Below, piece by piece: positions 1 through 64,000 of a stretch of 64,000 bases of DNA (position 1 is the stretch's first letter; each line of letters begins with the position of its first letter). The notes under the pieces are model-generated. The model worked only from the letters and a program-made list of their open reading frames with translations, ran no database searches and was not told where the DNA came from. This DNA comes from an uncultured Clostridia bacterium (GTDB taxonomy: Bacteria > Bacillota > Clostridia > Christensenellales > UBA1242): contig CAKVHA010000007.1 of the NCBI GenBank assembly GCA_934747775.1, forward strand, positions 1,437 through 65,436. Direction: 5' to 3'. A program made the translations under genes and the position numbers.

Positions 1-123
1 AACAACAATCACGCTTTCACCTTCTGACAAACGCAAAACATTTTTTAGATGATTATGTTCTACGTCATCTAAAACAATTTGATTGTTATTAAAATTTTCT
101 TTACTTGCAAAAAATCTTTTCAT
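1..123 (-). CDS. rsmE: 16S rRNA (uracil1498-N3)-methyltransferase RsmE, N-terminal 41 codons only (gene runs off the window start)
   Basis: Reverse-strand translation from the ATG at 123..121 reads MKRFFASKENFNNNQIVLDDVEHNHLKNVLRLSEGESVIVV. This fits the remembered RsmE N-terminus (M.RFF ... HL..VLRL..G). Its position downstream of dnaJ mirrors the Bacillus dnaJ-prmA-rsmE order. Confidence 0.5.
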   Translation of the reverse strand, partial: MKRFFASKENFNNNQIVLDDVEHNHLKNVLRLSEGESVIVV

Positions 124-248
124 ATCTAAATTATATATCAAAACATTTAATTATTCAATTGTATTTTTGTTAATGCTGGAAAAAAATTAAAAAAACACAT
201 TAGCTTTAAATAAACTTTGCTAATGTGCTTATAAATTTGCTTTTTAGA

Positions 249-1055
249 CTACATAACAGTTATATCAGTTTTTGATTTTGGCAAAATATCTACAGACGCT
301 ACTTCTTTTTGAGTTTTTGCTTTTTCTGCAACACGTTGAATTTTACCATATTTATTTGTTGCAACAATCATATTGCGGAAGTTTTTAACCGCGTTTGTAG
401 GCTTTTTTTCGTCTAAATAAGCCAAAATATTTTCGGTTTCTTTTGGATTAGAAACAATATATTTTGAATAAAGAGTTGCAAACAAATCACCATTTTGTTT
501 TAGGTTTTCTTTATTTAAAAAGTATTCCATAGAATTATCTTTTCTAATAAACGCCTGTAATGAAAGTTGCAAATACTTCTTGTTTGACAAAACACAATCA
601 GTTAAAAATGGGTCATTTTTTAAGTTTTTAGCACCACTTAACAATGCTGCTCTTTTTACAATCAATTCAGGTTTTTGTTCTATTGTTTCACAAATAAAGC
701 GGTCAAGAAACTTATCACTAGCTTTCATACTGTTGTAATTAAAATATGGAAAAGCTTCGTTTGTAATGTAATTACATACTACAAGAGCTGTCTGGAAATC
801 TTTTAACACATCACTTGACGCATTTTTTAACACATCAACTGCACCATTTTCTACAATTTCGGTTACAACTTCTGTATCTTTTAGATTGTCTTGGCTTAGC
901 ATAACATTAAAACCTTTCCAACTTCTTGACTTTAAAAACAAGTGTCCACCTATTCTTTCTAAAACAACTTTATTTCCTGATTTACTTTGGCTGCTTTCTA
1001 ATTCTTTTAATCTTCTAAGTAATGTTCTATTTGTATATGTTCTAATATCTGACAT
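249..1055 (-). CDS. hypothetical protein, DUF4116-like repeat motif; paralogue of 1184..1873
   Basis: 268-aa ORF. Blocks EIVENGAVDVLKNASSDVLKD, FPYFNYNSM and DCVLSNKKYLQLSL recur in the neighbouring ORF. The xxaLkyAS..l..D pattern resembles DUF4116 as I remember it. Confidence 0.55.
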   Translation of the reverse strand: MSDIRTYTNRTLLRRLKELESSQSKSGNKVVLERIGGHLFLKSRSWKGFNVMLSQDNLKDTEVVTEIVENGAVDVLKNASSDVLKDFQTALVVCNYITNEAFPYFNYNSMKASDKFLDRFICETIEQKPELIVKRAALLSGAKNLKNDPFLTDCVLSNKKYLQLSLQAFIRKDNSMEYFLNKENLKQNGDLFATLYSKYIVSNPKETENILAYLDEKKPTNAVKNFRNMIVATNKYGKIQRVAEKAKTQKEVASVDILPKSKTDITVM

Positions 1056-1183
1056 AAATTCTCCTTACTATTTTATTTAAATTATTATACCATAAAAAAA
1101 CCTTAAAAGCAATACGTATAGTCAAAAATCCCCATCAATACAAAAAAGCGAACCACTAAGGCTCACTTTTTAAATTTATCAAC

Positions 1184-1873
1184 TTAATTTTTACTTGGAA
1201 CTAAATATGCGGTTTGGCTAATAAGCTTGTACATTTGATATTTATCGTTTTTAGTAACATTTTTGTCGTCATTGGTGTTTAAGTTATTCATAGCGTGTGC
1301 TACTGAAATTGGGTTATCTAGTGCGAAAGTTGAAAAAACATCTTTGTAGTTTTGTTTTGCTGTTTTGTTATTTACAACATCAAGCATAAAACTTTTTTGA
1401 CACATACGGCGCATAGCAACGTTCAAAATGTTGTCGTTTGTTAAAACAAAATCGCAATATCTATCTGCTTCGCGTTCTTTTAAATAACTCATACGTTCCA
1501 AAACAATTGTTGGGTCTGTAAATACTAGCGATATAATGTGTTTTTCTAATGGAACATAAGACTTGTTTGCAATTTCGTTGTAGTCAAAATAAGCGAAAGT
1601 GCGAATGTTTTGGTCTGTAAATTCTTCCATTGTGAAGTAATCGGACAAAATTCCGTGGCTAGCGTATTTTAAAACATTTGGTGCACCTTTACAAACAATA
1701 TCCATTAAAATTTCGCGGTTTGATAGTTGACCTTTTGTAAGATAATAGTAATCGTTGCCCCATTCTGCTGACCCAATATAAACCTTATCATCTTTTTCTT
1801 TTAATTCTACTTCGTGTGTATTTTCTAGGTATTTTCCTAGCAAATAATCACTTTTTGCGTTTGTGTATCTCAT
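1184..1873 (-). CDS. hypothetical protein, DUF4116-like repeat motif; paralogue of 249..1055
   Basis: 229-aa ORF with DIVCKGAPNVLKYASHGILSD, FAYFDYNEI and DFVLTNDNILNVAM, which align to the downstream paralogue. SD AGGAG (rc of ctcct, 1881..1885) lies 7 nt upstream of the ATG. Confidence 0.55.
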   Translation of the reverse strand: MRYTNAKSDYLLGKYLENTHEVELKEKDDKVYIGSAEWGNDYYYLTKGQLSNREILMDIVCKGAPNVLKYASHGILSDYFTMEEFTDQNIRTFAYFDYNEIANKSYVPLEKHIISLVFTDPTIVLERMSYLKEREADRYCDFVLTNDNILNVAMRRMCQKSFMLDVVNNKTAKQNYKDVFSTFALDNPISVAHAMNNLNTNDDKNVTKNDKYQMYKLISQTAYLVPSKN

Positions 1874-1956
1874 AATAATTCTCCTTAGTTAAAGAATAAC
1901 ACACTTAAAAGCAAATTACAATACCAAATTTTAATTTTTTAACCATAATTAACCAC

Positions 1957-1986
1957 AAAAAAAGACCTAAAGCAATTTGCTTTAAG
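1957..1986 (-). terminator. rho-independent terminator after dnaJ
   Basis: Minus strand reads cttaaagca-aat-tgctttagg (9 bp including one G-U) followed by tcttttttt, directly downstream of the dnaJ stop. Confidence 0.6.
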
Positions 1987-2006
1987 CCTTTAAAATTTAT
2001 GGTTTT

Positions 2007-3128
2007 TTATTTAATATTTTTTAAGTCCTTAGTGTAATTTTTGTATCTAGTAAAATTATCATCACCAAGACTATCTTTTAATTTTGTTAGCATTTCCTTA
2101 TCGTCACGCGACAATTTTTTTGGTGTTTCGGCAACAACAGTTACTATTAAATTGCCAACCGCACTAGAATTAAGGTTTTTAATTCCTTTGCCTTTAAGTT
2201 TGAAAATAGTGTTGCTTTGTGTAAGCTCTGGAATTTTTAAAGTTGTTGTTCCCTTAGGAAGTGGAATTTCAACTTCGCCGCCAAGCAATAATGTGTAGAA
2301 TGGAACATAAAGTTTTAAGGTTAAATCGTAGCCGTCACGCACCAAAATTTTGTGAGATGCCACTTTTACAATAATATGCAAATCTCCATTAGCTCCACCG
2401 CGCGAACCAGCATTGCCCTTGCCGCGCATTGTAATAACCTGACCATCATCAATTCCTGCTGGAATATCCACGCTAATTTGGGCATTAACACGCTTTTTGC
2501 CGCTGCCGCTACAATCACTGCACGCTTCTTTAACAATTTTACCTGTGCCATTACAACGTCTACAAGGTCCAGTTCTTACAACTCTGCCAAACAATGTATT
2601 TTCGGCATATCTTGCTGTGCCAGTACCGTTACATTCACTACAAGTTGAAAATTCTGTGCCATTTTTTGCCCCAGTGCCGTTACATTCGCTACAAGGTTCT
2701 ACCCTATTTACATTAAATGTTTTTTTACAGCCAAACACAGCTTCTTCAAAACTTAAACTAATTTGAACTTGAATATCGTCACCACGAAGCCCAGAGCCCA
2801 TATTTCCGCCGCCACCAAAGCCAGAAAACATATTAAAAATGTCGTCCATATTAAAGCTGCCACCAAAGCCGCCTGCTCCGTTTCCAAATCCGCTAAACCC
2901 AGCACCAGCGCCGTCTGCCGAACCAAATTGGTCGTAATTTTTACGCTTTGTTTCGTCACCTAGACACTCGTATGCTTCGTTTACTTCTTTAAACTTATCA
3001 GCCGCTTCGGGATTATCTTTATTAAGGTCAGGGTGATATTTTTTTGCTAGTTTTCTATACGCGCTTTTAATTTCGTCGGCGCTTGCATTTTTATCTACAC
3101 CCAATGTTTCGTAATAATTTTTAGCCAT
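2007..3128 (-). CDS. dnaJ: molecular chaperone DnaJ
   Basis: J-domain with HPD ([13 protein letters not shown]), a G/F-rich linker and four CxxCxGxG zinc motifs (CSECNGTG x2, [16 protein letters not shown]). Follows dnaK. Confidence 0.97.
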
Positions 3129-3198
3129 TATTATATCCTTTTAAAATGCTTTAAAGCCGCTAGATATTGTGTTATTGCGGCTTTAAAACTAAAATTTA

Positions 3199-5031
<1,833 letters not shown>

Positions 5032-5101
5032 TTAAAATCTCCTTCTAAACTAATTTTTTTATATTTAATTTGACATTTTTATAAGAAAACATCAATAAAA
5101 A

Positions 5102-5620
5102 TCAATATTTATTAATTTTTACCACACTGTGGCGTATAACTCGGTCGCGTAATTTAAAACCTTGTTGATACTCTTCTAGCACAATTCCTTCGGGTTTTGT
5201 TTCGTCTTTTCCTGTTAGAATTGCGTTGTGGTAATTGGGGTCGAACTCTTTGCCTACAGCATCAATTTTTTCTACCCCAAGTTCGCTAAATGCGGCTAAA
5301 ATGTTGCCTAAAATTAAGTTTAAACCCACCAAAGTTTCTTCGTCTTTAATGTTTGCTTTTGCCTGATTAAAGCTATCTATTGCTGGCAACAACTTTTGCA
5401 CGGTTGAAACCACGCCGTTATTAAAACTAATGCTTGAAATTTCGGCGTTACGGCGTTTGTAGTTTTCAAACTCCGCCTTAATCCTTTGGGCAAGTTCTAG
5501 ATATTCTTGTTCTTTTGAAGCACATTTTTGCTCATTGTTTTTATTGCAATTGCAATTTTCTATGTGTTCGTGGTTCTCGTGATTATGATGTTCACAATTA
5601 CATTTATGTTCTTTTGCCAT
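5102..5620 (-). CDS. grpE: nucleotide exchange factor GrpE (start moved to the ATG at 5620, MAKEHK...)
   Basis: The C-terminal two thirds look like GrpE (coiled coil, then the beta domain ...GFKLRDRVIRHSVVKI). AAGGAG lies 7 nt upstream of the ATG at 5620, whereas the track start at 5638 has no SD. Sits between hrcA and dnaK. Confidence 0.9.
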   Translation of the reverse strand: MAKEHKCNCEHHNHENHEHIENCNCNKNNEQKCASKEQEYLELAQRIKAEFENYKRRNAEISSISFNNGVVSTVQKLLPAIDSFNQAKANIKDEETLVGLNLILGNILAAFSELGVEKIDAVGKEFDPNYHNAILTGKDETKPEGIVLEEYQQGFKLRDRVIRHSVVKINKY

Positions 5621-6674
5621 TATCTTCTCCTTTAACATTATTTATTTCATCTACAACATATTTTAGTGCCGATGCTATTTTTGCATAATCCATTCGCTCT
5701 GGACCTACTACGCCTATGCTTGCGGTTATGCCGCTTGGCATTTTGTAGTTGGCTTTAATTATACTAAAGTCGTTTATGTTTTCGTCTTCGTTTTCGTCGC
5801 CAATTGAAAACACAATTTCACTATCGGTTTGTTCGTCAATTTTGTTAATAATGTCCTTAATTTCGTTTTCGTTTTCAACCACTCGCAAAAATTTCTTTGC
5901 ATTGCTTAGGTCTTGCATTTCGGGATTTTCAAGTAGTTTATCGGTGCTACCCTTTTCAACTTTTAGTGTGCCATTTTCTACAAAACCCACAAGCACATTA
6001 ATAAGCTGGCTAAATAGTTCGTTAAAGTACTTTATTTGATTTTTAAACATTTGATTGTAATAATCAAAATTTTCAATCATATCCGCAACCTTTTTGTTGT
6101 AAAAGTTGTTGGTCAAAAACTTGCTTGCGTCTTTACAATGTTCTTCCGTTACGCCATTTTCTAGGTGGATTGTGTTGTTTATAATGCCTTCGTTGGTTTG
6201 AATTAACACGAGCGCCTGACCAGTGATAAGCGGAATTACATTAATTGCCTTAATCACAAGTTCTTCGTATCCTTTTGCCGAAACAAAAACCGGATATTCT
6301 ACTATTTCGCCAATTTTTTTGGCTAAGCAATCTATGGTGTCTAGCAAAAACGAACTTCGGTCTTCAAATTTTTGCTTTACGCTTTTTAACATCTTTTTAT
6401 CAAAATTTCCGCTACTAATTAAGTTGTCTACAAAGTACCTATACGCCTTTGTTGTGGGAACTCTGCCCGACGATGTGTGCAATTGCTTTAAGTATCCCAA
6501 CTCTTCTAGTGTGGAAAGTTCATTTCGAAGCGTTGCACTCGATAGCGTGCTAAACAAGTTGTTTTGAACTTTTTCGCTCGTTATTGGCAACGCGTTTTCA
6601 ATATAACTTTCTACAGCACCAAGCAAAAGTTGTTTTTTTCGCGGACTTAATTCAAAATCGTTGTTATCCTTCAT
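5604..6674 (-). CDS. hrcA: heat-inducible transcription repressor HrcA
   Basis: N-terminal winged helix (LSPRKKQLLLGAVESYI...PITSEKV...SSATLRNELSTLEELGYL..HTSSGRVPT). First gene of the dnaK operon, with a CIRCE element upstream. Confidence 0.93.
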   Translation of the reverse strand: MKDNNDFELSPRKKQLLLGAVESYIENALPITSEKVQNNLFSTLSSATLRNELSTLEELGYLKQLHTSSGRVPTTKAYRYFVDNLISSGNFDKKMLKSVKQKFEDRSSFLLDTIDCLAKKIGEIVEYPVFVSAKGYEELVIKAINVIPLITGQALVLIQTNEGIINNTIHLENGVTEEHCKDASKFLTNNFYNKKVADMIENFDYYNQMFKNQIKYFNELFSQLINVLVGFVENGTLKVEKGSTDKLLENPEMQDLSNAKKFLRVVENENEIKDIINKIDEQTDSEIVFSIGDENEDENINDFSIIKANYKMPSGITASIGVVGPERMDYAKIASALKYVVDEINNVKGEDNGKRT

Positions 6675-6707
6675 TTTGCCCCTTTTAGCAGTTGTAATTT
6701 ATAATTG

Positions 6708-6734
6708 TTAGCACTCTTTCTTTTAGACTGCTAG
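6708..6734. promoter_or_regulatory. CIRCE operator (HrcA binding site)
   Basis: TTAGCACTC-N9-GACTGCTAG compared with the consensus TTAGCACTC-N9-GAGTGCTAA: left arm 9/9, right arm 7/9. Lies just downstream of the putative -10 of hrcA. Confidence 0.8.
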
Positions 6735-6738
6735 CAAC

Positions 6739-6768
6739 ATTCTAGTACCTATTATATGATGTTGTCAA
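6739..6768 (-). promoter_or_regulatory. sigma-A-type promoter of the hrcA operon
   Basis: Minus strand TTGACA (6768..6763), 18-nt spacer, TAGAAT (6744..6739). CIRCE starts 5 nt downstream. Confidence 0.6.
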
Positions 6769-6811
6769 GTGTTTATGACAAAAATTTTTAAAAATTTTGT
6801 AGAATTTTTTT

Positions 6812-6848
6812 GTGCAAAAAAAAACACCCTAAACAAATAAGGTGTTTT
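6812..6848 (-). terminator. rho-independent terminator after the 165-aa ORF
   Basis: aaaacacc / ggtgtttt 8-bp stem with a 12-nt loop; on the minus strand it is followed by a run of 9 T. Confidence 0.6.
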
Positions 6849-6945
6849 ACTATATAGTATATATGTTATATTACTTTTTCTTTTTTTCCATAACTGGAAC
6901 TTTTAATTTCATTTTAAATCATTCACCACATAAACAATATGTTTA

Positions 6946-7443
6946 TTATTTAACTATTGGTTCGGACTTACTTGCAACAGTTTTTGATTGAGATTGTTGT
7001 TTAATATCGCTAGCAGTGTTTTTATATAACCACTCAAAATAATCATTATCTCGTTTTTCTAATTCTCTATATTGTTTTTTATTTTCTCTAAATTTTGCTA
7101 AATAATTGTTTGAAAGCTTTGTGTTAATATTTCCGCAAACCATACACAAAAATTCACATCCTTCAGCGGCATAAGCATAAAACAAACTAGCTTTATCAAA
7201 ATAAATCTTTTGAGCTTCTTGTTGACCTTTTTCATATCCGCGTTTAAAGTTTTCTATACTAACGCCTGCTTTACAGTTTTTTATTGCTTCTTTGTCAAAC
7301 CAGTCTTCACCTTCTCTTTCGATTTGTTCTGCAATTCTATTACATCTGTTTATCATTTTTTCATTATCTTTAATAAATTTTCTTAATCTAAAAGTTTCTA
7401 TAATTCCCATAATTTTCTCCTGCTTGTTTAGTTTAAAAAACAA
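6946..7443 (-). CDS. hypothetical small helical protein (165 aa)
   Basis: Long ORF with an AGGAGAA SD (rc of 7416..7422; AGGAG core rc of ctcct, 7418..7422). Lys/Glu-rich helical composition. Has its own terminator. Confidence 0.55.
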   Translation of the reverse strand: MFFKLNKQEKIMGIIETFRLRKFIKDNEKMINRCNRIAEQIEREGEDWFDKEAIKNCKAGVSIENFKRGYEKGQQEAQKIYFDKASLFYAYAAEGCEFLCMVCGNINTKLSNNYLAKFRENKKQYRELEKRDNDYFEWLYKNTASDIKQQSQSKTVASKSEPIVK

Positions 7444-7465
7444 GGTAAATAGCCTTGTTTTGTTT

Positions 7466-7843
7466 TTAATATAAAATCTTACCTTCTATTAATTTGTTTA
7501 TTCTTCTAATTTTATCGCAACAAGAAAGATATTTTGTGCGGCATTCTTTGTGATTTTTTTCATCTTCTTTTGTTTGATATCTGCTTGCCAAAATTTGAGC
7601 ATACTTCATTTCAGCATTAACATATCTTGACTGAGCAAGTTTAAAGTAACTCACGCTTAATTTTAGTTCGCCCCCAAGTTTTTTATCCACTGCCCTTTCA
7701 TAGTAAGTGTCACCTTTTTCTTTTTCTTGAATAGCATCTTTACGAAGTTCTTCATTTTCACACTCAGTGCTATATCTTATATTTTTAATTTTTTCTTCGT
7801 TAATTACTGTTTTAACTTTCTTTTTCATAGTATTTTCCACCAT
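7466..7843 (-). CDS. hypothetical small helical protein (125 aa)
   Basis: ORF with a Lys/Glu-rich helical sequence (YFKLAQSRYVNAEMKYAQILASRYQ). No family recognised. Confidence 0.5.
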   Translation of the reverse strand: MVENTMKKKVKTVINEEKIKNIRYSTECENEELRKDAIQEKEKGDTYYERAVDKKLGGELKLSVSYFKLAQSRYVNAEMKYAQILASRYQTKEDEKNHKECRTKYLSCCDKIRRINKLIEGKILY

Positions 7844-8024
7844 TTTTTTTAGAGTTTAACACGAAAAATCTACTCCGTCAAGACTGATTTTAAAATATTT
7901 TTGTACTTTTTTTAATTTTTAATTAACTAACAATTATTTGCAGCAATTTTTGGTGTTTTTTTAAAATAAAAAACCTTAAAAACTTTCTTATCTAAAAATT
8001 AAAAAAGTTTTTAAGGTTACAAAA

Positions 8025-8417
8025 CTATCTAACGTTTGTATTTGTTTTTTTAGCAAACAATTTTCTATTTTCTTTTGCTTCTGCTTTTTTGTCCTGTTTT
8101 TCTTGTTGTATTTTCTGTTTGATATGACCTTGTCTAATAACAGCTTCACCAGCAATATTTAAACAATCAAATGCTGTTTGGTTTTCCTTAAGTTTTACTG
8201 CAATATCTTTTGCTTTAAGGTACTTATAATGTGATTTTACATATAATGGACAAGCTTGTTTATAAAGTTTTTTAATAGTTTTTTTATCACAGTTTGATTC
8301 TTCCAAAGTTATTGCATCGTTTTGCAAATTTGTAGCCATAGAAAAATCATCATAAGCACTATTTATAATTTTTTTCATTTTCCAATTTCTATATTCGTTT
8401 ATCATACTATCCCCCAA
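8025..8417 (-). CDS. hypothetical small helical protein (130 aa)
   Basis: ORF with similar composition to its two neighbours (LYKQACPLYVKSHYKYLKAKDIAVKL). A 12-bp stem terminator lies downstream at about 7969..8015. Confidence 0.5.
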   Translation of the reverse strand: MGDSMINEYRNWKMKKIINSAYDDFSMATNLQNDAITLEESNCDKKTIKKLYKQACPLYVKSHYKYLKAKDIAVKLKENQTAFDCLNIAGEAVIRQGHIKQKIQQEKQDKKAEAKENRKLFAKKTNTNVR

Positions 8418-8474
8418 TATATATAAAGTATAGCAAATTTTAAGCCAAATGTCAAGGATTGTATTAATGACGCT

Positions 8475-9611
8475 TTAATACACCAATTCTAAGATTATTT
8501 TGTTTAACACATTAAAGCCATTATCGGTGAGTTTTAATGTGTCGCCATTTACAGAAATTAGCCCCAATTTTTCAAATTGAGAAATTTTGTTTGCCTTTAA
8601 TAATTTAAGGTCTATATTATAATTCTTTTTAATATAATCAAAACTAATGCCGCTTATGGTTCGAAGTTTTAACATAACATACTCTTCAAATAAATCATTG
8701 TTTGTTTGTGGTTCGCTAAGTTCTATTGCTGAGCCTGTGTCTTTAATAGCCTTAATATATTCGTCTATGCCGCTGTAATTGTAAAAGCGTGTTGTGCCTA
8801 AAAAACTGTGAGCGCCAGCGCCAAAGCCAATATACTCCACCATTTTCCAGCAATTTAGATTGTGGCGACATTCAAAACGCGGTTTTGCAAAATTACTAAC
8901 TTCGTAGCGACAAATGCCATTTTGCTTTAAAAAGTCATTTACATAGTCATACATTTTTAAAACTTTAATTTCTTTAGGTTGTTTAATAATTCCATCGTCC
9001 AACATTTTCTTTATTGGCGTGCCGTCTTCCACTATTAGGCAATAGGCGCTAATGTGTGGAATGTTGCATTTAATTAGCGTGTTAAGTGTTCGTTTTACAT
9101 CGCTTAGTTTTTGTGTAGGAAGCCCAATCATAATATCCGCATTAATGTTGTAAAAGCCATTTTGCTTTAATAAATCAATAGCAGCTAAAAAGTCGCGTTT
9201 TGTGTGAGTGCGGTTTAATAATCTTAAAATACGCTTATTATCCGATTGCAAGCCAACACTAACCCTATTTATGCCTGCGTTTTTCCACTCTAGCACTTTA
9301 TCAAAAGTTATGGTGTTGGGGTTTGCCTCTATGCTGATTTCGCAATTTTTATCCACATTGTAATTAGCTTTAATTGTTTGAATTATGCTTACAATTCCGC
9401 CGCTTAAAAAACTGCTTGGAGTTCCGCCACCAATATAAATTGATGTAACATTATATTCGCTAAGTTTTTGCTTAGAGTTTTGAATTTCTTGTATTAACGC
9501 CTTTAAATAGTCTGGCTGCGAACTTTCGCACCCCACATATGAATTAAAATTACAATAATTGCACTTTGAAAGGCAATATGGAATGTGTACATAAATACCA
9601 AGTTCTTTCAT
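8475..9611 (-). CDS. hemW: radical SAM heme chaperone HemW (HemN-like, oxygen-independent coproporphyrinogen III oxidase family)
   Basis: CLSKCNYCNF radical-SAM cluster motif and a GGGTPS box. 1-nt overlap with the lepA stop; the lepA-hemW synteny is conserved. Confidence 0.9.
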   Translation of the reverse strand: MKELGIYVHIPYCLSKCNYCNFNSYVGCESSQPDYLKALIQEIQNSKQKLSEYNVTSIYIGGGTPSSFLSGGIVSIIQTIKANYNVDKNCEISIEANPNTITFDKVLEWKNAGINRVSVGLQSDNKRILRLLNRTHTKRDFLAAIDLLKQNGFYNINADIMIGLPTQKLSDVKRTLNTLIKCNIPHISAYCLIVEDGTPIKKMLDDGIIKQPKEIKVLKMYDYVNDFLKQNGICRYEVSNFAKPRFECRHNLNCWKMVEYIGFGAGAHSFLGTTRFYNYSGIDEYIKAIKDTGSAIELSEPQTNNDLFEEYVMLKLRTISGISFDYIKKNYNIDLKLLKANKISQFEKLGLISVNGDTLKLTDNGFNVLNKIILELVY

Positions 9612-11410
9612 TAATCCACCTTTAGAATGCTCATAAATGCTTCGCTTGGAATTTCAACCGAGCCTATTTGACGCATACGTTTTTTACCTTTCTTTTGTTT
9701 TTCTAGTAGTTTTTTCTTACGAGTAATATCGCCGCCATAGCATTTGGCCAAAACGTCTTTTCGTAGTGCTTTTATTGTTTCGCGCGCAATAACCTTGTTT
9801 CCAATAGATGCTTGAATAGGAATTTCAAACAACTGACGTGGAATAACTTCTTTTAGTTTTTCCGCAATTGCACGACCGCGCTGATATGCTTTATCCTTAT
9901 GAACAATTAACGACAACGCGTCACAAACTTCGCCATTTAAAAGCATATCTAGTTTTACCAGGTCGCTTTGCTCGTAACCAATAATCTCATAATCTAGGCT
10001 GGCATAACCTTTGCTGCGGCTTTTCAACTGGTCAAAATAGTCAAAAATTATTTCGTTTAGTGGCATTTTGTAAACCAACTGACAGCGGTGAGGGTCAATA
10101 TATTGCAAGTCCAAATGTATGCCACGCTTTTCTTGACTTAAATCCATAAGCGCACCCACATACTCTGGTGGAGTAAAAATGTTAACCTTAACCATTGGCT
10201 CTTCCATATACGAAATACTTTGTGGTTCTGGAAGGTCGCTAGGATTTGAAATTTGCAACACTTCCCCGTTTGTTTTGTGAACTAAATAACTTACTGTTGG
10301 AGCGGTTGTGATTAAATCTAAGTCAAACTCACGCTCTAAGCGTTCTTGAATAATCTCCATATGAAGAAGTCCCAAAAAACCGCAACGGAAGCCAAAGCCT
10401 AGCGCTTGCGAAACTTCTGGCTCATACTCTAGCGAGTAATCGTTTAGTTTTAGCTTTTCAAGTGCGTCTTTTAGGTCGTTATATCGCGAGCCGTCTACGC
10501 AGAATATTCCACTAAACACAACTGGTTGCACTTCTTTGTAGCCTGGAAGCGCTTCGGCTGCTGGGTTGTCGGCGTTTGTAATAGTGTCACCCACTTTGGT
10601 TTCGGACACAGTTTTTATGCTGGCACAAATATATCCAACATCGCCAGCACTAAGCTCGTCGGTTTCTTTAGGATTTGGGCAAAATACGCCAATTTCGGTT
10701 ACATCAAACACCTTGCCTGTGGTGAAAAACTTAATTTTTTCGTTTTTGTGAACCTTGCCGTCAACAATTCTAACAAGACACACAGCGCCTTTAAAGTTGT
10801 CGTAATAACTATCGAAAATTAGGGCTTTAAGCGGAGCGTTTTCGTCCCCCTTAGGTGCAGGAACTTGCTCTACAATTGCTTTTAAAACAGCTTCTATATT
10901 AGTACCTTCTTTTGCACTAACAGCTGGGCACTCGTCGGCAGGAAGCCCAATAATATCTTCAATTTCTTTACGTGTTTCTTCCACATTAGCGCTTGGCAAG
11001 TCTATTTTATTAATAACGGGCAATATCTCCAAGTCGTTTTCTAGTGCCAAATATGTGTTTGCAAGAGTTTGAGCTTCTACACCCTGTGTTGCGTCTACAA
11101 TTAAAATTGCTCCTTCACAAGCGGCAAGCGAGCGCGAAACTTCGTAAGTAAAGTCCACATGACCTGGGGTGTCAATTAGGTTAAGTTCGTACTCTTCGCC
11201 TTTGTATGTGTATTTCATTCGGCTAGGTGTAAGTTTAATTGTTATGCCGCGTTCTTTTTCAATATCCATACTATCTAGCATTTGGTCGGTCATATCACGT
11301 TTTGCAACAGTGCCAGTAAATTCCAAAAGCCTATCCGCTAGCGTGCTTTTGCCGTGGTCAATATGCGCTACAATGCAAAAATTTCTGATGTGAGATTGTC
11401 TATTAGTCAT
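9611..11410 (-). CDS. lepA: translation elongation factor 4 (LepA)
   Basis: GTPase motifs [14 protein letters not shown] and NKID. Typical LepA C-terminus; 599 aa. Confidence 0.97.
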
Positions 11411-11674
11411 ATATTACTCCATATTTTATAGGCTTATTATAATATATTGCGGGCTTTAAAGCAACATAAAATAATAAAATATCAACATTACTACGCTTTT
11501 ACAAACTACTTATAGTAATAATTTGGTCGAAAAAACTAAAATACAATTAAAGATTTGGACAATTTTCACAATTTTGGTTAAAATCACTAGTAAAAAAAAT
11601 TTTACTTTGCTATAATATAACATCTAAAAAGAAAAATTGTATTCAAACCATTTGTTTGAATTTTAAGGATATAT

Positions 11675-12565
11675 ATGAAAAAAGTTGATAATTCTAAGGC
11701 AGAAGTTAAGCCTGTTTTAAAAAAGATTCCAACCAAATATGACGACCGCAAAACCAAATTTAAAAAGTTATCTAAAAACAACGAACTTAACGAGATTAGA
11801 CTTAAAAACGACTATATGGATAATGTTTTGCAACATAGCTGGCTAATTGACAACTACATTGCCAAATTTGGTCTTGTAAGTGAAGATGCTCCCGAAAACA
11901 CAATTAAAGCATACAAAAATGCTGTTAAAAAGGGCTACCCTATTTTAATTCAAGTTCAACTACTTGATGACGGTGAAATTGTTTGTTTTAATGGCAAGGT
12001 TTTAAGCACTACCACCAAGGCGAGCGGATATCTAACTAAAATGAGTTTGGATGAAATTAAGGAAATAAAAATTGGCGAATCGCAAGAGTCTATTCCTACC
12101 TTGCAAGAAGCACTAGATGCTATTGCTGGTAAAGTTCCCGTTGTTATTGACATAAACAACGATGGCACAGTTGGCAAGTTTGAACAAAAAGTTGCCGATA
12201 TGCTAGACGATTACATAGTAAAACACAACCTTTTTGATAGTGTTGCTGTTATGAGTTTAAACCCATACACCCTTGAATGGTTTATGGCACAAGCACCTTG
12301 GTTTCCAAGAATTTTGCGCAGCGGAAAGTTTAAGGTTAAAAACTATGGCAGTATAAAAGCTAAACACCTTACAAAATTAAAACTTTTTAAAATTGCTTTG
12401 CCAGACTTTATTTGCTACAATGCAAAAGACCTTCCTTGCAGATATGTAAAGCGAGTTAAACCAGTTTGCGTAATTGCATATAATGTAAGAAACCAACAAG
12501 AATATATTGACGTTGCAAAATATTGTGACAATATTGTATTTACAGGCTTTGAACCTAGCATTTAG
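11675..12565 (+). CDS. glycerophosphodiester phosphodiesterase (GDPD)-fold protein with substituted catalytic residues
   Basis: NYIAKFGLVSEDAPENTIKAYKNAVKKGYPILIQVQLLDDGEIVCFNG aligns by eye to the UgpQ core [48 protein letters not shown]. The PENT box is kept, but HR, E.D and HD are replaced. Confidence 0.65.
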   Translation: MKKVDNSKAEVKPVLKKIPTKYDDRKTKFKKLSKNNELNEIRLKNDYMDNVLQHSWLIDNYIAKFGLVSEDAPENTIKAYKNAVKKGYPILIQVQLLDDGEIVCFNGKVLSTTTKASGYLTKMSLDEIKEIKIGESQESIPTLQEALDAIAGKVPVVIDINNDGTVGKFEQKVADMLDDYIVKHNLFDSVAVMSLNPYTLEWFMAQAPWFPRILRSGKFKVKNYGSIKAKHLTKLKLFKIALPDFICYNAKDLPCRYVKRVKPVCVIAYNVRNQQEYIDVAKYCDNIVFTGFEPSI

Positions 12566-12580
12566 TTGCTAGGTTTTTTT
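12554..12580 (+). terminator. rho-independent terminator of the GDPD-like gene
   Basis: cctagca-tttagt-tgctagg followed by ttttttt. The stop codon lies in the loop. Confidence 0.7.
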
Positions 12581-12725
12581 ACGCTTTATTATTTACAAAA
12601 AAACGCCCTATTTTTTACGATTTAAACGCCATAAAAATAAGGGCTTAAAAATATATCATTGCCATAACAAGCAATTAGATTAAAAAAAAGTAGTCTTAAA
12701 ATTATTTAAGGCTACTTTTAATTTA

Positions 12726-13001
12726 TTAAATAAACACCAAAATTACAATACAGAATAACAAGCAAACTACGCCAACGCATTTTATTGTAACCAATGTTCG
12801 ATCGTTATCTGCAATGAAATCGGTCTTTTTTGCAACTCTTGTAATGCGACGTGCTAAAATTATTAAACAAACACCAGCAATACACAAAAACAACGCAACC
12901 CACACTTGTGGCATACGAAGAAATTTTGAAAAACTTTCCAAGTTTGTACTATCTATTGCACTAAGTAAAAAATTAAACATACTTTTACTCCAATTTACCA
13001 A
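12726..13001 (-). CDS. small membrane protein (91 aa, 2 predicted TM helices)
   Basis: ORF with two hydrophobic stretches (VWVALFLCIAGVCLIILA; VGVVCLLFCIVILVFI). A hairpin plus T-run lies downstream at about 12686..12718. Confidence 0.45.
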   Translation of the reverse strand: MVNWSKSMFNFLLSAIDSTNLESFSKFLRMPQVWVALFLCIAGVCLIILARRITRVAKKTDFIADNDRTLVTIKCVGVVCLLFCIVILVFI

Positions 13002-13155
13002 ATTTGATTATATTATATCATTATACCTTTATAATTTCAAGTCATTTTTTAAAATAAAACCTATATTTTTATCCATAATAATCCAAAACATTGCCAGCTA
13101 GCACCATTTTAGGCAATTTTGAATATAGTAAGATTGTATTGACAATGGAGGTTTT

Positions 13156-14193
13156 ATGAAAAAAATATCAATATTTTTGGCGGCAATTGTATTTGGATTT
13201 GCGTTTTTTCTAACAGGTTGCGGCGGCAAAAACAACACAATTAAGGTTAATGAAGTAACTCACTCTGTGTTTTATGCCCCACTATACATTGCCATAAACA
13301 AGGGCTATTTTGAAGAAGAAGGGCTAAAGATTGAGTTAACAAATGGCGGTGGCGCAGATAAGGTTATGAGTGCCCTAACCAGCAAATCGGCAGACATTGG
13401 CTTAATGGGACCAGAAGCAAGTGTATATGTTGTGAAGCAAGGCAAAAAAGATTTGCCGGTTGTGTTTGGTCAACTTACTAAGCGCGACGGCTCGTTTTTA
13501 ATTGGCAGAAAAAACATTGAAAACTTTACAGTTAGCAACATCACTGGTGGCAGAGCAGAAATTGCGGAGAACGAACGCCCAGTTATTTTGGCGGGCAGAA
13601 AAGGCGGAGTTCCTGCTATGACGCTTGCTTATATGCTAAAAGAAAATGGGCTTATAGACGGCAAAAACATCACCCTACGCTACGATGTTCCGTTTGATAG
13701 TATGACGGCAGCTTTTATAGGCAATGTGGGCGATTATGTAACCGCATTTGAGCCAGCAGCAAGCGCAATTGTTAACGAAGGCAAAGGCTACAATCTAGCG
13801 AGTGTTGGCAGTTTATCGGGCGAAATACCCTACACAGCATTTACAGCAAACGAAAGCTATATAAAGAAAAACCCAGACAAAATAAACAAGTTTTTGCGTG
13901 CAATTATTAAAGGCTACAATTATTTAACAACCGCAAATGTAGACGAAGTTGTTACTGCATTAGAGCCAAGTTTTAAAGGCATAAGCAAAGAAAGTTTGAA
14001 AGCCGCACTTGAAGCGTATATTAGAATTGACGCGTGGAGCAACAACCTAATGATGACCGAAGTTAGTTATAACAGACTTTTAGATATTATTATAGACAAT
14101 GGCGTGCTAACAGAACGCGTGGAATTTAATAAAGTTGTAAACAATAGTTATGCCGAAAAAGCTTACAACGAAATTAAAGCAGAAAATAAATAG
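13156..14193 (+). CDS. ABC transporter substrate-binding lipoprotein, NMT1/THI5-like (NitT/TauT family)
   Basis: Signal peptide with lipobox FLTGC. HSVFYAPLYIAINKGYFEEEGL is typical of NMT1/SsuA-type binding proteins. GGAGG SD is present. Confidence 0.8.
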   Translation: MKKISIFLAAIVFGFAFFLTGCGGKNNTIKVNEVTHSVFYAPLYIAINKGYFEEEGLKIELTNGGGADKVMSALTSKSADIGLMGPEASVYVVKQGKKDLPVVFGQLTKRDGSFLIGRKNIENFTVSNITGGRAEIAENERPVILAGRKGGVPAMTLAYMLKENGLIDGKNITLRYDVPFDSMTAAFIGNVGDYVTAFEPAASAIVNEGKGYNLASVGSLSGEIPYTAFTANESYIKKNPDKINKFLRAIIKGYNYLTTANVDEVVTALEPSFKGISKESLKAALEAYIRIDAWSNNLMMTEVSYNRLLDIIIDNGVLTERVEFNKVVNNSYAEKAYNEIKAENK

Positions 14194-14204
14194 TTTTAAT
14201 AATT

Positions 14205-14235
14205 TAAGACCTTAATTTTTAGGGTCTTATTTTTT
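14205..14235 (+). terminator. rho-independent terminator after the binding-protein gene
   Basis: taagacc ... ggtctta stem followed by tttttt. Confidence 0.6.
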
Positions 14236-14391
14236 ATGCAAAAATGTTATATCATAGCCAAATTTTCGCACAAAAAAGTGATACTTTAAATATAATGAAG
14301 TAGAAGTTATGCGTATTTCATTAAGTTTTAAATTAGCGTTTAAAATCTTTTTGTAATAGGTGTAATTTTAATACATTTTTAGGAAGTAATA

Positions 14392-15135
14392 ATGGCTATA
14401 TTAACACTAAAAGATGTTTCGCTAACATACTTTTCTTTAGACGGCGAAACAGAGGCTATAAAAAACATTAATTTTAGTGTGGAAGAAGGTGAATTTGTGA
14501 GCATTGTTGGGCCTTCAGGTTGCGGCAAAACGACAATATTGTCGCTAATATCGGGGTTAATAAAGCCTACTAGCGGCAGTATAAAATTTAATGGCAGCGG
14601 CAAAAACGACTGCGGATATATGTTTCAAAAAGACCACCTATTTGAGTGGCGAACAATTTTAAATAATGTTTACTTGGGACTAGAAATTCAAAAACAAAAA
14701 ACTTTAGAAAATATGGAATATGTAAATGGATTGCTAAAAAAATATGGGCTTTGGGCATTTAAAGACAAACACCCTAGCGAATTGTCGGGCGGAATGCGAC
14801 AGCGTGTGGCACTAATTAGGACAATGGCACTAAAACCAAAAATTATGCTTTTAGACGAAGCTTTTAGTGCGCTTGACTATCAAACACGACTAAATGTTTG
14901 CGACGACATTTCTAAAATACTAAAACAAGAAAATATCACTAGCATTTTGGTTACGCACGACATTAACGAAGCTATTACAATGAGCGACCGCATTATTGTG
15001 CTTACAAAGCGCCCTGCCACTGTAAAGACCGTTCACGATATTGATTTAGCAAAATTTGGGTCGCCGCTAGATAGGCGAAACGTGCCCGAAGCAAACAAGT
15101 ACTTTGACATTATTTGGAAGGAGTTGCAACAATGA
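14392..15135 (+). CDS. ABC transporter ATP-binding protein (NitT/TauT family)
   Basis: Walker A GPSGCGKTT, signature LSGGMRQR, Walker B IMLLDEAFSALD, H-loop VTHD. Confidence 0.93.
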   Translation: MAILTLKDVSLTYFSLDGETEAIKNINFSVEEGEFVSIVGPSGCGKTTILSLISGLIKPTSGSIKFNGSGKNDCGYMFQKDHLFEWRTILNNVYLGLEIQKQKTLENMEYVNGLLKKYGLWAFKDKHPSELSGGMRQRVALIRTMALKPKIMLLDEAFSALDYQTRLNVCDDISKILKQENITSILVTHDINEAITMSDRIIVLTKRPATVKTVHDIDLAKFGSPLDRRNVPEANKYFDIIWKELQQ

Positions 15136-15938
15136 AAAACATTTACTCTAAAGAATATCAAAAGTTTTTAAAGCAAAAAAAACAAAAGTCGTTTGTAATT
15201 GTTGTTATTCAAATTAGCATTTTAATACTTTTTGTGGGACTTTGGGAGCTTTTGGCTAGGCTTAATGTGATAGACAGCTTTATTTTGTCCTGCCCTTCAA
15301 ACATAGTAAAAGTTGTGATTGATCTTGCTAAAGACGGAACACTTTTTATGCATATGTGGACCACATTATATGAAGCACTGGTTGGTTTTTTAATAGCGAC
15401 CGTAGTAGGCACACTTGTTGCTATTTTACTATGGTGGAACGACACAATATACAAAGTATTAGACCCATATATTGTAGTACTAAACAGCTTGCCTAAAATT
15501 GCACTTGGACCTGTGCTAATAATCTGGATTGGCGTAGGAACAAAAGCAATTGTGGCAATGGATGTGCTAATTATGGTGGTTATTACAACTCTTAGTATGC
15601 TAAACGCTTTTAGAGCGTGCGATAAAAACCAAATTATGCTATTAAAAAGTATGGGCGCTAGCAAGTTTCAGATACTAACAAAACTAATTTTGCCAAACTC
15701 ATTATGTGACTTTATTAGTGTGCTAAAAATAAATGTGGGGCTAACTTGGGTGGGTACAATTATGGGCGAATATTTGGTTAGTAAAGCTGGGCTTGGATAT
15801 CTTATTGTTTACGGTGGTCAGATTTTCAACCTAGACCTTGTTATGGCTAGCACCGTATTGCTTTGCGTTATGGCTGGGCTAATGTATATGGTTGTGGCTG
15901 CCATTGAAAAACGATTTAACAAAAAACTTAAAAAGTAA
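15132..15938 (+). CDS. ABC transporter permease (NitT/TauT family); start moved to the ATG at 15132
   Basis: Multi-TM protein. GGAAGGAG SD lies 7 nt upstream, and an ATGA stop/start overlap joins it to the ATPase gene. Confidence 0.88.
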   Translation: MKNIYSKEYQKFLKQKKQKSFVIVVIQISILILFVGLWELLARLNVIDSFILSCPSNIVKVVIDLAKDGTLFMHMWTTLYEALVGFLIATVVGTLVAILLWWNDTIYKVLDPYIVVLNSLPKIALGPVLIIWIGVGTKAIVAMDVLIMVVITTLSMLNAFRACDKNQIMLLKSMGASKFQILTKLILPNSLCDFISVLKINVGLTWVGTIMGEYLVSKAGLGYLIVYGGQIFNLDLVMASTVLLCVMAGLMYMVVAAIEKRFNKKLKK

Positions 15939-15980
15939 CATTAATTTAATGTAGCCTTAAAAAATCCCTAGTACTTTTTG

Positions 15981-16955
15981 CTAGGGATTTTTAATTTGAA
16001 CTTTGGTGCGAATTATTTTATAAATAAATATTAACCCCACAATTCCAGTTATAAAATAAACATAATTTACAATAACATTAAAGCCAAGGCACGAAACAAC
16101 AAAAACCAATAGCAAGTTAACAAGAACATTTAATAGTTTGTTTTCTATAACATCCTTAGAAATGTTTAGCATAGAATAAATGCAACTAAGTAGCGTTGTA
16201 AGCAAACCAAGCCACACCGTAACAACCATAATATAGCCTAGCACCCTACTCTCGTTAAACGCAAAAGTAATAAGCGGCATTATGCTAGAAAAAATGTCTG
16301 TTTTTGAAAACATTATTGTAAAGCTAATTAGTAAAATTAAAATTGTAATTATAGCTGCCGAAATTGCACTGGCGGTTTTAATTTGTTTTGATGTGTAATT
16401 TTTGCCAACGCTAATTAAAAACATTGCGACAGTGAGAAAATTAAACGAAATATATCCTGCAACATTTACAAAACTAAGCACTGGCGAATTTATTGTTTGA
16501 AAATTAATGCTTGTTCCAAACTGGTTTAAACCAAACAAAATAAGCACAACAAACGACACAAATAGCATTGGGGATACTATAAAATTAAGTTTTTTTATTC
16601 CCTTAACACCCATTAGCAAAAACACACCAGCAATTGCAAGATTTATGGCTAAAAAATGCGGAATTGAAAGCATTTGACCTATTACCTTATTGCCAGCAAG
16701 CGTACTGCCGCTTAAAAACGCCAATGTGGAATACAAAAGCATTTTATAAGGTTTTTTTAGTTTAAAATTGCCAGCATATTTGCCTATGTACAAGCATTGC
16801 TTTATTAACACAAACATAACTATTCCTGTTGCAACTGCGCTAGGAATGGCAAGGTAGCCAAATCTACAAAAATATCTTGCTATCTCTTTTCCACTTGCAA
16901 AACCCGCACCCACTATGCTTGCTACAATAAAAAAAATTAATCCGCACACTTTCAT
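15981..16955 (-). CDS. YkvI-family membrane transporter-like protein
   Basis: About 10 TM helices. The N-terminal IVGAGFASGKEI motif is characteristic of YkvI and related permease-like proteins, as I remember them. Confidence 0.55.
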   Translation of the reverse strand: MKVCGLIFFIVASIVGAGFASGKEIARYFCRFGYLAIPSAVATGIVMFVLIKQCLYIGKYAGNFKLKKPYKMLLYSTLAFLSGSTLAGNKVIGQMLSIPHFLAINLAIAGVFLLMGVKGIKKLNFIVSPMLFVSFVVLILFGLNQFGTSINFQTINSPVLSFVNVAGYISFNFLTVAMFLISVGKNYTSKQIKTASAISAAIITILILLISFTIMFSKTDIFSSIMPLITFAFNESRVLGYIMVVTVWLGLLTTLLSCIYSMLNISKDVIENKLLNVLVNLLLVFVVSCLGFNVIVNYVYFITGIVGLIFIYKIIRTKVQIKNP

Positions 16956-16993
16956 ATTTAATAATATGATTTAAAGTGTACGGATATTATAAA

Positions 16994-17686
16994 TTAATTT
17001 TTGTAAATTAATCTGCCGCAATGTTCACAAGTAATATAGCCATCGCTGTTTAGTTTGTTAAGTTTGCTGCTGGCAAGTTCCATACGGCAACCATAACAAG
17101 TTTTTCCGTCTAATAAAGGCACAAAAACTGGGAAAATATTATCAGCTTTCATTGTTTTATATTTTTCCAACAAAGCTGGTTCTATGTCTTTTTCTAAAGC
17201 TTTGCGTTGTGCTTTAAGTTCGTTGATTTTTGGCTCTACGGCGCTAATAGATTTTTCGTAGTTTTCTTTACTAGATTTGTAGCGTCCACGCGCTTTTATA
17301 ACATTGTTTTTAGTAACTTCAAAGTCTTTTAATAATTGTTTTGCTTTGTTTATAAAAATGTTAAGATTACGCTCTATCATATATAGGTCACTACTCAAAG
17401 CGTTAATTTGGCTGTATGCTTCCCTAAACTCTTCTTCGGACTTATAATCTGCCTTAGCTGTTAGCTTTTGAACCTTGTTTACATTATCTTCGTAGTTCTT
17501 TTTTAAATTAAGATACTCTTCAATAATTTTTCCAGCCTTAACTTCCAAGCCATTACTAACATTTTGTGCGTCTTTTACATACGCCATCATTTTGTTCATA
17601 ACTTCTTTTTCTTCGCTAGCGTTAACTTGACGATTAAGTTTTTTAAGTTCCATATCAATTTTTTGATATTGCAAAATTTCTTTCAT
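16994..17686 (-). CDS. coiled-coil / C4 zinc-ribbon protein (COG1579, DUF164-like)
   Basis: Long coiled coil followed by CYGCRMEL...CEHCGRLIY. GGGGGA SD is present. Confidence 0.7.
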   Translation of the reverse strand: MKEILQYQKIDMELKKLNRQVNASEEKEVMNKMMAYVKDAQNVSNGLEVKAGKIIEEYLNLKKNYEDNVNKVQKLTAKADYKSEEEFREAYSQINALSSDLYMIERNLNIFINKAKQLLKDFEVTKNNVIKARGRYKSSKENYEKSISAVEPKINELKAQRKALEKDIEPALLEKYKTMKADNIFPVFVPLLDGKTCYGCRMELASSKLNKLNSDGYITCEHCGRLIYKN

Positions 17687-18365
17687 TTATTTTCCCCCAT
17701 TTTTTGTAGGCTTTTTTAATTTGTTTTAGTTGTTTTTTAACTGCCAAACGTTTAAAGAATGGCGCTTTTGTAATAATATTGTTGCATCTTTTATCTAAAA
17801 AGTCAAGATACTCTAAAAAATCGTGACTTTTACTTTCAAAATTTGTAACACCAAACTGCAAATAAAATGCGGATATATGCTGTTTTTTGTTGGTTTTTAT
17901 AACTTTTAAAACATTATAAAACATATGCCTATCTTTTACAATTTGGTCTTTTATAATATTGTAGCCGTGACTAACTAAAAACTTTTTTAATGCTATTTCA
18001 TTGTTTTGTGGCTGCAACACAAAGTCCGAAATATTTGTGGTGTTGTTTGAAAGTATTTTAATTATTTCCAAACCACCCATTCCAGAAATAACAACTTCTT
18101 CAATGTTGTGTTCCGGCTTTATTGCTTGCAAGCCATCTGCCACCGCGTAATCAAAGTTGTAACCGTGTTTTGTAAGTAATATTACAGCCTTTTGCACACT
18201 AGGTTCGCTAATGTCGCTAACAAACGCGTAGTCTATAAGTCCGCTTGCAAACAAGTCGTCTATAAGTTTTCCGTGGTCGCAACCAATATCTGCCACCCTA
18301 CGCTTAGAAACATAGCGTTTTATTTTTGCTAGCCTTGGTGACAAAGTTTCTAGCCTAGTCGTCAT
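17655..18365 (-). CDS. trmK: tRNA (adenine22-N1)-methyltransferase TrmK
   Basis: N-terminal RLETLSPRL...[11 protein letters not shown] motif. Downstream of sigA, as in Bacillus. Confidence 0.8.
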
Positions 18366-19413
18366 TAAAGTCCTGCAACTTTTTACTACGACTTGGGTTT
18401 CTAAGTTTTCTTAGCGCTTTAGCTTCAATCTGACGAATACGCTCTCTGGTTACATTAAACTCTTTACCCACTTCTTCTAGGGTACGTGGGTGGTTGTCGT
18501 CTAGACCATAGCGAAGTCTAATAACCTTTTGTTCACGCGGAGTAAGTGTTTCAATAACAGCCATAAGTTGGGCTTTTAAAATGTCTTGAGCGGCACTGTC
18601 GGTAGGAGTTTTCATACTCTCATCTTCAACAAAGTCACTTATTTTGCTTTCATCTTCTTCGCCAACTGGGCTTTCTAGCGAGATTGGGTCTAGGGCGATT
18701 TTTTGAATTTCGTTTACACGTTGTTCGGTTATGCCCATTCTTTCGGCAATTTCGGCATTAGATGGGTCACGGCCTAATTCTTGAGTAAGTTGTTTTGAAA
18801 CACGCGACAACTTATGAATTGTTTCTACCATATGCACTGGAATACGAATAATACGTGCTTGGTCGGCAATTGCACGAGTTATGGCTTGACGAATCCACCA
18901 AGTAGCGTAGGTTGAAAACCTAAAACCTTTTGTAAAGTCAAATTTTTCTACTGCTTTAAATAATCCTAGGTTTCCTTCTTGTATTAAATCCAAAAAGTGC
19001 ATACTGCTGCGGTTTACATATTTTTTTGCAATACTAACCACAAGTTTTAGGTTGCGTTCGCAAAGTTCGTCTTTTGCGGCTTTATCACCTTCCAAAATAC
19101 GTTTTGCTAGTTCCACTTCTTGCTCGCTTGTAAGTAGTTTTACCGAGCCAATGTCTTTTAGATACATTTTTACAGGGTCATCTACTTTAACATTAGAGAT
19201 AATATCCTTAAACTCTTCGTCCTTAATAATTTCTTCGTCTAGGCTTTCTACTGTTACGCCTTCTTTTTGGAACATATCTATAATGTCTTTTAGTTCGTCG
19301 CTAGATAGATCGTATTCAATAAGTTTTGTTCCTAATTCTTCTTCTGTTATGCTGCCGCGCTTTTTTGCGGCTTTAAGCAAATTTTGCACATCTTTTTGTA
19401 GTTTTTCTTCCAT
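18355..19413 (-). CDS. sigA: RNA polymerase primary sigma factor SigA/RpoD
   Basis: Regions 1.2 to 4 are present ([40 protein letters not shown]-type, [14 protein letters not shown]-type). Directly follows dnaG. Confidence 0.97.
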
Positions 19414-19423
19414 AAGTTCCCCT

Positions 19424-21190
19424 TTATTTTTTCAACCTTAAAGTTATTTCGTTCAGTTGTTTTGTGAGTTGTTTTCGCTCTTCCATATCGTTGGTTGAAC
19501 GAAGTTTGTTTATTAAATCTTGTTGGCGTTGTTTTAGTCCAATGCTAACAAATGTTTTTACACAGTCTAAGTAATAGCGCTCGTTGTCGTCGCTATCTAA
19601 AATTTCAAAAGCAATTAAGTCCGACAAGTCGCTGTTGTTTTCAACATCAAAGTTGGTGTACATTGCGCTTATTATTGGCTTTTTGCCTTCTTTATAACAA
19701 TTTTCTATGTATTCATAAACTTTTAAGTAGTCGCTATTTAGCAGGTTGTCCTTAATATTTTCGTCCAAAGTTGCGTACTCTTTTTTCTCTAGCAGTGCTT
19801 TAAGCACAAACTTAACCGCTTTAACATAGGCATTTTCCCTAAGTTCAACCTTATTTTCTTCTGGCTTTTTAACTTCTATCACTTCTTCGGTGGTGTTGTT
19901 GTTTAAATCCGCTCTAAGAATAGATTTTACAATTCCGCTAAAATCGCTAACCAAGTTTAAGTAAATATCTTGTTCGCTTTCGGTTGCAAGCTTTTTAATT
20001 ACATTAAGCGACTCAGATACAAACATCTTTTTCTCTTCGGGTCTATTTAAATTGTAATCGTTTGCATATTTTGTTATTAAGTATTCAACCCAATATTTCG
20101 CGCCCGATGCAAGCTCGTAAAATGCGTCTTTGCCATACTGGTTTACATACTCGTCGGGGTCTTGTCCGTTTGGAATTGTCATAACAAACACCTGCAAACC
20201 TTCTTTAACCAATATTTCAATACTACGCAAAGTAGCCTTAATGCCCGCTCCGTCGCCATCGAAACACAACACAACCTTATCGCAAAAGCGTTTTAATTCT
20301 TTGGCGTGAATACCCGTTAGTGCTGTTCCCATTGTGGCAACCGCGTTGCGGATTCCAGACTTATACAAGGCAATTAAGTCCATTTGCCCTTCTACAATTA
20401 TAATCTCATTAAGTTTTTCTACTTGTTTGCTCTTTTTAACAATGTTTATGCCGTACAAACACTTGCTCTTGTCAAAAACCAATGTTTGGGCGGTGTTTCT
20501 GTACTTTGCAAAATCCGCTTTTTCTAGTATTCGTGCAGAAAAGCCAATTACATTGCCATAGGTGTTAATAAGTGGGAAAATTAGCCTTTTTGCATAACAA
20601 TCGTACAATTTTCCTTCGCTGTTACGCTCACAAACACCAGCATCCACCATTTCTTGTGCGGTGTAACCAAGTTTTGATAAATACCCCACAACTTCGTTCC
20701 AACCAAGGCTATATCCTAGCCCAAACGCGGTTATTATATCGCTGTCCACATTGCGTTTTGTAAGATACTCTAACGCAACCCTACCTTCTGGCTTGCGCAA
20801 ATTTTCAAAATAATATTTTGCCGTATCGCGCAACAACTGATAGATTCGGTCAACTTTTTTCTTTTTCTCCGCAATACCATTATCAACTGTAAACTCTGGC
20901 ATTTCCATTCCTGCGTAATCGGCTAAGGTTTTGCACGCGTCGTAAAAGTCAACATTATCGTACTTTTCTATAAACTTTATTACATCGCCACTTGCGCCAC
21001 ACCCAAAGCAGTGATAAAACTGCTCATACTCATTAACCGCAAAAGACGGCGTTTTTTCGTAGTGAAACGGGCAACAAGCCCAATATGTTTTGCCTTTACG
21101 CTGTAAGGTTAGATACTTTGAAATGGTGCTAACAATATCATTGCTATTTTTTAGTTTTTCAATCCACTCTTGCGAAAAACCCTTGTCCAT
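19424..21190 (-). CDS. dnaG: DNA primase DnaG
   Basis: Zinc finger [13 protein letters not shown]...[12 protein letters not shown] and a Toprim domain (EGQMD, DGDGAG). 588 aa. Confidence 0.96.
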
Positions 21191-21381
21191 TTTTTCTCCT
21201 TAAATACATTTTCTTACACCTATTTATACAAAATAACTTTTAATTTTCCTTTATTTTTTTTATTAATTACACATATTATTTAGGTATTTGGGCTTTTTCA
21301 TTAAAAAAAATACCGTTGTGTAACAATATCTTTCGCATTGGCAAATATTTTTGAATCGCAAGGCTAAATTTCATTATAAAC

Positions 21382-21408
21382 AAAAAAGAAAAGCCGTATT
21401 GACTTTTC
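21382..21408 (-). terminator. terminator downstream of tRNA-Arg
   Basis: Minus strand gaaaag-N9-cttttc followed by tttttt. Confidence 0.5.
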
Positions 21409-21419
21409 ATTTTGATAAA

Positions 21420-21496
21420 TGGTGTGAGTGGGCGGAGTCGAACCGCCGGCGTTTCGCTTAGGAGGCGAACCCTCTATCCTACTGAGGTACACCCAC
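21420..21496 (-). tRNA. tRNA-Arg (anticodon CCT), CCA encoded
   Basis: The reverse complement folds by hand into a 77-nt cloverleaf: acceptor GTGGGTG/CACTCAC, D stem CCTC/GAGG, anticodon stem TTCGC/GCGAA with loop CTCCTAA, T arm GGCGG-TTCGACT-CCGCC, then ACCA. Confidence 0.9.
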
Positions 21497-21535
21497 ATAA
21501 AAAATTGCGGTTGTTTTTAAAATTAAAACACAACC
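21497..21535 (-). terminator. hairpin plus T-run between the small ORF and the tRNA
   Basis: Minus strand ggttgtgtttt-aatt-ttaaaaacaacc (one bulge), then gcaatttttt. Confidence 0.45.
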
Positions 21536-21712
21536 TAATATGACCTTTGAAGTATAACACAACGGGCGGTTTTTGACAAACAATTATGGTGGATTTTAAA
21601 AAGTTTGTGGACGTTTAAATAGCAAAGTAAATATAATTAATAACAGCACAATAAAAGAAAAAATATTGTATACAACTTGCGTACAAAATTTACATACGTT
21701 GAAATTGTTATA

Positions 21713-21775
21713 TTAAAGTTTTGGAATTATAAACATTGCCAACAACATTACAGCTAAAAATGCTTCCGCACACAT
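21713..21775 (-). CDS. candidate 20-aa hydrophobic peptide (MCAEAFLAVMLLAMFIIPKL)
   Basis: Not in the ORF track because it is too short. GGGGAG SD lies 8 nt upstream of the ATG, and a near-consensus extended -10 promoter sits upstream. Confidence 0.35.
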   Translation of the reverse strand: MCAEAFLAVMLLAMFIIPKL

Positions 21776-21799
21776 ATTTGTTTCTCCCCTTTTTTAAAC

Positions 21800-21828
21800 A
21801 TTATATCACAGCAAAACAAGTTTGTGAA
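21800..21828 (-). promoter_or_regulatory. sigma-A-type promoter of the small ORF
   Basis: Minus strand TTCACA (21828..21823), 17-nt spacer containing TGa, then TATAAT (21805..21800). Confidence 0.5.
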
Positions 21829-22140
21829 TAGTGAATTTTTGAGTTGATTAATTTTTTTAGCGAATTAGAATAGCAATTTAAAATATTTCAAGATTAACAT
21901 ATTACTTTTTGAACACAATACAGTGTCGCTTCATAAGAGCATTACGGTGTTATTTAATGGTGTTTCATATCAACAAGTTTTAGTTTTATAGGTGTGTATT
22001 TTAAAACAATATGGCCAAGCAAAAAGTGGCAAAAACAAATGAATTTTGTTGATCTAAAAAATGCGGACAAAATAAATTTACAATATCTGCTTGCAAAATA
22101 CGCCCATATTAAGTAAAATACTAGAAAATAAGGATACAAA

Positions 22141-23508
22141 ATGGAATTACCAAATAATTTTTTAAACCGAATGAAAGAAATGCTTGGCGACGACTACAAC
22201 GCGTTTTTACAATCATACGAAAGTGAAAATAAAATGGGGCTACGCTTTAATCCGCTTAAAAACACAAGCGGAATTTTTAGTGATCTAAAGCCAATACCTT
22301 GGGCAAAATATGGCTACTATTACACCGACGACTTAAAACCTGGAAAAAGCGTGTGGCACGACCTTGGACTGTACTACATTCAAGAACCAAGCGCTATGAG
22401 TGTGGCAAGCATTTTAGCCCCAAAACCAACTGATTATGTGCTAGACCTATGCGCTGCACCCGGTGGAAAAAGCACGCAAATTGCAGCACTTATGGAAAAC
22501 CGCGGACTACTAATATCCAACGAAATCATCGCAAAACGCGCACTAATTTTAGCGGACAACATTGCTAGACTTGGCTTTTCAAACACGGTTGTAACAAACG
22601 AAACACCAGATAATATTGCAGCCAAGTTTGATGGTTTTTTTGATAAAGTGCTAGTTGACGCGCCTTGCTCTGGCGAAGGAATGTTTAGAAAAAATCCAGA
22701 AGCAACAACCGAATGGAGCGAACAAAATGTGGCTATGTGTGCTGAAAGGCAACTAAACATTTTAAACACCATAAAAAACACACTAAAACAAAACGGCATA
22801 CTAGTGTACTCTACTTGCACATTTTCAGCTCAAGAAAACGAGCAAGTTATTGAAAAGTTTTTACAACAAAACCCAAACTATAAACTTTTAGACATAGACC
22901 ACACACATTTTTCTTGTGGACTAATTAAAAACACCGAAACTGGACTAAAAGACATAACAAAAACAGTACGAATTTTTCCACATATTACAGGTGGCGAAGG
23001 TCACTATGTGGCAAAAATGATAAAAACCGATGAAAGTGACGACAACTCAAAGCCATTAAAGCAAAACATAGACAAAAAGTCGCTTGAAGTGCTAAACGCA
23101 TTTTTTAAACAAACCAAAATAACTTTGCCTATCGGAACATATTTAAATTTTAACAACCACATTTATATATGCCCAGCTGCCACCCCTAATTTGGACAAAC
23201 TAAAAATTCAACTTGCGGGACTATATTTAGGCGAAATTGACAAAAACAAAAACTTTATACCTAGCCATAATCTTGCACTATCAACGGGATTTAACAACAA
23301 CTTTAACCAACCAATTTGCAACAAAACACTAGAACTTAATGACAAAGAATTTGCTGACTACATAAGCGGACTTACGATTTCAACATCTTCCCCCCTTGTT
23401 GGCTGGACACTACTAACACACAACGAAAACCCAATCGGCTGGGGTAAAATTTCAGGCGGTCAAATTAAAAACCACTATCCAAAACATTTACGTAGAAATA
23501 TAACTTAA
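22141..23508 (+). CDS. rRNA cytosine-C5 methyltransferase, NOL1/NOP2/Sun family (RsmF/RsmB-like)
   Basis: DLCAAPGGKS SAM motif, DAPCSGEGMFRK and YSTCT catalytic cysteines. The C-terminal extension is PUA-like. Confidence 0.85.
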   Translation: MELPNNFLNRMKEMLGDDYNAFLQSYESENKMGLRFNPLKNTSGIFSDLKPIPWAKYGYYYTDDLKPGKSVWHDLGLYYIQEPSAMSVASILAPKPTDYVLDLCAAPGGKSTQIAALMENRGLLISNEIIAKRALILADNIARLGFSNTVVTNETPDNIAAKFDGFFDKVLVDAPCSGEGMFRKNPEATTEWSEQNVAMCAERQLNILNTIKNTLKQNGILVYSTCTFSAQENEQVIEKFLQQNPNYKLLDIDHTHFSCGLIKNTETGLKDITKTVRIFPHITGGEGHYVAKMIKTDESDDNSKPLKQNIDKKSLEVLNAFFKQTKITLPIGTYLNFNNHIYICPAATPNLDKLKIQLAGLYLGEIDKNKNFIPSHNLALSTGFNNNFNQPICNKTLELNDKEFADYISGLTISTSSPLVGWTLLTHNENPIGWGKISGGQIKNHYPKHLRRNIT

Positions 23509-23590
23509 AAATTGTCTATATGATTTATAAATTAACTATTTACTAAATTTTAGATTATTGATATAATAGCTTTTAAAAGGGAGAAATTAT

Positions 23591-24469
23591 ATGAAAGAAC
23601 CACTAATTTTAGACGGAAAAGCAACATCCAAAAAGATTGAAGCGCAATTAAAAGAGCGTGTGGAAGCGCTTAAAAAGAAACTTGATTTTGTGCCAAAACT
23701 TGCAACAATTATTGTTGGCGATTTTGCTCCGTCGGTGACTTATGTAAATATGAAGCGTAAAGCGTGCGAGCGTGTAGGACTTGAAAGCCTTATTATTGAA
23801 ATGCCAGAAAGCACAACAACCGAACAACTAGAAAAGAAAATTAAAGAACTTAATGCGAACAAAACCATATGTGGAATACTTTTGCAACACCCTGTTACTA
23901 AGCAAATAGACGAAAGAAAATGTTTTGACACTATCGCATTAGAAAAAGATGTAGACGGTGTAAATTCGGCATCATATGGCGGAGTCGTTATGGGGCTAAA
24001 CAATTACAAGAGTGCTACTCCACTTGGAATAATGACCTTATTAAAAGAATATAACATAGAACTTAGCGGAAAACACGCGGTTGTTGTGGGCAGAAGCCCA
24101 ATACTAGGCAAGCCAATTTCGGCACTACTTTTAAACGAAGATTGCACGGTTACTGTTTGCCACCGCAAAACCAAAAACTTGCCAGAGATTTTAAAAACTG
24201 CCGACATTGTTGTGGGTGCCGTGGGCAAGCCAAACTTTATTAAAGCCGACTGGATAAAGACAGGCACTGTGCTTGTGGACGCTGGATACAACGAAGGAAA
24301 TGTGGGCGACATTGATATGGAAAACTGCAAACACAAAGCAAGTGCTTACACCCCTGTTCCCGGTGGTGTTGGTCCAATGACTATTGTTTCACTAATGTCA
24401 CAAACTGTTGACGCTGCCGAAAAAATTGCTAATAAGGAGTATCTTAGGCACTTCGGACTTGAAAAATAA
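23591..24469 (+). CDS. folD: bifunctional methylenetetrahydrofolate dehydrogenase/cyclohydrolase FolD
   Basis: YVNMKRKACERVG, DVDG, GRSPILGKP and PVPGGVGPMT motifs. 292 aa. Confidence 0.95.
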   Translation: MKEPLILDGKATSKKIEAQLKERVEALKKKLDFVPKLATIIVGDFAPSVTYVNMKRKACERVGLESLIIEMPESTTTEQLEKKIKELNANKTICGILLQHPVTKQIDERKCFDTIALEKDVDGVNSASYGGVVMGLNNYKSATPLGIMTLLKEYNIELSGKHAVVVGRSPILGKPISALLLNEDCTVTVCHRKTKNLPEILKTADIVVGAVGKPNFIKADWIKTGTVLVDAGYNEGNVGDIDMENCKHKASAYTPVPGGVGPMTIVSLMSQTVDAAEKIANKEYLRHFGLEK

Positions 24470-24617
24470 TTAATAATAAAAACCACTTTTAAAGCCAATA
24501 AAAAGGCAAATTTAAAGCGGTTTTTTTATTTAACCACTTATAACACTGTTTTTTATTTTACAAATTTAAACATATATGTTATATTGTGATTAATATTATA
24601 TTTTTAGGAGAACTAAT

Positions 24618-25472
24618 TTGGAAAATAATCCTAACAACAAATTAGAACAACAGAAAGTTCTGAACACTGAAAACACAACCACCACTCCAAGAGTCGAAAC
24701 TGGTGGCAGTACTGAAAACAAAACCAGCAATAGCGTACAAAGTAATAGCGAAACACGAAAAGAAAGTCAAAACATAAACGTGGAAGAAAAACCACAAAAT
24801 GAGATTGACAAGCTTACAAAATACTACAATCTAAAACAAGATAAGCCGCGTGCCAACGCAATTGTTTTAATGGTTTTAAGTATTGTAGCTATGGTAGCGA
24901 GCATTGTAATCGGATTATATTTTACAGTGTTTCTTGCGGCAAGTGTTTTTGGATTTGATACTGGCAAGCTGTTTGACAAAGGCATAAACACACTTACTTT
25001 TGGTCTATCGGGTTTAATGGGAGCAATATTGTACATTGTAGGTGGCACGGCGATAATTTTATTAATTGCAATTACTTACACATATGCGCTTGGATATTTT
25101 AAGTTGTTTAAAAACCTTACAAAAACAAAAAATCAGCCATATTATGTTGCGGCATTTAACGGCACACTAATACAATCTTGCATTTGGTATTTTATACTTT
25201 TTGCTTTGTCTATGGTGCTAACTTTAATTACTATTAGCGACAAAAGTCTCACAATTAGCCTAATTATGTTTGTTGTGCTTACCGCAATAACTCTTGTGTT
25301 GTTGGTTGATGTTGTGGTTGAGTTAATAATTGGACGTGTAAAATATTCAAAACTTGCCGATCAAGAATTAAAAACCGCAATTAAAAAAGAAGCTCACGAT
25401 CGTTACAAATTGTATTTGTTTAAAAACGGCAGCAGAATTGAAAAAAGAAAAACAAGAAAGAGGTGGTTTTAA
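24618..25472 (+). CDS. hypothetical membrane protein (TTG start)
   Basis: AGGAG lies 7 nt upstream of the TTG. Asn/Thr/Glu-rich N-terminal 80 aa, then about 5-6 TM helices and a basic C-terminus. Confidence 0.5.
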   Translation: MENNPNNKLEQQKVLNTENTTTTPRVETGGSTENKTSNSVQSNSETRKESQNINVEEKPQNEIDKLTKYYNLKQDKPRANAIVLMVLSIVAMVASIVIGLYFTVFLAASVFGFDTGKLFDKGINTLTFGLSGLMGAILYIVGGTAIILLIAITYTYALGYFKLFKNLTKTKNQPYYVAAFNGTLIQSCIWYFILFALSMVLTLITISDKSLTISLIMFVVLTAITLVLLVDVVVELIIGRVKYSKLADQELKTAIKKEAHDRYKLYLFKNGSRIEKRKTRKRWF

Positions 25473-25882
25473 TGAAATTACTTGAAGTGTTATGGCCATT
25501 TTTTAAAGGCAGAGATAGAAATGTTGTGTTGTATGAAGACTTTAAAAAAGAGCGCCCAGACGATGTGCCAAAACTAAAACAGTTTGGTGTAAAAAGCATT
25601 ATATACTCGGTTTTAAGCCTTGTATTTGGTGTGCTTTGTGTGCTAGGAATTATACTTTGTTTACAAAGTGCAAACTTATTTTTCCTAATTTTTGGAACAA
25701 TGTTTATAATTTATCTTACAGTTGTGTTTTGCTTGGTTGTAAACATTAAAAGCATTGTGTGTTGGGTTTTACAACTTAAATGCAACAAAAAAGCCATTGG
25801 TTGGATTGCTATGGCTTTATGGATTGTATGCACAATTTTAACCATTGTTTTGCCACTTTTAATTTTGGCTAACATTAAATAA
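25472..25882 (+). CDS. hypothetical membrane protein (start moved to the ATG at 25472)
   Basis: TAATG stop/start overlap with the upstream gene, and AAGAGG lies 8 nt upstream. Three or four TM helices. Confidence 0.5.
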   Translation: MKLLEVLWPFFKGRDRNVVLYEDFKKERPDDVPKLKQFGVKSIIYSVLSLVFGVLCVLGIILCLQSANLFFLIFGTMFIIYLTVVFCLVVNIKSIVCWVLQLKCNKKAIGWIAMALWIVCTILTIVLPLLILANIK

Positions 25883-26179
25883 AAATTTACATCAATTAGT
25901 ATAAACACCCTACTTTATGCGAAATTTTAAACCGCATAAGCTTAGATTAGTTTATATTAATTGATGTTTTTTATTATTAAAAATTAGAACATTTGTTTTA
26001 TAATTCTACACTAAAAACATTGACTTTAGTGTGATAATTTGATAAAATTTTATAGTAGAAAAAATATCTAATTTGCTGTGTTTTTAGATTAAATAACACA
26101 AAATTTTAGTTTGAATAACAAAAAAAACATAAAATTTACTGCATTTTTTAGACAATTTACAACTTTAAAAAGGACAATT

Positions 26180-27475
26180 ATGGATTTATTTGAAGGAAAT
26201 ATAAAACAATATGCGCCACTTGCGGACAGATTGCGCCCCACTACTCTAGACAATTTTATTGGTCAAGAACATTTGGTGTATCCTAACAGCTTGCTTGTGC
26301 GTGCAATTAAGGCTAGCACTATTGGCAGTTGCATTTTTTGGGGTCCACCTGGAACTGGCAAAACAACAATTGCAAACATTATTGCAAACTCGTGCAACGG
26401 CATTTTTAAAAAACTTAACGCTGTAAGTTCGGGTGTTGGCGACGCGAAAGAAATTATCTCACAAGCAAAAAGCACATTACAGTTGTACGGCAAAAAAACA
26501 TTTTTGTTGTTGGACGAATGTCACCGCTGGAGCAAGGCGCAATCGGACTGTGTGCTAGAAGCTATTGAAACTGGCTGCATTGTTTTTATTGGTTCAACCA
26601 CTGAAAATCCTTACATTAATATGACTCGAGCAATTGTTAGCAGATGTCAAATTTTTGAATTTAAGCCGCTTAGCAAAGCAAATGTTGTTAAGGCGCTAAA
26701 CAACGCTGTAACCAACAAAGAACAAGGTTATGGAAACATTAATGTTAAGTTGTTGCCAGAAGCTAGCGAACACCTTGCTTGGGCAAGCGCTGGCGACCTA
26801 CGCAGCGCCTACAACGCGCTAGAGCTTGCGGTTAAAACCACACCAGCCAATGCTATGGGCGAAATTGTTATAGACAAAAAAGTTGCGGAAGAATGTATTC
26901 AAAAGCGCGAGATTAGTTTGGACGAAAACACAAGTTTTGATATGCTTAGCGCGTTTTGTAAAAGTTTGCGTGGAAGTGATGCTGATGCGGCGCTATTCTG
27001 GGCACAAAAATTGTTGCTTAGCGGGTTTGACCCACTAATACTTGCAAGAAGGCTGGTTGCTCACGCAAGCGAAGATGTGGGAATGGCAGATAGCAACGCG
27101 GTTTTACTTGCGCTTAGCGCTTTGCAAAGTTGCGAAAAACTTGGAATGCCAGAATGCAACCTTACGCTTTGTCACGCCATTATTTACATTTGTGAAGCCG
27201 AAAAAAGCAACAGCGTTTGTGTTGCTATGAACGCAGCAATGGCTGATGCGGAACAATACAAAGATGCGGTTGTTCCCAACCACCTTAAAAACCACCCAAC
27301 TGGCTACAGTGACGGACACGGAAGTTATAAGTATCCACACGATTTTGGCGGATATGTGAAACAACAATATTTGCCTGATGTATTAAAAGACAAAATATAT
27401 TACAAGCCTTTAAACAATGGGCGCGAACGCGGAATGACACGTAAAAAATACGACAGCCGCGTTAAAAAGGGATAA
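26180..27475 (+). CDS. rarA: replication-associated recombination protein A (RarA/MgsA AAA+ ATPase); start moved to MDLFEG
   Basis: PLADRLRPTTLDNFIGQEHL, Walker A GPPGTGKTT, Walker B LLLDECHRW, and the MgsA C-terminal domain (HLKNHPTGY...YKYPHDFGG.V.QQYLP). Confidence 0.93.
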   Translation: MDLFEGNIKQYAPLADRLRPTTLDNFIGQEHLVYPNSLLVRAIKASTIGSCIFWGPPGTGKTTIANIIANSCNGIFKKLNAVSSGVGDAKEIISQAKSTLQLYGKKTFLLLDECHRWSKAQSDCVLEAIETGCIVFIGSTTENPYINMTRAIVSRCQIFEFKPLSKANVVKALNNAVTNKEQGYGNINVKLLPEASEHLAWASAGDLRSAYNALELAVKTTPANAMGEIVIDKKVAEECIQKREISLDENTSFDMLSAFCKSLRGSDADAALFWAQKLLLSGFDPLILARRLVAHASEDVGMADSNAVLLALSALQSCEKLGMPECNLTLCHAIIYICEAEKSNSVCVAMNAAMADAEQYKDAVVPNHLKNHPTGYSDGHGSYKYPHDFGGYVKQQYLPDVLKDKIYYKPLNNGRERGMTRKKYDSRVKKG

Positions 27476-27485
27476 AACTAGCAAG

Positions 27486-27515
27486 AAAAAACCACCTGTA
27501 ATAGGTGGCTTTTTT
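27486..27515. terminator. bidirectional terminator between rarA and rnpB
   Basis: aaaaaa-ccacct-gtaat-aggtgg-c-tttttt. Confidence 0.65.
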
Positions 27516-27517
27516 AT

Positions 27518-27852
27518 GTTAGCATAGCCGTAAGCGGAGTTCTGTATTAAACAATCATCTATCTAGCATTGATGTCGCCATCAATTTCAAGCGGTGTAAC
27601 GAGAGTCTGCCGAGCAGGGTTATAACAACTCTCTACCTTGCACCAAGTGGGGTTTACAAAAATTGTAGTTACCTACAAAGTTGGTGTGCTCTTACCACGC
27701 CTTTTCGCCCTTACCAAGTAAACTTGGCGGTATATTTTCTGTTGCACTTTCCTTGGGGTCGCCCCCACCAGCCGTTAGCTGGCACTATTGCTCTATGGTG
27801 CTCCGACTTTCCTCAGGAGTAATTAGCTCCCGCGATTGTATGTCTATCTAAC
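27518..27852 (-). ncRNA. rnpB: RNase P RNA (ribozyme), class-A-like
   Basis: The reverse complement contains GAGGAAAGTCGGAGC (CR-I), GCAACAGAAAATATACCGCC, AGGGCGAAAAGGCGTGGTAAGAGCACACC, GTAAACCCCACTTGGTGCAAGG, CTAGATAGATGATTG and ACAGAACTCCGCTTA. A P1 helix GTTAGATAG / CTATGCTAAC closes the ends. Confidence 0.88.
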
Positions 27853-27900
27853 AACAATTAGTATATCATAATGTTAAAATTTTGTCAAATTATCTAGCAG

Positions 27901-29061
27901 TTACATTACAGATACAGATTGACGTTTTACTGGAATATCAAGTAACAAATTGCAAAGTTCGTCGTTTCTTTCGCTTTGTTTTTTAAGTTTGTCATCGGTT
28001 TTTAGCATATATTTGCTGGTTTTTAGTGCAGAATAAACATCGTTTACAGCAGATTTACTCTTTTTAGAAACCTTTTCGCCATTATAAATAGCAACTTCGC
28101 ATTTGTCCTTAATATCTCTAATAACGTCTAAGTATTTGTTTAGCTCGTTTTTGTATTTTTCGGATAACGAAACATAACTATCTTTGCCCAAAGTTCCAAG
28201 TTGATTTATTACTTCGTCCACTTCTTGTGCTTTTGGCAAAACCTTTGTTTTGTTGTATTTTTCAATAATGCTGTTTGCTTTTTCAATTAAAGCTTTATTC
28301 CCAAATCTGCCCATTACACATTCCATACGGCGTAATCTAAAGCTAATATATGGTTTTAAATTTTCAATATCCTTAACTGTAAGTTGGTCTTTATAAAAGT
28401 CAAACAATTTTCTAAAGCCCTTATAACCTGCGTCGCCAATTTGAGCATCGGTTGAATTTAAGTAGTTAAGCTCCTTAAAATCATTTTCTTGTAAGTCGTA
28501 CTGATTATCTACGCTTTCATATTTTTTGAAGAAATCAATTAACCCTAACTTACTTTGTTTTTGTTCTGGCAATCTTAAGTAAGCATCCAAAACTTTAGCG
28601 AAATCTGTGTCCAAAACTTTTAGATTGTCTGCAAGAGTAGTTTCTTTGTTTATGGTGTAATACACGCTATTTTTTTGAAGCGCATAGTTTAACATTTGCG
28701 AAAAATATTTGTCTAATTTTTTGCAATCGTAGTCGCCACACAACGAAATAATGTCTAATAATTTGTCTGTGCCATTTGATGTATAAGCTTTAATTGTTTT
28801 TGCAAAACCTTTTGCACACATAACATTGTGGTCATCGCGATAATACTCTCTCGCCTTTACCCTAACATCTTTTTTGCCATACAAAAATTTGTCAAAAACT
28901 TCATCTGCGTTTTTAGCAAATTTTAGCTCATTATCAAAACTTGCAGCAAGTGCTTCGGCATAGTTAATACGGCTCATTTTAACAACATCCAAAAGTGCGC
29001 TTGGGTTTAAAATTTTGTTGTTATCAATAAAAAACTTGGTTTCGTCATTCATTTTTATCAA
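27901..29061 (-). CDS. hypothetical protein (386 aa)
   Basis: Long ORF with an AGGAG SD. No family recognised. Confidence 0.5.
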   Translation of the reverse strand: MIKMNDETKFFIDNNKILNPSALLDVVKMSRINYAEALAASFDNELKFAKNADEVFDKFLYGKKDVRVKAREYYRDDHNVMCAKGFAKTIKAYTSNGTDKLLDIISLCGDYDCKKLDKYFSQMLNYALQKNSVYYTINKETTLADNLKVLDTDFAKVLDAYLRLPEQKQSKLGLIDFFKKYESVDNQYDLQENDFKELNYLNSTDAQIGDAGYKGFRKLFDFYKDQLTVKDIENLKPYISFRLRRMECVMGRFGNKALIEKANSIIEKYNKTKVLPKAQEVDEVINQLGTLGKDSYVSLSEKYKNELNKYLDVIRDIKDKCEVAIYNGEKVSKKSKSAVNDVYSALKTSKYMLKTDDKLKKQSERNDELCNLLLDIPVKRQSVSVM

Positions 29062-29195
29062 TCTCCTAATTTAGTTTTATTATACTATCACACTTTACTC
29101 GCAATTTCAATAGCCAACGGCATAAAAAAAGAAGAAATTTTAAAAGCAATATTACTTTTTTAATTCCTTCGAAATTTATACTAATTTATTATGGC

Positions 29196-30080
29196 TTAAC
29201 TAATGGTAATACTAAAAACCAAAGCATCGGCAAAGTTATAGTTTTTATTAGGTCGAAATTTTGCATACAATGTGGTGCTTTCACTTAGTGTTTTTGATGT
29301 ATCCAGCTCAACACCATTTTCGTCGGTGAAATAAAACTCCACTTCCCTGCCGTTTTGTATGTTAAGATTATTGTCTAAAATTATTTTTTCTAGCGTATCA
29401 GTAGCTCTGGCAGAAATGTTTGTTTTTCCAGTATACACAGGTGCATCGGCTTTTAAAATGCTCCAATTTAGCAGCTGATATTCCGATTTTAAAACTTCGT
29501 TGTTGTCGTTTATCCATACATATTTTTTAGGGTTTGTAAGTTTTAATTTAACCGAATAATCGCCAGCGTCGGTTTGATTTGAATAAGTTACAACTTCATA
29601 CAGTTGCTCTGTTTTGTCCGCATTAAAAGCGTCTTTTTCTAGCTCGCTTTTTATGTCTACTTCTGTTCCGTCGTAGGTGCAAGAATACATCTTTGGAACA
29701 CACACTGTTAGCGGATTAACCTTAATATCGGCAGTAAATGTTAGTTTTGAGCGTTTTGCGGTTACAATAAATTGGAATGTGCCGTACGCAGTTCCGTCAT
29801 ATGTACAGCTAACAGTGTAGTCAGCTTTCATTAAATCTTCCCACTTGTCGCCAGTTTTTTGCTTTACAGTAAGTTTTTTGTACACGCCGTCACCAACGGT
29901 TATTTCGTTTTCATAGCCGCTAACACTTAGCTCGCCAGCAACAGTTGTGCTACCACCAGTGTTTGGCTTTTCTTCATCCGCGCCGTTATCGGTGTTTCCG
30001 CAAGCGGTTAGCACAAAACAAAACGCTATTAAACTTAAAACAAGCAAGTGCTTAAAAAGTTTTTTCATTTGCAACTCCAT
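29196..30080 (-). CDS. hypothetical lipoprotein
   Basis: Signal peptide with lipobox VLTAC. Beta-rich body with repeated ..Y(S/T)CTYDGT.. segments reminiscent of MBG/YDG-type adhesin modules. Confidence 0.55.
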   Translation of the reverse strand: MELQMKKLFKHLLVLSLIAFCFVLTACGNTDNGADEEKPNTGGSTTVAGELSVSGYENEITVGDGVYKKLTVKQKTGDKWEDLMKADYTVSCTYDGTAYGTFQFIVTAKRSKLTFTADIKVNPLTVCVPKMYSCTYDGTEVDIKSELEKDAFNADKTEQLYEVVTYSNQTDAGDYSVKLKLTNPKKYVWINDNNEVLKSEYQLLNWSILKADAPVYTGKTNISARATDTLEKIILDNNLNIQNGREVEFYFTDENGVELDTSKTLSESTTLYAKFRPNKNYNFADALVFSITIS

Positions 30081-30151
30081 TTTTCTTTATAATGATATCA
30101 CATTAGATGTAATTTTCAAAATAAATAGTAAAATTATTTTATGTAAAAAAG

Positions 30152-30853
30152 CTATCTATAATCATTGCAGTGTACAACTTGCCGTAATATTTCAAGCGAC
30201 TTTTTTTCGAGCCTACTAACATAACTGCGGCTTATATTTAATTTAACCGACACTTCTCGCTGCGTTAGGGCTGGGTTTCCATTAAGTCCATATCGCAAAC
30301 ACATTATGGTGTACTCCCTATTAGACAAATGTGACCTTAGCACTTCTTCCAGTTTTTTACTAATTAGCATAGAGCCCACAATTTGCTCCACATCGCTATC
30401 TGGGGCTTCCACAATGTCTAATACGCTAATTTCGTTGTCGTCTATATCATTTAGCAGTGTATCTTCTACACTAACGCAGTTTTTGTGCTTTTTATTTACT
30501 CTAAGCAGCATTAAAATTTCATTTTCTATACACCTAGCGGCATAGGTCGAAAACTGCGTGTTGTGACCATACTGATATGTGTTTATTGCTTTTATCAACC
30601 CCAAACTGCCAGCACTTATTAGGTCGTCCGCTTCTTCTGTTCCGCCATACTTTTTAACTATATGTGCCACAAGTCGCAAGTTGTGATGAATTAAAATTTC
30701 TTTTGCACTTTCGTCTTTTTTATCGTGAAACCGCCTTAAATACTCGGTTTCTTGGTCGGCGGTTAGCGGTTTTGGAAACGATGATGTTTTGTTTACATAC
30801 GCCGTAAAAAACATTACTTTTCTTAAAAAAGCACTAAAACTTTCAAATATCAT
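30152..30853 (-). CDS. sigK: sporulation sigma factor SigK (with pro-sequence)
   Basis: FLRKVMFFTAYVNKTSSFPKPLT ... HNLRLVAHIVKKY ... YAARCIENEILM ... ISRSYVSRLEKK closely parallels B. subtilis pro-sigma-K as I remember it (VKELVFLVSYVKNNAFPQPLS ... HNLRLVAHIVKKF ... YAARCIENEILM ... ISRSYVSRIEKR). Confidence 0.85.
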   Translation of the reverse strand: MIFESFSAFLRKVMFFTAYVNKTSSFPKPLTADQETEYLRRFHDKKDESAKEILIHHNLRLVAHIVKKYGGTEEADDLISAGSLGLIKAINTYQYGHNTQFSTYAARCIENEILMLLRVNKKHKNCVSVEDTLLNDIDDNEISVLDIVEAPDSDVEQIVGSMLISKKLEEVLRSHLSNREYTIMCLRYGLNGNPALTQREVSVKLNISRSYVSRLEKKSLEILRQVVHCNDYR

Positions 30854-30991
30854 TTAACACCCCTCTATTTTTATATATATGCGAAGGATGTCGAAATTTG
30901 CTTGTACATAAAAAACAACCGCACTAGAATTTACTTTTACTAATGTGGTTGTTTTTAAAATATTAAATTTATTTACAAAATTTATACGATA

Positions 30992-32206
30992 TTATTTGTT
31001 TACTTGCTTTCTTAAAATGTCGCCTTGTTTTAGTTGAAGTGCGGTTTTTATTAACAACTTTTGTTGAACCTGATTTGCGTCCAAAACTTCTGCACCATTT
31101 TCATCGGTCATACGTTCAATTAATATTGTTTTGTTAAAGGTATCGTTTGGCGACAAAACTTCTAGCGTGTCACCAACTTTAAAGCGGTTTCGCATTTCAA
31201 CCAACACTTCTCCGTTTTTAGCATCGGCTAGCACCACAGCCATAAACTCGTGGGTTTGAACTGGCATACTGCTTTCTAAACACTCCTTATCGTAAGCGCC
31301 GTAATAAAATCCAGTTGTATAGCGGCGATGGCTAGCTTTTTCTAGTTCTGCCACCAATTCGGCTGGGCAAACATATTCTCCGCCCTTTTCTAAAATATTT
31401 AAAGCACGACGATACGCGTTAACAACCGTAGCCACATAATATGGGCTTTTCATACGACCTTCTATTTTAAAACTTGTTACACCAGCATTTTTTAGGTCGT
31501 TTATATGCTCAATCATTTTTAGGTCTTTACTATTTAAAATATATGTTCCGCGTTCGTCTTCTTGCATTTCTAGGTACTCGCCTTTGCGGTTTTTCTCACG
31601 AATACAGTACTCCCAGCGGCAAGCCTGAACACAAGCGCCGCGGTTGCTGTCACGCCCAGTAAGATAATTTGAAAGCAAACATCTGCCAGAATACGAAATA
31701 CACATTGCTCCGTGAACAAACACTTCTATTTCTATATCGCTAGGCAAATAGTCCCTAATTTCTTTAATTTCATTAATACTCAATTCACGCGCTAAAATTA
31801 TGCGTTTTGCGCCCATTTTTACAAACTGCATTGCAGTGTATTTGTTTGTTACGCTAGCTTGCGTGCTAACGTGAATATCCACATCTGGAGCATACTGTTT
31901 TACAAAATCCATAACGCCAATATCGCTAACAATAACCGCGTCAACCTTAATTTTGTTTAAAAAACTTAAGTACTCCGGTAGCCCAGAAAAATCGCCATTA
32001 TGAGCCAAAACATTAATTGTAATGTATGCTTTTTTGCCTAAACTATGGCAATATTCTACACTTTTTTCAAGTTCGTCTAAATCAAAATTTTCCGAAAACG
32101 CCCTTAGTCCATATTCCTTGCCTGCAAAATAGCAAGCGTCGGCACCAAAGTAAAATGCGGTTTTTAATTTTTCCATATTGCCCGCTGGGGCTAAAAGTTC
32201 AATCAT
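30992..32206 (-). CDS. peptidase U32 family protein (YrrO/YegQ-like; family linked to tRNA ho5U synthesis)
   Basis: MIELLAPAGN start, then AVIVSDIG and the E.FVHGAMCISYSGRCLLS motif typical of U32. Confidence 0.85.
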   Translation of the reverse strand: MIELLAPAGNMEKLKTAFYFGADACYFAGKEYGLRAFSENFDLDELEKSVEYCHSLGKKAYITINVLAHNGDFSGLPEYLSFLNKIKVDAVIVSDIGVMDFVKQYAPDVDIHVSTQASVTNKYTAMQFVKMGAKRIILARELSINEIKEIRDYLPSDIEIEVFVHGAMCISYSGRCLLSNYLTGRDSNRGACVQACRWEYCIREKNRKGEYLEMQEDERGTYILNSKDLKMIEHINDLKNAGVTSFKIEGRMKSPYYVATVVNAYRRALNILEKGGEYVCPAELVAELEKASHRRYTTGFYYGAYDKECLESSMPVQTHEFMAVVLADAKNGEVLVEMRNRFKVGDTLEVLSPNDTFNKTILIERMTDENGAEVLDANQVQQKLLIKTALQLKQGDILRKQVNK

Positions 32207-32820
32207 TTTTTCTCTCCAGTTTTTTTAGAAATACAAATTCCGTCTTCAATATCTAGCACTTGGCTAGTATATGGCGGATTGTTTACTTCTGCCAAATATT
32301 TTCGCAAATTCACAACAATTGTGCGATAACTGTGCGGAACAAATTCGTCGCCATTTACCATTCCCCTAAAAAGCACATCGTCAGCAAAGATAACTCCGCC
32401 GTCGTTTAGCAAATTTGTAATAGTGGGCAAATAATTTATATACTGCCCTTTTGGACCATCTAAAAACACAAAATTAAACCTTTTGTTTTGGTTAAGCAAG
32501 TCTTTTAACACGTTTTTAGCGTCGCCTAAAATAAAGGTTACGCGATTACTTAAATTTAGCCTACTAAGGTTTTGTTTTGCCAAATTTTGACTGTTTTCAT
32601 TTAGTTCTATTGTTGTAAGATTTGCATTACTCGCCAAAAGCATATTTGCTGCCGAATAACCTATTGCTGTACCTATTTCCAAAATCTCTTTAGGCTTAGT
32701 TTCTCGTATTTTATCTAGCAGCAATTGCAGTGTTTTGGGGCGAACAATTGGCACTTTATTTTGTTCTGCTTGTTTTAAAATTTCTTCCATTTTATTTTGT
32801 TTCCATAATAATTGGAACAA
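32203..32820 (-). CDS. SAM-dependent O-methyltransferase (YrrM/TrmR-like); start uncertain (the ATG at 32790 gives MEEILK...)
   Basis: ILEIGTAIGYSA SAM-binding motif and FVFLDGPKGQY. Adjacent to the U32 gene, as in the Bacillus yrrM-yrrN-yrrO cluster. Confidence 0.8.
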   Translation of the reverse strand: MFQLLWKQNKMEEILKQAEQNKVPIVRPKTLQLLLDKIRETKPKEILEIGTAIGYSAANMLLASNANLTTIELNENSQNLAKQNLSRLNLSNRVTFILGDAKNVLKDLLNQNKRFNFVFLDGPKGQYINYLPTITNLLNDGGVIFADDVLFRGMVNGDEFVPHSYRTIVVNLRKYLAEVNNPPYTSQVLDIEDGICISKKTGEKK

Positions 32821-34453
32821 TCATAGGTTTACGTTTCATACGTTTGTAGAAAAAGTTTGTAAGAACTTTTTTAATATTTTGCTTAATTAAGTTCCAATCC
32901 TGTGTTTTAAAGTCACAATTTAATATTGTGTTAATAATTAAATCTTTTGCTTCTTCTATAATTTCGGCGTTGTCTTTAATGTAAATAAAGCCGCGCGAAA
33001 TAAGCTCTGGTTTGCTTGTTAGGCTGCCGTTTGCTTTGCTAACTGTAAGCGCAACAACACACATACCTTCTTCCGCCAAAAGCGCTCTGTCGCGTTGAAC
33101 AGCGCCGCCTGCTTCGCTAACATCAAAGCCGTCTACAAGTCTAATTCCAGCTGGAATCGTACCAGATTTTTTAATAACGTTTCGGCTAATTGAAATGCTG
33201 TCGCCAAGGTCTGGAATGATTATATTTCGTGGATGAATTCCAAGTTCTTGCGCAAGTTTTGCGTGTGCTTTTAGGTGTCTAAATTCGCCGTGGCAAGGCA
33301 CGAAAAACTTAGGTTTTACAAGACTTAACATTGTTTTTAGTTCTTCTTGATATGCGTGACCAGAAACGTGAACCGAAGCAAGACCTTCGTATATTACGCT
33401 TGCACCTTTGCGGTACAATTGGTTTATAACTTCGTTAATATTTTTCTCGTTTCCTGGAATAGAACTACTACTAAAAATAACATAGTCGTTTTCATTTATT
33501 TCAATTTTATTAAACTGACCGTCTGCCATACGCGACAATGCGCTATTTGCTTCACCTTGGCTGCCTGTGCACAAAATTAATGTTTTATCATCATCCATTT
33601 TGTCCACATTGTTTACATCTCCAAGTAATTCTCTATTAAATTTTAGCTCGCCAATTTTGCTTGCTGTTTCGCAAACATTTAGCATACTTCTGCCTGTAAA
33701 CACAACCTTTCTGCCGTATTTTTCGCAAAGGTCTAGCACTTGTTGAATACGATGAATATTAGATGCAAAAGTGGCTATAATAATACGTTTTTGCTTATTT
33801 TGTGCAAACAACCCATCTAGTGTCGCACCAACTTTTGCTTCGCTCATACTGTATCCTGGGCGTTCGGCATTTGTACTATCGGCTGTCATAAGCAAAACAC
33901 CTTTTTTGCTTATTTCTGCCAAGCGGATTAAATCCATTGGGTCGCCGTCTATAGGTGTAAAATCTATTTTAAAGTCGCCCGTGTGAATATACACGCCAAT
34001 TGGTGTAGTTATGCATAGTGCCATAGAGCCGCTAATGCTATGAGTTACTTTTAAAAATTCAATTGAAAAACAACCTGCTTTAATTACTTGTTTTGGTTTT
34101 ACAACGTTTAGTTTGCAAGCAACTTTGCGGTGTTCCTTAAATTTGTTTTCAACAAGGGCGCAAGTAAGTTTGCTGCCGTAAATAGGCGCTTTAATATCTT
34201 GCAAAACATATGGCAATGCGCCAATGTGGTCCTCGTGACCGTGTGTTAAAATAATTGCACGGATTTTGTTTTTGTTGGCTATTAAATAATTAATGTCTGG
34301 GATAACTAAGTCTACACCCATCATTTCGTCCGATGGGAATGCTAAGCCCGCATCAATAACAATAATATCGTTTTGGTATTCTAGCGCCATCATATTTTTG
34401 CCAACTTCGCCTACGCCACCCAAAAACGACATTTTTAAATTTGCTGGTTTCAT
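32792..34453 (-). CDS. rnj: ribonuclease J
   Basis: Metallo-beta-lactamase/beta-CASP signature: LGGVGEVGKN, ILTHGHEDHIGALPY, HVSGHA. 553 aa. Confidence 0.95.
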   Translation of the reverse strand: MKPANLKMSFLGGVGEVGKNMMALEYQNDIIVIDAGLAFPSDEMMGVDLVIPDINYLIANKNKIRAIILTHGHEDHIGALPYVLQDIKAPIYGSKLTCALVENKFKEHRKVACKLNVVKPKQVIKAGCFSIEFLKVTHSISGSMALCITTPIGVYIHTGDFKIDFTPIDGDPMDLIRLAEISKKGVLLMTADSTNAERPGYSMSEAKVGATLDGLFAQNKQKRIIIATFASNIHRIQQVLDLCEKYGRKVVFTGRSMLNVCETASKIGELKFNRELLGDVNNVDKMDDDKTLILCTGSQGEANSALSRMADGQFNKIEINENDYVIFSSSSIPGNEKNINEVINQLYRKGASVIYEGLASVHVSGHAYQEELKTMLSLVKPKFFVPCHGEFRHLKAHAKLAQELGIHPRNIIIPDLGDSISISRNVIKKSGTIPAGIRLVDGFDVSEAGGAVQRDRALLAEEGMCVVALTVSKANGSLTSKPELISRGFIYIKDNAEIIEEAKDLIINTILNCDFKTQDWNLIKQNIKKVLTNFFYKRMKRKPMIVPIIMETK

Positions 34454-34496
34454 TATATATTTCTCCTTTTATTTTTATTTCAAAAACTTAAAATAA

Positions 34497-34529
34497 AAGC
34501 AAAAAAGGCATAAAAATAAATTGCCTTTT
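34497..34529 (-). terminator. terminator-like hairpin inside the rnj leader
   Basis: Minus strand aaaaggca-N11-tgcctttt followed by a T-run. It ends about 45 nt upstream of the rnj ATG and lies downstream of the putative rnj promoter. Confidence 0.45.
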
Positions 34530-34603
34530 GGCTTTTAATTGTTTTTAATTATGACAACATTTTCTTATAAACCCACTGAGAAAATGTTTTTGTAACTGCA
34601 TTT

Positions 34604-34632
34604 AATATACTACACTTTTGTCTATTTTGCAA
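34604..34632 (-). promoter_or_regulatory. sigma-A-type promoter upstream of rnj
   Basis: Minus strand TTGCAA (34632..34627), 17-nt spacer, TATATT (34609..34604). Confidence 0.5.
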
Positions 34633-34860
34633 GTGAAATTTGTATATATTTTATTTTTGGGCATTTTAACCCTATTTGTTCGACAAAAAAAATCACCAGC
34701 GTAAAACTGATGATTTAGTGAAAATTTTATAATTCTAAAGTTCTTTTCAATGCTAAACATAGGTTAGTTTGACAAATTAAATATGAAAATTTAAAAACAC
34801 TTTTAATAAGAAAAACAACAATATTTAGATACAAACAACAAATTTAAGACAATTTACTAA

Positions 34861-35811
34861 CTATATAATATATCGTTGGTCATAAAACTTATCGGTGTAT
34901 TCTCTTGTTTTGGGTGCCATAACATTATATGGATCCAAATAATATTTTGCACCTGTTGCGCTGTAGTATGCAACAAGACCAAATATGTTGTTTACCAAAA
35001 GCGATACTGGAATGGTTATTATTAACCCCACGCCATATGTAAACACACCACCAAAAACGTTTAAGAAAATTAGTGTTAAAACAACCGCAAACGAGTTGGC
35101 AAATGTTTGACCGAAGCGGCGTTTTGGAACAACAAAGCCATCTTTAAGTGCAGCAAAAACCTTGTCGTTTTTAACAATCATTGCAGGAAGCCAACCGCAG
35201 AAAAGAGTGTGTTTTAGCGAGCTAATTAGGCAATATCCAATTAAGATTATAAATGGCGAAACAAATATAAACGCTCCTCCCAATTTAAACAGCCTTAGCG
35301 AATACAAAAACAAATATGTTATGCCAAGATTTAAAGGAAACACTGTTATTAGCCTTACCAAAACAAACGAAATGTTCTTTTTAAAGCTTTGTGCCATAGA
35401 ACTTAAAAAGCCAAGTTTTGTATTGCTACTCATATAATAGTCAACAACAATTGATGTTGGCATATTGTAAAAATTAAGCAGAATATGTCCAAGAATAAAC
35501 AAAATAAACCCAAAAGACAACACCGAAAGGAAAATGTTTGCAAGGTTTTCGTTTACAATTGCAATTAGTTTTTCAGAACAAATGCCAATTTCCATAATCA
35601 GTGCTTTAAGATCTAGCGTGCTTAAAAAGTCGGAATACACCATATCTAATCTTGCAAAAAATCTTTCGTTTACCAACAGATTGAAAATTGGAATAGCAAC
35701 CACAAACGATAACCCGCCAATAATTAGTGCCGAGATTAAAAAATACAACATTATTTTAAATATAAGGTGACCATTAGAAAACATCAACCTGAAAGTATTT
35801 TTATAAAGCAT
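34861..35811 (-). CDS. hypothetical polytopic membrane protein (316 aa)
   Basis: About 6-7 hydrophobic helices. Followed by a hairpin plus 8 T at about 34688..34715. Confidence 0.5.
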   Translation of the reverse strand: MLYKNTFRLMFSNGHLIFKIMLYFLISALIIGGLSFVVAIPIFNLLVNERFFARLDMVYSDFLSTLDLKALIMEIGICSEKLIAIVNENLANIFLSVLSFGFILFILGHILLNFYNMPTSIVVDYYMSSNTKLGFLSSMAQSFKKNISFVLVRLITVFPLNLGITYLFLYSLRLFKLGGAFIFVSPFIILIGYCLISSLKHTLFCGWLPAMIVKNDKVFAALKDGFVVPKRRFGQTFANSFAVVLTLIFLNVFGGVFTYGVGLIITIPVSLLVNNIFGLVAYYSATGAKYYLDPYNVMAPKTREYTDKFYDQRYII

Positions 35812-35881
35812 TTATGTTACTCCGTATACAATATTTAAAATTAGTATACATTATAAGGTTAAAAAAAGCAATAAATAGCAC

Positions 35882-35915
35882 AAAAAAAATAAAAGAGTAT
35901 GAAAAAACATACCCT
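35882..35915 (-). terminator. terminator closing the phage-like operon
   Basis: Minus strand agggtatg-tttttt-catactct, then ttttatttttttt, 12 nt after the holin stop. Confidence 0.6.
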
Positions 35916-35926
35916 TTTATGATTTA

Positions 35927-36196
35927 TTATTCGGTTTTGTTTGAGTCGTCACTATGTGTTTCATTGTTTGTATCCAATTGGTCGTTTGAGTTTGTATCAC
36001 TACCAGCGCCAGAGTCGGAATTTGTTACTATTCCCAAAACAATTAAAACACCACAAATTGACATAATTACATTTTCTATTGTTGTGCTTTCTATATGAAA
36101 ACCCAAGAGTTTGCCAATACTTTCCACCAAAACAACCACTGCACTACTTAGTGCCACCCAAAACGCATAGGTTTTAACTCTGTTCTTTAGATCCAT
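35927..36196 (-). CDS. holin, phage_holin_1 (phiLC3 / LL-H type)
   Basis: KNRVKTYAFWVALSSAVVVLVESIG...IMSICGVLIVLGIVTNSDSG follows the remembered family pattern NWK.R.KN..FWva..sa...L....G....i....l.lLv.lGIv.DPtt.G. Confidence 0.65.
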   Translation of the reverse strand: MDLKNRVKTYAFWVALSSAVVVLVESIGKLLGFHIESTTIENVIMSICGVLIVLGIVTNSDSGAGSDTNSNDQLDTNNETHSDDSNKTE

Positions 36197-36419
36197 CTTG
36201 CTGCTCCACAGGCTTCAGTTTTTCAAGTTCTATTTTAATTTCTTCCACATCATCTTTAATTTCGGTTACAACTCTTAACGAGTTTCCAAGCGCGTCTATG
36301 GTTTTTTGATACTTCTCTTCGCGCTTTTTACTGTCTTTTAGTTGGAAAAACAACAATATTAAAAACAAAACCGCCCAAATGCCATTGCTAATGGCAAGGT
36401 TAAATATTTTCTCCCACAT
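36174..36419 (-). CDS. BhlA/UviB-family holin-like protein
   Basis: NGIWAVLFLILLFFQLKDSKKREEKYQKTIDAL parallels SPbeta BhlA as remembered (QGPFAVLFCWLLFYVMKTSKERESKLYNQIDSQ). Single N-terminal TM helix plus a coiled-coil tail. Confidence 0.65.
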   Translation of the reverse strand: MWEKIFNLAISNGIWAVLFLILLFFQLKDSKKREEKYQKTIDALGNSLRVVTEIKDDVEEIKIELEKLKPVEQQDGSKEQS

Positions 36420-37101
36420 TTATTACATACCTTTTAATAATTTCATTATTTTTTGCCAATTCTGCTTGGCTAGTAGGTAAATCGCTTAAAAAATTATTAA
36501 CGCAAGCCTTTGCTCTTTCTATTTTGTAATCATTAACAACAGTTTCGCTATACTCATCACCAAATGTAGGAACACATTCCATAATGTCAATATTATCATA
36601 ATTTTCCTTAATGCTTAAAAATTGGTTTTGGTAATCTAGCTCGCTATTCTTCACTTCATCATCTACAACTTTGCACTTTTTATCAACTTCCAAAATTAAT
36701 TTGTTTAAGTCGTCCAGTTCGCTTACATATTTTACAGCATTACTTAAATCAAAATCGGATATCGCCTTGTCTTTGCAAATTTCCAATGACCCTTTCTTTA
36801 TTAGCAACTTTTCACGAGTCACATTTACATCATTCAAACTTTTTTCAATTTCGTTTGCTTTATCCACTGAAAAAGTTGTTTTGCAAAACTTTGGCACATC
36901 GTTTGAAATGTTAAGTTTTTTAATAACATTACAAACCTTATTTAATTTATTTTCAAACATAGATTTTTCAATTGCATCATATGCAGTTTTATTAAAATCA
37001 TCTGTCATAGCACATTTCATATAACCTAATCCACCTTTTTCAAAAAAATTTTTCATTTTATATTTTTCAATAATTCTAAATGTTTGTTCAACCATAACCA
37101 C
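36400..37101 (-). CDS. hypothetical virion-associated protein, coiled-coil rich (233 aa; start may be the ATG at 37095)
   Basis: ORF inside the structural operon. Heptad-like Lys/Glu/Asn-rich sequence. No family recognised. Confidence 0.45.
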   Translation of the reverse strand: MVMVEQTFRIIEKYKMKNFFEKGGLGYMKCAMTDDFNKTAYDAIEKSMFENKLNKVCNVIKKLNISNDVPKFCKTTFSVDKANEIEKSLNDVNVTREKLLIKKGSLEICKDKAISDFDLSNAVKYVSELDDLNKLILEVDKKCKVVDDEVKNSELDYQNQFLSIKENYDNIDIMECVPTFGDEYSETVVNDYKIERAKACVNNFLSDLPTSQAELAKNNEIIKRYVINVGENI

Positions 37102-37108
37102 CTAATGA

Positions 37109-38254
37109 TTAAATATCAATTGTTTTGTAAACATTACTGTTTCTAACCAAGTAAATTTTATCGTCAAAAACGAAGCCAGCAGAATAATTGTAATACATAT
37201 TTTGCGACACCTTGTTTATGCCAGTAGAAACTTGAAGTATAACAATTTCTACACTGTTTAAATCGCATAAAATTATGTACAAGTTTCCGCCTACATAAAA
37301 AGCTGAAACATTTTTTGCATCCGATAAAATAGAATAAACAGGCATATTGAATGGTGACGCCATATTTAAATTTACATCAACGACCAAAACATTATTTTCA
37401 CCCTTGGCTATAAACTTACTTGCTGGCGCATCGCCATTAATTGTTTTAACTTCGCTGATAGTGTAGTTTTTTAAACTCTCCACAACACTTGTTGACGATA
37501 CAGTCATATCACTGGCTATAGTAGCAACATATGTTTTACCCTTTGAAACAAACACTACATAATAGTTTATACTTGCCACAGGAACAACACACGCACTCAT
37601 TGTATCCAATTCTGTCACAACAACTTCCAAATTCGATGTTTGATTTTTTAGATACAATTTATTGTTTTTCGCATATAAAATTAGCAAATTTTCTTTTTTA
37701 GAATTTGCGTTATAATTATACGCAATATCAAAGTATTTGACACTATTATTATACTTTATGTCACAAAAGCCACTCAAAAGGTTTGATACACCCGAATAAG
37801 ACTTCACTTCACCCAATATCGCAGAAATTGAGTTTTCATTATATGTTAACAAAAATTCCTGTGGTTTGATATCTACTTTTCCACACAGAGATATGTTTAT
37901 ATTCTTAATATTTTGACCGCTTTTAATAATGAAAATTTCCAACACATCTTCACCAGAAACATTAATAAATTCGTTTACAAAAACAAAACTAGAAAATGTT
38001 TCGTTAAACACATTTGTGCCATTTATCTTTATAGTAACTTGCGCATTAGTGGAAACATATGCGGAAATATTTAACATAACCACATCACTTTGCGACATTA
38101 ATTTAAGTTCTTTATAAAAATTTCCGTCAGTGCAATTATAATGAAAATTTACTTTTTTATCTTCAAAAATCGTGTCGTTTTCTTCCAGATTTTTTCTAAC
38201 TAATTTTTGAGTATTATCATACACATAGTCAAAAGCTGAATTATTCATAAACAC
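37109..38254 (-). CDS. hypothetical beta-rich protein, putative tail/receptor-binding component
   Basis: Position distal to the head genes. Repeated strand-turn-strand segments (NKLYLKNQTSN, GKTYVATIASD, GNLYIILCDLN, DKIYLVRNSNVYK). Confidence 0.4.
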   Translation of the reverse strand: MFMNNSAFDYVYDNTQKLVRKNLEENDTIFEDKKVNFHYNCTDGNFYKELKLMSQSDVVMLNISAYVSTNAQVTIKINGTNVFNETFSSFVFVNEFINVSGEDVLEIFIIKSGQNIKNINISLCGKVDIKPQEFLLTYNENSISAILGEVKSYSGVSNLLSGFCDIKYNNSVKYFDIAYNYNANSKKENLLILYAKNNKLYLKNQTSNLEVVVTELDTMSACVVPVASINYYVVFVSKGKTYVATIASDMTVSSTSVVESLKNYTISEVKTINGDAPASKFIAKGENNVLVVDVNLNMASPFNMPVYSILSDAKNVSAFYVGGNLYIILCDLNSVEIVILQVSTGINKVSQNMYYNYSAGFVFDDKIYLVRNSNVYKTIDI

Positions 38255-39713
38255 CTACCAGAAGTTTTGCTTCACTTATATGTGCTGTTGCAGTTTCGCA
38301 CTCAATTGTTAAATTAAACTTTTTACCTTTTACATTTACAGGTATTTCTTGCAATGTGTTTTTACCGCTTACTTTTATTGTTTTAAACTTGTCATCATAT
38401 CCCACTTTTACCGTAATATTAGTGGCGGTTTTAATAAATAATTTTTTACATATTTTTGTTTTGTTTGGTAGTGATGCGTCTTTGTAATATGTTTGCCACA
38501 TCTTTTTTACTGGGTTATCTGTTGCATATTCACCAGTAAAATTTAGTTCTCTAATAGAGCTTGTACCAAGTTTGTACGACACACACAAAACCAAGTTTGT
38601 TTTGTATCCCATAAGCATAGATAAATCGTGCAAAACGATTCCCCTATTTACCAGCACTCTTTCATTATCCAAATCAACACATAAAACTGTATCATTAGGA
38701 TAATAATTGTTACCTTGAGCACCAATATTTAAACCGTCGCCAAACTCCATAGCGCACGCAACATAATAATATCCATTTATATAAACAGCTTTTGCACCTT
38801 CATTGGTTAATGTTTTAAACAATCGATTAATTTTTAAATCGAGCTTTTTTACCTTCAAACCATTAAGAGTATAAACACCATCTTGACTCATAAACACCAA
38901 ACTTGTTCCCGCTTGAACAATTGTATTTCTTAGAATTATCTTTGTTCCATTAAAAACTGGCTCTAATGTGATTTGTTTTTTGCCTGTGTAATTTACAAGC
39001 CTATAAATTCCGTATTCACAAAATATATATAGATAATCATCATAACTTACAAGTTTAACAATATTGCCAAGTTCCGAAGGAATTGTTATTGTTTTCATTT
39101 GCGAAAGATTAGCTATAATGTTGTGCGGATTTAGATCATTACAATAATACACAACACGTTTAATGTCTGTGTTTTTCACAACAAACACAAAGCCAGCGTG
39201 CGAAACCACATCATAAATTCTATTTTCTGTACTTACGTTATATGTAGTAATATTATAGTTATCGTCAAAAACACAAAACTTACCTTCAGCAGAAAACAAA
39301 AGGTAATTAACATAGTTATAGGTGTAGTTTATAGTAATTGGTCTAACAGCAAACTGCGTAATTGAAGTATAACCTTCTTCGCTTAATGCTTTTAAATAAC
39401 ATCGTTTTAATGTGTATGTGCTAGCATCTAAAACAAGCATTATTGTTTCTTTTTTGCTTAGTGATGAAAACGAGTAAAATTCAAGTGGTTTGTTGTAATC
39501 AAATTCTTTTTCATTAGCAACAGTTCCGCTTGTTTGAATTGTGAATTTCTTTACACCAAGACCTTGTGTTAACACCCCATTAAAATAATTAAAATTATAT
39601 CCATTACAAGCACCTTCGCCATTAATGGTTTTTCCGTCATCATAATTTATTCCTTTAGAAAAATCTGAAAAATCTAAAATTTTTTCTAAGGTGGAAAATG
39701 TTTTTTTAGCCAT
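38241..39713 (-). CDS. hypothetical beta-propeller-like protein, putative tail hub/nozzle
   Basis: 490 aa with blade-like repeats (GKFCVFDDNYN, GFVFVVKNTD, DYLYIFCEYGIYRL, TSLVFMSQDGVYTL, GYYYVACAMEFGDG). Its size and position after a 194-aa ORF recall podovirus adaptor + nozzle pairs. Confidence 0.4.
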   Translation of the reverse strand: MAKKTFSTLEKILDFSDFSKGINYDDGKTINGEGACNGYNFNYFNGVLTQGLGVKKFTIQTSGTVANEKEFDYNKPLEFYSFSSLSKKETIMLVLDASTYTLKRCYLKALSEEGYTSITQFAVRPITINYTYNYVNYLLFSAEGKFCVFDDNYNITTYNVSTENRIYDVVSHAGFVFVVKNTDIKRVVYYCNDLNPHNIIANLSQMKTITIPSELGNIVKLVSYDDYLYIFCEYGIYRLVNYTGKKQITLEPVFNGTKIILRNTIVQAGTSLVFMSQDGVYTLNGLKVKKLDLKINRLFKTLTNEGAKAVYINGYYYVACAMEFGDGLNIGAQGNNYYPNDTVLCVDLDNERVLVNRGIVLHDLSMLMGYKTNLVLCVSYKLGTSSIRELNFTGEYATDNPVKKMWQTYYKDASLPNKTKICKKLFIKTATNITVKVGYDDKFKTIKVSGKNTLQEIPVNVKGKKFNLTIECETATAHISEAKLLVGVYE

Positions 39714-39716
39714 AGA

Positions 39717-40301
39717 CTACTCCCACCTTCTACGTTTTAAATTAGCACTATGACATATCTTTTTTGCATTGTTTTTTACATTTTCTATTTCAGTTTCAAA
39801 TTTGTTTTGCCATACATTATATTCATCAATATTACCTTTTACAAACATATATTCCGAAACAACACCATACACAAATATCCTTTCGCTTACACCGATTGGA
39901 AATGTCGTAATATTGTCATTAATTGTCACACCTTTTGGCAAATATGCGTACTTTATGACAATATCGCATTTGTTTGTGACAATACCGCTAGGTTTTAGTG
40001 TGTATTTCAAAACTTCATTTTTTGTGTTTTTTACGCTTATAATATTAAAAATTTGTAAAGTTGATATTTTTGAATAAGGCAAAACATCATACGTGTTATT
40101 AATTTGAAATGTGTCAATCAAATTAAAATAATTTGTTGCAATGTTTTGTTGAACAAGATTTATACAATCTATTATAATATCTCGTTCTAATATTTCTTCG
40201 CTAGTTAATGTTATTGTTGCATCATTAGATGTTATCCTACTATACAGGTCTACATTTTGTAATATTTCTAATACTTTTCTTATAATACTTTTTACTTCCA
40301 T
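39717..40301 (-). CDS. hypothetical protein, putative head-tail adaptor (by position and size only)
   Basis: 194-aa ORF between the capsid-proximal genes and the beta-propeller-like gene. Confidence 0.35.
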   Translation of the reverse strand: MEVKSIIRKVLEILQNVDLYSRITSNDATITLTSEEILERDIIIDCINLVQQNIATNYFNLIDTFQINNTYDVLPYSKISTLQIFNIISVKNTKNEVLKYTLKPSGIVTNKCDIVIKYAYLPKGVTINDNITTFPIGVSERIFVYGVVSEYMFVKGNIDEYNVWQNKFETEIENVKNNAKKICHSANLKRRRWE

Positions 40302-40313
40302 TTTTTCTCCTTT

Positions 40314-40685
40314 TTACATCCATACACTTTTAAATACGTTTAGTGGATCGTTTGATTTTTTATTAGAGTAATCTAACAATTTTGTTGTTTTATATTCATT
40401 TTCACTTTTAACTTTTTCTAACATTTTTAACTTAATTTTTTCATTATGTTTATCAATTTTTTCAATACTATTATCGTTTTGATATATGTTTTTTAGTGTA
40501 TAATTTATTACTCTACCATCTAGCGAATTATATGGAAAAGTTAATATATAACTTAAACTACCATAATTGCTGCTATGTAATTCAAACTTTTTTGTGGACA
40601 AATTATATACAACATAAAAACTATTGTTGATTTGTTTTAATCTAGAAATTACATCAAACACATTGTCGTTAATTTTAATTTTCAT
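40314..40685 (-). CDS. hypothetical protein (123 aa) downstream of the capsid gene
   Basis: ORF with an AGGAGA SD. No family recognised. Confidence 0.45.
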   Translation of the reverse strand: MKIKINDNVFDVISRLKQINNSFYVVYNLSTKKFELHSSNYGSLSYILTFPYNSLDGRVINYTLKNIYQNDNSIEKIDKHNEKIKLKMLEKVKSENEYKTTKLLDYSNKKSNDPLNVFKSVWM

Positions 40686-40703
40686 TCAATCTCCTAAAAA
40701 ATT

Positions 40704-40730
40704 TAGAGGGTGGTAAGACCCCACCCTCTA
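40704..40730 (-). terminator. GC-rich hairpin plus short T-run immediately after the capsid gene (partial terminator or mRNA stabiliser)
   Basis: tagagggtgg-N7-ccaccctcta, a perfect 10-bp stem. On the minus strand it is followed by aaatttttt and then the SD of the next gene. Confidence 0.6.
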
Positions 40731-40741
40731 ACTATTACAAA

Positions 40742-41926
40742 CTAAGATAGCGTAATGCCACTTATTCTTACTTGACCATATGGTGCCGAACAAATTAAGT
40801 CGCCATATTTTACAAGTGTTGCATTGTAAGCTGCATAACCAGCTTTTTGAGTTAAGATGCTTCCGTTTTCATCACACATCCATTCCCAATCGCATAATTG
40901 ATGGAATACGAAATCGTTTGTGTTTAGCAAGTACATTTTTCCTTTATCAACTAGTCTATCGGAAAGAAGTGGAGTTCCATAGAAGTCATACGCTTTAAAG
41001 CCACCCTCAATTTCCATTGTTTGAACAGGCTTATTAGCAGTAATTAAAAGACCTTGATATTTTCTTCTAACCGCTGGATCGCAAACAATAAAGTTAACTG
41101 GATTTCCTGAATTTGCTTCGGCAATATCCATTTGTTCAATAATTGCAAGTTCGCTAATTGCAGCACCTAATGTTTTACTTACGCCACTAACAAAAGGGTT
41201 TGCAGATTTTGTTAAACCATAAACCGAAGTAACAGATGAATCAAACAAAGCATCAATACCAGTGATTTCGTTGTTTAGTGAACCGTGGACAACAAAGTAC
41301 ATAGATCCTTCTGCAACATCGGTTAATGAATTTTCTTTATCAAAAGTAATTTTGTTTGTAGCTCTATCTACCGATAAAACTGTAAAGCCACTACCGCCAG
41401 TAGGAATAGTGCCATTGCTTCCATCACAAACATCTAAAACCATACCCTCCAAAATGCCTTGTGCGTTGTTTACCGTTAATGTTTTCTTGTCGGTGCTAAT
41501 GCCACAAATCTCACTAATATATCCTTTGCCATTGCCGTACAACATACGAGCCATATTAAAGCTGCTTGCTTCAATTAAGCGTTCCATTTCATCGTTTAGC
41601 AAATTAACAAAAGCACCTGCACTGTTTTGACTTGCTCTAATTGCCTTGTCTGAAATTTCAATTTTGCCGTAAAGGTTTTTAAGAGTGCTTGTTAGGTTTA
41701 CATATTTTGTGTTGCCAGTTGCAGGAAGTTCGCCAGTTTCGCTAGTAGCAACAATTCCGCCGTTTATCCCAATAGGTGCTAACACTTTAATTTCTTTACC
41801 ATAAACGCCCTTTGTTGATTGTTTTATTTGAGCGAAAAATGGATTTGTTTTTAAATTAAGCATATTGCTTAATACTCCAAGATACACTGTTTTTAGTGCA
41901 CTGTTTGCTGTAGTAAAATCTACCAT
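40742..41926 (-). CDS. major capsid protein (putative)
   Basis: 394 aa, directly after a scaffold-like gene and the portal. Followed by a strong hairpin. The composition is typical of capsid proteins. This is a position-based call. Confidence 0.6.
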   Translation of the reverse strand: MVDFTTANSALKTVYLGVLSNMLNLKTNPFFAQIKQSTKGVYGKEIKVLAPIGINGGIVATSETGELPATGNTKYVNLTSTLKNLYGKIEISDKAIRASQNSAGAFVNLLNDEMERLIEASSFNMARMLYGNGKGYISEICGISTDKKTLTVNNAQGILEGMVLDVCDGSNGTIPTGGSGFTVLSVDRATNKITFDKENSLTDVAEGSMYFVVHGSLNNEITGIDALFDSSVTSVYGLTKSANPFVSGVSKTLGAAISELAIIEQMDIAEANSGNPVNFIVCDPAVRRKYQGLLITANKPVQTMEIEGGFKAYDFYGTPLLSDRLVDKGKMYLLNTNDFVFHQLCDWEWMCDENGSILTQKAGYAAYNATLVKYGDLICSAPYGQVRISGITLS

Positions 41927-41937
41927 AAAATTTTCTC

Positions 41938-42552
41938 CTATTTAAACATTTTTTTTGCCATTTCACCTGCTTCATATACATTTTTAGGAGCATTACAACC
42001 AGTCGCCACAACATTACCTTTTGTGCCGGTCATAAGAAATGGCGAGTTATTTAGTTCTTTTAAATAGTTATTTAAAATGGTTTCTTTTGCGGTTTTAGAT
42101 AACTTTTCCAAAAGAAACTCATCATTGCTTACATTATTTAAAAGACTTGTGTAGTTGTTTTCCAAAACCACTGCATATGCCATTTCTAGCGGGGATTTGC
42201 CATTTGCAATTTCCTTGTCACCAACAATAACATTTGCAATTTCTTTAGAAAACTCTTTAGCTTTTGGATTTTTTGTGAAAAAATCGTCAAGCTTTTGTTG
42301 CCAGCCGTCAGTTTCAAAAAACGGTGTGTTAGCATTGTCGTTTTTTTGCTTTGTTAGTTCGCTTAGCTGCTGGCATTTTTTTGTAAATTCAACCTGTAAA
42401 GCATTGTAAGAACTTAGCAAGCTTTCACTAGACTTGAATTTACCAAGTGGAGAGCCTTCCCTTAAGCCCGTACTTTCATTTTCAACATCCGCCGCTGCGG
42501 TTAAAGTGGCTTCGTGGTTTGGTTGTTCTCCAATATTTTTAATGTTTTCCAT
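41938..42552 (-). CDS. scaffolding protein (putative)
   Basis: 204-aa helical, acidic/Lys-rich protein between the portal and capsid genes. Confidence 0.5.
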   Translation of the reverse strand: MENIKNIGEQPNHEATLTAAADVENESTGLREGSPLGKFKSSESLLSSYNALQVEFTKKCQQLSELTKQKNDNANTPFFETDGWQQKLDDFFTKNPKAKEFSKEIANVIVGDKEIANGKSPLEMAYAVVLENNYTSLLNNVSNDEFLLEKLSKTAKETILNNYLKELNNSPFLMTGTKGNVVATGCNAPKNVYEAGEMAKKMFK

Positions 42553-42554
42553 AA

Positions 42555-44438
42555 TTATTCTTCCTTTTCACTTTGTTCTTTTTTTAATAATTCTTTATGT
42601 TTTTTAATGTGGTCTACAATCACTTTTTTTAATTCGTCTTTATTTGCCAACTTATTAAACTCCTTGCCCAAAACATAACAAATGTGCTCGTTTATATGCA
42701 AAGCATGGTCGTCTATTTCACTAGGCTCTTCCATAACGCCTTTTTCAATAAGGTCATAATTTTCAACATCAGCTCTGTTTATTTGCAATGTTTGTGCGTC
42801 TTGCATTGTTTCCCACATTCCAAAACCTAACTGCTCCAAAAGTTTTTGACGAATTGAGTTTTTTAAAATGCCGTTTTCGTCGTTAAATAGTCCAGACTTA
42901 AATAGGTCAAAAATCATGTTTCTCCTTTGGGCTATGGTTTGGTTTATTTCATTTTCGGTTTCAAACACAACATCTTCACTAGTAATGTTGGAGTTGCTCC
43001 AATGCAACATTTCTACCTTGCCATTTTCATCTACTAGCCTAGATATGTGCGGCAAAATGGCAAACTGCTTGTAAAGTCTTAAAATGTGCTTTGCAATTTC
43101 TTTGCAAGCATTCTTAATTTGGTCGGAAACCGTAGACAATTTTGCTTCGTCTTGTTCCACTAAAAGTTCTAGCGCAACGCCACTAATGTTTCCATTTGAA
43201 GCAATTGTGGAATTTAGTAAATCAGATACGCCGCCAATATTTGTAAACTCTTCTAGCAAATACTCTTCTTCTTTTTCTAAACTGGTTGGAACCGCTTCGT
43301 TTGGCAAAATTTTAGGCAAATTTGCGCCTTGACGATACACTAGTACTTTCCCTGGTGACAAGCCTTCATCTTCTAGACTCTCTATATCCACCGAGCCATC
43401 TTCAACAGCCAAAACACCCAAACTTAGTCTATTTAAAAATTCGTGTTTGCGGTTTTTAACTGCATTGAATGCGCGTTGAATAGGAATAAGTCGTTCAATA
43501 ACACTTGTTCCCCAAAAACTATTTGGAGTAATGCTAGATGTTTGCTTTATAAACGGATAACCACGCTTACCATCAATGGTATTAACATATGGCAATTCAC
43601 CAATATACACAAGTTTGTCGCCAGCAATAATAGTGAGTTTTCCATTTGGATTTTTTGTTGTTGGGCGCTCATATTTTTCAATAACAAGCGCTTGATTTTG
43701 AGATTTTTGTTTGGTCACACCAAAACTTGTTGCGCCATATCCCAAACCGCCCAAATTTGAAATATTACCCATGGAATATGTGCTAAATTCGCCGCCGCTA
43801 ACATCTACGCCCCACATATCTTTAATATCTTCAATGTTCATAGCGCGAGCGTGAATTATGCTTTTTTGGTCTTCAATTTGTGATATCGCACAATTTTCTG
43901 GAAATATTTCATATGGCGAAACTACCGCAATATCAACTTCGCCTTCGCAAATATTTCTGCCAGTTTCGTCGCGTTTTACAACACGTCCTTTTGTGTTGTC
44001 CCATCCAACCTTATAAAAACTGGTTCCACAAATTTCACTCCACATTGTACCTTCGTTTAAAATTCTGCTTAAATTTAGGTCAAAAGATACGCTTTTAAGC
44101 AAGTTTTTACTTACTTTTGCACACCCAACATCGTGCGGATCATCGGAAAATGGCAAAACCGTAAGCGACGGTCTAACGCGGTTTAATTTTGAGAGCCTTA
44201 GTTCAATAATTGGCGCAATGTGGTTAAAAACTTCGCGTTCTTGCCAAAAATATTGCTTGTTTTCGTCTATCATTTCGTTTAGTCCGTTAATGTAACAATA
44301 TTGATTCCCCATTAAAAAATTAATATTAAGTCCCCACGCTGTTTCGTAGTTTTTCTTTTGTTGTTGACGCTCTTTAAAATCGTCTAAAATTTGTTGTACA
44401 ATTTGTTTTTCAATTTCAGTGTTCATATTTTTTTCCAT
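42555..44438 (-). CDS. portal protein (putative)
   Basis: 627 aa. It is the first large gene after the terminase, with an AAGGAG SD. Size and order fit a portal. Confidence 0.6.
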   Translation of the reverse strand: MEKNMNTEIEKQIVQQILDDFKERQQQKKNYETAWGLNINFLMGNQYCYINGLNEMIDENKQYFWQEREVFNHIAPIIELRLSKLNRVRPSLTVLPFSDDPHDVGCAKVSKNLLKSVSFDLNLSRILNEGTMWSEICGTSFYKVGWDNTKGRVVKRDETGRNICEGEVDIAVVSPYEIFPENCAISQIEDQKSIIHARAMNIEDIKDMWGVDVSGGEFSTYSMGNISNLGGLGYGATSFGVTKQKSQNQALVIEKYERPTTKNPNGKLTIIAGDKLVYIGELPYVNTIDGKRGYPFIKQTSSITPNSFWGTSVIERLIPIQRAFNAVKNRKHEFLNRLSLGVLAVEDGSVDIESLEDEGLSPGKVLVYRQGANLPKILPNEAVPTSLEKEEEYLLEEFTNIGGVSDLLNSTIASNGNISGVALELLVEQDEAKLSTVSDQIKNACKEIAKHILRLYKQFAILPHISRLVDENGKVEMLHWSNSNITSEDVVFETENEINQTIAQRRNMIFDLFKSGLFNDENGILKNSIRQKLLEQLGFGMWETMQDAQTLQINRADVENYDLIEKGVMEEPSEIDDHALHINEHICYVLGKEFNKLANKDELKKVIVDHIKKHKELLKKEQSEKEE

Positions 44439-44450
44439 TAATTATTCTCC

Positions 44451-44657
44451 TTATTTTTTAAATTTATTTAAAATATTTTGCGGGCTTTTTGGGGCTACAA
44501 ACTTGCCCATTTCAAAATACAGATTTTTAAAACATTCTTCACACAAAAACAGCTTTATTGTTGCCTTTTTCTTTACTACATCAATTTCATAATCGGACAA
44601 ATTTTTATTGCATTCGCCCGAATTGCAAACAATGTTTTTCCTAGTTTTTTTTATCAT
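44451..44657 (-). CDS. small zinc-ribbon protein (68 aa)
   Basis: CNSGEC ... CEEC cysteine pairs. Overlaps the upstream gene by 17 nt. Confidence 0.45.
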   Translation of the reverse strand: MIKKTRKNIVCNSGECNKNLSDYEIDVVKKKATIKLFLCEECFKNLYFEMGKFVAPKSPQNILNKFKK

Positions 44658-44937
44658 TTTCTTCCGCCTTTTTAAGTAGTTCTATTAGTCGTGTTCGCTC
44701 CGCTTCTAGTTTAGATAAATCCATATCTTTAAATTCGTCGTCAGCCGCATCTCGTTCCATCATTATTTCAATCGCGCGAATTTCTGGCGGATAATACTTT
44801 TTGTTGGTTTTTCGTTTTAATAGCGTAAAAGCCTTGTCCACCATCCCGTACTCTTCGGCAACATCTTCTTCTGAAAACCCAGTGGCTCTATCGTACAACG
44901 CTTTTTCTATTCGCTTTTGTTTTTCATCTTGTTCCAT
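44641..44937 (-). CDS. small acidic protein with a terminase-small-subunit-like C-terminal motif
   Basis: KRKTNKKYYPPEIRAIEIMMERD resembles the K...PPD..A..FWLKNR segment I remember from Firmicute phage TerS proteins. There is no N-terminal HTH. It lies after TerL, not before it. Confidence 0.35.
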   Translation of the reverse strand: MEQDEKQKRIEKALYDRATGFSEEDVAEEYGMVDKAFTLLKRKTNKKYYPPEIRAIEIMMERDAADDEFKDMDLSKLEAERTRLIELLKKAEENDKKN

Positions 44938-46363
44938 TTCGCCGCTGCAACAACCTCCTATACATTTTTTCTTTATCTTTTTCTATAATGCTTTTTTCCA
45001 CAACCTTAACACCTTCTGGTTTTGTCATAATGTAATATCTAAGTTCGTCTAGCGAGTGGTCGTCTTTTTTTATTGGATTTTCGCCACTGCCCCAAAAATA
45101 ACTTTTAATTTCCCTAATCATATTTGTGCAAGTTCTAAATATAAACAGTCGTGACCTACCGCAAGCATTTTTAAAGTAACTTTTCACCCTATTTATTCCG
45201 CTAAACAAATCTTTATTTACGTGCGGATTAACCATAATGCCATAGTCCGCAAAAAGTTCTGTTACGCTTTTTTCACTTGCCAGCGTTTTCTGATTTGCCG
45301 CGCTATCTATTAGTGCTTCAATGTAGCCCATGTGCGACTTTTTCCAACCCAGCCGCTCCGATATAGCTTTAATACAGTTTGCGTGATACTCAATGTTTCT
45401 GCCTGCTTCATAGTGCTCAGCTATAACATACACATTACCATCATAATCGGTTGCGTACCAGTGTGCCGAAAGCGGATTGTTAAGCCCTGGATCGATGCTA
45501 ATTGTGTCGTACCACTCTTTGGGAACATTAAATGGATCTATAACATTTACATTTTCATCAAATTCGTTGTAAACCATTCCGCCATTTCCCACAAAAAGCC
45601 CGTATCTACGCGACTTTAATTCATCCGCACTAATCGATGCCGAAAACGCTTCTACTTCCTTTTTATTTAAAAAAGGATTGTCCGCCCATTCCATATGAAT
45701 ATGCCAAACTTCACTATCGTTTAACTCGTTTAAAAATATGGTGTTATACACCCACGTAAGACCTTTTAGCGGTGTCATTGTTCCAAAAATTTCGCCCGAT
45801 TTATCTAGTACACGCATTTTACATTCCAAATACACATCAAAAGGCGGCTCTTCATCAAACCACACAAAATCTAGGCTTGTTCCTTGAAATTTTTCACGAC
45901 CTTGGTCACAAGTTTTAAATGAAATACGGCTTAATCCACCAAAAACATTTTTTATTATTATGGTGTCAATTACCCCCATATCCAGATTGCTTCGTTTGCC
46001 GCTAAGCATAACTATGTCTTCTATCCAATCTTTATTTAAGTAATACAAAATTTTACTTTGCGCCACATCGCGCTGCACTTGTGTAGATAGCGACACAACC
46101 CAACCTTCCACATTCGGCTTATTTTGTTTGTATGGGTGAATTCCACGCGCAAGCCATATTGCTTCCACCGCACCACACTCGGTTTTGCCACTGCGGTTTC
46201 CGCCAAACACCCAGCGATTTTTTTTGGTACATTTGTGAAACATCAGCTGTTTTTTATGCACTTTTTCGCCTGTGTTGTATTCAAAAATGCGGTTGTTGTT
46301 TTTGTAGTTTTCAATTGCAATATTAACCTTATTTAGCCGCTTTTTAATTTCTTCAAGTTGCAT
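44924..46363 (-). CDS. terminase large subunit
   Basis: Walker A FGGNRSGKTE and Walker B LDFVWFDEEP. The C-terminal nuclease-like half includes ISIDPG and a DDHSLDELRY motif. 479 aa with an AAGGAG SD. Confidence 0.85.
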   Translation of the reverse strand: MQLEEIKKRLNKVNIAIENYKNNNRIFEYNTGEKVHKKQLMFHKCTKKNRWVFGGNRSGKTECGAVEAIWLARGIHPYKQNKPNVEGWVVSLSTQVQRDVAQSKILYYLNKDWIEDIVMLSGKRSNLDMGVIDTIIIKNVFGGLSRISFKTCDQGREKFQGTSLDFVWFDEEPPFDVYLECKMRVLDKSGEIFGTMTPLKGLTWVYNTIFLNELNDSEVWHIHMEWADNPFLNKKEVEAFSASISADELKSRRYGLFVGNGGMVYNEFDENVNVIDPFNVPKEWYDTISIDPGLNNPLSAHWYATDYDGNVYVIAEHYEAGRNIEYHANCIKAISERLGWKKSHMGYIEALIDSAANQKTLASEKSVTELFADYGIMVNPHVNKDLFSGINRVKSYFKNACGRSRLFIFRTCTNMIREIKSYFWGSGENPIKKDDHSLDELRYYIMTKPEGVKVVEKSIIEKDKEKMYRRLLQRRNGTR

Positions 46364-46455
46364 TTATTCTCCTTTTTACAAAATTTATCAATTTTCTACA
46401 AAATACATAATTGCACGCATTTTGTTTATTTTTAAATTAGGTTTAAAATTAAAAT

Positions 46456-47190
46456 ATGAAAAGGTTTATTATATTAATTTCGGTGGTTTTATTCGCCGCT
46501 TTTGTTCCTATCACCCTTTGCGAAGATAATAGCTTTGCTATGATTATAAATGATTACACTTGTTTGTATCGCACACCCGAAGCCAACAACGATATAAAAA
46601 ACATAATATGTGTTATGGAAAGCACATATTATGTTGAAATACTTCATACTTACAATGAAGAATATTATAAAGTTAACTACAATGGCGTGAGTGGGTATGT
46701 TTTAAGAAAATGTGTTAAAAAGGTAAACGGAGCGCCAAATAATCCATACCCAAGCAATGTAAAATTAAAAACCGTTAACAACAATATTTATTTACGCACA
46801 ACCCCAGCAAAAACCAACAACACGCTTAGCATTATCCCTGCCAGCACCGAAAGTTTGGAATTTGTGGGATATGTTTATGGCGAACAAGTTGACGATTTTA
46901 GGGACAACATATGGTACTATGTAAAATACTTAGACATCTACGGATATGTGTATGGTGAGTACATTGCCGAAATTTCCGCAATTCCAAAAAACATAGAACA
47001 ACTAAACTTTGTAAACGACGATTATGTTCAAGTTAAAAACCCTCTTTCAAATGGAACTTGCGCCATAATTGTAGGAGTTTTAACACTGCCTACAATGTTA
47101 ATTTTGCTACTACTTTATAAAAAACCAAAACCAAATAAAAAGTTTAAAGAACAAGTAATTGTTGTTAAAGAATACGACGAAAAACTTTAA
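46456..47190 (+). CDS. membrane-anchored protein with two SH3b-like domains
   Basis: Signal peptide, then two SH3_3-like segments (YYKVNYNGVSGYVLRKCV; WYYVKYLDIYGYVYGEYI), a C-terminal TM helix (CAIIVGVLTLPTMLILLLLY) and a Lys-rich tail. Confidence 0.6.
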   Translation: MKRFIILISVVLFAAFVPITLCEDNSFAMIINDYTCLYRTPEANNDIKNIICVMESTYYVEILHTYNEEYYKVNYNGVSGYVLRKCVKKVNGAPNNPYPSNVKLKTVNNNIYLRTTPAKTNNTLSIIPASTESLEFVGYVYGEQVDDFRDNIWYYVKYLDIYGYVYGEYIAEISAIPKNIEQLNFVNDDYVQVKNPLSNGTCAIIVGVLTLPTMLILLLLYKKPKPNKKFKEQVIVVKEYDEKL

Positions 47191-47723
47191 TAAACCATAT
47201 TAAATTCTCTAATTACATTTTTAAAGAATTTGTATTTAATAATGTCGTCATCAAAATCGCATTTTACTTCTTTACAATTAGCTTTGTATAAATGCTTTAA
47301 CCAATTTTCACCGCAAAACATTTCTTCCAATCTCTCCTTGGAATACCCCATTCCCATAAGAGTTTTTGTAAAAATGTCAAGCGCGCTATTTTTCACCCTA
47401 AAAAATGTTCGGTCGCTAATATGCATAATGTTTGCAATGTCTTCATTTTTTACGCCATCAATATAGCTTAGCGCAAGCACCTTTTTATATTTTAATGGCA
47501 TATTAGAAAGCACATCTTCAACCAGCACTTTAAGATTAATTAGGTTTATTTTTCTGTCGGTTAGCTGCATCACCGTGTTTGCGCAGTCATACGCACTATT
47601 AAACCTTGCGTTGTTGTAAAAAGCCGACGCAATGCTCTTTTTTACAACCAAATCATCTATACTATTGCTTAGTGCCTCCAAGTATTTATAAACCGATAAA
47701 ATTGTTTTGCTCCAGTTTCTCAT
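47187..47723 (-). CDS. sigma-70 region-4-like HTH regulator (phage late-activator-like)
   Basis: PLKYKKVLALSYIDGVKNEDIANIMHISDRTFFRVKNSALDIF matches the region-4 pattern L....r.vl.l.y..g.s..EIA..l.iS.rT......A. 178 aa with a GGAGG SD. Confidence 0.55.
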   Translation of the reverse strand: MRNWSKTILSVYKYLEALSNSIDDLVVKKSIASAFYNNARFNSAYDCANTVMQLTDRKINLINLKVLVEDVLSNMPLKYKKVLALSYIDGVKNEDIANIMHISDRTFFRVKNSALDIFTKTLMGMGYSKERLEEMFCGENWLKHLYKANCKEVKCDFDDDIIKYKFFKNVIREFNMVY

Positions 47724-47749
47724 TTTTCCTCCAAATTTTCATTTTCCAT

Positions 47750-47779
47750 ATTATAATGTACAAAATTTTGTTTTGTCAA
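47750..47779 (-). promoter_or_regulatory. near-consensus sigma-A-type promoter of the regulator gene
   Basis: Minus strand TTGACA (47779..47774), 18-nt spacer, TATAAT (47755..47750). Confidence 0.5.
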
Positions 47780-47843
47780 AGGGTTGTGCCATATTTTTGT
47801 AAAAAATGTTATATTTTGTACAAAAATGTCAAATTTTGTCAAA
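47757..47843. repeat. two copies of a TGTACAAAA ... TTTTGTCAAA imperfect inverted repeat, 60 bp apart
   Basis: Copy A is 47757..47780 and overlaps the -35 and spacer of the regulator promoter. Copy B is 47817..47843, with an extra ATGTCAAA. Confidence 0.6.
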
Positions 47844-47858
47844 TTGTTCTATATTTTT

Positions 47859-47872
47859 AGAACATCTGTTCG
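47859..47872. promoter_or_regulatory. LexA (Cheo) box-like palindrome
   Basis: AGAACATCTGTTCG compared with the Gram-positive consensus CGAAC-N4-GTTCG: 9 of 10 fixed positions, and the GAAC-N4-GTTC core is perfect. Lies in the divergent region between the regulator and the 951-aa gene. Confidence 0.4.
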
Positions 47873-48061
47873 AATTATATGCCGTTAAATGTGACAACTG
47901 TGTGTCATAATTAAAAATTAGTATTAGTCAAACTGCACAAAGTTTTTTGTTTTGGACTAAATCAACAAAAAAAATTTTTTAAGCAATTTTATTTGATTTA
48001 TTGATTACTATTTTTTATAATATAATTATTATTATATATACTACTAAAAACGGAGAAACTT

Positions 48062-50917
48062 ATGAAAAAATTTAGGTTGGTTTTGTTTGGAATAATATTG
48101 TGTGCATTGTGTTTAATGCCACAAATGTTTGTAAGTGCAAGTGTTAGCGAAGTAGACACCTACTATCCTAGCGGAATTGAAGACTATGTTGACCTTAACA
48201 ACATTAGTTGTTTTGAAATTAGCGGCAACAAAATATTTTACGCCACTAGCAACAACGAAGTTTTTGAATATGATAAAACCACACGAAAAACATTAAAACT
48301 TAACACAGGCACAACAAGTACAGTTAAAAACATTAATGTTGCTGGCGAATATGTTGTTGTGTTTGCTGGAAACAATTCCTTTGCTTTTAATCTTAATGAC
48401 ACATCAAAAAATGCCGATGTTTGCACTATTAGCAGTTTTAATGATGCAATTGTAAAATATGTAAACAACAAGTATTATTATATTTACACCACTGCAAACG
48501 CAGGCTCATCGGTTGAACTTAATGTTGAAATTTATAACGACCTAACAAAAAATCAAAAAACCACTAAAAAGTTTAGCAACTTAGAATATGTGGACGGCGC
48601 ACAAAAATATTTGCTTGCTATGAACGAAAACTTTATTATTGCTGTTACAACATCGCGTGACAAAATGTATGTTTTTGAAACAAGCCAACTAAGTAGCACC
48701 GAAACCACACTTACCCCACTTAATAACGCAAACGCAGAAAAAAACAATTTTGACCTAATAACCGCCGCAACTTCGGACACCATTATAAACACAAAAAGCG
48801 TGGATATTTACAACAATCATATGTTTGCGTGCTTTGATATTGGCGAAAACAGCAGCAAAACAAAGATGATAATTGAAGCCACAATTGATAGCGAAAGCGG
48901 AACAGCAGCCACAATTTCGCGTGATAATCTTTCTGGTGGCGAAAACTTAATAGACTTTATGATTGTTAAAGACGGAAATTTTTATGGTTACAGCAAAACT
49001 AATTGCGACATCACACAATTTTCGTACGGCAACCCTATGGTTAAAATTAAAGCCATTATTGCTGGGAAAGGCAACAACATAGGTCGTTTTAAAGGCGTAA
49101 CAAGTGTAACATATAAAGCTAATACGCTTTACGTAACCGACAGCGGAAACAGCCGTACACAAGATGTTAGCACCACCGCTGTTCACGAACAAGTTTATCC
49201 AAGCGGATACTCTTGCAGCGAAGTTGTTGTAGATAAAAACAACCAAACATACTTGGTGTTATTTAATAGCCAAAATTCGTTTTTGTATAAAAACTATAGA
49301 AACGGCGTAACACCAATTGCAACAGTAAACAACGAACAAGTTGTTAGCGTAGACATAAACATAGACGGTTCTATTTTTATGCTAACCGAAAACAATATTT
49401 ACTTATACAAAAACAACACCACAGCGGTTTCCCAATCTATTTCACTAGCGAATAACAACAGCAAAATTAGAGTTGGCATAGCCTACCCTACAATTTCGCC
49501 AACCAACATAAATAGCGTAAAAACTGTTAGCGCTTTGGCAGCTGCTGCAAATTTATATGTAAGTTCCAACAACACAATTTATAAAATCAGCACTCAGTCG
49601 GGCAATATTTCCGATGTCCATATGACCTACGACAGCAACATTGTTGACTTTAGAATAACCACTAGCGGCAAAGTTGTGGCATTGCTTGAAAACGGAAATA
49701 TTGTTTCCAGTAATTGGGGCGATACCAGCGAGAGCGAAACTTACAAAACACTAAGCGGATTTACTAGCCACAAATGCTTTGATATTGACCCAGTAAGCGG
49801 ATACATTTATATTTACAACGACAACCGCAGTGCCTTTGAAATTATAAAAGACGAAAATTTTGTTGACGCTGGAAACTTTGGCACATATTATGACACAAAC
49901 AACGCTAGCCTTTCGGCAGGTGTTTGGAAATATGGAACATTCCAAATTGGAACACTTATTTACGACCACCCATACTATATTGGAAACTACACTAAAATCA
50001 CCGCAAGCGGTTTAAACTGCATTGTAATTAGCACGCCAGTAAAAACAAACACTAGCGGCGAAATTGAATATGGTGAATTTACACTTGTGGGATATTTTGA
50101 TAATGGCGTTTTAAAAACTGGCTACATCGAAACAAGCAAGTTTGCAAATGGTATTCAAACAATTGGTATAACTAACACCGAGTACACTCTTCGCTCCACA
50201 AACAAGAATGTTAGTGTGTATAAATACCCTACAATCTGCCCTATTAACAGCAAAGCAAATAATGTTGTTTATGCTACTCTAAACCAAGGCGAAACCATTA
50301 CAACAATAGGCAGATACCCTATAAAACTAGATGAAAACAGCACAAACGACTTTTATATTGTAACCTACAAAAATGCAGGTGGAAGCGTTACAGGATACGG
50401 ATATATTTACTCCACTGATGTTGTAAAGAACTCCAATATTTCAAAAACAATAAAAACCAACGCTAAAATAAACATTTTTGACAATTCAAAAACCGTTACT
50501 GTTTACACCCAACCAGATGAAACTTCGGGCGTTGTGACATACTTAACTCACGACTACAAAGTAAACGCAATAGATTACAACAAACAAAATCCGTTTACAA
50601 AAATCACCTTTTTAGATGCCGACGGACAAGAACGCGAAGGATATATTTCAACAAAATACATTAAACTTAACGGACTTTCTAGAAATATGATTATTGCAAT
50701 TGTTTTAATTGCTGTAGACGCTGTAATTGCTGTTGTTGTAATAGTTTTCTTTAATATTTATCGCAAAAAACAAAAAGCAGAAGCCGAAAAAGAAAATTTA
50801 GAACATAATAGCATTGACGCGGAAATTAAACAACAACCTAAATCTGTTAAGACCAAGGAAAAACAAACCAAAAAACAAATAGATACAGATAAAAACAACA
50901 ATGATACTGATAACTAA
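48062..50917 (+). CDS. large membrane-anchored surface protein with beta-propeller (NHL-like) repeats and C-terminal SH3b-like domains
   Basis: Signal peptide, blade-like repeats (LYVTDSGNSRTQ, NNIYLYKNNTT, NTIYKISTQSG), two or more SH3b-like segments (TGYGYIYSTDV; EREGYISTKYIKL), then the TM helix IIAIVLIAVDAVIAVVVIVFF and a Lys/Glu-rich tail. Confidence 0.6.
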   Translation: MKKFRLVLFGIILCALCLMPQMFVSASVSEVDTYYPSGIEDYVDLNNISCFEISGNKIFYATSNNEVFEYDKTTRKTLKLNTGTTSTVKNINVAGEYVVVFAGNNSFAFNLNDTSKNADVCTISSFNDAIVKYVNNKYYYIYTTANAGSSVELNVEIYNDLTKNQKTTKKFSNLEYVDGAQKYLLAMNENFIIAVTTSRDKMYVFETSQLSSTETTLTPLNNANAEKNNFDLITAATSDTIINTKSVDIYNNHMFACFDIGENSSKTKMIIEATIDSESGTAATISRDNLSGGENLIDFMIVKDGNFYGYSKTNCDITQFSYGNPMVKIKAIIAGKGNNIGRFKGVTSVTYKANTLYVTDSGNSRTQDVSTTAVHEQVYPSGYSCSEVVVDKNNQTYLVLFNSQNSFLYKNYRNGVTPIATVNNEQVVSVDINIDGSIFMLTENNIYLYKNNTTAVSQSISLANNNSKIRVGIAYPTISPTNINSVKTVSALAAAANLYVSSNNTIYKISTQSGNISDVHMTYDSNIVDFRITTSGKVVALLENGNIVSSNWGDTSESETYKTLSGFTSHKCFDIDPVSGYIYIYNDNRSAFEIIKDENFVDAGNFGTYYDTNNASLSAGVWKYGTFQIGTLIYDHPYYIGNYTKITASGLNCIVISTPVKTNTSGEIEYGEFTLVGYFDNGVLKTGYIETSKFANGIQTIGITNTEYTLRSTNKNVSVYKYPTICPINSKANNVVYATLNQGETITTIGRYPIKLDENSTNDFYIVTYKNAGGSVTGYGYIYSTDVVKNSNISKTIKTNAKINIFDNSKTVTVYTQPDETSGVVTYLTHDYKVNAIDYNKQNPFTKITFLDADGQEREGYISTKYIKLNGLSRNMIIAIVLIAVDAVIAVVVIVFFNIYRKKQKAEAEKENLEHNSIDAEIKQQPKSVKTKEKQTKKQIDTDKNNNDTDN

Positions 50918-50970
50918 AAAATACGGACAATAATTTGTAAAATTAAAATTTGTACATTAATTAATAAAAA

Positions 50971-51008
50971 AATAATAGCATTTATTTTTAAATGCTATTA
51001 TTTTTTGT
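50971..51008. terminator. bidirectional terminator between convergent genes
   Basis: aataatagcattta-tttt-taaatgctattatt, a perfect 14-bp stem flanked by A-runs and T-runs. Confidence 0.75.
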
Positions 51009-51023
51009 TGTATCAAAACACCG

Positions 51024-51695
51024 CTATCTTGCCATATAGTTTTCGTGTTTTTGATAGTTGTTAATACCGTCATATAACTCGCTAATATTAGCAACTTTTG
51101 CAAGCGACACTTCATATGCAACTCGTTTTTCAACTTCGCCGTTTTCAAGTTTTTTCTCATATTCTCTACTTTGAATACGCCCGCTTGCCTGAATTTTATC
51201 GCCAACAGCTAAGCCTTTCATAAACCTTGCATTTCTGCCCCACGCAATGCAAGGAAGATAATCACTTTTGTTGTAATTTCTATTAACAGCCAAAAGCACG
51301 TCACAAATCTCGCGCTTAAATGGCGTTGTTCTAAAAATGGGCTCTTTACAAACATAGCCAACAATGTCTATTTGATTTGGATTAACATTGGGGTCGTATG
51401 GTGCAATTTCGCGAATAAACATTGTAAGACGCAATCTACTTTTATCGTCTTCCATTTTGTTAAAACTTCTAAACTGCCCTTTGCCAGACATCATATCGCC
51501 TTTTTTTAGATTGTATTCGCCTAAAAGTCGCTCGCTAACTGTTACTGGGATAACATCAAAAGCATCGCTTAATCGCATAACCTTAAGGTTGAACTCATAA
51601 AAGCCTTCGTTAAACATTTCGTGGCTGTACTTTGGTTCGTCAACAATTTCGCCTGACAAGCTTACTATATTATTATTTAATTGTTCGTAATTCAT
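51024..51695 (-). CDS. tandem OB-fold single-stranded-DNA-binding-like protein
   Basis: Two SSB-like halves. Half 1: VSLSGEIVDEPKY...FYEFNLKV...IPVTV...GD.MSGKGQFRS. Half 2: IDIVGYVCKEPIFRTTP...VLLAVNRNY...DYLPCIAWGRNARF...GDKIQASGRIQSREYE. There is no acidic C-terminal tip. Confidence 0.6.
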   Translation of the reverse strand: MNYEQLNNNIVSLSGEIVDEPKYSHEMFNEGFYEFNLKVMRLSDAFDVIPVTVSERLLGEYNLKKGDMMSGKGQFRSFNKMEDDKSRLRLTMFIREIAPYDPNVNPNQIDIVGYVCKEPIFRTTPFKREICDVLLAVNRNYNKSDYLPCIAWGRNARFMKGLAVGDKIQASGRIQSREYEKKLENGEVEKRVAYEVSLAKVANISELYDGINNYQKHENYMAR

Positions 51696-51723
51696 TATTA
51701 TCTCCTTAAAAATGTGCTTAATA

Positions 51724-52488
51724 TTAGTTTTTTCGTTGAATACCCAAATTGTCTATTTTGTAATCACTTTTGTAAATAAGGTCGCCCACCGAAACAAATT
51801 TATAGCCAGACGTTGTAAGGCGCTCTAAAATTAGCCTTAATCCGTCCAAAATATTGTCGGAGTTGTTGTGGCACAAAATTATGCCGCCGTTTCCAATTTT
51901 ACTTAGCACGCGGTTTAGCATTTGCGTGCCGCTTAACCCTTTCCAGTCTAGCGTGTCAACACTCCATTGTATGGTTTTTAACCCTAAATCGGTTGCAGTA
52001 TTAATAACAGCGTTGTTGTAGCTGCCATATGGAGCTCTAAATAGTTCTACTTTTTTACCTGTAATATTTTCAATTTTCTCTACAGAAGTAGTAAGTTCCA
52101 TTTTCATTTGTTCCGCACCAAGCGTTGCAAAATCAGGGTGAGTATTACTATGTGTACCAATCTCAACTCCTTGCTCGTTAATTGCCTTTACCATATCGGG
52201 ATATTTATCTACCCAAAAGCCCACCAAAAAGAAAGTTGCGTTAACATTATATTCTTTTAATAGGTCAAGTATTTTTAGTGTTTTATCAGCACCCCACGCG
52301 CTGTCAAAAGTTATTGCAATCTTTTTTTCGTTTGTGTCTACTTGATATATTGGAACTAACCTAGGAACTTGTCCAAAATATACATTTGCCGATGCCGAAC
52401 CCGCAAAGTTTAGCGACAACATTATAGCCACCAATAATACGCAAACAGCTAAAAACACACTACGCTTTTTTAATACAAGAAATTTCAT
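51724..52488 (-). CDS. polysaccharide deacetylase (NodB domain; PdaA/PdaB-like)
   Basis: N-terminal signal/anchor. NodB motifs TFDSAWG, ATFFLVG, THSNTHPDF, FRAPYG. Confidence 0.85.
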   Translation of the reverse strand: MKFLVLKKRSVFLAVCVLLVAIMLSLNFAGSASANVYFGQVPRLVPIYQVDTNEKKIAITFDSAWGADKTLKILDLLKEYNVNATFFLVGFWVDKYPDMVKAINEQGVEIGTHSNTHPDFATLGAEQMKMELTTSVEKIENITGKKVELFRAPYGSYNNAVINTATDLGLKTIQWSVDTLDWKGLSGTQMLNRVLSKIGNGGIILCHNNSDNILDGLRLILERLTTSGYKFVSVGDLIYKSDYKIDNLGIQRKN

Positions 52489-52650
52489 TTTTGTACCCCT
52501 TAATTTTAATACATTATATTTTTTTTGCTAAACATTTAACTTAGCTTAAAATGCCGCATAAGCAGTTGTTTTGTAGAATTTTAAAACATTTTAAACTAAA
52601 CTAATTTACACATAACATAATATTTAAAATATCTACTAAAATATGACTAC

Positions 52651-52687
52651 AAAAAAGAAAAAAGTTATTTCAAAATGAAATAACTTT
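52651..52687 (-). terminator. terminator after parC
   Basis: aaagttatttc-aaaat-gaaataacttt, an 11-bp stem with T-runs on both strands. Confidence 0.7.
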
Positions 52688-52714
52688 TTGTTTTTAATAT
52701 CGAATTGTATTTAA

Positions 52715-55141
52715 TTAATCAACAACATATTTGTATGCATTTACAATATCTAATACTTTGTGTGCCTTTTTAGATTTTGTATCTTTTACTGGCAATTGTA
52801 TTGTTTTGTTTGCCACAAATTTTAGTGATTTATCGGCGTTTTCATATACATAACTTGTGTTAGGGCTGTATTTATCTACCAACAACACTTTGCCACTGCT
52901 TATTATTTTTGTTCCTTTTCTGTTTCGAGCACTTTCTGGAACATCGGTGTATTTTAACAATGTTGCACCGCCTTCGTTTGTGATTAATACAAATAGGTCA
53001 GATTTATTAACTTGCATTGCACCCACAACAAAATCGTCGTCATTTAAAGCAATACTCTTAACACCAACGCTAACCCTGCCACTAACAGCAATATCGCCCT
53101 TTTCGCAAACCATAGCATTGCCAAACTTAGTAAACACGGCAAGTTTGCTTGCGGTGTTATCTAGCCCAACATACACAACTTCGTCGCCATCTTTTAGTTT
53201 GATACTAGCAATAGCTTGTTTGCTTGCAAAATATTCTTCCACCTTGCTTAGTTTTACCATACCAAACTTAGTAACCATAATAATAACATCATCTTTGTTT
53301 TGTTCGGTTAGTTCTAGCACACCCACAAACTTATCGTTAACATCAATTGCACTGCATAGCGAATGGATATAGCTACCTTTATCTTTATATTTAGTTTGAT
53401 TAATCTTGCCAACTTCCATTTTCACGCACATTCCTGCGTTTGTAAAACCATAAACCGTTTTGCTAGAACTTGTAAGCAAACTTGTTTCTGGAATTTCATA
53501 CAATGTTGCGTTTACAGCGCTAAGTTCTTTTGTTGCAAGGTTATAACTTTTTACACTAACAGTTTTGATTGTGTTAATAGGTGTTGTAATTATATGAACT
53601 TCTTCACTATTAACATCTTGAATTTCGGTTTCTTCTATTTCGTCGGTCGCTTCGCCAAATAGTGATTTTCTGCCGGTTTTGTACTTGCCAGCAATCTCCA
53701 AAATTTCTTTTTTAACAATTCTCATTTGCATTTTTGGACTCTTTAAAATTTCTGTGTATCGTTTAATTAGGTCTTTTAATCTATTTAATTCGGTTTCTAG
53801 TTTTGTTACTTCTAGGCTTGTAAGACGAGCCAAACGCATATCCAAAATTGCTTGTGCTTGAACATCGGACAATGAGAATGTGCTCATCAATGTTATTTTT
53901 GCGTCAGTAACATTTTTGCTGGTTTTAATAATTCTAACAACTTCGTCAATGTTGTTTATAGCAATTAACAAGCCTTCTAAGATGTGCTCTTTTTTAAGTG
54001 CAACTTCAAGGTCGAACTTTGTGCGGTTGTAAATGACCTTTTGTTGATAATTTACATAATACTCCAAAATATCGCGCAAGCTTAGTAGTTTTGGCTTGCC
54101 GTCGGCAATGGCCACCATATTCACATTAAACGATGTTTCCAAATCGGTGTATTTATATAGCATATTAAGTATTGCATTAACACGCGCGTTTTTCTTTAAT
54201 TTAATAACCGCACGCATACCACTTCTATCCGATTCGTCTACAATTTCGCTAATATATGTTAATGTATCTGTTTGGTCACTTTCTTTAAGTTTAACAATTT
54301 TTTGCAACAACTGAGCTTTATTTACTTGATATGGTATTTCAGTTATAACAATACTCTTTTTATCGTTATCACCACTTTCAATGTGTAATTTTGCTCTAAT
54401 TATTAGCTTGCCTTTTCCTGTTTCGTAGGCTTTTTTAATTTCACTGCCTTCCATAATATAGCCGCCTGTTGGAAAGTCTGGGCCGGGCATTATGGTTAAC
54501 ATTTCGTCGGTTGTTATATTGCGATTGTCAATGTATGCCCCAACAAGGTTGCATACTTCGTTTAGGTTGTGAGTAGGAATATTTGTGGCAAGACCTACAG
54601 CAATTCCGTACGCGCCATTTACTAGCAAGTTTGGAAATCTACCAGGAAGCATATCGGGCTCTTTGCACGAGTCATCAAAGTTAAAACTCCAGCTAACAGT
54701 GTTTTTTTCAATATCTCGCAAAAGCTCTAGCGCAATAGGCGCAAGTCGCGCTTCGGTATAACGCATAGCAGCTGCGCCGTCGCCGTCCACACTGCCAAAG
54801 TTTCCGTGACCCGAAACAAGCACTTCGCCCATATTAAAGTCTTGCGCCATTCTAACCATAGTATCGTAAATACTGCGGTCGCCGTGTGGGTGATATTTAC
54901 CCATACAATCGCCCACAATACGTGCGCTTTTTCTAAATGGTCTATCTGGCAACACACCAACCTCTAGCATACTATATAACACCCTACGTTGAACAGGTTT
55001 TAATCCGTCTTCAACGCGTGGCAATGCTCTATCCATAATAACAAACTCGCTATATGGAAGCATACTATCATGCATAACTTCTTCTAATGCTTTTGTTACA
55101 ACTTGATCCGATGAATATTTACTACTATCTTTTTTCGTCAT
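52715..55141 (-). CDS. parC: type IIA topoisomerase subunit A, ParC-like (topoisomerase IV)
   Basis: DGLKPVQRRVLY (Gln as in ParC, versus His in GyrA), KYHPHGD, AAMRYTEARL. I find no GyrA box (QRRGGKG) in the C-terminal domain. 808 aa. Confidence 0.7.
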   Translation of the reverse strand: MTKKDSSKYSSDQVVTKALEEVMHDSMLPYSEFVIMDRALPRVEDGLKPVQRRVLYSMLEVGVLPDRPFRKSARIVGDCMGKYHPHGDRSIYDTMVRMAQDFNMGEVLVSGHGNFGSVDGDGAAAMRYTEARLAPIALELLRDIEKNTVSWSFNFDDSCKEPDMLPGRFPNLLVNGAYGIAVGLATNIPTHNLNEVCNLVGAYIDNRNITTDEMLTIMPGPDFPTGGYIMEGSEIKKAYETGKGKLIIRAKLHIESGDNDKKSIVITEIPYQVNKAQLLQKIVKLKESDQTDTLTYISEIVDESDRSGMRAVIKLKKNARVNAILNMLYKYTDLETSFNVNMVAIADGKPKLLSLRDILEYYVNYQQKVIYNRTKFDLEVALKKEHILEGLLIAINNIDEVVRIIKTSKNVTDAKITLMSTFSLSDVQAQAILDMRLARLTSLEVTKLETELNRLKDLIKRYTEILKSPKMQMRIVKKEILEIAGKYKTGRKSLFGEATDEIEETEIQDVNSEEVHIITTPINTIKTVSVKSYNLATKELSAVNATLYEIPETSLLTSSSKTVYGFTNAGMCVKMEVGKINQTKYKDKGSYIHSLCSAIDVNDKFVGVLELTEQNKDDVIIMVTKFGMVKLSKVEEYFASKQAIASIKLKDGDEVVYVGLDNTASKLAVFTKFGNAMVCEKGDIAVSGRVSVGVKSIALNDDDFVVGAMQVNKSDLFVLITNEGGATLLKYTDVPESARNRKGTKIISSGKVLLVDKYSPNTSYVYENADKSLKFVANKTIQLPVKDTKSKKAHKVLDIVNAYKYVVD

Positions 55142-57099
55142 TATTTATTACCTTGTTCTTCAAATTTTGATACCTTATTAAAGTTTGCGTTTTCGCTAAT
55201 GTATTTTTTTCTAGCATCTACATTGTCGCCCATCCACGTTGTTATCATAAGCTCCGCTTCGGCAATGTCGTCCATTGTTACTTGAACTAGCACCCTGTCT
55301 TCTGGATTCATTGTTGTTTCCCAAAGTTGTTCAGCTGTCATTTCTCCAAGACCTTTATATCTTTGAACACTATATCCAGCACCAACTTGCTTGGTTATTG
55401 CATCGTAATCGGCTTCATCGTAAACATATTTAATTTTGTTTCCTTTATATACTTTATACAATGGAGCAATACCCACATAAACGTGACCCTCACTAATAAG
55501 CTCACGCATATACCTATAAAAGAAAGTTAAAAGTATCGCTCTAATATGCGCACCATCTTGGTCGGCATCGGCAAGAATAATAACTTTGCCATATTTAAGG
55601 TTGTTTATATTAAAATCTTGCCCAATTCCTGTGCCAAGCGCACTAATTATTGTTCTAATTTCTTCGTTTTCAAGCACTTGGTTAAGTCGTTTTTTCTCTA
55701 CATTAAGCGGTTTGCCTCTTAACGGCAAAATTGCTTGGAAAGTACGGTCACGAGCTTGTTTTGCACTTCCACCAGCACTATCGCCTTCTACTATAAACAC
55801 TTCGTTTAGCATTGGGTTTTTGCCGGTACAGTTGCTAAGTTTTCCTACAAGGCTATATGTGTCTGCATTGTTTTTTTGTCTTGTAATCTCTTTTGCGTGT
55901 TTTGCTGCCTCTCTTACTTTTGCAGCGCCTTTGCCCTTGTTTATAATTTCATTAACCGTGTCTTTATACGATTTTCCTTCTAATAGTTTTGTTAGTTCGG
56001 CATAAACAATATTTTCAACATCATTTTTTGCTTCTGGGTTTCCAAGCTTTGTTTTTGTTTGACCTTCAAACTGCACGTTTTTCATTTTTATTGCAAGTAT
56101 TGCGGTCATACCTTCTCTAAAATCTTCACCCAACAAGTTTTGTTCTTTTTCTTTAATAAACCCTAATTTTCTACCGGTTTCATTAAACACCCTAGTTATT
56201 GCGCTCTTAAACCCAGTTTCGTGAGTTCCACCTTCACTGGTAGGAATATTGTTAACATAACTAAAAATATTTTCACTATAACCATCTGTATGTTGTATCG
56301 CAAGGCTTAGGCTTAAGTACTCGCCCTTGCCTTCCAAATATATTGGTTCTTTATATAATGGTGTATTGCCGTTGTTTACATATTTAATAAAATCAATAAG
56401 ACCATGTGCATAATTATACACATATGTCTTAAAACCGTCTTCGGTTGGCTGATTTTTATCTATCAAAACAAGTTTTGCACCCTTGTTTAAAAAAGCCAAT
56501 TCTTTTAGGCGTTTTGCAATTATGTTTACATCAAATTTTGCATCTTTAAAAATTAGCGGGTCTGGTTTAAAGGTTACAAGCGTGCCAGTTTTTGTGGTTG
56601 AGCCAATTTCTTTTAGTGGTCCTTGTGGAACACCACCACTCACCTTTCCACCTTTCGAAACCGACTTAAATTTAATAGAATAAATTTTGCCTTCCTTATA
56701 TACTTCCACATTAAGCCATTCAGATAGCGCATTTGCAACGCTAGCACCAACACCGTGAAGTCCGCCAGAATAGGCATAGTTTGAATTATCAAACTTTCCG
56801 CCCGCGTGCAACTGGGTAAATACAACCTCCACACCGCTTACTTTAAGCGTTGGGTGTTTGTCTACTGGAATACCACGACCATTGTCTTCAACCGAAATAG
56901 AGTTATCGGGATATAGCGTAACAGTAATTGTGTCACCGTGTCCGTTTGCAACTTCATCCATTCCGTTATCTACAATTTCCCAAAGCAGATGATGCATACC
57001 TTTTTCGCCAGTTGTGCCAATGTACATACCGGGACGCAACCTAACCGCGTCTAAGCCCTGTAAAACCACAATATTCTTACTATTATAACTCTGTTCCAT
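55141..57099 (-). CDS. parE: type IIA topoisomerase subunit B, ParE-like (topoisomerase IV)
   Basis: GHKL ATPase (LEAVRKRPGMYIG-type, EIVDNGMDE, GGLHGVG) and Toprim (EGDSAGG, DADQDGAHI). 1-nt overlap with the A subunit. No dnaA/recF context. Confidence 0.7.
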   Translation of the reverse strand: MEQSYNSKNIVVLQGLDAVRLRPGMYIGTTGEKGMHHLLWEIVDNGMDEVANGHGDTITVTLYPDNSISVEDNGRGIPVDKHPTLKVSGVEVVFTQLHAGGKFDNSNYAYSGGLHGVGASVANALSEWLNVEVYKEGKIYSIKFKSVSKGGKVSGGVPQGPLKEIGSTTKTGTLVTFKPDPLIFKDAKFDVNIIAKRLKELAFLNKGAKLVLIDKNQPTEDGFKTYVYNYAHGLIDFIKYVNNGNTPLYKEPIYLEGKGEYLSLSLAIQHTDGYSENIFSYVNNIPTSEGGTHETGFKSAITRVFNETGRKLGFIKEKEQNLLGEDFREGMTAILAIKMKNVQFEGQTKTKLGNPEAKNDVENIVYAELTKLLEGKSYKDTVNEIINKGKGAAKVREAAKHAKEITRQKNNADTYSLVGKLSNCTGKNPMLNEVFIVEGDSAGGSAKQARDRTFQAILPLRGKPLNVEKKRLNQVLENEEIRTIISALGTGIGQDFNINNLKYGKVIILADADQDGAHIRAILLTFFYRYMRELISEGHVYVGIAPLYKVYKGNKIKYVYDEADYDAITKQVGAGYSVQRYKGLGEMTAEQLWETTMNPEDRVLVQVTMDDIAEAELMITTWMGDNVDARKKYISENANFNKVSKFEEQGNK

Positions 57100-57306
57100 A
57101 AAACCATCCTAAAAAAATTACATCTACCGATATTATATCACATTTTGCGTTTTTTTGTAAAATTTATAACAGCTTTTATGAAACATAATATTTATACAAT
57201 TTTCTGTATATTTATTCTAAACATAAACTCGCATTATTCTACATAAAAAAACATATTGTTTTATAATGTTAAATAAAAGTATAGGTTTCTACATATAAAT
57301 ATATTA

Positions 57307-58341
57307 ATGGAGAATAATATGAAAAATATAATATTTTGCGGCGGTGGCACAGCTGGTCACGTGATGCCAAACATAGCAATTATAGAACAATTAAAAGGCA
57401 AGGCAAATATCCACTACATTGGCGGAAACGGAATAGAAAAAGATATTATAAAAAAATATCCATACATTACATATCACGAAATAAGCACAACAAAATTGGT
57501 CAGAAAATTCACATTAAAAAATTTAGCTATTCCATTCAAGTTAATGGGGTCTATATGTGAATGTAAAAAACTTATAAAAAGAATAAACCCCGCTGTTATT
57601 TTTTCAAAAGGCGGGTTTGTTAGCGTTCCGGTTGTTTTAGCTCACGGCAAAACGCCTGTTTTAGGCCACGAAAGCGACTACTCTATGGGGTTAGCAAACA
57701 AAATAATATATCCACATTGCAAAACAATGTTTTTTACTTTTTCAGACACAAAAGAAAGATACAACAAAAAAGGCGTATATTCTGGCACGCCAATAAGGTC
57801 GGATATTTTTAATGGAAACAAACAAAAGATATTAAATAAATTCAACATTAAAAACAACCACCCTATAGTTCTTATTGTTGGCGGAAGCACTGGAGCTACA
57901 GCAATTAATGATATAATAATTAAAAATTTATCTGTCTTAACAAAGAAATACAACATCATACACATCTGTGGCAAAAACAAACAAAGCAGCATAACTCATC
58001 AAAATTATTATCAAATTGACTATGCAGATAATATGGGCGATTATCTTGCAGCGTCCGACATTGTTGTTTCGCGCGCTGGTAGCAATGCAATATTTGAGTT
58101 TTTAGCACTGGGAAAACCGATGATTATAATTCCGCTTCCATTAGATCAATCACGTGGCGACCAAATACTTAATGCAAAATATTTTGAAAAAAAAGGTTGG
58201 GCAAAAGTGATTATGCAAGAAAACTTAAACTCAGCCACACTACTTAAACAACTAAATTCAGTTAAAAAAGTAAAAACCGAAAGCGTATCACAAAACGCGT
58301 CAAAAATAATTGCGGACGAAATTAAAAAATATTTAAAATAA
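57307..58341 (+). CDS. murG: undecaprenyldiphospho-muramoylpentapeptide beta-N-acetylglucosaminyltransferase MurG
   Basis: GGGTAGHVMP N-terminal motif, GGSTGA, and SRAGSNAIFEFLALGKPMIIIP. Confidence 0.9.
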   Translation: MENNMKNIIFCGGGTAGHVMPNIAIIEQLKGKANIHYIGGNGIEKDIIKKYPYITYHEISTTKLVRKFTLKNLAIPFKLMGSICECKKLIKRINPAVIFSKGGFVSVPVVLAHGKTPVLGHESDYSMGLANKIIYPHCKTMFFTFSDTKERYNKKGVYSGTPIRSDIFNGNKQKILNKFNIKNNHPIVLIVGGSTGATAINDIIIKNLSVLTKKYNIIHICGKNKQSSITHQNYYQIDYADNMGDYLAASDIVVSRAGSNAIFEFLALGKPMIIIPLPLDQSRGDQILNAKYFEKKGWAKVIMQENLNSATLLKQLNSVKKVKTESVSQNASKIIADEIKKYLK

Positions 58342-58532
58342 ATTTTTTACACAAACAACTTTAAATCATTGCAACAACATTCACACTAAAATATTACAAC
58401 AATACGACATATTTTAAGGCATTGCAGTAAAAAAAGCAATAAAATAAATTAAACACCATTAATTTAAAAATTAGCAACAAATTAAATTACATTTCAATCC
58501 ACTAAATAACGCAAATTTTTAATTACAAATAT

Positions 58533-58546
58533 CGAACATATGTTTG
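58533..58546. promoter_or_regulatory. LexA (Cheo) box-like palindrome overlapping a -35 element
   Basis: CGAACATATGTTTG compared with CGAAC-N4-GTTCG: one mismatch. It overlaps the TTGACA at 58544..58549. Confidence 0.4.
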
Positions 58547-58572
58547 ACAAATAAAGTGTTGCGTGTTATTAT
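58544..58572 (+). promoter_or_regulatory. sigma-A-type extended -10 promoter of the HTH gene
   Basis: TTGACA, 17-nt spacer ending in TGt, then TATTAT (58567..58572). The ATG at 58579 lies 7 nt after the -10 with no SD. Confidence 0.5.
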
Positions 58573-58578
58573 AATTGT

Positions 58579-58890
58579 ATGAAATTAGATATCGCCATAG
58601 GTATAATTATTACGCTTCTTAATAAAGGCAATGTTAGCAGCAAACAACTTGCCTACAAATACGATGTATCCACACGAACAATTTACAGATACATTTCTCT
58701 ACTTGACACCGCTGGAATTCCTATAACAACAAAACGCGGACGATATGGCGGAATAGAAATTCTAAACACTTTTAAACTTCAAAATATGTTTTTAACAACT
58801 CAAGAAAAAATGACTTTAATTATAACTTGCTCACTTATAGAAAACAAAAATTTGCGCGACACAATTCAACGAAAATTGTTGCTTATATAA
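58579..58890 (+). CDS. stand-alone HTH_11 / YafY-N-terminal-type DNA-binding protein (no WYL domain)
   Basis: VSSKQLAYKYDVSTRTIYRYISLLDTAGIPITTKRGRYGGIEI is the typical DeoR/YafY-type winged HTH. Only 103 aa. Confidence 0.65.
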   Translation: MKLDIAIGIIITLLNKGNVSSKQLAYKYDVSTRTIYRYISLLDTAGIPITTKRGRYGGIEILNTFKLQNMFLTTQEKMTLIITCSLIENKNLRDTIQRKLLLI

Positions 58891-59119
58891 AATAAGGCAT
58901 TAGCAACACAATAATTAGAATATTATAAATACAATTAGATTTTACAAAATCAAATTACTTACAGGTTTACAAAAAGTCCAAAAACACAAACAAGAACAAC
59001 ACTAACAAAATAAACCAATGGCAAAAAAACAAATCAATAAAATAAAGAAAAAACACAGCCTACTCATTAGGTTGTGTTCTTGTATTTTTATACAAGGTAA
59101 TAAATATTTATAAATTGCA

Positions 59120-60244
59120 TCATTTTTTAAATTTTGCCAAGTTTGTAGAATTTAAAACTTGAGTTTTGTAATCAATTTGATTTGCATTTTCCAAAAAGTT
59201 TTGCCTTATGGCATATGTAATTATATCATTTAAAACCTTATCTTCCCCTATTCCTTTTGCAGCAAATAAGTAAAGAGCAAGCGAACCAGGGATTGTATTC
59301 ATTTCATTTAAATATAGTTTATTATTTATTGTGTCATATATAAAATCAAACCTTATAACACCACTTGCATCAAAATTTTCATAAACAACACTCGCCATTT
59401 TTACAATTTCTTCATACAATTTTTTACTAATTTTAGGTGGAATCTTTTTAATTTTATCAGCACCGATTCCAGAAAAATTTAAATACTTTTCTTCAAAAGA
59501 CAACATATTACTTTTTAAAATCGGCTCTTCAATCTCTGAAATTTTCAAACCATCTGAAGTCTTATAAATAGCAATATTAAATTCTCTAAATTTAGTAAGT
59601 TTTGGTTCAATTATTAATTTTTTATCAAATTTTAAGCATTTTTTTATTAATTTTAATAAATTTTCTTCATTTTCACAAATTTCTATTCCAATGCTACTAC
59701 CCTGTCTTGCAGGTTTTATAATACACGGAAAACCAATGTTTGCTTTTATTTTATTAATGATTTGCTTATCATTATATAAGTCTTTATTTGCAACTTCCAC
59801 ACAATTTAAAACACAAGCCACATCACCAACACATTTTTTAAACGTCCCTTTATCCATTCCTATGGTAGCAACATCAATGTTAGGAGTAGCCCTTGCAATA
59901 TTGTTGAGTTTTAAAAATCCGTCCACACTGCCGTCTTCACCATTAACACCATGCATAATTGGCAAAACACAATCAATATCACAAACCTTTTTTAGTTTTT
60001 TATCTTTGTTTTCATAAAGGCTTTTTCCCACCAAGTTAACTTTTATAATTTTTTTAGTGTTAATAAAATCATTTAAAGTTATTACATTTTTTAAATAATT
60101 AAAGTTACCACACTTGTCAATATAAACCAAATAAACATTGTATAAATATTCATCTACAAATTTATTAACATAAAACGTTGATATAATACTTATGTCATGT
60201 TCGGTGCTTTTTCCGCCAAACAAAATTAAAATATTCTTTTTCAT
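59120..60244 (-). CDS. ddl: D-alanine--D-alanine ligase
   Basis: ILFGGKSTEHDISIIS start, an ATP-grasp body, and the EMNTIPG motif near the C-terminus. Confidence 0.9.
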   Translation of the reverse strand: MKKNILILFGGKSTEHDISIISTFYVNKFVDEYLYNVYLVYIDKCGNFNYLKNVITLNDFINTKKIIKVNLVGKSLYENKDKKLKKVCDIDCVLPIMHGVNGEDGSVDGFLKLNNIARATPNIDVATIGMDKGTFKKCVGDVACVLNCVEVANKDLYNDKQIINKIKANIGFPCIIKPARQGSSIGIEICENEENLLKLIKKCLKFDKKLIIEPKLTKFREFNIAIYKTSDGLKISEIEEPILKSNMLSFEEKYLNFSGIGADKIKKIPPKISKKLYEEIVKMASVVYENFDASGVIRFDFIYDTINNKLYLNEMNTIPGSLALYLFAAKGIGEDKVLNDIITYAIRQNFLENANQIDYKTQVLNSTNLAKFKK

Positions 60245-60304
60245 TACACACCTCTTTTAAAACTTAATTATTTTATATTACTCATTTTAAAACATTTCAA
60301 ATCT

Positions 60305-61858
60305 TTACTTATAACTACTTGGTAGATCGTTTTCAATTAAAACAACCGCATTATGAAATTTAGTAAACTCTACATCTTTAAAACAATTCACATAACTTAT
60401 TTTTTCTTTATCAATCCCACCTTCAATTAAGCCTTCAGTAATTGCTTTTTTGTTCACTTCATTTTCCACAACAACAAAATTAGCAACACCGGCTATTTGT
60501 CTTCCAAATTCTTTATTAAGTTCATACTGCATTACACCCATTTCAACAAAACCAGGCGTAATAACAATTCTAGTTATGTTTTTATAACCTTCCAAGACCT
60601 TTAAAGAACATCTGGCGGTTACAGGGTTTGAGTTATATCCGTTGTTAATTACAGTAACATTATTAGGAAGCTTTGAAATTTCCAATCTGCTTTCCACCTG
60701 CTCCAGCTCACCAATAGCGGTTATAATCTGTTCAATATCAACATTGAGCTTTAATGCAAGTGCCACAGAAACACAAATATTAACGGCGTTATGTTCACCA
60801 AGCAATTTAGTTTCAACTTTATATTTTTTACTAGAACCACGAATATACAAATCAAAAACACTTATACCATTTTCAAAAACATAGTTTTCATACCAAACGT
60901 TTTGTTTAACACCAGCAGAAACGTACTCACCATTAAACAAATCTTTTGCCCTACAAACTAACTCATTGTAACAATTAAAAACCATAAGCCCATTACCATT
61001 AAGATTGTTTTGAAGTTCACACTTGGTTTCAAAAATTGTTTCAATATTATTAAATGTATCTAAGTGTTGCAATCCAATAGCTGTTAACACTCCAACATCA
61101 GGTTTAAACCACCTACACAGTTGTTTTATTTCACCTTTCTTTTTTGCGCCCATTTCAAGTATTAAATAATCAACATTTTTTAAGTCAGTTTCATTAATCG
61201 CCTTACAAATTCCGTTAGGTGTATTATAACTTTTAGGTGTCATAACAACATTATATTTTTTTAATAAAATTCTGTACAATATATTTTTAACACTGGTTTT
61301 TGCAAAACTTCCAGTTATCGCAATTATTTTTATATTATATTTATTAATTTTCATTCTTGCTTTTTTGATGTTGTTTTTCAACAAAACATATTCGAAAACA
61401 CAATTTATTACAAAAACAAAAACAAACAATAACCACATATTTATTGTCAATAACAAAAAGTAATTACTATATTTATTAGTTGTTTGTGACAATATGTATA
61501 ATGTTAATGACAATAACACAAATAATATGAAAAAACAATAAAATTTAAAAATTCTTTTAGTACATATATATCTATTAATATTACATAAACATTTCCTAAT
61601 ATAAAATATTCCAAAAGTTAAATAATAAATGGAAAACAGCAGCAAAAAAGGTTTAAATGAAATATTAAATATAAATAAGATGTTTAACAAAATTATTACA
61701 GCTACATTAATCAAAAACAGTTTGCTATTTTTGTATTTATTTTTAACATAAGAAAAATAATTGTAACCATTAACTTGCAATAATGATAAATTATATTGCA
61801 GTTCAAAAACAAAGTATAAGATGGAATAAAGTATGATTGAAATTATGTTTAATATCAT
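60305..61858 (-). CDS. murF: MurF-like Mur ligase (UDP-MurNAc-tripeptide--D-Ala-D-Ala ligase) with an N-terminal polytopic membrane domain
   Basis: Residues from about 170 to 517 look like Mur ligase central and C-terminal domains: IIAITGSFAKTS, YNTPNGI, EMGAKKKGEI, LGEHN, NNGYNSNP. Residues 1 to about 165 form about 5 hydrophobic helices. Adjacent to ddl. Confidence 0.7.
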   Translation of the reverse strand: MILNIISIILYSILYFVFELQYNLSLLQVNGYNYFSYVKNKYKNSKLFLINVAVIILLNILFIFNISFKPFLLLFSIYYLTFGIFYIRKCLCNINRYICTKRIFKFYCFFILFVLLSLTLYILSQTTNKYSNYFLLLTINMWLLFVFVFVINCVFEYVLLKNNIKKARMKINKYNIKIIAITGSFAKTSVKNILYRILLKKYNVVMTPKSYNTPNGICKAINETDLKNVDYLILEMGAKKKGEIKQLCRWFKPDVGVLTAIGLQHLDTFNNIETIFETKCELQNNLNGNGLMVFNCYNELVCRAKDLFNGEYVSAGVKQNVWYENYVFENGISVFDLYIRGSSKKYKVETKLLGEHNAVNICVSVALALKLNVDIEQIITAIGELEQVESRLEISKLPNNVTVINNGYNSNPVTARCSLKVLEGYKNITRIVITPGFVEMGVMQYELNKEFGRQIAGVANFVVVENEVNKKAITEGLIEGGIDKEKISYVNCFKDVEFTKFHNAVVLIENDLPSSYK

Positions 61859-61869
61859 TTAAATTTTCC

Positions 61870-62595
61870 TTACAAATAAGATTGCAACAAGTGCACAAAG
61901 TTTAAATAATTTTCCAAATAACAAAAATGTCCTGAATTTTTATATATGTATAATCTCGAATTTTTGATATTTTTATTTAATGATTTTGCCATATACATAG
62001 GCGTAGATTTATCCAACTCACCCCACACAAGTAATGTTTTACTTTCTATTTTATTCAACAAATATCTTAGATTTTGATTTACTATTTTTACATATGCTTG
62101 CTTTTGAAAATTGTCTAATTTTTTATATTCATCGCTTCCATATTTTAATAAATTTTTAGAATTAACAATTTTTCTTTTAACTAAAAATTTACAAAATTTA
62201 TACTTAAAAACTTTATAGTAATAACTTAACCCCCTACGCGGTTTTAACCCTGCACTATCCACCAACACAAGTTTTTCAATTTCAATATCAAACAAACTAG
62301 CAAGAATTATTGCCACACGACCACCAAACGAGTGAGCAACTATACTAAGCTTTTTTATACCTTTTGCTTGTAAAAACAAAAACAACTGCATAGCATAATC
62401 GTAGCTATCCAATTTTACATTTGGATATTTACTTTTTCCAAAGCCGTAAAAATCAACCAATATTGTTTTGTGATTTTTTGAAATTGTTTCGGCAACATTG
62501 AAAAAAGAGTTAATGCTACCGCCCCAACCATGCAGGAACAGAACACAACTCTCACTATTTCCAAGTATTAAACTATTTATGGGATAATGTTTCAA
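61870..62595 (-). CDS. alpha/beta hydrolase
   Basis: VLFLHGWGGS oxyanion region and the nucleophile elbow AHSFGG. 241 aa. Confidence 0.75.
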   Translation of the reverse strand: MKHYPINSLILGNSESCVLFLHGWGGSINSFFNVAETISKNHKTILVDFYGFGKSKYPNVKLDSYDYAMQLFLFLQAKGIKKLSIVAHSFGGRVAIILASLFDIEIEKLVLVDSAGLKPRRGLSYYYKVFKYKFCKFLVKRKIVNSKNLLKYGSDEYKKLDNFQKQAYVKIVNQNLRYLLNKIESKTLLVWGELDKSTPMYMAKSLNKNIKNSRLYIYKNSGHFCYLENYLNFVHLLQSYL

Positions 62596-62607
62596 AAGTT
62601 ACCGCCT

Positions 62608-63033
62608 TTAAAGCAGCATTTCATATACCATAGCACTATTGCTGCCGTAATAATTTTTTCTTGTGATAACTTTTTCAAACCCTAATTTTTCATACAAACT
62701 TATTGCAATTTTGTTTGTTTCATTAACCTCCAAATAAAACTTTTTTATTTTGTTTTGTTTTAGATAGTCTATAGCATTTAATATCAACGCTTTTGCATAG
62801 CCTTTTTTTCTATGACTTTCCAAAACCGCAATCTGCTGAAGATTTGCTTCATCTAAAAACACATAAACCGATATAAAACCAAGAATATTGTCACCATCTT
62901 GAAACACAAACGTTTTTACTTTATCGCCTTTTAAATCACCTAAAACCGACTCGGCAGAATAAGGTCTATCAAAACATGCGTTTTCAATTTCCATTAAAGC
63001 AGCTAAATCGGCAACACCCGCAGGCCTAATCAT
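62608..63033 (-). CDS. rimI: ribosomal-protein-alanine N-acetyltransferase RimI
   Basis: GNAT motif A (IAVLESHRKKGYAKALI). Downstream of tsaB in the conserved tsaE-tsaB-rimI order. Confidence 0.85.
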   Translation of the reverse strand: MIRPAGVADLAALMEIENACFDRPYSAESVLGDLKGDKVKTFVFQDGDNILGFISVYVFLDEANLQQIAVLESHRKKGYAKALILNAIDYLKQNKIKKFYLEVNETNKIAISLYEKLGFEKVITRKNYYGSNSAMVYEMLL

Positions 63034-63649
63034 TTTTTCTCTCCAAATTACGTTCTGCTTGCGATAGTTGTAAGTATAACGGCTCTACATTTTTTGTAAA
63101 TTCCTTTCGCTCTAATTTATCTGCAAAAGAATCAACTAAAAGTTGATTATAATTAGTTATCACATTAAATGTATATGCGTCACCTAGGTTTAAATGTTCG
63201 CTTTCCAAACAAAATATTTTTTTTCCATCAAACTTATCCAGTTTCGAAATTTCACACACGCCGCAGTCTTTAATAACAGCCCCTTCAACAACACCGTAAT
63301 ACACGCTATTTGCAGTGCATTTTGTTATACACACGCCACACTTGATTGCAGGTGCCAAGATTTCAAACACACTTACACTAACTACTGGCTTATCTAGCGC
63401 AAAAGCAAACGCCTTTACGGTTGCCATTCCAACACGTATCCCCGTAAAAGAACCCGGCCCAACAACAACACCGAATACATCCATATCACCAACACTTAAG
63501 CGGTTTTTATTAAAAACATCATCGATGTGTGTCATCAAATTTTCGCTTTGCTTTTCGCCGTCTTTTAATTCGTCCACAAAAACATTTTTACCGTTTAACA
63601 AAACAATTTTTGCATTGTTGCCAGTTGTATCAATTCCTAAAAATTTCAT
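63026..63649 (-). CDS. tsaB: tRNA t6A37 biosynthesis protein TsaB
   Basis: MKFLGIDTTGN start and GPGSFTGIRVG motif. Confidence 0.88.
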   Translation of the reverse strand: MKFLGIDTTGNNAKIVLLNGKNVFVDELKDGEKQSENLMTHIDDVFNKNRLSVGDMDVFGVVVGPGSFTGIRVGMATVKAFAFALDKPVVSVSVFEILAPAIKCGVCITKCTANSVYYGVVEGAVIKDCGVCEISKLDKFDGKKIFCLESEHLNLGDAYTFNVITNYNQLLVDSFADKLERKEFTKNVEPLYLQLSQAERNLERKND

Positions 63650-64000
63650 TTTTTCACCTTAAATATTCTTTCATTATCGCCAGTTTTTTCTATATCAATC
63701 ACAATAGGATTAACGTAATTAATGTCAATTTTGTATGGCCATTCCACCAAAATTACATCTTTTTCGTTTTTAAATAAAATATCTTCCGCACCAATTTCTT
63801 GCAGTTCGTCATAATTTTCTAGCCTATATAAATCAAAATGATACAATTTAAAATTCTTGGCGTTATACACTTTTACGATGTTAAAAGTTGGGCTTGTTAC
63901 AACTTCTGTTACACCCAAGGCTTCCGCCAAAAATTTTGTAAATGTGGTTTTTCCAGCACCCAAGTCGCCGTTTAGCAAAATCGTTTCACCACCACACAAA
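63646..64000 (-). CDS. tsaE: tRNA t6A37 biosynthesis ATPase TsaE (N-terminus beyond the window end)
   Basis: P-loop GDLGAGKTTFTK, SPTFNIV and YHFDLYRL motifs. The ORF is open to the window edge. Confidence 0.88.
   Translation of the reverse strand, partial: LCGGETILLNGDLGAGKTTFTKFLAEALGVTEVVTSPTFNIVKVYNAKNFKLYHFDLYRLENYDELQEIGAEDILFKNEKDVILVEWPYKIDINYVNPIVIDIEKTGDNERIFKVKK

Follow-up and report, generated by a model that had tools for sequence, protein, structure and literature searches.

A putatively SOS-controlled, probably podovirus-derived locus for proposed gene-transfer-agent-like particles in uncultured gut Clostridia

The 64,000-nucleotide stretch of an uncultured Clostridia bacterium analysed here (the window) carries on its minus strand, at positions 35,889-47,907, a block of ~12 kb that is, to judge from its gene content, an intact gene set for a small short-tailed phage-like particle, and the best reading of this block is as a podovirus-derived, gene-transfer-agent (GTA)-like particle locus with putative SOS wiring. 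More fully, it would be the domesticated, chromosomally fixed descendant of an SU10/P22-like short-tailed phage, making GTA-like, host-controlled small particles without self-propagation, a reading to which we assign a probability of about 0.72. By family, profile and structure searches, the gene set for a podovirus head and short tail is complete. A late-gene activator is followed by the packaging and head genes (TerL, a shortened TerS, the portal, a scaffold-like gene and the major capsid protein, MCP); past a hairpin after the MCP gene lie adaptor, nozzle, a beta-rich gene that varies between lineages, a coiled-coil gene of the DUF7934 family and two holins. When coordinates were checked, ORFs, overlaps and gaps lay where a preliminary description of this DNA had placed them; that description ended the block at 47723, and the control region reaches ~47907. 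Relatives of the MCP turned up in the genomes of at least 136 GTDB species, without exception uncultured gut Clostridia (often labelled Christensenella, Christensenellales or Catabacter), and 80 loci drawn from these matching species were kept for comparison.

The packaging and head genes (on the minus strand, as is every feature below unless stated otherwise) begin with TerL (44924..46363), which matched Terminase_6N (3e-15), Terminase_6C and PHROG 2 and has a median identity of 66% over 41-42 loci and a dN/dS of 0.02. The following 98-aa small-terminase-like protein (44641..44937) corresponds to the C-terminal part only: 29 of the 31 members of its family matched PHROG 309 (small terminase; best 8e-9), and the window copy, the only one for which alignment positions were displayed, aligns to profile positions 196-244 of 319. 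No DNA-binding domain was recognisable in this protein and a PDB sequence search gave no match; compared with the sister strain, its gene showed 5 synonymous and 0 non-synonymous differences. Next comes a 68-aa Cys-rich, Zn-ribbon-like protein (44451..44657; CxxxxC...CxxC in the translation) that had no match in family searches; a 67-71 aa gene fills this slot in the relatives L081, L100 and L102 and is absent from L101. The portal (42555..44438), found in 74 loci, is of the P22/SU10 type (P22_portal 1.6e-16, SU10_portal, PHROG 156 1.5e-31). Between portal and MCP, a 204-aa ORF (41938..42552; there in 73 loci, dN/dS 0.06) gave no match in family and PDB searches, and from its position only we infer a scaffold role. 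The MCP (40742..41926) belongs to a podovirus SU10-like HK97-fold family (PHROG 14242, 5e-54; NCBIfam NF033394, capsid_maj_Podo, 7e-63); NF033394 was matched by all 41 of the 41 family members tested, PF17236 SU10_MCP is present in some relatives' MCPs, and coverage is full-length in the 80 kept loci (ORFs of 303-442 aa). The identities given beforehand to the TerL, TerS-like, portal-sized and capsid-sized genes and to the two holins fit these family and profile matches.

The strong hairpin described after the capsid gene was located at 40703..40731, where a GC-rich 11-bp stem is followed by a T run. Hairpins of at least 7 bp follow the MCP gene in 52 of 81 loci; for other genes the figure is 6-15 of 41-74 loci. 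The hairpin in the window is likely to act as an intra-operon attenuator or terminator. Beyond it, a conserved 123-aa protein (40314..40685; orthologues in 56 loci), which had no match in family and PDB searches, is possibly a head or neck accessory. The adaptor and nozzle, until now guesses, were borne out by structure searches. The AlphaFold2 model of the 194-aa protein (39717..40301; pLDDT 85; gene in 71 loci) was matched by Foldseek to PDB head-to-tail adaptors of short-tailed phages, i.e. the KHP30 adaptor (5e-8, TM 0.61) and also Pa223, SU10, N4 and T7 gp11. The model of the 490-aa protein (38241..39713) was of moderate confidence (pLDDT 66), and its top 13 Foldseek matches were all podovirus tail nozzle/hub-type chains, which makes it a beta-propeller tail nozzle (hub) of the P22 gp10 / SU10 gp17 class; they include Pa223 (4e-15), SU10 gp17, P22 tail-complex chains and a T7 portal-tail chain, and T7 gp12 is named further down, at rank 40. 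SU10 gp17 was also the sole PDB sequence match of the nozzle family profile (E 0.0023), and hhalign gave the nozzle a probability of 66% (E 5.5e-5).

The 381-aa beta-rich protein (37109..38254) occupies a variable slot: it is shared with the closest relatives only, and elsewhere the slot holds one of three other unrelated families or is empty. It had no match in family searches and is a candidate receptor-binding or fibre protein. The 233-aa coiled-coil protein (36400..37101) is of the Pfam DUF7934 family, which was matched by 26 of the 29 members of its own family (best 5.5e-48); PDB sequence searches returned weak coiled-coil matches only, and its position (directly 5' of the holin genes in 34 of 48 loci) suggests a tail needle or plug, or an ejection or lysis accessory. 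The operon ends with a BhlA-family holin (36174..36419; Holin_BhlA 1.4e-16; in 49-50 loci), a Phage_holin_1-family holin (35927..36196; PF04531 2.6e-7, PHROG 297 1e-11) and the expected terminator-like hairpin (35889..35920; 13-bp stem, then a T run), a counterpart of which comes after the final holin gene in 36 of 42 loci. In none of the lineages examined does the locus encode an endolysin, so that lysis is not self-sufficient as far as visible, and to call the unit self-contained, as was done initially, was too strong.

At the other end of the block lies the gene for a 178-aa late-gene activator (47187..47723) with a sigma-70 region-4-type HTH. Described at the outset as a host-style regulator, it is instead a phage-type protein of the ArpU/RinA/DUF1492-like class, with matches to Sigma70_r4_2 (2e-7), DUF1492 (1e-4), PHROG 36 (6.5e-13), PHROG 248, PHROG 1740 and, weakly, ArpU. 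In phages of Gram-positive bacteria, activators of this class switch on the genes for packaging and lysis. By tblastn/blastp, 23-24 loci have an orthologue upstream of TerL, and dN/dS against a near-identical strain is 0.11. Wherever this regulator was detected, an SH3b membrane gene lies on the opposite strand between it and TerL. In the window this gene (46456..47190, plus strand) is embedded within the minus-strand block and encodes a 244-aa membrane protein (dN/dS 0.09) with a signal/TM segment, two SH3b cell-wall-binding domains (SH3_3 match) and a C-terminal TM segment. No catalytic domain was found in it: in NlpC/P60 and phage lysozyme structures, its family profile matches the SH3b parts alone. 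As for a promoter upstream of TerL that depends on the activator, the one motif found was a loosely recurring TTTTGTM / ATGTCT close to the ribosome-binding site.

The activator gene is preceded by a consensus sigma-70 promoter-like site just 5' of it (TTGACA-18-TATAAT, 47750..47779; 12 of 12 positions match) and, further upstream, by a predicted LexA (SOS) box, GAACAGATGTTC (47860..47871). What had been noted as a possible SOS box is thus a perfect GAAC-N4-GTTC, the sole copy within the window; the Firmicute LexA consensus is CGAACN4GTTCG. Of 24 orthologous regions, 16 have the exact box and 5 more have it with one mismatch, and it lies at -125 to -187 from the regulator ORF start in 20 of 21 (the exception being L001, at -29). 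Directly upstream is TATAAT (47874..47879), a putative -10-like hexamer read from the sequence, whose position is kept in the orthologous regions. Over the -35 position of this putative SOS promoter lies a candidate operator, the inverted repeat TGACA-N6-TGTCA (47892..47907), with a single occurrence in the window compared with 0.05 expected. In 18 of the 24 orthologous regions (species) a palindrome precedes the LexA-type box by 34-37 nt, compared with 1 of 4800 shuffles; in L002 it takes the symmetric form GGACA..TGTCC.

As described beforehand, the block is flanked by core genes. One neighbour is rnj; across the block from it come genes for an SSB-like protein and a deacetylase, then parC. 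Further out are the dnaK operon, rpoD/dnaG and mur/ddl genes, and housekeeping genes take up ~30 kb to one side of the block and 16 kb to the other. The reported lack of integrase, repressor, replication, long-tail and endolysin families was confirmed for the block, and in five relatives with independent annotation none of these families lay within 10 kb to either side of the element gene used as query. The window flanks likewise gave no integrase, repressor, replication or endolysin genes, and the block edges no tRNA or att-like repeats. In relatives with readable flanks the neighbours are always housekeeping genes, usually rnj, and no integrase, replication or lysogeny genes adjoin the block; the recurrent element-adjoining genes of other lineages are host genes.

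Across the relatives MCP identity is 43-69% and locus GC ranges from 25 to 61%, the block having taken on the GC of its host. Gene order is conserved, and in at least 20 loci the block has rnj, an O-methyltransferase gene and a U32 peptidase gene as neighbours; it sits beside rnj at the same site even where MCPs are only 43-50% identical; in L105, an rnj relative, the element is absent beside rnj. Pairwise identities correlated with those of rnj (portal r = 0.84, MCP r = 0.55; Mantel p <= 0.0005). ORF sizes in the kept loci are typically near those in the window, with full-length coverage. Comparison of the element with a 98-99% identical strain gave 96 synonymous and 22 non-synonymous differences (dN/dS ~0.06 overall); per-gene values were 0-0.38, the top ones resting on just 2-5 differences. 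Values for core packaging, capsid, adaptor and nozzle (0.00-0.10) are close to those for the flanking rnj and U32 genes (0.02-0.04), and purifying selection on the block is comparable to that on these housekeeping neighbours. The comparison of the rnj-side site across genomes, which had been proposed as a check, favours domestication: the site is maintained across species, and the block is under purifying selection.

Of the three readings initially offered, the domesticated, GTA-like particle stands, while the satellite and the podophage remnant are unsupported because of the constant site, the co-divergence with rnj, the host-like GC, the purifying selection and, in relatives with readable flanks, the lack of adjoining integrase, replication and lysogeny genes. 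A temperate podophage decaying after loss of its lysogeny, replication and lysin modules, and now functionless, would fit a compact module among core genes that lacks integrase, replication and endolysin genes. Such remnants are expected to show frameshifts, patchy presence and lineage-specific decay; here, however, the loci are full-length despite their divergence in protein and GC, site, gene order and regulatory architecture are conserved across species, and dN/dS is low. These results contradict decay and leave the remnant highly improbable. A capsid-forming satellite (cf-PICI-like), making its own heads and borrowing other functions from a helper phage, we regard as just as improbable: small size, a late-activator-type regulator, and terminase, portal, capsid and connector without a long tail would suit it, but the element encodes its own adaptor and nozzle, has a fixed site and co-diverges with its host, is predicted to be controlled by LexA and not by a helper phage, and lacks integrase, AlpA or Stl-type regulators, replication/primase genes, att repeats and a tRNA target. 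The least probable explanation is an active temperate short-tailed phage whose remaining modules lie outside the window or went unrecognised. Although the structural and lysis-timing modules look functional, the long flanks are housekeeping genes and the boundaries are identical in distant species; no related complete genome was found among 50,697 phage records (best match 27% identity), and the closest IMG/VR matches are the same chromosomal block.

A domesticated particle selected for something other than gene transfer, such as a PBSX-like killer or bacteriocin, or a device that responds to damage with altruistic lysis or DNA release, is unlikely, if less so than the preceding alternatives. 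Manufacture would be the same, with the packaged DNA incidental or undelivered, and the sequence evidence for domestication fits equally well. SOS control via a late activator would parallel PBSX, in which DNA damage is the inducer and Xpf the sigma-like factor; in addition, the BhlA-family holin carries the PHROGs tag 'involved in bacteriocin production or immunity', and in at least one lineage the structural operon is retained with no TerL at the locus. However, PBSX kills through a contractile tail, whereas the tail here is a short adaptor plus nozzle, for which we know of no killing mechanism, and TerL, the TerS-like gene and the portal gene are among the most constrained (dN/dS 0-0.02), which argues that DNA packaging itself matters. 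A GTA-like nature is most likely for the block; a hallmark of GTAs is a head too small for the element's own genes.

FpGTA of Faecalibacterium comes nearest as a precedent: it is a GTA-like operon of podovirus type, 10.5 kb long (Nat Commun 2026, PMC12946183), and updates the preliminary description, whose author knew of no head plus short-tail GTA-like element in Firmicutes. Its authors leave open whether it serves gene transfer or another selected function (PMC12946183), which again suits a particle selected for other ends. In the same work, long-read sequencing of gut virus-like particles revealed that host fragments of 4.1 and 6.3 kb are packaged in a GTA-like manner in MAGs (HGM11616, QANA01) that the authors assigned to Christensenellaceae, with no locus named (PMC12946183); no result of the present analysis links these events to this window or to any locus fetched here. 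Gene order is similar in FpGTA and in this block; their MCPs fall in different NCBIfam families, and they are therefore probably separate domestications.

In the proposed mechanism, DNA damage would remove LexA from the box at the start of the conserved promoter, which carries the second palindromic operator, so releasing expression of the sigma-70 region-4-fold activator. The activator would then turn on a single operon encoding TerL, a TerS lacking the DNA-recognition part, portal, scaffold, MCP and the downstream tail genes, with the post-MCP hairpin lowering expression of the adaptor, nozzle, receptor-binding-type protein (a presumably swappable component) and DUF7934 protein, and so perhaps setting stoichiometry. 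A terminase without a sequence-specific TerS may fill heads with arbitrary host DNA, and the two holins at the operon end may time release, with a wall-degrading enzyme that would come from a gene elsewhere or would be a host autolysin. Inheritance of the block is vertical, at one chromosomal site and across an entire lineage of gut Clostridia, and DNA damage is apparently its switch.

The ORF calls reproduced the gene map that the preliminary description had drawn for the minus strand at ~35.9-47.9 kb, including its gene overlaps and short intergenic gaps. In family searches, the large terminase (TerL) matched Terminase_6N/6C, the portal protein matched the P22/SU10-type family, and the major capsid protein (MCP) was of podovirus type (PHROG 14242, 5e-54; NCBIfam capsid_maj_Podo, 7e-63); one of the two holins is BhlA-type and the other Phage_holin_1. 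At the 5' end of the block lies a 178-aa gene (47187-47723, minus strand) that encodes a sigma-70 region-4 HTH (PHROG 36, 6.5e-13; weak ArpU and DUF1492 matches) and belongs by these searches to the phage late-regulator families; we refer to it as the activator. Activators of the RinA/ArpU/DUF1492 class turn on the packaging and lysis operons of Gram-positive phages. Of the 31 members of the family to which the 98-aa ORF behind TerL belongs, 29 match small-terminase PHROG 309, and the one alignment shown, that of the window copy, covers the C-terminal part of PHROG 309 only. For this TerS-like family, such a C-terminal-only match is consistent with loss of the DNA-binding domain; a 68-aa Zn-ribbon-like protein encoded beside it could in principle bind DNA. 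The 204-aa scaffold-like protein, encoded between portal and MCP, had no family match, and searches of Pfam, PHROGs, NCBIfam and PDB profiles gave nothing useful for the 123-, 204- and 233-aa proteins except DUF7934 for the 233-aa family. A strong hairpin lies 3' of the MCP gene and a terminator-like hairpin closes the operon.

Profile searches of Pfam, PHROGs, NCBIfam and PDB yielded no annotation for the 194-aa protein, and hhalign of its family against SU10 gp16 and gp11 gave no identification. Its AlphaFold2 model, built on 61 homologues (pLDDT 85), matched the head-to-tail adaptors of short-tailed phages in Foldseek (KHP30, 5e-8, TM 0.61; also Pa223, SU10, N4 and T7 gp11), and it is because of this structural match, the sole identifying evidence, that we call the protein the adaptor. 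The model of the 490-aa protein rests on six sequences and is moderate (pLDDT 66); its best 13 structural matches were all podovirus tail chains of the nozzle or hub type, with Pa223 (4e-15), SU10 gp17, P22 tail-complex chains and a T7 portal-tail chain among the nozzle matches and T7 gp12 named at rank 40. The single sequence match of this family's profile against the whole PDB was also SU10 gp17 (E 0.0023), and hhalign of the family against SU10 gp17 gave E 5.5e-5. We rejected a weak PHROG 'amidase' match of the 490-aa protein as a clue to a lysin because the region concerned lies in the nozzle beta-propeller. Pfam DUF7934 was found in 26 of 29 members of the 233-aa coiled-coil family, whose gene lies directly 5' of the holins in 34 of 48 loci. 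In other lineages the slot of the 381-aa beta-rich gene held three other unrelated families or was empty, and many lineages carried instead a 650-1,120-aa protein, with weak, sub-threshold GLUG/M26_N matches, between TerL and the TerS-like gene. Such swapping in the 381-aa slot, together with the large gene in the TerL/TerS-like interval, is as would be expected of receptor-binding modules. The gene set of the element is thus that of a head plus a minimal short tail.

Family searches of the block (35,889-47,907) found no integrase, repressor, excisionase, replication, tape measure, tube, sheath or endolysin family, and integrase, repressor and replication families were likewise missing from the locus, the window flanks and the relatives examined. 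Housekeeping genes adjoin both ends of the block, in the window as in distant relatives, and the rest of the window is made up of hrcA-grpE-dnaK-dnaJ, lepA, rpoD, dnaG, RNase P RNA, rnj, parC, a mur ligase gene, ddl and tsaE/B. In other lineages, the genes that recur after the holins are also host genes, i.e. polA, tsaB/E and genes for a GNAT acetyltransferase, a pyrimidine nucleoside phosphorylase and a BspA-type LRR protein. No tRNA lies closer to the block than 14 kb, and a search for att-like direct repeats flanking it gave chance-level AT-rich matches only. Not adjacent to the element, the window also holds a class A RNase P RNA (27515-27851, minus strand, 241 bits) and a single tRNA-Arg(CCT) (21420-21496, minus strand); the ORFs at 57307-58341 and 26111-27475 had no match in one exact-sequence look-up each.

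We considered neighboring genes on both sides as possible members of the element. A 316-aa multi-TM gene after the holins was rejected and is treated as host because it stays beside rnj in L040, a relative's locus in which an insertion parts rnj from the holins; there, a stretch of ~4.7 kb (L040:14843-19575) lies between the holins and the 316-aa gene plus rnj. In the window, the 400-nt gap from the 316-aa gene to rnj contains a 52-aa ORF (34602-34760, minus strand) and a terminator-like hairpin (34690-34716, minus strand); the interval had no Rfam match at gathering thresholds and may be an rnj leader. On the upstream side, the genes for a 951-aa SH3 surface protein and an SSB-like protein were excluded, being conserved in the nearest subclade only. 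The 951-aa gene (48062-50917, plus strand) is predicted to encode a surface protein that combines a signal peptide and a long beta-rich region with SH3_3 and a C-terminal TM segment with a Lys-rich tail, an architecture that at its C-terminus resembles the 244-aa SH3b protein encoded on the opposite strand inside the element (46456-47190, plus strand). It is divergent from the activator gene, shares with it the intergenic region that holds a LexA box, and was found by tblastn in seven of the relatives' loci (L001, L002, L003, L005, L039, L062 and L078). The 223-aa SSB-family gene (51024-51695, minus strand) has parC and a polysaccharide deacetylase gene as neighbors and shows 63-65% identity to its counterparts in relatives; its SSB domain spans residues 107-201 only, and its N-terminus may be a second, divergent OB fold.

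The preliminary description had mentioned a regulator with a possible SOS box. The site is a perfect LexA-type box, GAACAGATGTTC, at 47860-47871 (minus strand), directly 3' of a TATAAT hexamer, and is the sole GAAC-N4-GTTC in the window. One such box also turned up in 35 of 100 shuffles, so that taken alone it is not significant. Upstream of the activator orthologues, however, the box was exact in 16 of 24 loci and had one mismatch in five more. In 18 of the 24 loci, an inverted repeat, TGACA-N5-8-TGTCA, precedes the box by 34-37 nt; the window copy (47892-47907) is unique within the window, one species has the symmetric variant GGACA..TGTCC, and the combination of repeat and box occurred in 1 of 4800 shuffled controls. 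We read the activator promoter as probably repressed by LexA and by a second dimeric regulator. Within the operon, a stem of at least 7 bp follows the MCP gene in 52 of 81 loci, as against 6-15 of 41-74 loci after other genes, which would fit an attenuator that holds capsid expression above tail expression. We also looked at a TTTTGTM / ATGTCT element near the ribosome-binding site as a late-operon promoter motif; it recurs too inconsistently to be claimed.

Two further patterns were seen at gene starts. In many loci, the SH3b gene begins a few bases past a conserved TATAAT-like hexamer, TATAATAA..ATGAAAAA on its own strand (window 46364-46455 and orthologous regions), which suggests a very short or absent leader. 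The starts of both the adaptor and the TerL genes carry TGTAAAAAGGAGAA(A/T)AAATG (window 40280-40318 and 46342-46380), which may extend the ribosome-binding context or else be a control element that is repeated.

Relatives of the MCP were present in at least 136 species-representative genomes among those scanned, and all 80 MCP loci that were retrieved came from uncultured gut Clostridia, many of them labelled Christensenella, Christensenellales or Catabacter. The best MCP match in 50,697 phage records reached only 27% identity, and the close matches in IMG/VR were the same chromosomal block. Across the 80 loci the gene order is kept, i.e. activator, opposite-strand SH3b, TerL, (optional large gene), TerS-like, portal, 204-aa and MCP, followed by 123-aa, adaptor, nozzle, (variable), DUF7934 and holins, with full-length coverage and ORF sizes typically near those of the window. 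In at least 20 loci, the holins are followed by the 316-aa membrane-protein gene, rnj, an O-methyltransferase gene and a U32 peptidase gene. The layout was confirmed by independent, Pfam-labelled gene calls in four further species-level lineages, and in a fifth (L102) the structural operon is kept without TerL or rnj alongside. The GC content of the loci ranges from 25 to 61%.

Divergence of the element follows that of its host. In 16 genomes, pairwise identity of the portal correlated with that of rnj (r = 0.84), as did that of the MCP (r = 0.55), with Mantel p <= 0.0005. Comparison with a strain from a Hadza gut metagenome that is 98-99% identical in DNA gave 96 synonymous and 22 non-synonymous differences in the element. 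Per-gene dN/dS values were 0-0.38, the highest resting on just 2-5 differences; the core packaging, capsid, adaptor and nozzle genes had values of 0.00-0.10, close to those of the flanking rnj, U32 and sigma genes (0.02-0.04).

Some loci depart from the common arrangement. In at least one lineage (L018 / L102:3542-15621), the structural operon opens with an 803-aa gene directly after the host fab, lplA and NMN-transporter genes, with no TerL, activator or SH3b gene nearby; the 803-aa gene has no Pfam family on record and falls among the large genes with GLUG/M26_N hints at other loci. TerL is also absent within ~7 kb upstream of the portal in nine other loci. Where TerL is not nearby, genes for packaging and regulation may have been lost or may lie at another locus, as in multi-locus GTAs. 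A search for empty sites via rnj in JGI metagenomes returned few close relatives; the element was present in two of them and missing from one. In the latter, L105 (L105:1-10000), rnj is 54% identical and the 10 kb upstream of it contain neither element genes nor the 316-aa gene, which are present in the slightly closer rnj relatives L103 and L104; L105 may have an empty site, a loss or a relocation.

The preliminary description had considered a GTA-like or domesticated particle, a satellite and a cryptic podophage remnant, had preferred the first, and had proposed a comparison of relatives. That comparison came out for domestication with respect to site, gene order, co-divergence with rnj and dN/dS; it bore out the original observation, supported the preferred interpretation and contradicted the remnant and satellite readings, as well as that of an active prophage. 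An intact temperate prophage would be expected to have lysogeny, replication and lysis modules contiguous with its structural genes, whereas here both ends of the block meet housekeeping genes. A capsid-forming PICI or other satellite would be expected to have an integrase, an att site, a replication module or helper-phage control, none of which was found, and unlike such an island the element sits at a fixed site and co-diverges with its host. Among phages, the portal, MCP, adaptor and nozzle belong to the structural families of the short-tailed SU10 (Kuravirus) / P22 class, and SU10 too has a terminator after its capsid gene block. However, SU10 is virulent, and its 77 kb include genes for replication, internal ejection proteins, fibres and a lysin; identity of the MCP to that of any phage among the 50,697 records is at most 27%. 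The GTA-like reading is favored by chromosomal phage-type particle genes that lack integration, excision and replication functions, by comparative sequence data for vertical inheritance across the host clade with purifying selection, and by host control predicted in silico from the conserved LexA box and palindromic operator (18 of 24 species).

Two established systems share much of this biology. PBSX of Bacillus packages random host DNA of ~13 kb and its selected function is debated. This packaging was recently re-confirmed (PMC12946183). Like the element, PBSX is a Firmicute chromosomal element unable to propagate, with DNA-damage induction, a small sigma-like positive factor and one long late operon from terminase to holins, features that for the element are predicted from its genes. 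PBSX, however, kills non-immune cells and its tail is long and contractile, whereas the tail here is short, and it carries its own amidase (XlyA) and an Xre repressor, whereas this locus is without a lysin or an Xre-type gene; a PBSX-like phibacin is not indicated by the block, where searches for sheath, tube, tape measure, amidase and Xre-type families gave no match. RcGTA of the Alphaproteobacteria is inherited vertically at the order level under purifying selection and has a truncated, non-specific TerS, host regulation and dispersed lysis genes. The element resembles it in vertical inheritance across an order-level clade, purifying selection, an apparently truncated TerS, predicted host regulation and, probably, lysis genes partly away from the structural cluster. 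RcGTA differs in being siphovirus-like, with tape measure and tail tube genes, and in its control by CtrA, GafA and quorum sensing; the protein families are unrelated, and GTA neck proteins are very weak Foldseek matches to the element's proteins.

The closest counterpart came from the one directly relevant paper returned by a full-text search, which describes FpGTA of Faecalibacterium prausnitzii (PMC12946183, Nat Commun 2026; preprint 2024). FpGTA is a compact chromosomal operon of ~10.5 kb in a member of the gut Clostridia. Among its products are TerL, portal, MCP, nozzle, a Prp-like and a TolA-like protein, and a TerS that has no DNA-binding domain; fibres, holin and endolysin are encoded 125 kb away in a second operon (PMC12946183). 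Its capsids are ~40 nm and hold 8.4-8.9 kb of host DNA, it is without lysogeny and replication genes and near-ubiquitous in its genus, and its authors call it the first podovirus-like GTA-like element (PMC12946183). The preliminary description had known of no head plus short-tail GTA-like element in Firmicutes; FpGTA now supplies one, while the locus analyzed here was previously undescribed. The two are alike in being compact chromosomal operons of gut Clostridia without lysogeny and replication genes and probably in a reduced TerS (match to the C-terminal part only in the TerS-like protein here); as far as accessions in the FpGTA proteomics table show, the order is also similar, with TerL, portal, small gene, MCP and later nozzle and coiled-coil ('TolA-like') protein. 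They differ in host order, in the position of TerS (before TerL in FpGTA, after it here), in the gene between portal and MCP (Prp-like in FpGTA, a 204-aa protein without family match here), in lysis (holin and endolysin in a second operon in FpGTA, holins in the same operon and no endolysin found here) and in SOS wiring, which is unreported for FpGTA and here predicted from the LexA box. The FpGTA MCP (RCH50849.1) has the PGAP name 'N4-gp56 family', whereas 41 of 41 MCPs tested here match NF033394 (capsid_maj_Podo) and a single one reaches TIGR04387, scoring 13 bits where the cut-off is 60. By this indirect comparison of family annotations, the MCPs here appear to lie outside the FpGTA MCP family, and orthology of the two elements is therefore unlikely.

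The same paper reports GTA-like packaging of ~4.1- and 6.3-kb host fragments in MAGs that its authors assign to Christensenellaceae (HGM11616 and QANA01 sp019420265) and names no locus for it (PMC12946183). The element is the obvious candidate; the reported fragments compare with a locus of ~12 kb here.

From the gene identities, conservation, selection and regulatory sites described here, we infer how the element might operate, i.e. protein-DNA binding, non-specific packaging, particle release and any DNA transfer. DNA damage would lead to LexA cleavage, expression of the activator and transcription of the single late operon. Procapsids would assemble from portal, scaffold-like protein and MCP, and TerL would act with a TerS that probably has no DNA-recognition domain; we propose that the heads would therefore be filled with arbitrary chromosomal DNA. 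The particle would be completed by the adaptor, the nozzle, the DUF7934 protein and a lineage-specific receptor-binding protein, and the two holins would time release, with a wall hydrolase supplied from elsewhere.

On comparative sequence evidence, the element is a podovirus-type GTA-like locus with SOS wiring that occurs throughout a lineage of Christensenellales-type gut bacteria and had not been described before; the kind of system is already known from FpGTA. The fullest reading is tentative, and we put its probability at roughly 0.4: that this is a second, independently domesticated podovirus-type GTA of gut Clostridia, fixed across Christensenellales-type bacteria, triggered by SOS via a LexA/late-activator relay, the source of the 4-6 kb host-DNA packaging in Christensenellaceae virus-like particles, with a swappable receptor-binding slot and with genes split between loci in some lineages. 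To our knowledge, few GTA-like systems have been described, and none that was short-tailed or from gut commensals until 2024-2026. If the reading is true, short-tailed GTAs evolved repeatedly among gut anaerobes, where gene flow may regularly take this route; if the ancestry is separate from that of FpGTA, domestication of small podovirus particles would be recurrent and not a one-off event. The Christensenellaceae, a heritable family with links to host health, are difficult to manipulate genetically, and the locus provides a concrete, order-wide candidate for the GTA-like packaging reported for them without a locus. Its control logic is readable (LexA box, second operator, late activator and one operon) and the locus is therefore directly testable. 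This logic suggests that horizontal gene flow in these bacteria could rise upon DNA damage, such as that caused by antibiotics or inflammation.
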